A DNA stretch of 64,000 nucleotides from the NCBI RefSeq assembly GCF_000143415.4, contig NW_003314414.1, positions 91,626 through 155,625 on the forward strand, written 5' to 3'. Numbering within the stretch: position 1 is the first letter of the stretch; each line of letters starts with the position of its first letter. Positions 1 to 64,000 of the stretch are shown here, piece by piece. The notes beneath the pieces are model-generated. The model did no database searches and was not told the DNA's origin. It was given only the letters and a program-made list of their open reading frames with translations. The DNA is from Selaginella moellendorffii. Taxonomy: Eukaryota > Plantae > Lycopodiophyta. A program made the position numbers and the translations under genes.

Positions 1-13400: not shown

Positions 13401-15470
13401 GCAAAGTGCAACCTACCACCAAGCATAACGCTACGAAAGAAAGGCACAAGAGTCACCTTTCTAGAAAAGTGCAATGGCCACTTTTCTACACTAACTCCAG
13501 ACTCTATCCAACTCAATTGCCTTAGCCCCAAAAGTTAGCATCCCTTTTGGGCTGCATCATACAAACTACCTACTAAGGTCTAAGCTAACCAAAGTCAACT
13601 CCAACCCCTTCACTAGTTTATATTGGCTTACGAAAATGGAATGGTTTTCGGACAAAGTGATCAGCAGATCAGCCATTGGAAAAGCCTAAGAAAATTTGCG
13701 GAAAATCTTTCCATTCTAAAGAAAAAATGACTCTCAGTCTAGGAATACAAACTTCCAAGACTCAACCAACTTCCTCCTACTAACAACTTCACATAGGTTC
13801 ACCTCAACACAAATTCTCATGACCCATAGTATGCTTAAGCCTCGAACATCTTTTTGCCCATATTTCCGACATCCAACTCCGACATCCGCAGAATGCAAAA
13901 TGAACATCTAAAGCTTGATCACGAAGACCACATCTTCGAATATTCACATTGCACTAACACTTTTCTTCAATCACCTTCAAGATCCAATGTGAAGCCAAAA
14001 CATTAACAAGAAAAATGACATGGAAAATCAAGCTCTAAGAAAAATTCCTCATCACTCGAAATAACAATGCCACTTCCACTAACACAAGTGCTAGCGATGT
14101 CAATGCCTCAACTACACACTTTCTCCATCCAACAATCTACTCCAAGTGTTAACGGATCAACCAACAAGCCATAGCAAATGAATACTACAACCTTTTTCCA
14201 ACACCTCAATGGGCAAACTCAAGGAACTAAGGAACCAACTTAAGCTTAGCATAATGGACCACTATCAAGAATCTAGTCAAAGCTACTACAATGCTACTAC
14301 GTGCAAGTAAACTAGCTTCACCATCAACCACTTTGGGGTTAATCATCGTTTAACCAAGCAACTTCATAAACACATTGCTTATTATCACATGGATATGATA
14401 TGGAAATCACAATGACTTGATCATCAATTGAGAAACACCATGAGCAATGTCTATGTCATTACTTCAAAGGTTTATGTGAGTATCAAGTGCAAACTCGATT
14501 CGACAAAATGCAACATAAATGCCATACTCCACCGATAGAGATTTACAACACTCAGCACCACTAACTTTTGTTCACAACATGGACAAACTCATGCCACTCG
14601 CTATCCGATCAAACTCAAAACTAAACCAAACACCAAGCTACTCAAGGAGCAATAGCTAGGTTCCCCGGAAAAGAATTGAGCATTGTAACCCAAGTCTTCC
14701 AATAATGAGCCTAGACACAATGGTTTAGCGTTTCACTGCTATCCATTCCATAACTCAGCACTTGTAAGACCATCATAATCATCATGCATCAAGATAGGGA
14801 TTCTTGATTGCATAATGTGAATACGAGCAATGAGTCACACCTCATTGCAAATCATCTTTCCAAGAAGAGAAGATGATTTACGTGTTTGATCCTTCGTCCC
14901 CGACGACTCTCTTTTCGGTCTCATCTTTGACTACACTTCAAGCTTGCATTCGCACTACCTTCAGTCCAATCCAAGAAAAGTTTATGAGAGAGCATGACAA
15001 TGATTACTTGAACCAATAGACTAATCCCTACAATCTTGATTGATCCATCTGTAATCATGCCTAGGAAGGATCCACTAGTGCCGTGCTAAACAGCTACGGA
15101 CCAGCCTATTTGCCACTCATAGCAAACTCAGGGAAGGTTTGCTTTTACCCACGGTACATGGAACAACTTATGGAACCATCGATAGGCTAACATTAATTCT
15201 GCCAACTCAAAATGTAACCTCAAGTTGCTAATGCGCCTCACTCACGAGCCCAAGCTCAAACTCGTGCTAACGGATCATCTCAAATCCATCCTATGAGCCC
15301 AAGAGCAAGCTCACATTGTTAGGTACAAAAGGTAACCAAAACCATACCCAAGGAACAAATGTGAACCCTTTGCAACAAATGTGTACCCACTCGGATCATC
15401 GTTTTCATCTCTGCGTATGCAATGAGACTAGTTGCCCAATCTCATTGTATAGTACTCGCTGAGACTCATC

Positions 15471-15481
15471 CTCTGATACCA
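15471..15481 (-). promoter_or_regulatory. Primer-binding site, tRNA-iMet type (TGGTATCAGAG)
   Basis: Lies 2 nt from the LTR end on the minus strand. Confidence 0.85.
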
Positions 15482-15483
15482 AA

Positions 15484-16594
15484 TGTAGCGCACGTGGTTT
15501 TGACCCTTTATCCTATGGTGATTTACCATAGGATAACACCACGAAGCGGAACCTAAACCCTCTTTGTGCCACGTGACAGATGCCACGTGTCACATGCCAT
15601 GTGTCCATGCCACGTGTCCATAGGAACCTGAAGTTTAGGGCCTTGGGCCACTGAACGAAGGAACGGTGCCAAACTCCCAAGCATGGAGCCAAGGAGTGAC
15701 GGAACCGAACCACGGAGCAACTCTCGAGCATAAAGCCCAAGGAGCGAAGGGACAGGAGCCCGGAGCAACTTGGAACAGTCCTAGAGCAACCAGCATCCCA
15801 ATGCCAGGACCAGCACGTAAAACGGAGCCAAACGGAGTCTGGCGCTATTTCGGCATACCGGTGGCCTAACGTGAGGATATGGGTACTCCACCAACTAGCA
15901 TGGAATGGAACTTGGGCTTAGACCCAAGTTGGACGCAGAACAAGGACAGGCACGCAAGCGGGAGCTAGACTATGCCTCAGGTTGGTCGGCCATGCCCGAC
16001 CTACCCACTATCCCTACTATACATTTGGAACCCCCCACAGCCCCCCCCCCTTGAGGAACACACGCTTTGGGCTTTCACCCTAAGCCTCCCTTAGTATCAG
16101 GAGTTAGTCTCTGGGACAAGCTCAAAACTTACTAAATATAGAATGTCCCTAGATTGCGAATTTGGACACGGGACGAACACCGTTGTGTTCAGGACAATCT
16201 CTACATTCCGTAGATATGCCAAATGAGCAAATCTAGACACTTTCCATAAATAGCATTTGGGACTGAAATGAGACTAACACAAAGGGTATGATAGCGAGGG
16301 TGTTCGGCAGACACGGTAAGCTATCATCTAGCGATATTGAGGGACCAATCTCAATATCACGGGGGTTCTTGATACTAGCAAGTGCAAGCCAATGACTCAA
16401 GTTTCTCAAACCAGGCCAAGTATGCTCAGCAAGAAACACATAGGGTTCCTACCTTATGTTTATCCAATCTAAGTTCATGGTCATTGACCAGTTTCTCAAC
16501 TAGCTCAAGTGGGAAACTGATAACGGGTCCAGCAATACCGACCTCCTACCATCGTGGCAGTAAGGTAAGAGTGTCCGTAAGGACTAGCCGACAG
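15484..16594 (-). repeat. 5' LTR of LTR element copy 1 (truncated)
   Basis: Matches 9346-10464, then switches abruptly to the transposon TIR at 16595. Confidence 0.9.
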
Positions 16595-17025
16595 AAGCTC
16601 TATTTCGTTAAAGTGGGAATTGTCATTATCCCACTTGTAAAATAAGGTTTCCAAACCTTTATATAGTATATAAATATAACAAAATTCAACTGCATTGAGG
16701 CACATGCCATTTTATTTTAAACAAGGAAATGTCTACTCAATCACTTCTCACTGCTTCACCTCTCTCTTCTCCTTGTCATCGTCGTCCAATTTCTTTCCAT
16801 CCTTTTAATATTGGCTCAGTTGCTCCGAGTCTAGGTGGAGCCCAAGTCCCCATTCAATCTTTACTTTCCCCTTATTAATAAAACAACTTCGTAGACTTCC
16901 AATAACATGCTGTAACACTTCTAGTATAATGCAAATCCTCTCAAAGAATTGTCTTTTAATATTAATACAATGGCATGGAACCCCATGCCATAATAAGTTA
17001 CATTTTTAAATAAATACATGCCATC

Positions 17026-20000
17026 TCAGACTGTTATTTTTTGCCTCCAACGCCTATACAATAATCTTGGAATTTCATCACTCTCCACACTATCAGGATT
17101 TAAACCCAATAGTAATGCCATCTCTTCTCTAATACGTCCACGCTCATGTTCAGTGGTCGAAGAACCCATCCGGTTGAGCAGATTATGGAGATGCAGATAG
17201 TGCTTGGCTAGACAATATACATGCCATAAATGATGACTGGTGTCTGTCCGATCAAATGGCTTCTGATATACCGTTCCATCTGCCATTTGGTTGATTTCTG
17301 CAGCCACCTCCTGGACTGGCCGGTTCTCTATCACCATCGCTTCAAGCCGTTTTGCAAGGTCCCCCAGAACATACGGTTTCTTCTCCCTAGTTTCCATACT
17401 GCAAGAGATGGGGTGCACTGCATATGTGTGCGTGTTCGCTGCAGTTTTAATCGGCGAGTCATCGATGATGAGGATTTCACTTGACCTAGCAGTCCGGTTC
17501 ATCACTACAGCCTCTGCCTTGACGAAGATGGGCTTGCTACCCCTCACATGGACCATAGTCAAGCAATCCTCCTGCGTTAGGAGAAAGTCAAATGGTAATA
17601 TTACTCGCGTCTGATCGTGCATCATCTGTAGCAACGTTAATGCATTGTGGCGCATCATGGATGTCCAAACTCCCAATTGCAAATTGAACCCGGCCCTCTG
17701 TTTTAAGTGTCGCATGGTCATTATTAGATCCCGCAGTTTCTCCCGTGTGATTAATGTGAATCTGTCTCTTTTGACCAACTTGCGACCGCAGGCTTTGGAG
17801 GGTGCAGTGACATTCGAGGACGAGCCACGCTCATGGGAGAAAAGGACACCGTTCAGATCAAAAACGATACAGTACTTTCGCCGTGACTCTGAAATGAAAT
17901 GCGTTAGCATAAAAAATGGTACAAGTCAATTTTACCATCTACAATATTAGCGAATGGTGCTCCCGATGGTCGTTCAGAGGGTTTTGGTCGAGGAAACGTG
18001 AAGGGCGGAAATACTCTCCTCTGCAATGTGGGGTCAATCGCATCCGATGGCGTGTGGGCACATGCCATTTCAGCTGTAGACTCTGGTACAACTGGCTCAA
18101 CAGTGGCATGGGGTGGTTCCGATAGCGTGTGATCACACGCCATTTCAGCTGGTGCCTCCGTTGGCAAAGTGGACATGACCGAACAGGCAGCAGGGGCGGT
18201 GTAGGGAGGTTCCAACGGCGCGTAGTCAGACGATTGGGCACACGTTGGAAATGAGGATATGACCGGCTCGGCGGCTGGGGCGGCCTCATGCGGGTCCAAT
18301 GGCGCCTGGTCACCGTCAGTTGGATACGTGGACAAGATTGACTCAGTGGTATGGGCAGCATCAAGTGGAGCGTGGTCAGCTTGCTTGGCGTTGATATGGA
18401 TAGTAGCCTCCACCAGCTCTGATGACTCTTGCAGGCAAGTAGAGTCCACTGGCGGATCCATATGCATGTCCAAATATCTCCCTTCGATTGAGATGGTATC
18501 CTCCCGTGCTACTAAAAACAAACTCATTAGCACATTGAATCGACTATACTGTATTTACCATCAACTGCTATTGAGGAACTAGGACCAATATCACTTGGGC
18601 GCACTGCTGATTCTGAAGGATTGGACATACGTTTCGACCCTTGCTTGGCACTATCCTTCCTCGACACTAAAGGCTAGAGTTTGTATCTTAATTCAACTGA
18701 ATAATCTCTACTTACCATTTCTTCTGCGACCTACATGGACAATGTTAGAAATGGTAAAAGGTTAGGAATGGATGTACTATTATTTACCTGATGGTTTGTC
18801 TTGTATGACCTTCCTCTGCTGCTCTTTGGCCACCTCAGGCTGGCCATCATCGTCATCATTGTCATCGTCGTTATTGTGATCGTCACCATTGTGAGGACCA
18901 TCCAAGTCCTCTTCGTCCTCCTCTTCTTCGTCCTCCTCTTCTTCGTCCTCCTCTTCGTCCTTCTGCTCTTCCTGCTCATTATCTTTCTCTGGCTCCTCAT
19001 CCCCCTCTTGCATTTCTTCCATAGGCTGCTCAGGCTGGATTGCTTGTTTTTCCAGGACCATCTTGGAAAAATCATCTGGCCGAGTCTCCATCTCAAAATA
19101 CAAGACATCCATAGCCTGTTTTAGTGCGTGACCTAGGACCGTATCCTCACCCGACTGTCTTAACATGGTTTCTGCACGTTCTTGCACCCTTCGAAGACGA
19201 CGAGATGAGAAAAACGTGGCCTTGACTTGAAAAGCATCCCTCATCCATTGTACCTCTCCATTGAGATTGGGGAAGGGGAGTCCGCCATAGGAATCTGAGT
19301 CAGAAGGTGGTGACTGGCTCCTTTCACTCAGCCCTTGATCTGCAATGAATGGCATGAGCACACACGCCATAACCGCGAGGCATTACCTATCATCTTTTCG
19401 TTGCCCTTCTTCCTTTTCGAATCAAACGCCTCTGATCCCGACGACTGTCCAACGTGCTTTCGCTTTTTATGACCACTGTCAGTTTGAGCTTGGCTGGTGC
19501 TTGCCTGTTTTGCCTTTGAAGAAGTGTCTCCTGCAAGGAATGGCATGAGACCACACGCCATTGCAAATATAATTTGTACCTCCTTTTTTCCTATTGCTTG
19601 TCTGTTTGTCCTTCTTCGACGCGCCACCAGTGCGCTTTTCAGTCCTCGTGTCTGAATATTCACAACGATCTATAATCAAAATGGCGTGAGGCCTCACGTG
19701 ACCTTACCTTGTGCAGGTTGTGACCTCGGCCTAACATCAGTAGCTGTTAACGCCGTTTCAGCATCTGGGGGTGGCCACGCTCCTGCATACAGAGCTTGTG
19801 AGATAACATTTAAACTTAAAGTGCGTACTCACCAGGTTCGTAGAGAAGATACTGTTTTTCTTTGGCAACTGTAATTATATGCTCCATTGAAGTCACCTCT
19901 TCAATGGAGTTTGTCACCGCAACACACGGGACACCCTTGAGTAGTGCGGCTCAAAAGAATAGTCCGCCGCAGTTGTACTCGACAACGCATTTGCCCTTGG

Positions 20001-22615
20001 AGTCACCCGCTATTGCGTTGAAGACCCAGCTGAGCATTTCCCATGCTGCACCTGGAGCTTTCTTTGGATTCGAAAGCTCCATAGCCGTCTTCAGTTCCTC
20101 AGGCACGGGTAAATTGACCTCCCTCAGATCAATTCGATCGGCTTTGTTGAACGAAGCTGGGAAGTCACTCCAGTCCCACTCTGCTGCAGGACCAATAACA
20201 AGGGTGACTGTGAAGATGCGGACATTCGTCGGTATCTTCTTCTTAGCCATTATCCCATGGATCTCCCGCATCTCCTTGCCTTTCAACCGAGCCTTCACCT
20301 CGTTCAAGGCCTTCCAGAACTTGTGATAGGATTCGGAGTCGTAGATCATATAGTGGACTGAAGATTCCACCTCCGCAAGTCCCACCATTAAGTCAATGAT
20401 GGAGCTGACTTCGTCTGCATGAGTGATCTCCTCGTTTGTGAAGTCCATCACACAAAAGATGTTCTTGACCTGCTCATCTCCGCGGGAAATGATGCTCCTC
20501 CACCTTTGATCCTCATCCGAATTCACGTATACCCGGTAAGGTTCTCGATAGGCCTCTGCTGCGGGGTCGAGCTGTTTCTGAAGCCGGCGGTCGACATCCC
20601 TCTTAATGAAATTTGGATACTGATCCAACTTCTCAGCTTTACTTTTCGTGGCATCCCGCAGCAGATCGATGAACTTGGGGGCCCCCTTCACGTACTCGTC
20701 GATGTCTTCATTTGACAAGTCCAGCTCTTCCATCATCTCTTGCGTGGTGTCGATGCTCACCCTCGCCACGGCCACTTGCTCGAAGATCCAATCCTTCAAT
20801 AGCGCACGAGCTCTCAGAGTCGTGCACAAGTCCTCGTATGTCACAATATGGCCGGGAGTCATTTTGGTCTTGTTGAAGACTACCTCACCACGTAGAAGAG
20901 CATTAGCCACTGTCAAAAGGTCGTCGTCGTCTAGAGACCGCGAGAAACGCAAGGCGTTGAGCTTCAAATCATTGGGCTTCCGGCCGTCCTCCACACCCAT
21001 TGAGTTTAGCAACTCCCCGTCATGGTACCTCCTTAGCACATCTACCCATTTGTCAAAAACAACTTTTGTCGCGAGTAGAATGTTATGGATGCTGAGTGTG
21101 TCATTGACCCCCAGTGTTTTCGAGAGAAGACTCGAGAATTCCTGCAATGGAAATGGCGTGAGGCCACATGCTATGCCACATGCAACGAGGCTTACCTGCC
21201 AGGCGCTAGTTGCTAGTGCACGTCCTTGTCCTGGTTTTTGTGGCTTCTTCAGTTGAACCCAGAGCTTCCGTGTTCGTGCCAATGTCTCGTGCAGACCCGA
21301 TTTGTAGCACGTTTCTTGCTTGACATTCTGCGTGTGGGAGATGTATATGATAGATCGGAGGGGCGAGTTGCCTTTTATCAGGCGGACAACTCTTGTCTTG
21401 AAGACTTTCTTCACCTCCTCGCCCACCATAATATCCACAACTATCTGTTGCATCGCCAAGCTAGAATGCTGCCCGGAGACGGCATAGAACCGGATGTTCT
21501 GATCGTCCAACACCTTCCTATTGATCAAGTCTGGAAACCTCGTCTCGCCCTTCATTGTTCGGTAGTAGGGGATCACGTCTGCGATGTCGGGTGTTACTGG
21601 ACTTGCCAGCATCTTCTGCTTCAGTTTCTCCACCCACTCATCAGATACTAGCCTGTGGTTGTATTTGCTTTGGATCTCGATACGGCTCACGTCGATTGTA
21701 ATACTTTGTTGGAATAGTAACAAGTACTATTATCTGCGACGATTTTTGCTGCCTCTTCTTGCTCTTTCTGCTCTTTGCGGCTCTTCTTTTTGGTGGGTGT
21801 AGTGTTCGAACCCGAGGCAATGGCATCACCGAGTAGCTTCTTTTTTGGAGCAGCAGAGTCGGACGTCGGCTTGAGCTTGACCACCCTTTTCTGCTTCGGG
21901 GTAGTTTCCAGATCGACCCCCTTCCCCTTCGCTTCGCAAACTGGAGGCACTCTCAACGGCTCAATGTTGGAATATAGTTTTTGAACATCGCCGTAGGTGA
22001 GGTCCGTGGATTCCATGTGATCTTCATAGACCCGCAGCGTCTTTGAAATTGTGGGCCTCCTGGACAACCTCTCCCTAGCTCCCTCTAGGAATTCCTCATA
22101 GCCGCTGCCCCCCTCCGGGAAGCCGCTAGGATGTGCAAGGTGGATCTTGAAGGCGGACGCTGTCTCTACCACAAGTGCCAGTCCATATTCTTGCATGGAA
22201 CTGCATGGAGTGTCTGTCACTTGGATGAGGATCCCCATGCATTCTTTTCTCCCACCATCTGTGTTGTACAGCATCAGATCCTCGCCTTCCATCCCGAAAG
22301 TCCAACTGGTGAGCTCCTCCCCCTTCTCTACATCCACATTGACAGTGGCTGGAAGAAGAACGCAATTCCTCGCCTGTTCAAAAATGCACAACAATTAGAG
22401 CTGACAGATGAAAAGCTAGCAGCTGGAAATAACGTGAGGCCACACGCCATTCACCACTGCATCAGATGTCTTGAGGCTGCATCCTAAGATGGCGTGAGGC
22501 TACACGCCATCTGTAACCGGACTGCACTCGAGAGCCCAATCGGTGCATGCCAATGTTGCTACTGAATGGCATGTGGCCTCATGCCATTTTCTACTTCGTC
22601 TAAAAGACTTACCAT
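17026..22615 (-). pseudogene. Accessory gene of transposon copy A (ParB-like ... FCP1/NIF-like HAD); 1-bp frameshift near 21700
   Basis: Same exons as 34171-39775. ORFs 21687-22394 and 19951-21723 are out of frame here, whereas they are continuous in copy B. Confidence 0.78.
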
Positions 22616-24211
22616 TTGAAGCCGAATGGAGGCCGTGACAATCGAGGCTGGACTCGCTGGCGAATGTGCACTGTGTGTGCAGCGGATCGTAGCAGCAAGG
22701 CTACTCTGCCACTTACAGTTGGAGAGTGGTGCTGAAATCTCCCGGGACGCCAAGTGGGCTGCGTGTGGGTGGTGGAGTGGGCGGCGGAGTTGGCGGCGAA
22801 GTTACAAACTGGGTGTGTCTTGAAGTGGACGCCGATGCACACGAGTGCGATGCGAGCGCGAGTGTGATGCAAGCGCGAGTGGACGCCGATGCACACGAGA
22901 AACCTGTAGAGAAGTGAGCGTGATCGCGAGTGGGAGCGCGATGCGAGCGGGAGCGCGAGTGTGATGCGAGCGCGAGCGCGAGTGTGCGAGCGCGAGTACA
23001 AAGCAAAATGCAAAACCTAACCTCACACGCGCGAAATGTCACAACGGTTGGTAATCCCGCCACGTCATCATTCCTCGGACTTGGGCGCCACCATTAATTT
23101 CTGGATTGCCGCGCGCATGCAAGCACGCAAAATCCAAAAGAAATCCGCAACGTCATCATTCCTCGGACTGCATGCACGCGAAATCCAAAAGAAAGATCAT
23201 GATTGGGATATCATTTAATACCCTCGCTATATTTATACCATGCATGATTGGATATTCCAAAGCATCTTGTATTTCCAAAAATGGCAGATGTTCAGCTAAA
23301 TAAAGAAATTCTATCTGTTTCTATTTTTCTCTCAAATCAATATTATAGCGTGTGGGCTCATGCAATTTTGAACCAAAGAAACCCAAAAAACGTTGGACCC
23401 AAAATATTTTGAAAAAACCCAAAAAACCCTAAACATTTTAAACCCAAAAATCCAGGCGTCCTGTGGCGTTATTCCTTGAATGGCGTGTGGGCGCATGCCA
23501 TTTTCAGGGCCAAATGCTGAATGGAGAAAAATTCCCTTTCAGTGCAAATGCTGCAAGAGGCAGATGCCGAGCACAAAGGACTGTAACTACCTCACATGAC
23601 ACAGATAAACTTTTCTCTATTTGGCAAAGATAAACTTTATAGCGTGTGGGCTCATGCAATTTTGAACCCAAAAAATGCACCAAAAAATTCTCGGCGTCAT
23701 CTGGCATTATCTCTTGAATGGCGTGGGGCCGCATGCCATTTTCAGGGGCACATAGGAGTATATTCCTAGGATATTATGACACGCACGAAATTTTTTTGAG
23801 TTTTCTAGAGATCCAACCGTTAGATCGCAACTAGATTTTACAGAATGGTATACAATGTCTTTCTTGATGACCCTGCAAAGAAGCATCTCAATCGGACACC
23901 ACATGAGACCACACGAGCCTTACAATGTTTCAGGGGCATTTGCCATAGAGCCGACCGTTATTTTGCTCCAAGATTTCACAGTTTGGTGTGCATTGACCTT
24001 TCCATCGAAACTGCAAAGGGACATCACAATCAGATGCGGGATCACAAGAAACTAACTTCACTAACTCTGGTTTCACCAAGATCTACGTAAGGAGTTATGA
24101 AATGAAAGGACCCTCTCTATTGAAATGTGTTTATGGTCCTAGGGGCATTGTGACATATCAAAGGATTTTGCATCAAGTTCTGTATTTGCATGTTTATCAA
24201 GCTACTGAATT

Positions 24212-24246
24212 GCTAAACCCTAAACCCTAAACCCTAAACCCTAAAC
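24212..24246 (+). repeat. Interstitial plant telomeric repeat (CCCTAAA)4+ in copy A
   Basis: ctaaaccctaaaccctaaaccctaaaccctaaac read directly. Confidence 0.9.
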
Positions 24247-25551
24247 ATGTGGCAAATGCTGCGTGAAGAAAGATGCCATTTCTGGGCAAATGCTGTAAGA
24301 GGCAGATGCCGAGCAGATGTATCTCAGGCTAGCGAAGGGGACGAACGAAAGCTAGCTATAAACATGACGGGATGCAAATAGATTACTAGGCTGGTCCTGC
24401 GAAAATCAAAAACCATAATTGAAAACATTGAAAATGCAAAAAGAAAGGTTTATAATATTTTTGAATTTTAGGCAACCAAAGGAATGTAAGTAGGGCATGT
24501 GTTTGTAAGTTTAAAAATGCCTCAACCACTTAAATTCCCAAGTAAATAAAGCTGTTTCTATTTTTGGTACAGGTAAACTTTATAGCGTGTGGGCTCATGC
24601 AATTTTGAACCCAAAAATGCACCAAAAAATGCTCGACTAGCATTATTCTTTGAATGGCTTGTGGCCTTATGTCGAGCATTATTCTTTGAATGGCGTGTGG
24701 CCTTATATTGCCATAAATGGACGTACACACACAGCGTAATTATTCCTTTACACGGCGAATAATCTTGGCGCGGATCGCTGACATGGCATGGCAAAGTTCG
24801 AATCACTGACATGGCACAGCTGGATCGAGGCAAGGACATGATGTGACAAAGTTCAACCTACGACAGCAAAGTCTAGAAGCTACTCAGTTTGAAATTTGTC
24901 AGAGGAATCATAAGATCTGGTTTGTCAGAGGATTTGATGTGACGTTCAAGCGTGTGTTATTTTTGAATTCTCGAACTCATTCCTAGGTCTATCATTTTTG
25001 TGCGCCGTGTTCTTGGTTCCGCTGAGCGCAGTGAACGCTGCTTGTGTAAGCGGCGTTGTGGGCTGTGGTTTATGCGTCTACGAGCGGTTGCGGCATTGCG
25101 AGCGCCATTGCGAGCGGCAGTTTATGCGAGTGGCAGTTTGTGCGAGCGGCGCTACGAGCAGTTGCGGTGTTGCGAGCGGCGCTACGAGTAGTTGCGGTGT
25201 TGCGAGCGGCACTGTCTTTGGTGTGGCTACCGCTTCCTCTTGATATTCGGCACTTGTGCTTCCTGGTATGTTCACCATGGAATGGCTTAGAACCACATTT
25301 AGAAATGGCATGAGGCCACATGCCATCTTGGGCCCTTGCAATTTCATGGCTAGCGTATTGTCATGTATGTTTTTACTTGCCTGCAGCTGTGTGTATATCA
25401 AGATGGCATGAGGCCTCATGCCAATTTTGTGAATGCAAATGTTCACGTGGGTGTCAATAGCATGTTTGAATAATGGCATGTGGCCTCATGCTATTGAGGT
25501 TGTTTGGTATGTTATGATTTAGGCCATTCTCCAATCATTTTTTGTATGGTG

Positions 25552-25728
25552 NNNNNNNNNNNNNNNNNNNNNNNNNNNNNNNNNNNNNNNNNNNNNNNNN
25601 NNNNNNNNNNNNNNNNNNNNNNNNNNNNNNNNNNNNNNNNNNNNNNNNNNNNNNNNNNNNNNNNNNNNNNNNNNNNNNNNNNNNNNNNNNNNNNNNNNNN
25701 NNNNNNNNNNNNNNNNNNNNNNNNNNNN
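25552..25728. other. Assembly gap (N run)
   Basis: Ns; the flanks correspond to ~31349 and ~29692 of copy B, so ~1.65 kb is probably unresolved. Confidence 0.95.
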
Positions 25729-26374
25729 TAAGGTCTCTGCAAAGTGCGCAGACTGAGCTGAACGGCCAACCCTTGCATAAGGCCCTTGTCGATCGAACCC
25801 CATACAGGGTTCAGCTGGAGGAGGAGCAAAGGCTTGCAGTATCGCGTGGGGCCCCATGCCATCCCAGTGAATATGTTGGCCGTCAGATTGTAGGGTTATC
25901 ACGTGAGGCCTCATGCCATTCCGACGAGGCTGGTCGCCCGGTGAATGCACAGCCTCATCCAAACGAAGCAGAATCTCAAGGAAGTTCTTGCGGCCGATGT
26001 GGCCTTCCACCCCATCTTCTGCTCCAAACAGACAATGCTGGCAGTGAGAACAAAAACATGTACGTCTTCGCGTACTTGGCGATGCTTGTTGCCAAAGGCA
26101 TATTTGAAACGGTTACACTTGGCTTTCTCATGGTTGGGCACACTCATGAAGACGTCGATGCCATGTTCAGTCACCTGGCAGAGTCCCTCCGGCGATCCAA
26201 TGTCCTCACCCTCCCACAACTCTACGATGAATTCCAAAATTGCATCAAAGGCACTGTTGAAGCTGCACTTCTGACAGAGGTTCCAGACTTTAAGGGGTTT
26301 GTAAGAGGCTACATCAGGGACGGATCCGAAACGCTGATTGGCCACTCCAAGCCTCTTCAGTTTCATTTCAGCAT
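25729..26374 (+). pseudogene. Transposase fragment of copy A
   Basis: LLLQTDNAGSENKNMYVFAYLAMLVAKGIFETVTLGFLMVGHTHEDVDAMFS; truncated at 26374. Confidence 0.85.
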
Positions 26375-26624
26375 CCACCACTGCCGATATTCTCGCTTGT
26401 TGCCCATCAAAGCGACAGTGGTTCCGTGCCTCCCAAAGTGCCTGCAGTCCTGTTGCCCTCCAAATGGACCAGCGCTCTTGGCCCAACGCCTCCCAGATGG
26501 ACATCCCAACTTCAGCCCCTGTCACGTCCCACCGGACTCGCATGTTCCATCGGTGCCGTCCGTAGCAGCGAATACGCCTCCAAGCTGGACCAATGGCTGG
26601 GCCTCTAGCTCCCTCAAACCAGTG
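26375..26624 (-). pseudogene. Displaced 3' piece of LINE-2 ORF2
   Basis: Reads HWFEGARGP...LQALWEARNHCRF and continues ...GDILH at 61595 in frame. Shares the 4-bp CACT junction. Confidence 0.85.
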
Positions 26625-26648
26625 ATGCTCTATTTCGTTAAAGTGGGA
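26625..26648 (+). repeat. Left TIR
   Basis: ATGCTCTATTTCGTTAAAGTGGGA. Confidence 0.9.
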
Positions 26649-27284
26649 TTTATTTAGTAAAATGGGACTAGGTACAAATTTTCAAGTATTTGAAAATGAC
26701 GTGAAATTATATGTTTTTTGTCCAGGGGCTAGACATATCTGGGGCATGGTGACTAGCGCGGTGACCTTATGTCCAGACTGAGTCCATCTAGTTGTATAAT
26801 AAATCTCATTGTCAAGGTGAACAAGCCGAATCTGAAGCTAAAGAAGAGCGATGGCATGCGCGCACACACTATTTGTTTGTTCATTGAGCGTGTGGTGAGC
26901 TTTCCAAGATGAACATCATTCCTATTAGCCAGACATATAACTTAATGGTGAGAACATTTAGATATTATTCAATGTTATCTTTTTCTAACGAATCTAATTG
27001 TGAAGGTGTAGCAAGAGGCATTGCTAGTCTGGAGAAGTCATTTAACTCATTTGACCCTTAGTGTATTTTCATGAAACTAAATAACATTCATATTATTAAG
27101 GAATTTCTCTAGTACCTTTTTTTTACGACATAGAGGCTTGCATTTCTTTCAAAGGTGATTTAGTAAAAGGCCTGAGGGCACATGCCATTCTATTTCTTAG
27201 ACCGGTATTAAGATATACTAGTGCAAAGGGAAAAAGGTATTTGGTGATCAAGTAAATGGCATGAGGGCACACGCCATTATAAGC

Positions 27285-27542
27285 CTAAGCGCTAGTGGAC
27301 ACCTCCTTTTTGGTACTCTCAGCGGTACTATCATCCTTCTCCGGGTCAGTTGTTTTGCTTTGGATTGTTGTCTCTGACGTTACTGGGGCGTTCTCGATAG
27401 TTGTTAATGTTGCCGTTTGTTCAGAAAAATGATCACCTGGAGTATAGTACGGGGAGTTTGGAAGACTTATATATTCTACATCTTCACCTATCTCCTTCTC
27501 CATCTCCTTTTCTGCCTCACTTACAGATTTTGTGCTTGCCAT
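27285..27542 (-). CDS. Possible small acidic ORF or exon within the transposon left arm
   Basis: MASTKSVSEAEKEMEKEIGEDVEY...; low complexity, no recognisable domain. Confidence 0.3.
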   Translation of the reverse strand: MASTKSVSEAEKEMEKEIGEDVEYISLPNSPYYTPGDHFSEQTATLTTIENAPVTSETTIQSKTTDPEKDDSTAESTKKEVSTSA

Positions 27543-28253
27543 GAGAACGCTCTTCACCCTAAAATATGGAGTTCGTTGTGTTATAAAAGGAAACCAACAC
27601 ACTCGCTGCAAGGGAATGATGGTACATAAAGCACGTAAGCCCACAATATGGGTTTATATGCCATTAATATGGGCCACACGCCATATTATTAGATTTATGC
27701 ACGTGTGATTGGTAAATGCATATGTCACATCATCTTTGTTTTACCTCACACACTATATCAGGCCTAATGAACCATATCACATGTGCGCACATGCTATATA
27801 TATGGAGAAGTATTATGCAAGGATAGAAATTCAATGCATGATTGTGGAGAGCAATGGCATGAAGCCACATGCTAAATAACATTTTAGAGAAAGAATTAAA
27901 ATAAAAACATGCAAACAGTACTAAGTGGACCAAGACTTAGAAGTGCACAATTGAATGAGGTATTTCTAATAAATATTTCACTCACCTCATATAGGAATGG
28001 TTACCACTCTCAAATGGTGTATCGCCTCATGCCATCACCTCGCAATTTGTTATAACAATCCGATGAATTCATATTCGGCTTGTTCACCTTGAACTTTAAG
28101 TAAGATTTGCTAGAACAACTAAGAATTTATACTTGTTATTTGTATCATCTCACCTAGGAATGGCGTAAGGCCACATGCCATCACGCCTCCTCTGATTCAG
28201 ATTCGGATTGTTCACCTTGAAATAAAATACATTAGAAACTTAGTAAAGGAATA

Positions 28254-31200
28254 TTAATGAATCTCACCTTGAACCCGGGTTATGAATGCTCTTGCTGCAT
28301 CTCTTGCATGGTCTGGCAAGGTGATGGTGGCACTCTGCTTCCGCATCCAACCATGCACAACATTATCCACCGATATGCTCATGCTGGGATCCCTTGGATT
28401 CAGCACCCATCTCTTTTCTAGGCAATCCTTTGTATATCCGGAACTTGGCTTGAACCACTCCACAGTTACATTGAAGGAGTTAGTTTCCGTGTCCTCCTCT
28501 GCATCAGTGATGCAGCGCCCCACCCATATCATTTGTTTTTTATTACTGGGTCTGACAAGCACGACCATTCCTTTGCAGACCTGTACTGAATTGAATGCTG
28601 AATCCGGCTTCTTGTTCCTCAGCCCACAATAGTGATCCTCAACATCGTTATCTGTCACTGCATTTCCAGAGGACATTGTTCCGCTACTATCTGGTGCTCT
28701 GGGTTCTAGCCAAAAGGACTCTTCCAATTCTTCATATACAACCGGCCCATTTTGGATAGCAGATATAATCTTCTCCCAGTATTCGAGCAAAAGCTTGCAC
28801 CTCTGAAAATAGGATTCTCCACCAAACACCAACCCCCTCTTCCAGAAGGCAATATGCTGTCTAATCCCGGCCACTATACTTTCCTGGTCTTTGAGTCCAT
28901 CCGGGTGCATCGGCCGTGGGGAACCCTGAGGAATCATAGGTTCCCCAGTTATGGGATCTCTCTTGAAGAGTTCAATGCCGTCCACTGGCAGCCACACTGT
29001 GTCCCATTCTCTCATCTTGTACCTCATCACTGGAGCACCGTCACACATGCTGAAATGAAACTGAAGAGGCTTGGAGTGGCCAATCAGCGTTTCGGATCCG
29101 TCCCTGATGTAGCCTCTTACAAACCCCTTAAAGTCTGGAACCTCTGTCACAAGTGCAGCTTCAACAGTGCCTTTGATGCAATTTTGGAATTCATCGTAGA
29201 GTTGTGGGAGGGTGAGGACATTGGATCGCCGGAGGGACTCTGCCAGGTGACTGAACATGGCATCGACGTCTTCATGAGTGTGCCCAACCATGAGAAAGCC
29301 AAGTGTAACCGTTTCAAATATGCTTTAGGCAACAAGCATCGCCAAGTACGCAAAGACGTACATGTTTTTGTTCTCACTGCCAGCATTGTCTGTTTGGAGC
29401 AGAAGATGGGGTGGAAGGCCACATCGGCCGCAAGAACTTCCTTGAGATTCTGCTTCGTTTGGATGAGGCTGTGCATTCACCGAGCGACCAGCCTCGTCGG
29501 AATGGCATGAGGCCTCACGTGATAACCCTACAATCTGACGGCCAACATATTCACTGGGATGGCATGGGGCCCCACGCGATACTGCAAGCCTTTGCTCCTC
29601 CTCCAGCTGAACCCTGTATGGGGTTCGATCGACAAGGGCCTTATGCAAGGGTTGGCCGTTCAGCTCAGTCTGCGCACTTTGCAGAGACCTTAAGTGTTTT
29701 GCTAGGGACGCAATCATCATGTTTGCACCCCTGCCACCCCATAGAGTTACAAAGAAGTTCCCATAGTTCTGGGCACCATGCCCATGAGCGATTATGCCAA
29801 ACAGAGACACAGCCAGCTACATGGATGAAGAGATTGCCTTGGGGGCAGGATTGAGTCGAGGTAAGCACGTCTTTTTCTGGTCCATTTTGTCGTGGATGAT
29901 GCAGAGGTAAGAGTCAGGTCTCTCCATGGAGAGAATCCTGTTATGATAATATGCAGTCCTGCAGCTTCTCTGCTCAATGTTGTGGTCGAGCCGCCTTCTA
30001 ACCAACGTCTCTCGCTCTTGAGCGCTGCAAGAATTCTTCGACAAAGCCATTTTGATAGCAGTGCACTCGTCACACTTTGAAAAGCTGGAGTACTTTCCTA
30101 TACTCACATCCCTGAACCTGTTGCTCCACAATCTACTAAATCTAGATTGGCTCAGCTTCCTGTAGCCATTACTCTGGAGTTCCCGATTCACATCTTCCAA
30201 TATGGCCCCCTTGGTATACATGGAAGGGAGAACTCGTTGGGTGTCTCGTGTTCCATCTTCCAAGAGGCGGGTTTTATGTGGTTGCTGCTCGCTACATGTC
30301 TCAACAAACCTCTTGAAGATTGCCTCTCCATATACAACATGACCCCTGGTTTTGTGCGTACTGTCGTTCCCATGGACTGCCTGTTGAACCCTTTGTTCCT
30401 CGAACTCAGTTTTGATTCTGTAGAATGTGTTTCGAGGGACTCCATAAATGATTCTCCATGCCTTCATGCAGACCAAACCCCTCTGGAAGACCATGCCCCC
30501 CACCTGATGTTCTGAAGCATCAACAGATGACCGTAATGCCTCATACACAAAATTGCGAGCTGCCTTCCAGGACAATGTCTTGTATCTTGCTCTCTCCTCT
30601 TCAATAGCATCCCAATCAGCATGTTGACAGCACCTCCTCTTGCAACAAGCAACTGTCGAGACCATTCGAACCTCCATCGCCATTTTCTGCCTTTTCGGTT
30701 CGTTGCTCAGATCCCTTTGGCTGCGCTTTAGGAAGGTGTACTTTCTTTTCCCATGAAGAGATGTTCTGTCATCAGTTGTAGTGGTGTTTGATTGTGAATC
30801 CTTCACATTCTCAAACACTAAGTGCCTCAATTTCCACCGCACAATGCTTCCAATAGTCAGACTGTTTTCTTCTGTGTCAACAACCTCTAAAATCGCAACT
30901 CCAATATCATCCCAGCCCAATTCTTGATTAGCAACCGCATCTCTTGGATCGACAACTGTGGCTAAGCCCTCAGCTACCACCTCCCCCTCGGGGTTGTTTA
31001 GAAACACTTTTGCCTGAATCTATGTAGCACGGTTCTTAAGATCCACGGAGGGAACATGCATCGCACTTGCGCTGTCCCCAACATCTGCTTTCTTCTGAAG
31101 ATTTTTCAAGGCAACAACAACATTTACCCCGACGACCATCTCTCCTCGTTCAATAGCGACCACATTCCCATCGAAGACAGTCTCTACTGATACAGCAGCA

Positions 31201-31323
31201 TTGCCTTCCCCAAGCCTTTCACAGTGTATAACAAAGTTCCGATCCATAGACACAAGGGTCCCTTTTGCAACTCTCTTCCCACCATTCAAAATGTAAACCT
31301 TTTCCCCAACCCTGAAGGCTATT
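28254..31323 (-). pseudogene. DDD/E transposase (Sola-like, DUF7869-type) with three in-frame stops
   Basis: ORFs 31020-31289, 29817-31007, 29325-29810 and 28254-29291 share one frame, separated by TAG, TAG and TAA. Motifs FSKCDEC...H, IIHDKMDQ, LQTDNAGSENKN, GHTHEDVDAMFS. Copy A has AAA where B has TAA. Confidence 0.85.
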
Positions 31324-31617
31324 CTGAAAGTGCAGAAAAGAAGTTAAGACCATACAAAAAATGATTGGAGAATGGCCTAAATCATAACATACCAGACAAC
31401 CCTCATAGCATGAGGCCTCATGCCATCTTGATATACACACAGCTGCAGGCAAGTAAAAACATACATGACAATACGCTAGCCATGAAATTGCAAGGGCCCA
31501 AGATGGCATGTGGCCTCATGCCATTTCTAAATGTGGTTCTAAGCCATTCCATGGTGAACATACCAGGAAGCACAAGTGCCGAATATCAAGAGGAAGCGGT
31601 AGCCACACCAAAGACAG

Positions 31618-31750
31618 TGCCGCTCGCAACACTGCAACTACTCGTAGCGCCGCTCGCAACACCGCAACTGCTCGTAGTGCCGCTCGCACAAACTGCCACT
31701 CGCATAAACTGCCGCTCGCAATGGCGCTCGCAATGCCGCAACCGCTCGTA
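31618..31750 (+). repeat. CpG-rich ~30-bp tandem repeat (GCCGCTCGCAACAC...) upstream of the transposase
   Basis: Repeated gccgctcgca units; mirrored at ~25080-25210. Confidence 0.7.
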
Positions 31751-32546
31751 GACGCATAAACCACAGCCCACAACGCCGCTTACACAAGCAGCGCTCACTG
31801 CGCTCAGCGGAACCAAGAACACGGCGCACAAAAATGATAGACCTAGGAATGAGTTCGAGAATTCAAAAATAACACACGCTTGAACGTCACATCAAATCCT
31901 CTGACAAACCAGATCTTATGATTCCTCTGACAAATTTCAAACTGAGTAGCTTCTAGACTTTGCTGTCGGAGGTTGAACTTTGTCACATCATGTCCTTGCC
32001 TCGATCCAGCTGTGCCATGTCAGTGATTCGAACTTTGCCATGCCATGTCAGCGATCCGCGCCAAGATTATTCGCCGTGTAAAGGAATAATTACGCTGTGT
32101 GTGTATGTCCATTTATGGCAATATAAGGCCACACGCCATTCAAAGAATAATGCTAGTCGAGCATTTTTTGGTGCATTTTTGGGTTCAAAATTGCATGAGC
32201 CCACACGCTATAAAGTTTACCTGTACCAAAAATAGAAACAGCTTTATTTACTTGGGAATTTAAGTGGTTGAGGCATTTTTAAACTTACAAACACATGCCC
32301 TACTTACATTCCTTTGGTTGCCTAAAATTCAAAAATATTATAAACCTTTCCTTTTGCATTTTCAATGTTTTCAATTATGGTTTTTGATTTTCGTAGGACC
32401 AGCCTAGTAATCTATTTGCATCCCGTCATGTTTATAGCTAGCTTTCATTTGTCCCCTTCGCTAGCCTGAGATACATCTGCTCGGCATTTGCCTCTTACAG
32501 CATTTGCCCAGAAAGGGCATCTTTCTTCACGCAGCATTTGCCACAT

Positions 32547-32573
32547 GTTTAGGGTTTAGGGTTTAGGGTTTAG
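32547..32573 (+). repeat. Interstitial telomeric repeat (TTTAGGG)3+ in copy B
   Basis: gtttagggtttagggtttagggtttag read directly. Confidence 0.9.
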
Positions 32574-33789
32574 CAATTCAGTAGCTTGATAAACATGCAA
32601 ATACAGAACTTGATGCAAAATCCTTTGATATGTCACAATGCCCCTAGGACCATAAACACATTTCAATAGAGAGGGTCCTTTCATTTCATAACTCCTTACG
32701 TAGATCTTGGTGAAACCAGAGTTAGTGAAGTTAGTTTCTTGTGATCCCGCATCTGATTGTGATGTCCCTTTGCAGTTTCGATGGAAAGGTCAATGCACAC
32801 CAAACTGTAAAATCTTGGAGCAAAATAACGGTCGGATCTATGGCAAATGCCCCTGAAACATTGTAAGGCTCGTGTGGTCTCATGTGGTGTCCGATCGAGA
32901 TGCTTCTTTGCAGGGTCATCAAGAAAGACATTGTATACCATTCTGTAAAATCTAGTTGTGATCTAATGGTTGGATCTCCAGAAAACTCAAAAAAATCTCG
33001 TGCGTGTCAGAATATTCTAGGAATATACTCCTATGTGCCCCTGAAAATGGCATGCGGCCCCACGCCATTCAAGAGATAATGCCAGATGACGCCGAGAATT
33101 TTTTGGTGCATTTTTTGGGTTCAAAATTGCATGAGCCCACACGCTATAAAGTTTATCTTTGCCAAATAGAGAAAAGTTTATCTGTGTCATGTGAGGTAGT
33201 TACAGTCCTTTGTGCTCGGCATCTGCCTCTTGCAGCATTTGCACTGAAAGGGAATTTTTCTCCATTCAGCATTTGGCCCTGAAAATGGCATGCGCCCACA
33301 CGCCATTCAAGGAATAACGCCACAGGACGCCTGGATTTTTGGGTTTAAAATGTTTAGGGTTTTTTGGGTTTTTTCAAAATATTTTGGGTCCAACGTTTTT
33401 TGGGTTTCTTTGGTTCAAAATTGCATGAGCCCACACGCTATAATATTGATTTGAGAGAAAAATAGAAACAGATAGAATTTCTTTATTTAGCTGAACATCT
33501 GCCATTTTTGGAAATACAAGATGCTTTGGAATATCCAATCATGCATGGTATAAATATAGCGAGGGTATTAAATGATATCCCAATCATGATCTTTCTTTTG
33601 GATTTCGCGTGCATGCAGTCCGAGGAATGATGACGTTGCGGATTTCTTTTGGATTTTGCGTGCTTGCATGCGCGCGGCAATCCAGAAATTAATGGTGGCG
33701 CCCAAGTCCGAGGAATGATGACGTGGCGGGATTACCAACCGTTGTGACATTTTGCGCGTGTGAGGTTAGGTTTTGCATTTTGCTTTATA

Positions 33790-33960
33790 CTCGCGCTCGC
33801 ACACTCGCGCTCGCGCTCGCATCACACTCGCGCTCCCGCTCGCATCGCGCTCCCACTCGCGATCACGCTCACTTCTCTACAGGTTTCTCGTGTGCATCGG
33901 CGTCCACTCGCGCTTGCATCACACTCGCGCTCACATCGCGCTCGTGTGCATCGGCGTCCA
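33790..33960 (+). repeat. CpG-rich low-complexity repeat (CTCGCG/CACACTCGCG) in the accessory-gene leader
   Basis: cgcgctcgcacactcgcgctcgcgctcgcatcacactcgcg...; mirrored at ~22830-22997. Confidence 0.7.
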
Positions 33961-34170
33961 CTTCAAGACACACCCAGTTTGTAACTTCGCCGCCAACTCT
34001 GCCACCCACTCCACCACCCACACGCAGCCCACTTGGCGTCTCGGGAGATTTCAGCACCACTCTCCAACTGTAAGTGGCAGAGTAGCCTTGCTGCTACGAT
34101 CCGCTGCACACACAGTGCACATTCGCCAGCGAGTCCGGCCTCGATTGTCACGGCCTCCATTCGGCTTCAA

Positions 34171-37100
34171 ATGGTAAGTCTTTTAGACGAAGTAGAAAAT
34201 GGCATGAGGCCACATGCCATTCAGTAGCAACATTGGCATGCACCGATTGGGCTCTCGAGTGCAGTCCGGTTACAGATGGCGTGTAGCCTCACGCCATCTT
34301 AGGATGCAGCCTCAAGACATCTGATGCAGTGGTGAATGGCGTGTGGCCTCACGTTATTTCCAGCTGCTAGCTTTTCATCTGTCAGCTCTAATTGTTGTGC
34401 ATTTCTGAACAGGCGAGGAATTGCGTTCTTCTTCCAGCCACTGTCAATGTGGATGCAGAGAAGGGGGAGGAGCTCACCAGTTGGACTTTCGGGATGGAAG
34501 GCGAGGATCTGATGCTGTACAACACAGATGGTGGGAGAAAAGAATGCATGGGGATCCTCATCCAAGTGACAGACACTCCATGCAGTTCCATGCAAGAATA
34601 TGGACTGGCACTTGTGGTAGAGACAGCGTCCGCCTTCAAGATCCACCTTGCACATCCTAGCGGCTTCCCGGAGGGGGGCAGCGGCTATGAGGAATTCCTA
34701 GAGGGAGCTAGGGAGAGGTTGTCCAGGAGGCCCACAATTTCAAAGACGCTGCGGGTCTATGAAGATCACATGGAATCCACGGACCTCACCTACGGCGATG
34801 TTCAAAAACTATATTCCAACATTGAGCCGTTGAGAGTGCCTCCAGTTCGCGAAGCGAAGGGGAAGGGGGTCGATCTGGAAACTACCCCGAAGCTGAAAAG
34901 GGTGGTCAAGCTCAAGCCGACGTCCGACTCTGCTGCTCCAAAAAAGAAGCTACTCGGTGATGCCATTGCCTCGGGTTCGAACACTACACCCACCAAAAAG
35001 AAGAGCCGCAAAGAGCAGAAAGAGCAAGAAGAGGCAGCAAAAATCGTCGCAGATAATAGTACTTGTTACTATTCCAACAAAGTATATACAATCGACGTGA
35101 GCCGTATCGAGATCCAAAGCAAATACAACCACAGGCTAGTATCTGATGAGTGGGTGGAGAAACTGAAGCAGAAGATGCTGGCAAGTCCAGTAACACCCGA
35201 CATCACAAACGTGATCCCCTACTACCGAACAATGAAGGGCGAGACGAGGTTTCCAGACTTGATCAATAGGAAGGTGTTGGACGATCAGAACATCCGGTTC
35301 TATGCCGTCTCCGGGCAGCATTCTAGCTTGGCGATGCAACAGATAGTTGTGGATATTATGGTGGGCGAGGAGGTGAAGAAAGTCTTCAAGACAAGAGTTG
35401 TCCGCCTGATAAAAGGCAACTCGCCCCTCCGATCTATCATATACATCTCCCACACGCAGAATGTCAAGCAAGAAACGTGCTACAAATCGGGTCTGCACGA
35501 GACATTGGCACGAACACGGAAGCTCTGGGTTCAACTGAAGAAGCCACAAAAACCAGGACAAGCACGTGCACTAGCAACTAGCGCCTGGCAGGTAAGCCTC
35601 GTTGCATGTGGCATAGCATGTGGCCTCACGCCATTTCCATTGCAGGAATTCTCGAGTCTTCTCTCGAAAACACTGGGGGTCAATAACACACTCAGCATCC
35701 ATAACATTCTACTCGCGACAAAAGTTGTTTTTGACAAATGGGTAGATGTGCTAAGGAGGTACCATGACGGGGAGTTGCTAAACTCAATGGGTGTGGAGGA
35801 CGGCCGGAAGCCCAATGATTTGAAGCTCAACGCCTTGCGTTTCTCGCGGTCTCTAGACGACGACGACCTTCTGACAGTGGCTAATGCTCTTCTACGTGGT
35901 GAGGTAGTCTTCAACAAGACCAAAATGACTCCCGGCCATATTGTGACATACGAGGACTTGTGCACGACTCTGAGAGCTCGTGCGCTATTGAAGGATTGGA
36001 TCTTCGAGCAAGTGGCCGTGGCGAGGGTGAGCATCGACACCACGCAAGAGATGATGGAAGAGCTGGACTTGTCAAATGAAGACATCGACGAGTACGTGAA
36101 GGGGGCCCCCAAGTTCATCGATCTGCTGCGGGATGCCACGAAAAGTAAAGCTGAGAAGTTGGATCAGTATCCAAATTTCATTAAGAGGGATGTCGACCGC
36201 CGGCTTCAGAAACAGCTCGACCCCGCAGCAGAGGCCTATCGAGAACCTTACCGGGTATACGTGAATTCGGATGAGGATCAAAGGTGGAGGAGCATCGTTT
36301 CCCGCGGAGATGAGCAGGTCAAGAACATCTTTTGTGTGATGGACTTCACAAACGAGGAGATCACTCATGCAGACGAAGTCAGCTCCATCATTGACTTAAT
36401 GGTGGGACTTGCGGAGGTGGAATCTTCAGTCCACTATATGATCTACGACTCCGAATCCTATCACAAGTTCTGGAAGGCCTTGAACGAGGTGAAGGCTCGG
36501 TTGAAAGGCAAGGAGATGTGGGAGATCCATGGGATAATGGCTAAGAAGAAGATACCGACGAATGTCCGCATCTTCACACTCGCCCTTGTTATTGGTCCTG
36601 CAGCAGAGTGGGACTGGAGTGACTTCCCAGCTTCGTTCAACAAAGCCGATCGAATTGATCTGAGGGAGGTCAATTTACCCGTGCCTGAGGAACTGAAGAC
36701 GGCTATGGAGCTTTCGAATCCAAAGAAAGCTCCAGGTGCAGCATGGGAAATGCTCAGCTGGGTCTTCAACGCAATAGCGGGTGACTCCAAGGGCAAATGC
36801 GTTGTCGAGTACAACTGCGGCGGACTATTCTTTCGAGCCACACTACTCAAGGGTGTCCCGTGTGTTGCGGTGACAAACTCCATTGAAGAGGTGACTTCAA
36901 TGGTGCATATAATTACAGTTGCCAAAGAAAAACAGTATCTTCTCTACGAACCTGGTGAGTACGCACTTTAAGTTTAAATGTTATCTCACAAGCTCTGTAT
37001 GCAGGAGCGTGGCCACCCCCAGATGCTGAAACGGCGTTAACAGCTACTGATGTTAGGCCGAGGTCACAACCTGCACAAGGTAAGGTCACGTGAGGCCTCA

Positions 37101-39775
37101 CGCCATTTTGATTATAGATCGTTGTGAATATTCAGACACGAGGACTGAAAAGCGCACTGGTGGCGCGTCGAAGAAGGACAAACAGACAAGCAATAGGAAA
37201 AAAGGAGGTACAAATTATATTTGCAATGGCGTGTGGTCTCATGCCATTCCTTGCAGGAGACACTTCTTCAAAGGCAAAACAGGCAAGCACCAGCCAAGCT
37301 CAAACTGACAGTGGTCATAAAAAGCGAAAGCACGTTGGACAGTCGTCGGGATCAGAGGCGTTTGATTCGAAAAGGAAGAAGGGCAACGAAAAGGTGATAG
37401 GTAATGCCTCGCGGTTATGGCGTGTGTGCTCATGCCATTCATTGCAGATCAAGGGCTGAGTGAAAGGAGCCAGTCACCACCTTCTGACTCAGATTCCTAT
37501 GGCGGACTCCCCTTCCCCAATCTCAATGGAGAGGTACAATGGATGAGGGATGCTTTTCAAGTTAGGGCCACGTTTTTCTCATCTCGTCGTCTTCGAAGGG
37601 TGCAAGAACGTGCAGAAACCATGTTAAGACAGTCGGGTGAGGATACGGTCCTAGGTCACGCACTAAAACAGGCTATGGATGTCTTGTATTTTGAGATGGA
37701 GACTCGGCCAGATGATTTTCCAAGATGGTCCTGGAAAAACAAGCAATCCAGCCTAAGCAGCCTATGGAAGAAATGCAAGAGGGGGATGAGGAGCCAGAGA
37801 AAGATAATGAGCAGGAAGAGCAGAAGGACGAAGAGGAGGACAAAGAAGAGGAGGACGAAGAAGAGGAGGACGAAGAAGAGGAGGACGAAGAGGACTTGGA
37901 TGGTCCTCACAATGGTGACGATCACAATAACGACGATGACGATGATGACGACGATGGCCAGCCTGAGGTGGCCAAAGAGCAGCGGAGGAAGGTCATACAA
38001 GACAAACCATCAGGTAAATAATAGTACATCCATTCCTAACCTTTTACCATTTCTAACATTGTCCATGTAGGTCGCAGAAGAAATGGTAAGTAGAGATTAT
38101 TCAGTTGAATTAAGATACAAACTCTAGCCTTTAGTGTCGAGGAAGGATAGTGCCAAGCAAGGGTCGAAACATATGTCCAATCCTTCAGAATCAGCAGTGC
38201 GCCCAAGTGATATCGGTCCTAGTTCCTCAATAGCAGTTGATGGTAAATACAGTATAGTCGATTCAATGTGCTAATGAGTTTGTTTTTAGTAGCACGGGAG
38301 GATACCATCTCAATCGAAGGGAGATATTTGGACATGCATATGGATCCGCCAGTGGACTCTACTTGCCTGCAAGAGTCATCAGAGCTGGTGGAGGCTACTA
38401 TCCATATCAACGCCAAGCAAGCTGACCACGCTCCACTTGATGCTGCCCATACCACTGAGTCAATCTTGTCCACGTATCCAACTGACGGTGACCAGGCGCC
38501 ATTGGACCCGCATGAGGCCGCCCCAGCCGCCGAGCCGATCGTATCCTCATTTCCAACGTGTGCCCAATCGTCTGACTACGCGCCGTTGGAACCTCCCTAC
38601 ACCGCCCCTGCTGCCTGTTCGGTCATGTCCACTTTGCCAACGGAGGCACCAGCTGAAATGGCGTGTGATCACACGCCATCGGAACCACCCCATGCCACTG
38701 TTGAGCCAGTTGTACCAGAGTCTACAGCTGAAATGGCATGTGCCCACACGCCATCGGATGCGATTGACCCCACATTGCAGAGGAGAGTATTTCCGCCCTT
38801 CACGTTTCCTCGACCAAAACCCTCTGAACGACCATCGGGAGCACCATTCGCTAATATTGTAGATGGTAAAATTGACTTGTACCATTTTTTATGCTGACGC
38901 ATTTCATTTCAGAATCACGGCGAAAGTACTGTATCGTTTTTGATCTGAACGGTGTCCTTTTCTCCCATGAGCGTGGCTCGTCCTCGAATGTCACTGCACC
39001 CTCCAAAGCCTGCGGTCGCAAGTTGGTCAAAAGAGACAGATTCACATTAATCACACGGGAGAAACTGCGGGATCTAATAATGACCATGCGACACTTAAAA
39101 CAGAGGGCCGGGTTCAATTTGCAATTGGGAGTTTGGACATCCATGATGCGCCACAATGCATTAACGTTGCTACAGATGATGCACGATCAGACGCGAGTAA
39201 TATTACCATTTGACTTTCTCCTAACGCAGGAGGATTGCTTGACTATGGTCCATGTGAGGGGTAGCAAGCCCATCTTCGTCAAGGCAGAGGCTGTAGTGAT
39301 GAACCGGACTGCTAGGTCAAGTGAAATCCTCATCATCGATGACTCGCCGATTAAAACTGCAGCGAACACGCACACATATGCAGTGCACCCCATCTCTTGC
39401 AGTATGGAAACTAGGGAGAAGAAACCGTATGTTCTGGGGGACCTTGCAAAACGGCTTGAAGCGATGGTGATAGAGAACCGGCCAGTCCAGGAGGTGGCTG
39501 CAGAAATCAACCAAATGGCAGATGGAATGGTATATCAGAAGCCATTTGATTGGACAGACACCAGTCATCATTTATGGCATGTATATTGTCTAGCCAAGCA
39601 CTATCCGCATCTCCATAATCTGCTCAACCGGATGGGTTCTTCGACCACTGAACATGAGCGTGGACGTATTAAAGAAGAGATGGCATTACTATTGGGTTTA
39701 AATCCTGATAGTGTGGAGAGTGATGAAATTCCAAGATTATTGTATAGGCGTTGGAGGCAAAAAATAACAGTCTGA
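34171..39775 (+). CDS. Multi-exon transposon accessory protein: ParB/Srx-like domain, possible decayed MTase-like segment, acidic linker, FCP1/NIF-type HAD domain (1-bp frameshift near 37719 in this copy)
   Basis: ParB-like segment IDVSRIEI..YNHRLVSDEWVEKLKQKM...FYAVSGQHSSLA. HAD motifs VFDLNGVL, VWTS, IIDDSPIK. GT-AG introns join the ORF pieces in frame. Confidence 0.72.
38913..39775 (+). CDS. Last exon: FCP1/NIF-family HAD phosphatase-like domain
   Basis: CIVFDLNGVL (motif I variant), GVWTSMM (motif II), ILIIDDSPIK (motif IV). Open in all three copies (17026-17910, 62038-62922). Confidence 0.78.
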
Positions 39776-40193
39776 GATGGCATGTATTTATTTAAAAATG
39801 TAACTTATTATGGCATGGGGTTCCATGCCATTGTATTAATATTAAAAGACAATTCTTTGAGAGGATTTGCATTATACTAGAAGTGTTACAGCATGTTATT
39901 GGAAGTCTACGAAGTTGTTTTATTAATAAGGGGAAAGTAAAGATTGAATGGGGACTTGGGCTCCACCTAGACTCGGAGCAACTGAGCCAATATTAAAAGG
40001 ATGGAAAGAAATTGGACGACGATGACAAGGAGAAGAGAGAGGTGAAGCAGTGGCAGGGGGAGGAGAAGTGATTGAGTAGACATTTCCTTGTTTAAAATAA
40101 AATGGCATGTGCCTCAATGCAGTTGAATTTTGTTATATTTATATACTATATAAAGGTTTGGAAACCTTATTTTACAAGTGGGATAATGACAAT

Positions 40194-40217
40194 TCCCACT
40201 TTAACGAAATATAGCTT
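40194..40217 (-). repeat. Right TIR
   Basis: TCCCACTTTAACGAAATATAGCTT; reverse complement of the left TIR with 2 mismatches. Confidence 0.9.
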
Positions 40218-43200
40218 AAAACTCAATAGCAAGCACATCATCGAGAAAACTCAATGACAAAACTTAACTATTGAAGATGGCAGATAGTATGCTAAACAAC
40301 TTACGAAAGATAACTCAAAGAACACAAAGTATCATTGACTAACAAGCAAAATGCTCGCGAATGTATTACCCAAAGGAAATAACATTTAAATCTATCAAAA
40401 CTAACTCGAGCAACAATCAACAGAAGAGAATGAATGCGGTAAGACCAACAAACACTCATTCCTGCCAACTATCACAAAAGCCAATCTGAATAGATCCTAG
40501 CCAACAATACCAAGGAACTCAAGTTGCCTAAGTAAGTGTCAGCAACATCCTACTGATGTCTCAAACCCAAGAGACCAATCTAGAGCAAACCACTGTAGCC
40601 AAAAGCCATCAAAGAGAACAACTAACTATCATGAAAGATCATCAATCATCCTATCAACAAAAAGATGCATAATCATCATTGAAGAAGAATCTACCATCCC
40701 GAAGAATAGCAAATAATTCCAAACCAACAATAATCAAACAAAACTTGTGATAAGGATAATCAACTACCCTAGATGATAGTTAATCATCACCAATGATTGT
40801 TAGATGCAAATACTAACGTCAACATCGAAGCTAATGAGCCAAAATGCCTTCCCCCAACAACTCCTAACAAATGGAACAATGAGCATGAAAACTCAAAGAA
40901 TCACAAGCTCGAAGAAGTCTATAGCCAAGTCATGCTTAGCAAGGATCACAAGTCTCGCATGAACTAATTTCAATGCTAAGAAGAAAATCATGGTATAATC
41001 CATAATATCCTCATCAACACATCCATAAGCTAAACTTCAGAATGCAAAGTTAATGAAGAGCATGTCTGCATCAATCTAAAAGCTAAGCATAACGAAGCTA
41101 TGCTCAACAAGTGATCACCAAACGATCCTCCATAAATCCATCTATAACAAGACGTAACTCACTTCATAACAAGCACAAGAAGAATCATCAATAATCGATA
41201 TATTCCAACTCAAATCCAATAAAGATTCAAACATTCTAATATCAATCACTAACTCTTCTGCTTGTAGAGTTAGCATAGTCCACGACTGAATCACTTTTCA
41301 AGGAAAAGCCAAAGCTTAACCCTTACTAAACAATCTCGTCTAGAACACAACTAACTCAAACTTGCCACTCAGTTCATTTGAACGTCAACACAGTTGCTAA
41401 CTAGCAAATGCACGAATGCTAATAACACAAAGCTATAGCCAAATCATCAACACTATCTTCATTAAGACTAATGAAACTCGACATCAATCTTGCGGAGAGA
41501 CATCTCATTTCACTGAAATCTCAACATCAACAATGTCAACGACAAGGCATCACTTCAGTGCCACCAACACTAGAACAAAGCTGTCGCGAATGTGACTTCG
41601 GGTATCGAAAGTTACCTGTCGGCTAGTCCTTTCGGACACTCTTACCTTACTGCCACGATGGCAGGAGGTCGGTACTGCTGGTTCCCTTTATTAGCCCCTC
41701 TTGTCCAAGTGTTAGCTTACTGGGCTTAGCATCTGTACTTAGCCAAATGAACATAAGGTAGGAACTCCTATGTGTTTCTAGCTGAGCATTCTCGGCCTGG
41801 CTCTTAGTTCTCTTTTGCTCTGTCTTGCACTGGCTTGGCAAGAACTCTCGCGTATTGAGATTAGTCCCTCAATATTGCTGGATGATAGCTTACCGTGTCT
41901 GCCAAACACCCTCGCTATCATGCCCTTTGTGTTAGTCTCATTTCGGTCCCAAATGCTATTTATGGAAAGTGTCCAGATTTGCTCATTTGGCATATCTACG
42001 GAATGTAGAGATCGGCCTGAACACAATGGTGTTCGTCCCGTGTCCAAATTCACAATCTAAGGACATTCCATATTTAGTAAGTTTCGAGTTTGTCCCAGAG
42101 ACTAACTCCTGATACTAAGGGAGGCTTGGGGTGAAAGCCCAAAGCGTGTGTTCCTCAAGGGGGGGGGGCTATGGGGGGTTCCAAATGTATAGTAGGGATA
42201 GTGGGTAGGTCGGGCATGGCCGACCAACCTGAGGCATAGTCTAGCTCCCGCTTGCGTGCCTGTCCTTGTTCTGCGTCCGGCTTGGGTCTAAGCCCAAGTT
42301 CCATTCCATGCTAGTTGGTGGAGTACCCATATCCTCGCGTTAGGCCACCGGTATGCCGAAATAGCGCCAGACTCCGTTTGGCTCCGTTTTGCATGCTGGT
42401 CCTGGCATTGGGATGCTGGTTGCTCTAGGACTGTTCCAAGTCGCTCTGGGCTTCTGTCCCTTCGCTCCTTGGGCTTTATGCTCGGGAGTTGCTCCGTGGT
42501 TCAGTTCCGTCACTCCTTGGCTCCATGTTTGGGAGTTTGGCACTGTTCCTTCGTTCAGTGGCCCAAGGCCCTAAACCTCGGGTTCCTGTGGACACGTGGC
42601 ATGGACACGTGGCATGTGACACGTGGCATCTGTCACGTGGCACAAAGAGGGCTTAGGTTCCGCTTCGTGGTGTTATCCTATGGTAAATCACCATAGGATA
42701 AAGGGTCAAAACCACATGCGCCACATTTGGTATCAGAGGATGAGTCTCAGCGAGTACTATTCAATGAGATTGGGCAACTAGTCTCGTTGCATACGCAGAG
42801 ATGAAAACGATGATCCGAGTGGGTACACGTTATGGTGCAAAGACTTCGCATTGGTTCCTTGGGATAGGTTTTGGGTTACCTTGTTGTACCTTATGATGTG
42901 AGCTTGCGCTTAGGCTCATAGGATGGTTTGGAGATGTTTCATTTGCACGAGTTTGAGCTTGGGCTCGTGAGTGAGGCGCATTAGCAACTTGAGGTTACAC
43001 TTTGAGTTGGCAGGATTAATGTAAGCCTATCGATGGTTCCAGTGGTTCTGTAAGTTGTTCCATGTACCATGGGTGAAAGCAAACCTCCCTGGGTTTGCTA
43101 TGAGTGGCAAATAGGCTGGTCCGTAGCTGTTTAGCACGGCACTAGTGGATCCTTCCTAGGTATGGTTATAAGTGGATCAATCAAGACTGTAGGGATTAGT

Positions 43201-43389
43201 CTATTGGTTCAAGTAATCATTGCCGTGCTCTCTCATAAGCTTTTCTTGGACTGGACTAAAAGCAGTGCGAAAGCAAGCTTGAGGTTTGGTCAAAAGATGA
43301 GACCGAAAAGAGAGTCATCGGGGACGGAGGATCAAATACATAAATCATTTTCTCTTCTTGGAGAGATGATTTGCAACGAGGTGTTAACT

Positions 43390-43810
43390 CATTGCTTGTG
43401 TTCACATTATGCAATCAAGAGTCCCTACCTTGATGCATGTTGGAAATGATGGTCTTACAAGTGGTGAGTTATGGGATGGATAGTGGTGAAACACTAAACC
43501 ATTTTGTCTAGGCTCGCTATTGGAAGACTTGGGTTGCAGTGCTCAATTCTTTTCCGGGGAACCTTGCTATTGCTTCTTGAGTAGCTTGGTGTTGGATTAG
43601 TTTTGAGATTGGTCGGATAGAGAGTGGCATGAGCTTGTCCGTGTTGTGAACAAAAGTTAGTGGTGTTGGGTGTCGTAAACCTCTATTGGTGGAGTGTGGC
43701 ATTTATGTTGCATTTTGTCGAATCGAGTTGGCATTTGATATTCACATGAACGTTTGAAGTAATGACATAAGCCTTGCTCATTGCGTTACTCAATTGATGA
43801 TCAAGTCATT
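43390..43810 (+). pseudogene. Heavily decayed Copia-type gag/protease/integrase remnants
   Basis: CSHYAIKSPYLDACWK resembles a decayed CxxC..GH....CW knuckle. Followed by a W.DSG.T.H-like stretch (tgggatggatagtggtgaaacactaaaccat) and integrase-like gatattcacatgaacgtt and attgatgatcaagtc. Confidence 0.55.
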
Positions 43811-43815
43811 GTGAT

Positions 43816-43915
43816 NNNNNNNNNNNNNNNNNNNNNNNNNNNNNNNNNNNNNNNNNNNNNNNNNNNNNNNNNNNNNNNNNNNNNNNNNNNNNNNNNNNNN
43901 NNNNNNNNNNNNNNN
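43816..43915. other. Assembly gap (100 N)
   Basis: N run. Confidence 0.95.
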
Positions 43916-46900
43916 ATCATATCCATGTGATAATGAGCAATGTGTTTACGAAGTTGCTTGATTAAATGATGATCAACCCCAAAGTGGTTGATGGAGAAGC
44001 TAGTCTACTTGCACGAAGTAGCATTGTAGAAGCTTTGACTGGATTCTCAATGGCGGTCCATTATGCTAAGCTTAAGTTGGTACCTTGTTTCCTTGAGGGT
44101 TTGCCCATAAGGTGTTGGGAATGGGTTGTAGCATTCATTTGTTATAGCTCATCTGTTGATCCGTTAGCACTTGGAGTAGATTATTGGATGGAGAAGATGT
44201 GAGGTTGACGCATTGACATCGCTAGCACTTGTGTTAGTGGAAGTGGCATTGTTGATTCGAGTGATGAGGAATTTTCCTTAGAGCTTGATTTTCCATGTCA
44301 TTTTTCTTGTTAGTGTTTTGGCTTCACATTGGATCTTGAAGGTGGTTGAAGAAGAGTGTTAGTGCAATGTGGATATCTGAAGATGTGGTCTTCGTGATCA
44401 AGCCTTGGATGTTCATTTTGCACTTTGCGGATGTCGGTGTTGGATGTCGGTTATATGGGCAAAGATGTTCGATGCTTAAGCATGTTGTTCGATCATGAGA
44501 ATTTGTGTTGAGGTGAGCCTATGTGAAGTTGTTGGTAGGAGGAAGTTGGTTGAGTCTTGAAAGTTTGCAATCCTGGACTGAGAGTCATTCTTTCTCTAGG
44601 ATGGGAAATTTTCCACAAATTTTCTTAGACTTTTCCAATGGCTGGTCTATTGATCATTTTGTCCGAAAACCATTCCGTTTTCGAAAGCCAGTACAAACTA
44701 GTGAAAGGGGGTTGGAGTTGACTTCGGTTGGCTTAGATCTTAGTAAGTAGTTTGTATGATGCGACCCGAAAGGGATGCTGACTTTTGGGGCTAAGGCAAT
44801 TGAGTTGGATAGAGTCTGGAGTTAGTGTAGAAAAGTGGCCGTTGCACTTTTCTAAGAAGGGTGACTCTTGTGCCTTTCTTTTGTAGCATTATGCTCGGTG
44901 GCAAGTTGCACCTTGCATTTCGCTAAGACTCTATGAGAGTAGTGAGCTCTCACTGATCTTAACTTGGTCTTGGTGGCCCTGTGCCTTGGCTGAGGATGGT
45001 GATGTCCAACTTAGTTGTTTAAGGTTGCGATGTTGGTACCCGTACTATAGCTTTGTCTATGAGGAGGTTGTGTACCGATATGAGTCCATCTTATGGTCTT
45101 CACTTTAGTTTCGACTGAGTGTTGATCGCATAGCTAGCCTCTTCAAGGCATGCTCAGAGCTAGTGGCTAAATGTTTTAGTGAGCTTATTACGGTTGAGTT
45201 GGATTTGAGTGGTCATTTAGTTTGTGCTTGTCTATGAACTTTTATCTCGTACCTGGGGTATCACGTTCATATTGGGCAAGTATATAACTTGATGACAAGA
45301 GTTGGTGTTTGGGTCTTGTGAAGGCAAGTTTGGGAGTGATTGTTAGTTGCTTTGTGACTAGTGATTACTTGTAGACTTCGTCAAGGACCGTTGACACTTG
45401 CTTTGCTCGATGATAATTTAACAGTGATGGGCTTGCTTTACCGGATGGTGTTGCGGAGGATCGTGTCATTAGGTTGGCATGGTTTTTCCATGTTAGCATG
45501 TCAATTCCTTTGTCGATATCATTTGGTTACGTTTGGTCTATAGTGTTGGATTTCATTGAGTCTTGGATGTGGTGATTCACTCTTTGATGAAATGTTATCT
45601 GTAACTGAGTATTGCTGAAGGATTGGTCTCGGATACTAAGTATAGTATCTTCAACTTTGGTTAGCTTGGTTGCTGGAAAGCTCCGAGTGGTGATTCACTC
45701 TTGCTTTCTTCTAGCTTTGTCCTGGTGTTGATAGCGTTGAAGTGATGCCTTGTCATTGATATTGTTGATATTGAGACTTGAGTGAAATGAAATGTCTTTC
45801 CTTAGGATTGATATTGAGTTTCATTAGTCTTGATAAAAAGTGTTGATGATTTGGCTTTAGCTTTGTGTTGTTGGCATTCATGCATTTGCTAATTAGCAAT
45901 TGTGTTGACGTTCAAATGAACTAAGTGGCAAGTTGAGTTAGTTGTGTTCTAGACGAGATTATTTAGTAGAGGGTTGAGCTTTAGCTTTTCCTTGAAAAGT
46001 GATTTAGTCATGGACTATGCTAACTCTACGAGAAGAAGAGTTAGTGATCGATATTAGAATGTTGAGTCCTTGCTGGATTTGAGTTCGGAATATAGCAATC
46101 ATTAATGATTCTTTTTGAGCTTGTTATGAAGTGAGTTACGTCTTGCTATAGATGGATTCATGGAGGATCGTTTGATGATCACTTGTTAAGCATAGCTTTG
46201 TTATGCTTAGCTTTTGGATTGATGCAGAAATGCTCTTCATTAGCTTTGGCATTATGAAGTTTGGCTTATGGATGTGTTGAAGAAGACATTGTGGGTTGCA
46301 CCATGGTTTCTTCTTTAGCATTGAAATTAGTTCATGCAAAGACTCGTGATCATTATTAGGCAAGACTTAGCTATAGGCTTCTTCGAGCTTTGGTTCTTTG
46401 AGTTTTATGCTCATCGTTCCATTTGTTAGAAGTTGTTGGGGAAGGCATTTTGGCTCATTAGCTTCGATGTTGAAGTTAGTATTTGCATGTAGCAATCATT
46501 GGTGATGATTGACTATCATCTAGGATAATTGATTATTCATGTCAAAAAGTTTTGCTTGATTATTGTTGGTATAGAATGGTTTGCCGTTCTTCGGGATGGT
46601 GGATTCCTTCTTAGACGATGATTATGCATCTCTTTATTAATGGAATGATTGATGATCTTTCATGATGGTTAGTTGTTCTCTTTGATAGCTTATGGCTTTT
46701 CGCAATACCACATATTCTTTGTGGTTTGCTCTGGATTGGTCTCTTGGGTTTGAGACATCAGTAGGATGTTGCTGACACTTGCTTAGGCAACTTGAGTTCC
46801 TTGGTGTTATTGGCTGGGATCTATCTGGATTGGCTAGTGCGATGATTGGCATGAACACTATATTTGTTTGCTTTGCAACATTCATTTTGTTCTGTTGATT

Positions 46901-49900
46901 ATTGCTTGAGTTAGTTTTGATAGATTTGGATGTTATTTCCTTCGGGTGATACATTCACGAGCATTGTGCTTGTTAGTCAATGATACTTTATGTTCTTTCA
47001 GTTGTGTTTTGTGAGTTGTTTGGCATGCTATCTGCCATTTTCGGTAGTTAAGTTTTATCATTGAGTTTCCTTGATGATCTACTTGCTATTGAATTTTGTT
47101 GGATGGTGAATCCTATGTTTTCCAATGATAGTGATCTTGGTGGTTCCTATACTATAATACTAGTTTATCGGATGATAACTTATTTGGAATACATTTGTGT
47201 TCTCATCTAAGCTTTATTCACTGATACTTAAATCTCTAGGATATCATTGTTTATGACTTTGATATAGTCCCTATATATTGATCTTTGAGTTTGGGCCAGT
47301 ATAGGCAGACTGGCTTCGACACTTCGTGTGCATGTTGAAATCTCTAGTCATGGGGTAGCTACTGTCGACTGGTCACATAACCCGCCTCTCTGTCAATGTT
47401 CCTTATTCCGTTGAAAGGGCGTGACCGTGTAAACAACTCTAACTGCCTGTTTACAGTAGTCTATCTAAACCTTACCGACGGGTTTGGTTTCTTTGCTTAG
47501 GAGGGTTGGGGCCTCTGGCTTCTCTCTCTATGTTCTTGCGGGCAGGGGCATATCACACTTTTGTAGCTGGGTGACCCCCAGAGCAGCAAGGGTGGCTGAC
47601 TTCGTTGGTCATTTCCTTGTCGGCGACGGCCGGAAGGTGTCTGAGCTGGTAGCGCATCCGCGTTAGACAAAGAGGTTGCCCCCTAACTCATTTAAGTTGG
47701 TGCATTTCTCACATAGTGTGAGTACCGTGAACTTTTTATGGAGTTGTTTCCTTGGCGGTATTCTAGACTAGAGTATGCATCGACGAGGACGTCGATCTTC
47801 CCAAGGGGGGGAGAGTGTCGCGAATGTGACTTCGGGTATCGAAAGTTACCTGTCGGCTAGTCCTTTCGGACACTCTTACCTTACTGCCACGATGGCAGGA
47901 GGTCGGTACTGCTGGTTCCCTTTATTAGCCCCTCTTGTCCAAGTGTTAGCTTACTGGGCTTAGCATCTGTACTTAGCCAGATGAACATAAGGTAGGAACT
48001 CCTATGTGTTTCTAGCTGAGCATTCTCGGCCTGGCTCTTAGTTCTCTTTTGCTCTGTCTTGCACTGGCTTGGCAAGAACTCTCGCGTATTGAGATTAGTC
48101 CCTCAATATTGCTGGATGATAGCTTACCGTGTCTGCCAAACACCCTCGCTATCATGCCCTTTGTGTTAGTCTCATTTCGGTCCCAAATGCTATTTATGGA
48201 AAGTGTCCAGATTTGCTCATTTGGCATATCTACGGAATGTAGAGATCGGCCTGAACACAATGGTGTTCGTCCCGTGTCCAAATTCACAATCTAAGGACAT
48301 TCCATATTTAGTAAGTTTCGAGTTTGTCCCAGAGACTAACTCCTGATACTAAGGGAGGCTTGGGGTGAAAGCCCAAAGCGTGTGTTCCTCAAGGGGGGGG
48401 GGCTATGGGGGGTTCCAAATGTATAGTAGGGATAGTGGGTAGGTCGGGCATGGCCGACCAACCTGAGGCATAGTCTAGCTCCCGCTTGCGTGCCTGTCCT
48501 TGTTCTGCGTCCGGCTTGGGTCTAAGCCCAAGTTCCATTCCATGCTAGTTGGTGGAGTACCCATATCCTCGCGTTAGGCCACCGGTATGCCGAAATAGCG
48601 CCAGACTCCGTTTGGCTCCGTTTTGCATGCTGGTCCTGGCATTGGGATGCTGGTTGCTCTAGGACTGTTCCAAGTCGCTCTGGGCTTCTGTCCCTTCACT
48701 CCTTGGGCTTTATGCTCGGGAGTTGCTCCGTGGTTCGGTTCCGTCACTCCTTGGCTCCATGTTTGGGAGTTTGGCACTGTTCCTTCGTTCAGTGGCCCAA
48801 GGCCCTGAACCTCGGGTTCCTGTGGACACGTGGCATGGACACGTGGCATGTGACACGTGGCATCTGTCACGTGGCACAAAGAGGGCTTAGGTTCCGCTTC
48901 GTGGTGTTATCCTATGGTAAATCACCATAGGATAAAGGGTCAAAACCACATGCGCCACAAAAGCTAGAAGAAAGCACGAGTGTATCACCACTCAAAACTC
49001 TTTAGCAACCAAGCTATCCAAAGTCAAAGATACTTTACTCAGTATCTGAGACCAATGCTTCAACATTACTCAGGTATGGATAACACATCATCAAGGAGTG
49101 ATTCACCACGTCCAGACTCAATGAAATCCAACATCACGAACTAAACGCAACCAAATGATATCAACAGAGGTAGAGTCGATATGCCAACATGGAAAACCCA
49201 TGTAACTCTAACGACACGATCCTCCGCAACCCCATCTGGTAAAGCAAGCCCATCACTGCTAAATCATCATCAAGCGAAGCAAGTGTCAAAAGCCTTTGAC
49301 AAAGTCTACAAGTAATCACTAGTCGCAAAGCAACTAACAATCACTCTTTCAACTTGCTTTCACAAGACCCAAACACTAAACTCACGTCATCGAGTCATAC
49401 ACTTGTCCAACATGAATGTAACACCCCAGATATGAGATAAAGGTTCATGGACAAGCACGAACTAAATGACCACTCGAATCCAACTCAACTGCAATAAGCT
49501 CACCAATGCATTTAGTCACTAGCTCTAAGTATGCCTTGAAGAGGCTAGCTATGCATGATCAACACTCAGTCGAAACTAAAGTGAAGACCATGAGATGGAC
49601 TCATATCGGTACACAACCTCCTCATAGACAAAGCTACAGTACGGGTACCAACATCTCAAACTCAAACAACTAAGTTGAACATCACCATCCTCAGCCAAGG
49701 CGCAAGGCCACCAAGACCAAGTCAAGATCAGTGAGAGCTCACTACTCTCATAGAGTCTAACAAAATGCAAAGTGCAACTTGCCACTAAGCATAACGCTAT
49801 AAAAGAAAGGCACAAGGGTCACCTTTCCAGAAAAGTGCAACGGCCACTTTTCTACACTAACTCCAGACTCTATCCAACTCAATTGCCTTAGCCCCAAAAG

Positions 49901-51867
49901 TTAGCATCCCTTTCAGGCTGCATCATACAAACTACCTACTAAGATCTAAGCCAACCGAAGTCAACTCCAACCCCTTCACTAGTTTGTACTGGCTTACGAA
50001 AACGGAATGGTTTTCGAACAAAGTGATAACAAATCAGCCATTGGAAAAGTCTAAGAAAATTTGTGAAAAATTTTCCATCTTAGAGAAAGAATGACTCTCA
50101 GTCCAGGAATTCAAACTTTCAAGACTCAACCAACTTCCTCCTACCAACAACTTCACATAGGTTCACCTCAACACAAATTCTCATAACCTATAGTATGCTT
50201 AAGCCTCGAACATCTTTCTGCCCATTCTTTCGACATCCAACACCGATATCTGTAAAATGCAAATGGAACATCCAAGGCTTGATCACGAAGACCACATCTT
50301 CAGATATCCATATTGCACTAACACTCTTCTTCAACCACCTTCAAGATCCAATGTGAAGCTAAAACACTAACAAGAAAATTGACATGGAAAATCAAGCTCT
50401 AAGGAAAATTCCTCATCACTCGAATCAACAATGCCACTTCCACTAACACAAGTGCTAGCGATATCAATGCTTTAACTACACACTTTTTCCATCCAACAAT
50501 CTACTCCAAGTGTTAACGGATAAACCAACAAGCCATAACAAATGAATGCTAAACCCTTTTCCAACACCTTATGGGCAAACCCTCAAGGAAACAAGGAACC
50601 AACTTAAGCTTAGCATAATGGACCACCAACGAGAATCCAGTCAAAGCTACTACAATGCTACTTTATGCAAGTAGACTAGTTTCACCATCAACCACTTTGG
50701 GGTTGATCATCGCTTAACTAAGCAACTTCGTAAACACATTGCTCATTATCACATGGATATGATATAAGTATCACAATGACTTGATCATCAATTGAGCAAC
50801 ACCACAAACAATGCCAATATCATTACTTCAAAGGTTTACATGAATATCAAGTGCCAACTCAACTTGACAGAATGCAACATAAATGCCACACTCTACCGAT
50901 AGAGATTTACAACACCCAACACCACTAACTTTTGTTCACAACACAGACAAGCTCATGCCACTCGCTATCCGATCAAACTCAAAATTAAACCAACACCAAG
51001 CTACTCAAGGAGCAATAGCAAGGATCCTTGGAAAAGAATTGAGCATTGCAACCCAAGTCTTCCAATAGTAAGCCTAGACAAAATGGTATAGTGCTTCACT
51101 GCTATCCATCCCATAACTCACCATTTGTAAGACCATCATCTCCAACATGCATCAAGATAGGGACTCTTGATTGCATGATGTGAATACGAGCAATGAGTCA
51201 ACACCTCATTGCAAATCATTTCTTCAAGAAAAGAAAATGATTTACGTGTTTGATCCTTCGTCCCTGATGACTCTCTTTTCGGTCTTATCTTTTGACTACA
51301 CTTCAAGCTTGCTTTCGCACTGCCTTCAATCCAATCCAAGAAAAGTTTATGAGAGAGCACGGCAATGATTACTTGAACCAATAGACTAATCCCTACAGTC
51401 TTGACTGATCCACTTGTAACCATGCCTAGGAAGGATCCACTAGTGCCGTGCTAAACAGCTACGGACCAGCCTATTTGCCACTCATAGCAAACTCAAGGAG
51501 GTTTGCTTTCACCCACGGTACATGGAACAACTCATAGAACCACTGGAACAACTCATGGAACCACCGATAGGCTAACATTAATCCTGCCAACTCAAAGCGT
51601 ATCCTCGAGTTGCTAATGCGCCTCACTCACGAGCCCAAGCGTAAACTTGTGCTAACGGAGCATCTCAATCCTTTTTGTGAGCCCAAGCTCAAGCTCACAG
51701 AATATGGTACAAAAGGTAACCAAAACCATACCCAAGGAACGAATGTAAACCCCTTGCACCAAACGTGTACCCACTCGGATCATTGTTTTCATCTCTGCGT
51801 ATGCAACGAGACTAGTTGCCCAATCTTATTGTATAGTACTCACTGAGACTCACGCTCCGATACCAAA

Positions 51868-53016
51868 TGTAGCGCACGTGGTTTTGACCCTTTATCCTAT
51901 GGTGATTTACCATAGGATAACACCACGAAGCGGAACCTAAACCCTCTTTGTGCCACGTGACAGATGCCACATGTCACATGCCACGTGTCCATGCCATGTG
52001 TCCATAGGAACCTGAAGTTCAGGGCCTTGGGCCACTGAACGAAGGAACGGTGCCAAACTCCCAAGCATGGAGCCAAGGAGTGACGGAACCGAACCACGGA
52101 GCAACTCCCGAGCATAAAGCCCAAGGAGCGAAGGGACAAGAGCCCGGAGCGACTTGGAACAGTCCTGGAGCAACCAGCATCCCAATGCCAGGACCAGCGC
52201 ACAAAACGGAGCCAAACAGAGTTTGGCGCTATTTCGGCATACCGGTGGCCTAACGCGAGGACATGGGTACTCCACCAACTAGCATGGAATGGAACTTGGG
52301 CTTAGACCCAAGCCGGATGCAGAACAAGGACAGGCACGCAAGCGGGAAGTAGACTATGCCTCAGGTTGGTCGGCCATGCCCGACCTACCCACTATCCCTA
52401 CTATACATTTGGAACCCCCCACAGCCCCCCGCCCCCTTGAGGAACACACGCTTTGGGCTTTCACCCCAAGCCTCCCTTAGTATCAGGAGTTAGTCTCTGG
52501 GACAAGCTTGAAACTTACTAAATGTGGAATGTCCCTAGGTTGTGAATTTGGACACGGGACGAACACCATTGTGTTCAGGATGATCTTTACATTCTGTAGA
52601 TATGCCAAATGAGCAAATCTGGACACTTTCCATAAATAGCATTTGGGATCGAAATGAAACCAACACAAAGGGCATGATAGCGAGGGTGTTTGGCAGACAC
52701 GGTAAGCTATCATGTAACGATATTGAGGGACCAATCTCAATACGCGAGGGTTCTTGTCAAGCCAGTGCAAGACAGAGCAAAAGAGAACTAACAAGCCGGG
52801 CCAAGTATGCTCAGCTAAATAGACACTTAGGAATTCCTTCCTTATGCTCATTCGGCCAAGTACAGATGCAAAGTCCAGTTTACTAACACTTGAACAAGAG
52901 GGGCTAATAAAGGGAACCAGCAATACCGACTTCCTGCCATCGTGGCAGTAAGGTAAGAGTGTCCGTAAGGACTGGTCGACAAGTAACTTTCGATACCCGA
53001 AGTCACATTCGCGACA
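51868..53016 (-). repeat. 5' LTR of LTR element copy 2, inserted into the Penelope-like RT
   Basis: Full LTR with TG...CA ends; RT coding sequence resumes at 53017. Confidence 0.9.
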
Positions 53017-53951
53017 GAGATTCAATGCAAGCACGCTTTATCATGGCTGCTGCAGGACTCATCCTTGAACACAATTATGTTGAGTTCGATGGGAGTTATT
53101 TCCTTCAAATCCGAGGCACTGCTATGGGGTCAAACTTTGCTGTGGTGTATGCTTGCCTTTTTCTTTGTTCCCTCAAGGACGAATTTAAGGCCACCTCTTC
53201 TAAATGGCCAATATATCTTAAGAGATATATTGACGATGGTGTTGGAATTTGGGATGGATCAAAAGAGAGCTTGGAATGCTGGTTGGCTAGCTATGGAAGC
53301 CTCTGCAATTCTATAAAGATCACCTCAGTGATCTCATTTGAATCTATGGATATTCTAGACATCCATTTTTTCAAAGGCCCACGTTTTGAGAAATGCAGGT
53401 GCCTAGACTCCACCACCTTTCAAAAGCCACTAAATGCATACCAATATCTTCCATGGAACTCAACGCATCCTCGACACCAAAAGATTGCCTTTATTCGTGC
53501 TGAACTTCGGCGTTACCTCCTACGAGAGAGTAACCCTGAGAGCTTCTGTGCAATTTGCAAGCTTTTCTATACTCGTCTCCGTGCACCTGGATACCCAAGA
53601 GCCTTTCTTATTGAAGCTTTCCGGACAATCCATTATACGGACCGAGATAATGTGCTCTACTCTCCATCACGCAAATCCAGTAGCAATAGTCTACAGGCCC
53701 CCCTCATTTTCAAGCTGCCTTATACTCTCCATAGTGCAGCACTTGATGTGGGGAACACCCTAAACCCTAAACAGGTGATTTCTGAAGTTCCATCAGACTC
53801 ACTCCCCAGAGTGATCACATGCTTCCCCAAACCTTGCTTCCCACTTGGTTTCAGCAAGACTCCCACCATATGGATAAGCTACCTTGGACTTGCCCAAGCT
53901 ACCTCTTGCAAACTCGGAGTGGAATATTCCTGGAATATTCTGATGCTTTGA
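53017..53951 (+). pseudogene. Penelope-like element reverse transcriptase, C-terminal part; no GIY-YIG endonuclease visible
   Basis: NYVEFDGSYFLQIRGTAMGSNFAVVYACLF, YLKRYIDDGVGIW, DILDI, FQKPLNAYQYLPWNSTHP, GYP are PLE-type RT and thumb motifs. Confidence 0.88.
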
Positions 53952-54218
53952 AATATTTTTTGAGGTTAGCTATTAAACATGATGAGAAACAATTAGGACG
54001 TGCTGCATGGCTGATATCCATCACCATCACCGTTCACAATATACTGCTATGAATAAGCTACCTCTTGCAAAGTCGGAGTGGAATATTCCTGGAATATTCT
54101 GATGCTTTGAAATAACTTTTGAGGTTGGCTATTAAACATGATAAGGAACAATTAGGACGTGCTGCATGGCTGATATCCATCACCATCACCGTTCACAATA
54201 TACTGCTATGAATAAGCT
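53896..54218 (+). repeat. Two-unit tandem repeat, 159-bp period, in the PLE 3' region
   Basis: aagctacctcttgcaa... starts at 53896 and again at 54055. Confidence 0.85.
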
Positions 54219-54711
54219 TCACACCACTAAGCTTGTTTATTTCCTATTTCAGTCTTTGAAATTTTCAACTTTTTTGAAATTTCAATTGATTATTATATCT
54301 TGTGCCTTGCACAGTGATGTCATTGAAGTTCACATCTATTCTCTACAAACAAAATTTGAGGGAAATATACTGAGCTAATTAAAATCACCACCACCTCTTC
54401 TCTGAAATTTTTCTGAAATTTCAAGGGACTATCACATCTTGTGCCTTGCACAAAGATGTCATTAAAACTCATATTTTATTTTCTACAAACCAAAATTTGT
54501 AGAAAATAAACTCATAATAATAGCAATCAATACCACCATCATAATATATAAGATAAGTGGCTAGTGACAACCAAGTCTGTGAGGCTGTTCCTCCAAGCTT
54601 GCCTGCTTGAAATTCTAAAACAGTTGGATATTTTCAAAGCTTCTTGAATATTCTTAAGGCATCTGGGTATAAATAGAGGAAAAGAGGGGCTAGGTTAGAC
54701 CATTTTCATGG

Positions 54712-54765
54712 CGACTACACCCGGCTGATGAGTCCCAAAAAGGACGAAACCGGTCTCGGGTTGTC
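54712..54765 (+). ncRNA. Minimal type I hammerhead ribozyme, copy 1
   Basis: cccgg-CTGATGA-gtcc caaaaa ggac-GAAA-ccgg-TC-tcggg; predicted cleavage after GUC at 54755. Confidence 0.9.
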
Positions 54766-54918
54766 ATGCCAATGTATTTCCTTTCCCTTTAGTGAATTTT
54801 TCATTATAAATTTTCTCTAGTTTTTCCTCTTATCTCAGATTGCCATAGCCGATCTCCAGTATTCTTGAGTTCCACTGGATCAAGCAATGTGGAGTGCTTT
54901 TGGCTAATCGCAATTCCA

Positions 54919-54948
54919 AAACCCTAAACCCTAAACCCTAAACCTAAA
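54919..54948 (+). repeat. Telomeric repeat (AAACCCT)3+ between the two ribozymes
   Basis: aaaccctaaaccctaaaccctaaacctaaa read directly. Confidence 0.9.
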
Positions 54949-54986
54949 TCGGTCGGCACTGAGCTAGGGTTAGGGTAGACACTAGA

Positions 54987-55040
54987 CGACTACACCCGGC
55001 TGATGAGTCCCAAAAAGGACGAAACCGGTCTCGGGTTGTC
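54987..55040 (+). ncRNA. Minimal type I hammerhead ribozyme, copy 2
   Basis: Identical 54-nt repeat of 54712-54765; predicted cleavage after 55030. Confidence 0.9.
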
Positions 55041-55064
55041 TCTTGTCCTCTCCCTCGCTCACGA

Positions 55065-57590
55065 ATGAATGAAAATTCATTCCCTCGCCTCCTCTACTTG
55101 CTCTCGATCACGCCGTTTCGACAACGGCACACGGAGAATGTGGATTGCATAAAGTGGTGCCGCGATCTCGCCTTGAGACAGGGTGGAGATAGCACAGATT
55201 GTCTACACTTGGTCTTGCCGAAGCTTGCAAGTGGTGGTATAGTCTTTTGGAACAGTGAGCAGTTCACGGAACAGGTGTGTCGAGAGTCAGCACAGCGAAT
55301 CCAGCAAGAAGTCTTGCAGCTAACTCACCAACTAGAGGATGGGGTAGACGTGGGGAACATCTCTCTGTGGGACGCACGTCGTGCAGCTCTCGCAATTCTA
55401 ACAGAGAACCTCAGGACTCGGAAGGACTGGGCAGCTGGCACACTCCCTGCTTATGGGAATGCGTCAAGTTCATGCCCAGCTGGTGGGAACCCCTCGTCCC
55501 ACCCAGAAACTCTTGCAGATGTGGCCGGGCTCATCCCTGATCCAGTACATGCAAGAGTACAGGAGGAAATACACCAGGTGGACCCTGCGCACTTGCAACA
55601 AGTGAGGAAATCAGATCCAGACTCTCCCACAACACCACATGAGGAGCAGAAGGAGTCGCTTCCCTCTCCATTCCCACGACTCGACAAGGCAGGGATGCTG
55701 GTCTGGGACCCTTGCCACTTTGAGGAAAGGATCCAAAGTTCTCCGCTTCCAGTACGCAAAGAACTCCAGTCAACATTGATGTGCACAATCAGAGAGCTGG
55801 ACCTGAACCCTTTGGGAGAGGACCTCGTGTTGGGACCTGCACTGCATCAAGCTCAAGAATTAATCACGAAGGCAGTGGCCACACAGCAAGCGGATCTCTT
55901 TGATGCATGGGCGCAAGAGCAAGGTGGCAAGGTGGATACCATGCCAACACCAACAGTTGAAGAGGGACTCGAAGAGCCAGAAACGGAGCCAGAGACGGAG
56001 CGCTCACTGGAGGAACAGTCAGATGGCACACGTCAGTTCCAGGACCGTGATGCCTTCAACAAGAGGAAGACCAAACGTGAGAAGAAGAAAGTGAAGCGAG
56101 CAACGCGGCGGAAGCTTAAAACTCTGAGACTTGCCAAGGAGGACCCGGCCTGGACAAACACAGTTGAAGCCTTTCTTGAGGAGGAGCACGCTCCGCCAGA
56201 CAAGAGGACAAAGTCTCGGGTGCACCAGAACCAAGAGGTTGACACCCCAGAGCGAGTGGCAAAAGCCCAGTCGAGAGTGAGGAAGACTCGGGACTGCAGA
56301 AAGGTGGTGGAAGCGCTGCACTCCTCGGACGGGAACAGTGATGTCAACAAGGAGCACACCTCACATAACGTGAACGGGGGAACACCTGGTCAGGCCGGAG
56401 TGCACAATGTGGCAGGAGCAGGGGAAGGTGGAAGTGACTTGATCCACGACGACACAAGAGGAAAGGCGGTCCCTGTCAAGCTGGCTGAGACTCTGCAAAG
56501 AGCAGTAGCAGAGAAGGAAGAGGAACTCCGCAAGAAGGCACTGATCGCTGTTTTCAGGGGGAAGTTCCCAACAGGTCGCATGGCTAACGATTGGATCAAT
56601 GCAACGCTAGGCCAGGGAATCCTCATGAAGATGATGCTGCCACATGGAAAGGGCTGCTACACAGTTGTCTTTGAGACAGAGGAGGCATGGTCTCAGGCGG
56701 AGGCCATGCATGGCCTCATTGACGAGAATTGGGTGGTGTCATTCCACCCATGGATCCCAAGGTTCACCGCAGAGGACCAGGCTCGTCTCAAGGGCGGGAG
56801 CTTTCCAGTGAACATTGCATTGTGGGACGTTCCCATGGAAATGCGGATCACACTGGTGATACAGGAGCTGGTTGAAGGAAGTATCGGCCAGATAGCGGCC
56901 GGCCTCGACACTGTAGAAGCAGAGGGTGTTCTAGGTCCCATCCGCCTCAAAGTTTTCGTGTCAGCCCCGGCTGAAATCCCGACAGAGATCGCAGTGCTGG
57001 ACCAGTATATCAGGATCCAAACGGAGAACTCAGAACCTAGATGCAACTTTTGTCAGCGTGCTGGACACCGGGAGGAGGCCTGCTCAGTCAAGCGGAACAG
57101 GTTGGCATCCCAGAAGCCGTTTGAGTTACCTGCAGAGCAGGAGCGGATCTTGAAGGCACGCCCTCCGGACCAAGCTCCCCACATTCGCTTCCCAGTCGCC
57201 CCACCACTCTTGGGCTCATCCTCACAGCCCAAACTGTTCGAGGGACCTATTACGGATGTCGAAGGAGATGGCTTCCAGCTGGTCCTCCCTCGAACAGTAG
57301 GAATGGTGGTCAGGTGGATTCCCCCTAAGCGGGAATTAAGTCCCACAGAGGCAGGAGACTGGCTGATGTGCCGCGGGAACACAGCCTTCCCAGAGGTCGT
57401 CACTATTGGAGACTACCACACACGCATGGAGAGTGCTATCACTGAGTGGATGGGCTTTGCGAAGTACACTGTCCGAGGCTTCTCTTGGATGAAGCACAGG
57501 GGGAAGATGACTGCGGTGTGGACCATCTCCACAGAATGGAGGGCGAGACCCCGTAACTCCTCACTTTCTTGGAAGTACGTGGCTCCATGA
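55065..57590 (+). CDS. LINE-2 ORF1 (CCHC zinc knuckle)
   Basis: 841-aa ORF with CNFCQRAGHREEAC. Confidence 0.8.
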   Translation: MNENSFPRLLYLLSITPFRQRHTENVDCIKWCRDLALRQGGDSTDCLHLVLPKLASGGIVFWNSEQFTEQVCRESAQRIQQEVLQLTHQLEDGVDVGNISLWDARRAALAILTENLRTRKDWAAGTLPAYGNASSSCPAGGNPSSHPETLADVAGLIPDPVHARVQEEIHQVDPAHLQQVRKSDPDSPTTPHEEQKESLPSPFPRLDKAGMLVWDPCHFEERIQSSPLPVRKELQSTLMCTIRELDLNPLGEDLVLGPALHQAQELITKAVATQQADLFDAWAQEQGGKVDTMPTPTVEEGLEEPETEPETERSLEEQSDGTRQFQDRDAFNKRKTKREKKKVKRATRRKLKTLRLAKEDPAWTNTVEAFLEEEHAPPDKRTKSRVHQNQEVDTPERVAKAQSRVRKTRDCRKVVEALHSSDGNSDVNKEHTSHNVNGGTPGQAGVHNVAGAGEGGSDLIHDDTRGKAVPVKLAETLQRAVAEKEEELRKKALIAVFRGKFPTGRMANDWINATLGQGILMKMMLPHGKGCYTVVFETEEAWSQAEAMHGLIDENWVVSFHPWIPRFTAEDQARLKGGSFPVNIALWDVPMEMRITLVIQELVEGSIGQIAAGLDTVEAEGVLGPIRLKVFVSAPAEIPTEIAVLDQYIRIQTENSEPRCNFCQRAGHREEACSVKRNRLASQKPFELPAEQERILKARPPDQAPHIRFPVAPPLLGSSSQPKLFEGPITDVEGDGFQLVLPRTVGMVVRWIPPKRELSPTEAGDWLMCRGNTAFPEVVTIGDYHTRMESAITEWMGFAKYTVRGFSWMKHRGKMTAVWTISTEWRARPRNSSLSWKYVAP

Positions 57591-60500
57591 CAACTCTCAC
57601 GCTCGTCACCTGGAACTGCCGGGGACTCAGCTGGACTGGCAATTGACTCAACAAAAGGACGCAGCTCAAGTCCCACATCCGGGAGATCAGCTTAGAAGGA
57701 GATATAGACATCCTATGCTTGCAAGAGCACAAAATGACTGTGGCCCCAGACTACACCTTTGGAATGAGGGGACGGCTCTGGTGGAACCCGGCCACGCAAG
57801 CAGTGGCCAGACCAGGAGGGGGCACAGCAGTGGTAGTCTCAACCAAATGGTCTGCTCAGGTACGAAACCACCTTGTCCTCGTCCCAGGAAAGGCTCAATT
57901 GCTTGTCCTTCACCTCCACTTTGGACGGGTGGGGATAATCAACGTCTATGCACCAACGAAGAAAGGGAGACGTGCAGAATTCTGGCTGAGTGTGTTACAG
58001 TCTGCCCAGGGGCAAGCAGATGAATGGCTGGTCTTGGGAGATTTCAACATGGTCGAGGACGTCTGTGATCGCAGGGGTATGCAGGAAACAATTCAGCCAC
58101 GTGAACAGAAGTAGTGGAGTCAGCTCATGGACATACTGGGGCTCATGGACCTTCAGCATGCTGCGGGATTCGCACCTCACGCTCACCCTTTTACAAGGCG
58201 ACAGACAGTATCCTCCCAGTCGAGACTGGACCGGATTTACGCCTCATCTCGCATACGGCAGGATGGGGGAAGCCTTAAAACGTGGCTGGGATTTGCCTCC
58301 TTCTCAGATCACGACCCCCTCAGATGCGTGATCCAGCTCCAAAGGGACAAAGGGACAGCGGTCCAGCGATCAATCACTAGAGCCACGCTGCGAGACCCGG
58401 TGGCGATTGGGCTTATACACGACGCTCTTGCGCAGAACAAGCTGGGGCTGATCCCTGTGCTCTTGTCTTGCTCACAGAAGCTCCGGGCGCGCCAGAAGGA
58501 TCTCAAAGGGGCGGTGATGAAGGACCTTAGACTGGCCAGGAAGAAAGTCGCAGCAGCACACAGGATGTTGCTGAACACGCAAGATGAGTTCAAGTGGCAA
58601 ACAATACTGGATGAACGTGAAGCCGAGCTACGTGACATGGAGTACACTGCATGGAGCAAGGGCGTCCGGGCCATGGAAGATGGATGGGCCCTAAATGAAC
58701 GCCTTCTCAACAAGGCGTTCTTTAGGGGAATCAGGCCAGTGACGGACTCTCCTCCCATTCTAGGACTGAAGCACAGTGACGGGCGAGTCGTCGAGGACCA
58801 ACAGGGGATGCAACAGCTCGCCCAGGAGTTTTACCAACTTCTATATACGGCCCAGCAGTGGACTCCAGAGAGGGAAAGGGCGGCGGTGGAAGTGCTTGCG
58901 TCCCTTCCCCAGCGAGTCCCCCATGAGTGGCACGACTCACTGAAGACGGACTTCACACTGGAGGAGCTTCGGGAAGCGCTCGGGAAGCTCAGCAACGACA
59001 AGCAGCCAGGTATCGATGGCCTCTTGCCCATTTTCTTCGAGGAGCACTGGGAGACCATAGGCCCGCTGCTGCTACAAGCATGGTGGGATGCTCAACGTGA
59101 TGGGACCTTGCCTCGTGAGATCCTTGAGGGCCAGATTGCGCTTATTCCAAAGAGGGGGGACCTGCAGGAGCTGAAGAATTGGAGGCCAATCACCATGCTC
59201 AACACGTCCTACAAGGTCTACGCCAAAGCAATGACCCTCAAGCTCCAAGCTGTCATGCCGCTGATCATCCGGGAGCAGCAGACAGGGTTTGTTCCAGGGC
59301 GGCATATCGCAGAAAACATCTAGACGTACCTGCTGGCTCAGAGATGGGCAGAGATCTCTAACCAACAAACTGCAGCATGGCTATTGGACTTCGAGAAGGC
59401 CTACGATCGGGTGGACTGGAGGTTCCTAGAGGAGTGCATGAACACGATCGGCATCCCGAGAGAGATGGTCGCTAGGATCTCGTTACTGTACCGAGGAGCC
59501 GCAAGCAGAGTCACAATCAATGGCGAGACGGGACCGAGTTTCCAGCTGGGACGTTCAGTACGCCAAGGGTGTCCACTAGCACCCTACCTTTTTCTGATTG
59601 TGGCTGAGGCCCTGGGCACGTTTCTAGCGGAAGGCAGACGCATTAAAGGACTCACACTGCCGGCTGCGAGACAGCAACTTCTGGGAACCACAAGGGTGTC
59701 TCGGGAACTCCTTGATGGTGCTTTTGCGGACGACACTGCCTTGTTCCTACTTGCGACTAAGGAGAACATGGATGCAGCTAAGAAGGCGTTGGAGACGTTC
59801 AACCTCGCGGCTGGTGCAGCAATTAACTGGAACAAATCAGTGGGCATAAATTGGGGGCGACCAGGCATCGAATCCTGGGGGCAGGACATCGGCTTCCAGT
59901 GGCTCAAACCAGGAGAAGACGCTAGGTACCTGGGGATCCAGGTTGGTACTCGGTTCAGTGCAGCACTTCAGGATGACACCTTGCTCCGACGGGTACGAAC
60001 GTCAATCCAGAAGTGGGCTCCCCGGAAACTCGGCTTGCCAGCGAGAGTGGTAGTCGCTAGGAGCATCATTCTGCCCGGCATCTGGTACCACCTCTCCATC
60101 TGGCCTGTTCCAGAATGCACTCTTAGAAAGGTACGCACGATGGTCCGTCAGTATTTGTGGCGGGGCGCTCTGGTCACAGGGAGGAGCATGGCCAAGGTCA
60201 CGTGGCAATCTACAGCACGTCCACGAGTCTTGGGAGGACTTGGAGTAATCGATCCGAGTGACATGGCGAAGGCGCTACGGTACAAAATCCTTCTCATGGG
60301 CCTTCAACCAGGTAATCAACCTTGGAGACTCATGTTTAGGCAGAACTTGTTGGCAATCCGGCCCAAGCACAACACTGCAAGACCGTGGGAAGAAGATCCA
60401 CGTTGGCTCTTTGCCGAGGGGCCGAAACAAGTAGTCAAGGGCGGCACTCTAGTCCAGGGGTTTCTCCGGTTATGGAGTGCGTTTACAGTCAGCAGGGAAT

Positions 60501-61595
60501 TGCCAGGGCGAGCGGAGGACTGGTTGAACCAGCCCCTGTTCTTCAACGACCTCTTCAAACTGGATGATAGGACGCTGGGCAGGGAGGACCACTACACAAT
60601 CTGGAGAAAGCTACATAGCGCAGGCTTCCGAACTCTCAAGCAGCTGGTGCGGGTTCTGGACAAGGACAGGAGGAAGACTACGAGGCATATGCAGGTCTTT
60701 AACCCGGGACGGTGGAGGAAAGTCCACCTTGATCTTCTTCGCATTATCAGAGCAGTGAGTGAGGCGAAGCAGGGGCAGCTCTGGCCTAGGCGTTGTCTGA
60801 AATCTGGAGACTTTGTGGCTCTGCAACGGGACGTGGAGCCAAACAGGGAACGAGTTAGCTTGGGGGCCTGGACACGGGCGTTTACAGCCCCAACACCAGC
60901 TTGGGAGGACAGGGATGTGGAGGTATGGTTCGTTATGTCTCCATACCAAAATGTTGGACGTCCTTTTCGAGTCTTGAGAGGCGACATGCTGTTGCCAGCA
61001 GGGGACGAACAGGTCATGCCGATGGTGACGGATGACGAGGTCAAGGGTAGGATTCGAGTAATACGACAGGCTCCGAAGCAATCGGTGGTGGTTCAATCGT
61101 TGGCTGCACTAGAGGGGGAAGGCATTCTTAGATGGTGGCGACAGCAGCTCATCGAGGATCTGGATTGGGACCCCGCAGCATGGAAACGAGGAGCGAGGAG
61201 CTTCTTCTCCTTCGACGTCAAGGAAGCAAGGGATGGTCTCTTGACCAGCAGGGAGGAGGCCCGAGGGGAGATCCCCAAGCTCTGGAAGAAATGGATCGAG
61301 CAAGGAGTTGAAGCAAATCAGGTGGTGGGCAACACGCTTGCGTTCTGGAAACTACCGGTACAGGAGAAAGTCAAGGCCACCTCTTGGTTGGTGGCAAATA
61401 ACGGGCTGCCGGTAGGACAGCGGTTCCAAGAAGAAGCATGCCGACGGTGCAAGGAGTGTGGCGAGCTGGAGACAGCGCGACATGTCCTATGGGAATGCGA
61501 CGTGGCGAGAGAAGTTTGGCGACAGATCTTCAAGGCGACGCAGGAACTCGGAGACATTCCAGAGTTTGAGGCTCGGAGTGGGGATATCCTCCACT
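57587..61595 (+). pseudogene. LINE-2 ORF2 (APE endonuclease + RT + zf-RVT) with three in-frame stops
   Basis: One frame from MTTLTLVTWNCRG through CLQEH, GDFN, SRLDRIY, SDH, NWRPITMLN, DFEKAYDRV, RQGCPLAP, FADD and CKECGELETARHVLWEC. Stops near 57644, 58112 and 59321. Confidence 0.92.
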
Positions 61596-64000
61596 AAGCT
61601 CTATTTCGTTAAAGTGGGAATTGTCATTATCCCACTTGTAAAATAAGGTTTCCAAACCTTTATATAGTATATAAATATAACAAAATTCAACTGCATTGAG
61701 GCACATGCCATTTTATTTTAAACAAGGAAATGTCTACTCAATCACTTCTCCTCCCCCTGCCACTGCTTCACCTCTCTCTTCTCCTTGTCATCGTCGTCCA
61801 ATTTCTTTCCATCCTTTTAATATTGGCTCAGTTGCTCCGAGTCTAGGTGGAGCCCAAGTCCCCATTCAATCTTTACTTTCCCCTTATTAATAAAAAAACT
61901 TCGTAAACTTCCAATAACATGCTGTAACACTTCTAGTATAATGCAAATCCTCTCAAAGAATTGTCTTTTAATATTAATACAATGGCATGGAACCCCATGC
62001 CATAATAAGTTACATTTTTAAATAAATACATGCCATCTCAGACTGTTATTTTTTGCCTCCAACGCCTATACAATAATCTTGGAATTTCATCACTCTCCAC
62101 ACTATCAGGATTTAAACCCAATAGTAATGCCATCTCTTCTCTAATACGTCCACGCTCATGTTCAGTGGTCGAAGAACCCATCCGGTTGAGCAGATTATGG
62201 AGATGCGGATAGTGCTTGGCTAGACAATATACATGCCATAAATGATGACTGGTGTCTGTCCGATCAAATGGCTTCTGATATACCGTTTCATCTGCCATTT
62301 GGTTGATTTCTGCAGCCACCTCCTGGACTGGCCGGTTCTCTATCACCATCGCTTCAAGCCGTTTTGCAAGGTCCCCCAGAACATACGGTTTCTTCTCCCT
62401 AGTTTCCATACTGCAAGAGATGGGGTGCACTGCATATGTGTGCGTGTTCGCTGCAATTTTAATCGGCGAGTCATCAATGATGAGGATTTCACTTGACCTA
62501 GCAGTCCGGTTCATCACTACAGCCTCTGCCTTGACGAAGATGGGCTTGCTACCCCTCACATGGACCATAGTCAAGCAATCCTCCTGCGTTAGGAGAAAGT
62601 CAAATGGTAATATTACTCGCGTCTGATCGTGCATCATCTGTAGCAACGTTAATGCATTGTGGCGCATCATGGATGTCCAAACTCCCAATTGCAAATTGAA
62701 CCCGGCCCTCTGTTTTAAGTGTCGCATGGTCATTATTAGATCCCGCAGTTTCTCCCGTGTGATTAATGTGAATCTGTCTCTTTTGACCAACTTGCGACCG
62801 CAGGCTTTGGAGGGTGCAGTGACATTCGAGGACGAGCCACGCTCATGGGAGAAAAGGACACCGTTCAGATCAAAAACGATACAGTACTTTCGCCGTGATT
62901 CTGAAATGAAATGCGTCAGCATAAAAAATGGTACAAGTCAATTTTACCATCTACAATATTAGCGAATGGTGCTCCCGATGGTCGTTCAGAGGGTTTTGGT
63001 CGAGGAAACGTGAAGGGCGGAAATACTCTCCTCTGCAATGTGGGGTCAATCGCATCCGATGGCGTGTGGGCACATGCCATTTCAGCTGTAGACTCTGGTA
63101 CAACTGGCTCAACAGTGGCATGGGGTGGTTCCGATGGCGTGTGATCACACGCCATTTCAGCTGGTGCCTCCGTTGGCAAAGTGGACATGACCGAACAGGC
63201 AGCAGGGGCGGTGTAGGGAGGTTCCAACGGCGCGTAGTCAGACGATTGGGCACACGTTGGAAATGAGGATACGACCGGCTCGGCGGCTGGGGCGGCCTCA
63301 TGCGGGTCCAATGGCGCCTGGTCACCGTCAGTTGGATACGTGGACAAGATTGACTCAGTGGTATGGGCAGCATCAAGTGGAGCGTGGTCAGCTTGCTTGG
63401 CGTTGATATGGATAGTAGCCTCCACCAGCTCTGATGACTCTTGCAGGCAAGTAGAGTCCACTGGCGGATCCATATGCATGTCCAAATATCTCCCTTCGAT
63501 TGAGATGGTATCCTCCCGTGCTACTAAAAACAAACTCATTAGCACATTGAATCGACTATACTGTATTTACCATCAATTGCTATTGAGGAACTAGGACCGA
63601 TATCACTTGGGCGCACTGCTGATTCTGAAGGATTGGACATACGTTTCGACCCTTGCTTGGCACTATCCTTCCTCGACACTAAAGGCTAGAGTTTGTATCT
63701 TAATTCAACTGAATAATCTCTACTTACCATTTCTTCTGCGACCTACATGGACAATGTTAGAAATGGTAAAAGGTTAGGAATGGATGTACTATTATTTACC
63801 TGATGGTTTGTCTTGTATGACCTTCCTCCGCTGCTCTTTGGCCACCTCAGGCTGGCCATCGTCGTCATCATCGTCATCGTCGTTATTGTGATCGTCACCA
63901 TTGTGAGGACCATCCAAGTCCTCTTCGTCCTCCTCTTCTTCGTCCTCCTCTTCTTCGTCCTCCTCTTCTTCGTCCTCCTCTTCTTTGTCCTCCTCTTCGT
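61596..64000 (-). mobile_element. TIR DNA transposon copy C (right end; continues beyond the window)
   Basis: TIR AAGCTCTATTTCGTTAAAGTGGGA at 61596; reverse complement of the right arm of copy B, including the HAD exon 62038-62922. Confidence 0.92.

Follow-up and report, generated by a model that had tools for sequence, protein, structure and literature searches.

A giant DNA transposon from the Selaginella moellendorffii genome carries one short palindrome over and over along its length, which raises the question of what these repeats are and which molecule recognizes them. We analyzed the copies of this element in a 64,000-nucleotide stretch of contig NW_003314414.1 (positions 91,626 to 155,625), hereafter called the window. 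Our leading interpretation, held tentatively and with a little less than even confidence, is that the palindromes are binding sites of a dimer encoded by the element, the foremost candidate being the predicted ParB-like accessory protein, and that they mark the element as self or counteract its silencing.

The element and its genes

One copy (copy B, 26625..40217) is a 13.6-kb Sola-like DNA transposon, delimited by terminal inverted repeats (TIRs) at both ends and by contig breaks of other runs. Its left TIR (26625..26651, plus strand) spans 27 bp with 3 mismatches to the right one (40191..40217, minus strand), and contigs of other runs start at 26625-26627 or end at 40215, with different flanks there. 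A 4-bp target duplication, CACT (26621..26624, minus strand), has its partner at 61592-61595 beside copy C. Runs X8 and X4 have contigs of the empty site, where CACT stands once; all this comes from one insertion only. Both this 4-bp duplication and the presence of TIRs agree with Sola DNA transposons, whose TIRs measure 11-1124 bp (PMC10741241). Two inverted copies on the minus strand, 98.5-99% identical to copy B, are also present in the window. Copy A (16595..26374) has an N gap inside, is cut at 26374 and holds 21 palindromes, while copy C (61596..64000) continues beyond the window edge and holds 4.

A transposase gene and an accessory gene lie divergently on opposite strands of the element. 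The transposase open reading frame (28254..31322, minus strand, ~1,020 codons) was identified by Pfam DUF7869 matches (E 5.6e-24 and 6.2e-11) and by alignment with P0001-P0032. DUF7869, of which we found no mention in the literature searched, is presumably the Sola transposase, and Pfam detected no MULE domain in it. Three aspartate motifs (HDKMD, QxDN, GHTHEDxD) are conserved in the alignment and may form a DDD catalytic triad; two basic helix-turn-helix-like stretches were noted by eye. In copy B this reading frame is interrupted by three in-frame stops and lacks a start codon; 3-4 other runs have contigs in which it is open. It is preceded by a predicted 5' intron (31324..31563, minus strand, GT-AG by eye). 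The accessory gene (34171..39775, plus strand) has 11 predicted exons and ~1,640 codons, with the frame kept across the predicted introns. Contigs of two presumed RNA runs were unspliced through these introns, but they are uninformative on splicing because they may be DNA.

A 22-bp palindrome confined, within the window, to the element

The palindrome has the consensus ATGGCRTG-WGGCCW-CAYGCCAT (22 bp). Copy B contains 11 exact sites, 24 with at most 2 mismatches and 27 with at most 3, whereas 300 dinucleotide shuffles of the same sequence gave means of 0, 0.02 and 0.26 (maximum 3), respectively. A chance origin is thus ruled out, and the original prediction of a count above background holds. 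The motif is present at all 21 positions that it listed as good copies, with 0-3 mismatches in the arms. Five of its seven degenerate copies (26851, 32190, 33126, 33420 and 40102) are also sites with at most 3 mismatches, but the other two (~27665 and 32118) are half-sites composed of the right arm and centre. An extra site, absent from that list, was found at 27776 (3 mismatches). It had also been proposed that the other elements of the window lack the palindrome, and we found none at up to 3 mismatches in the 37,976 bp beyond the element copies; the remaining 25 sites of the window all fall within copies A (21) and C (4).

A fixed 6-bp spacer between the arms, as first described, was the sole enriched length among 0-15, save for a signal at 11 that comes from the same sites read with an offset. 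The spacer sequence had been described as variable, which proved incorrect. Two central positions are conserved like the arms, with G at position 10 in 24/27 sites and C at position 13 in 25/27, and this conservation rules out a freely varying spacer. A/T predominates at positions 9 and 14, and the centre is itself symmetric. Comparison of copies A and B revealed 1 change in 374 site bases against ~2.7 expected, with changes too few to show conservation.

Distribution of the sites along the element

The sites span the element from end to end with a largest gap of 1.8 kb, in agreement with the early view that they are not restricted to the ends. The left arm holds seven (26851, 27167, 27256, 27776, 27854, 28014 and 28160, within 26851..28181) plus a half-site at ~27663-27665, and the right arm two (39810 and 40102, within 39810..40123). 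Five are intergenic (32190, 33047, 33126, 33285 and 33420, within 32190..33441), including two duplicated groups, with a half-site at 32118. Nine of the 27 sites reside in predicted introns: two in the transposase 5' intron, which has three in copy A (31405 and 31503, within 31405..31524), three in accessory intron 1 at 34174-34412 (34199, 34276 and 34336, within 34199..34357), and one in each of four tiny accessory introns. The latter are introns of 54 nt (35592-35645; site 35613..35634), whose 18 codons are missing from homologs, 56 nt (37080-37135; site 37085..37106), 49 nt (37208-37256; site 37226..37247) and 47 nt (37401-37447; site 37417..37438). In total, 4/9 tiny predicted introns contain a site where 0.53 was expected (p=0.002).

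Coding DNA makes up 58.7% of the element but holds only 4/27 sites (p=3.5e-6), leaving 23/27 in non-coding DNA. Two of the four (29502 and 29559, within 29502..29580) lie in a transposase loop variable in length and sequence among homologs, and two (38658 and 38733, within 38658..38754) in a Pro-rich linker of the accessory protein, where they are part of a 75-bp duplication. All four are in frame, and the loop length is normal for the family.

The accessory protein as candidate binder

The predicted domains of the accessory protein are, in order, ParB-like, helical, methyltransferase-like, acidic/Pro-rich and NIF/HAD. The NIF domain was matched at E 4.9e-6, and the middle region is also joined to NIF in homolog P0044. 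A full protein scan gave 10 matches, of which 9 were retained; P0036, which has RTX repeats, was discarded as spurious. Word-based protein searches gave no match, no relative was found among viral contigs, and the best phage match had E=4.

Several features hint at a ParB-like N-terminal domain. An xGQH motif is conserved there in 4 homologs, Atlas features reached 0.78-0.79 between the protein and ParB_N/N6_N4_Mtase clusters (rows under the bar), and ParB_N and DndB clusters were among the nearest models of homolog P0043 (27% identical; TM 0.43-0.52, under the bar). Pfam, NCBIfam, PHROGs and PDB sequence searches returned no significant ParB match. The structure model had pLDDT under 50 in the ParB-like part, and the fold-search listings, taken up by the methyltransferase-like part, included no ParB chain; a single-sequence fold (pLDDT 40) was unusable. 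In the bacterial ParB/parS system, a ParB-fold dimer acts with repeated palindromic sites, and GxxR is the ParB nucleotide motif. Unlike bacterial ParB, the accessory protein has S/T in place of the GxxR arginine in 5/5 aligned sequences, and the system here has no ParA and belongs to a eukaryotic transposon. By its predicted features, the accessory protein may be related to Starship DUF3723.

The top fold matches of the methyltransferase-like part were mostly SAM-dependent methyltransferases, including MboIIA, PvuII and RsrI. MboIIA matched with Z 6.0 and rmsd 2.8 over 111 aligned residues, in a region of model pLDDT 40-55, and no PDB match of this part reached Z>=8 or Foldseek E<=0.001. The catalytic motif of N4/N6 methyltransferases is D/N/S-PP-Y/F (DPPY/SPPY type), of which the five aligned sequences retain the D only (position by eye). 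A helix-turn-helix-like stretch of the protein is acidic (by eye), unlike the two basic ones of the transposase, which counts against it as the binder. In the mechanism that we favor, the element would make a dimeric ParB-like protein that binds the palindromes and coats the element along its length. This coating would mark the copies as self or keep them unsilenced, and the methyltransferase-like part, in which the DPPY/SPPY-type motif is missing, would therefore be expected to act in reading or recruitment rather than in methylation.

Palindromes track transposase families

The motif of copy B was enriched in 0/80 related loci. Own, different palindromes were found in 8/43 distant DUF7869 families versus 0/129 null sequences, and the other 35/43 missed the threshold. 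Four loci with 56-77% transposase identity (L001, L002, L005 and L006) have one common palindrome, which differs from that of L004 (45-49% identity). As in copy B, palindromes also occur in predicted transposase introns of relatives, where all 8/8 good copies of L023 and the sole internal copy of L043 are found. Tandem units account for the copies in several of the eight families (L010, L020, the L017 group and L078).

This family specificity bears on a second reading, in which the transposase itself uses a further DNA-binding surface to bind the palindromes. They would then extend the subterminal repeats over the whole element and serve complex assembly or activation. We regard this as possible, while leaning against it. 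The transposase is the sole gene observed in all palindrome-bearing relatives, whose contigs, at only 3-5.6 kb each, show no accessory gene, and the palindrome type follows transposase similarity. Arrays flank the open reading frame on both sides in L010, and the only contig with a ParB-like match (L062, E 5e-4) has no repeated palindrome in its 4.9 kb. The transposase N-terminal domain also resembles Transposase_23 weakly (E 0.0055, below the cut-off), and the AtMu1 transposase alone activates its own family (10.64898/2026.08.24.746577). However, the 27-bp TIR is devoid of palindromes, the nearest sites being 226 and 94 bp inward of the ends, while AtMu1 transposase and TnpA work at termini only (10.64898/2026.08.24.746577). 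Moreover, L003, L008 and L071 combine an intact-looking transposase with non-coding DNA and yet lack such a repeat. The ParB-like accessory protein remains narrowly ahead of the transposase as the putative binder.

Hairpins, by-products and host factors

The palindrome could instead act in RNA, as a hairpin with an 8-bp stem and a 6-nt loop governing splicing or stability of element transcripts, which we consider improbable. The intronic sites fit this reading, three of them ending 9-11 nt upstream of the acceptor, as does the intronic position of all good copies in L023. On the other hand, 14/27 sites of copy B are in arms or intergenic DNA, the arms are fixed in sequence, and the loop is symmetric and strand-neutral. 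Positions R6 and Y17, the sole pair with two common states, vary independently: they are complementary in 11/26 sites, where chance would give 12, and the 9/14 pair is complementary in 8/27. On the transcribed strand, however, pairing at 6/17 is still possible in 11/13 genic sites (7 Watson-Crick, 4 G-U). The initial preference for a homodimer site over a hairpin is partly supported by R6/Y17 independence and the symmetric centre, but it is weakened by this pairing and loses its argument from a variable spacer.

Still less probable, in our view, is that the sites are a by-product, left by tiny insertions, by footprints or by a short motif undergoing gene conversion again and again, and tolerated only where harmless. 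Neutral insertions would likewise be depleted from coding DNA, and the site number does differ among element copies through small duplications and deletions. Nevertheless, direct repeats of at least 3 bp adjoin only 11/27 sites, at scattered offsets and with 31% expected at random, no sites occur beyond the element in the window, and the coding sites are in frame in loops of normal family length. When flanks were compared, 7/351 pairs reached 20/40 identity, two of them just at the threshold, and these formed three small duplicated groups; as flanks are otherwise unrelated, the sites were probably acquired or retained singly. Since there is no consistent target duplication per copy and flanks are mostly unrelated, the palindromes are not a separate MITE. 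Least probable of all is a host transcription or chromatin factor whose sites the element collected: sites do cluster close to the starts of both genes, but the window's LINEs and LTR elements lack the motif and the palindrome differs per transposase family, so an element-encoded partner fits better.

Comparison with known systems

From algae, giant Sola elements with ParB-methyltransferase genes have been described before, as have inverted repeats next to ParB genes. Two recent papers on algal genomes put forward the idea that accessory proteins with ParB domains bind and modify the transposons encoding them, and the accessible sections of these papers contain neither a site sequence nor a test of this idea (PMC12477816; 10.1101/2025.02.11.637652). 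An element-wide, intron-placed and family-specific palindrome pattern was not found in the literature searched, which had most subscription papers and Repbase outside its scope. The element described here makes the idea testable by a binding assay and a swap between families, since its 22-bp candidate site is sharply defined, two of its proteins are candidates and its relatives have sites that differ. If the idea is right, VANC would be joined by a second sequence-specific self-recognition system, which might also supply orthogonal protein-site pairs for targeted epigenome work. More broadly, giant DNA transposons of plants, algae and possibly animals or fungi may have co-opted an address system of the parS/ParB kind, with family palindromes in introns and spacers and a ParB-derived coat that shields from silencing independently of VANC, although we rate this generalization as rather unlikely.

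One close counterpart is Sola1-1_Ec32 of Ectocarpus, a giant TIR element with a 4-bp target duplication and an accessory gene opposite the transposase strand, the arrangement also found here. Its accessory protein has ParB-like and N4/N6 methyltransferase domains and was proposed by the authors to bind and modify its own element (PMC12477816). Sola1-1_Ec32 has 21.5 kb, AACCG termini, a 282-bp TIR and a 1,104-aa accessory protein (PMC12477816), whereas our element has 13.6 kb, a 27-bp TIR, an added NIF/HAD part, a degenerate catalytic motif and 27 dispersed palindromes. The string "palindrom" is absent from the main text of that paper, and Sola1-1_Ec32 may carry such palindromes too. Plavaka elements of Bostrychia are also giant DNA transposons with a ParB-domain accessory gene, PAG3, adjoining inverted-repeat arrays proposed as binding sites (10.1101/2025.02.11.637652). 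They differ in having an EnSpm transposase, tandem arrays by PAG3 and ParB fused to a 2OG oxygenase (10.1101/2025.02.11.637652), while the sites here are dispersed in introns and both arms, with unrelated flanks.

On our best reading, the candidate sites would work like the self-recognition motifs of VANC and TnpA. In Arabidopsis VANDAL, VANC binds to motifs that lie in the introns and the intergenic DNA of the element encoding it, and these family-specific motifs occupy intronic, intergenic and terminal non-coding DNA across the whole element (PMC5735166), as do 23/27 sites here. VANDALs are Mutator elements with 9-bp non-palindromic motifs in tandem repeats, for which binding and demethylation were demonstrated (PMC5735166), whereas our candidate sites belong to an element that has a DUF7869 transposase and is not Mutator-like, and no similarity of its accessory protein to VANC was noticed. 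Spm TnpA and the AtMu1 transposase likewise bind motifs specific to their families, activating the cognate copies; their motifs and effects are at termini only (10.64898/2026.08.24.746577), while the palindromes described here occur throughout the element.

Palindrome array in the transposon copies

We scanned the whole window for ATGGCRTG-N6-CAYGCCAT with up to three mismatches and found 52 sites in the three copies of a terminal inverted repeat (TIR) transposon (27 in copy B, 21 in A and 4 in C). The 37,976 bp of the window that belong to no copy, LINE and LTR sequence included, lack the motif at this threshold, as originally described for LINEs and LTR elements. Copy B held 11 exact sites, 24 with at most two mismatches and 27 with at most three, a count well above background, as 300 dinucleotide shuffles of B gave means of 0, 0.02 and 0.26 (maximum 3), respectively. 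The palindrome array is a real feature. All 21 coordinates first listed as good copies were correct on rescanning; among the degenerate ones, ~27665 and 32118 are half-sites, and a site at 27776 had been overlooked. The spacer was said to vary in sequence, but G10 was found in 24 of the 27 B sites and C13 in 25, with loose A/T at positions 9 and 14. Since its centre is conserved, the motif is the full 22-bp palindrome.

Although coding sequence makes up 58.7% of copy B, only 4 of its 27 sites fall there (p = 3.5e-6), and four of the nine tiny predicted introns contain a site where 0.53 would be expected (p = 0.002), both p-values treating sites as independent while three small groups of sites are duplicates. 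Predicted introns account for nine sites, and another 14 fall in the arms or between the two genes; the coding sites are found in a Pro-rich linker and in a loop of the transposase that varies from homolog to homolog. Spotted by eye in the left arm, an acidic ORF of 85 codons (27285-27542, minus strand) is outside the coding tally. Apart from the three duplicated groups the sites have unrelated flanks. No target duplication recurred across the B sites, which speaks against a separate MITE with its own duplications.

Palindromes in related elements

Of 132 transposase loci in metagenome contigs, the best 80, representing 43 families, served as related elements. The 22-bp motif of the window was enriched in none of these 80. 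Requiring at least three copies of a family's own exact palindrome with 6-bp arms, we detected one in 8 of the 43 families, compared with 0/129 Markov nulls and 0/10 window pieces. Part of the eight consisted of tandem units, and dispersed palindromes occurred in loci L004 (similar flanks in 1/36 pairs) and L043 (0/10). Locus L023 also has a dispersed palindrome (0/28), with 5-bp arms, and so is not counted among the eight. Its three predicted transposase introns (113-326, 906-956 and 1700-1752; one GC-AG) contain all eight good GAGAC-nn-GTCTC copies, weaker matches at 2715 and 2807 being outside them. L043 has a single internal copy, inside a predicted transposase intron, and removing the predicted introns of both loci restores family motifs. 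The DUF7869 element of locus L071 (95-2371, minus; 2720-4993, plus) is 5.5 kb long and has perfect inverted ends of 98 bp; besides the transposase it carries a divergent ORF of 759 codons that matches no known family, and it has no palindromes.

Accessory gene

The accessory gene of copy B (34171-39775, plus strand) has ten predicted GT-AG introns (34174-38912, plus strand), nine of only 47-57 nt. Introns this short are known from a few plant lineages such as lycophytes. No spliced form turned up in any of the sequencing runs. With predicted introns removed, copy A reads from the third exon onward as a single frame of 1,238 codons with one internal stop; B carries a one-base frameshift that other sequencing runs lack. 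Homologs are missing the 18 codons of a predicted 54-nt intron, and the middle region and NIF domain are joined in homolog P0044, which supports one predicted protein of approximately 1,640 residues. The Atlas protein-cluster resource has unnamed clusters from Streptophyta with 813 (0.97) and 1,673 residues (0.93).

The N-terminal domain conserves an xGQH motif. For P0043, a homolog of window 35052-35591, the closest named Atlas clusters by features were DUF3723 (0.94-0.95), and by structure it was closest to ParB_N and DndB models (TM 0.43-0.52, under the naming bar). Matches of the third domain to SAM-dependent methyltransferases were weak (Z at most 7.2, with MboIIA at 6.0; mean pLDDT of the model 54). 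The predicted ParB-like and methyltransferase-like folds are leads. DUF3723 is described as a conserved Starship cargo gene (10.1101/2021.12.13.472469), and the likeness of P0043 hints at a ParB-like module common to unrelated giant transposons.

Possible role of the palindromes

A motif that is long, symmetric and family-specific, avoids conserved coding sequence and occurs throughout the element body has the expected look of a binding site for a dimer encoded by the element, and a binder of this origin, accessory protein or transposase, is likely. The predicted ParB-like accessory protein is the leading, if tentative, candidate. Against a tight link with ParB, the accessory gene was not seen on any of the short palindrome-bearing relative contigs, and L062, a distant element of the DUF7869 type that carries a divergent ParB-like gene (1-485, minus; 2290-4213, plus; profile E 5e-4), has no repeated palindrome on its contig. 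Far from plants, L062 shares the two-gene layout of the window element. The transposase may be the binder instead, which we find somewhat less probable. Close transposases have a palindrome in common and more distant ones do not. Palindromes are absent in most families, which argues against a universal transposase need.

Action as an RNA hairpin is improbable; R6 and Y17 are independent of each other (complementary in 11/26). CG stands at this position in 21/54 half-sites, the remainder being almost all CA/TG, a mix consistent with decay of CpG or with either base being tolerated. There is still less to recommend the palindromes as a by-product, and a host factor binding this family-specific motif seems the least probable. 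Binding by an element-encoded dimer would, we infer by analogy, result in anti-silencing.

According to published accounts, VANC sites are spread over the element body (PMC5735166), whereas TnpA and AtMu1 transposase act at termini (10.64898/2026.08.24.746577); the body-wide spread here is closer to the former. Other accounts describe Ectocarpus Sola1-1_Ec32, which has a ParB-methyltransferase gene and a 4-bp target site duplication (TSD) (PMC12477816) in a layout like that of the window element, where both domains are predicted, as well as tandem inverted repeats adjoining a ParB gene in Bostrychia Plavaka elements (10.1101/2025.02.11.637652) and methyltransferases fused to ParB in green algae and chytrids (PMC4738411). 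No report of family-specific palindromes that are dispersed through Sola/DUF7869 elements and placed in introns came up in a literature search that did not extend to the 2009 Sola paper and Repbase. The value of the array is that it turns a published proposal into a direct binding experiment.

Structure and variation of the element

Copies A, B and C are 98.5-99% identical to one another. B (26625-40217) has 27-bp TIRs at its ends, and contigs from other runs begin or end at its termini with different flanks. The element interrupts a LINE. CACT is its 4-bp target duplication: one adjoins the left end of B, the other the right end of C, and the empty site in runs X8 and X4 has a single CACT. 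The minus-strand product (28254-31322) is a DUF7869 protein that can be aligned over the full length with proteins of 1,050-1,130 residues (27-41% identity) and retains three aspartate motifs. The defining traits of Sola are a DDD enzyme, TIRs and a TSD of 4 bp (PMC10741241); going by its own TSD, TIRs and aspartate motifs, the element appears Sola-like. Three stops interrupt the transposase frame of B, which also lacks a start codon. The frame is open in contigs from three or four other runs, and the family is therefore probably young.

The common CACT and the empty site in X8 and X4 mark B's left end and C's right end as belonging to a single insertion into a LINE, of which they are the two ends. 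The stretch between B and C (40218-61595, with 26375-26624) therefore appears inverted, through recombination between inverted copies or misassembly. In copy A at 25552-26374, a gap of 177 Ns takes the place of an expected ~1.7 kb of element, and the copy breaks off at 26374 against the LINE remnant, probably through faulty assembly or a deletion.

Palindrome-bearing units vary in copy number at window 31405-31426 and 32118-32160. An extra site is present in A, which also has a 36-bp duplication, and in runs X4, X5, X8 and X16, while minor DNA variants in run X1 omit sites 37417 and 37085 wholly or partly. A short array of three to four plant telomere-like TTTAGGG units (window 32549-32575 and 24255-24290) also varies between copies.
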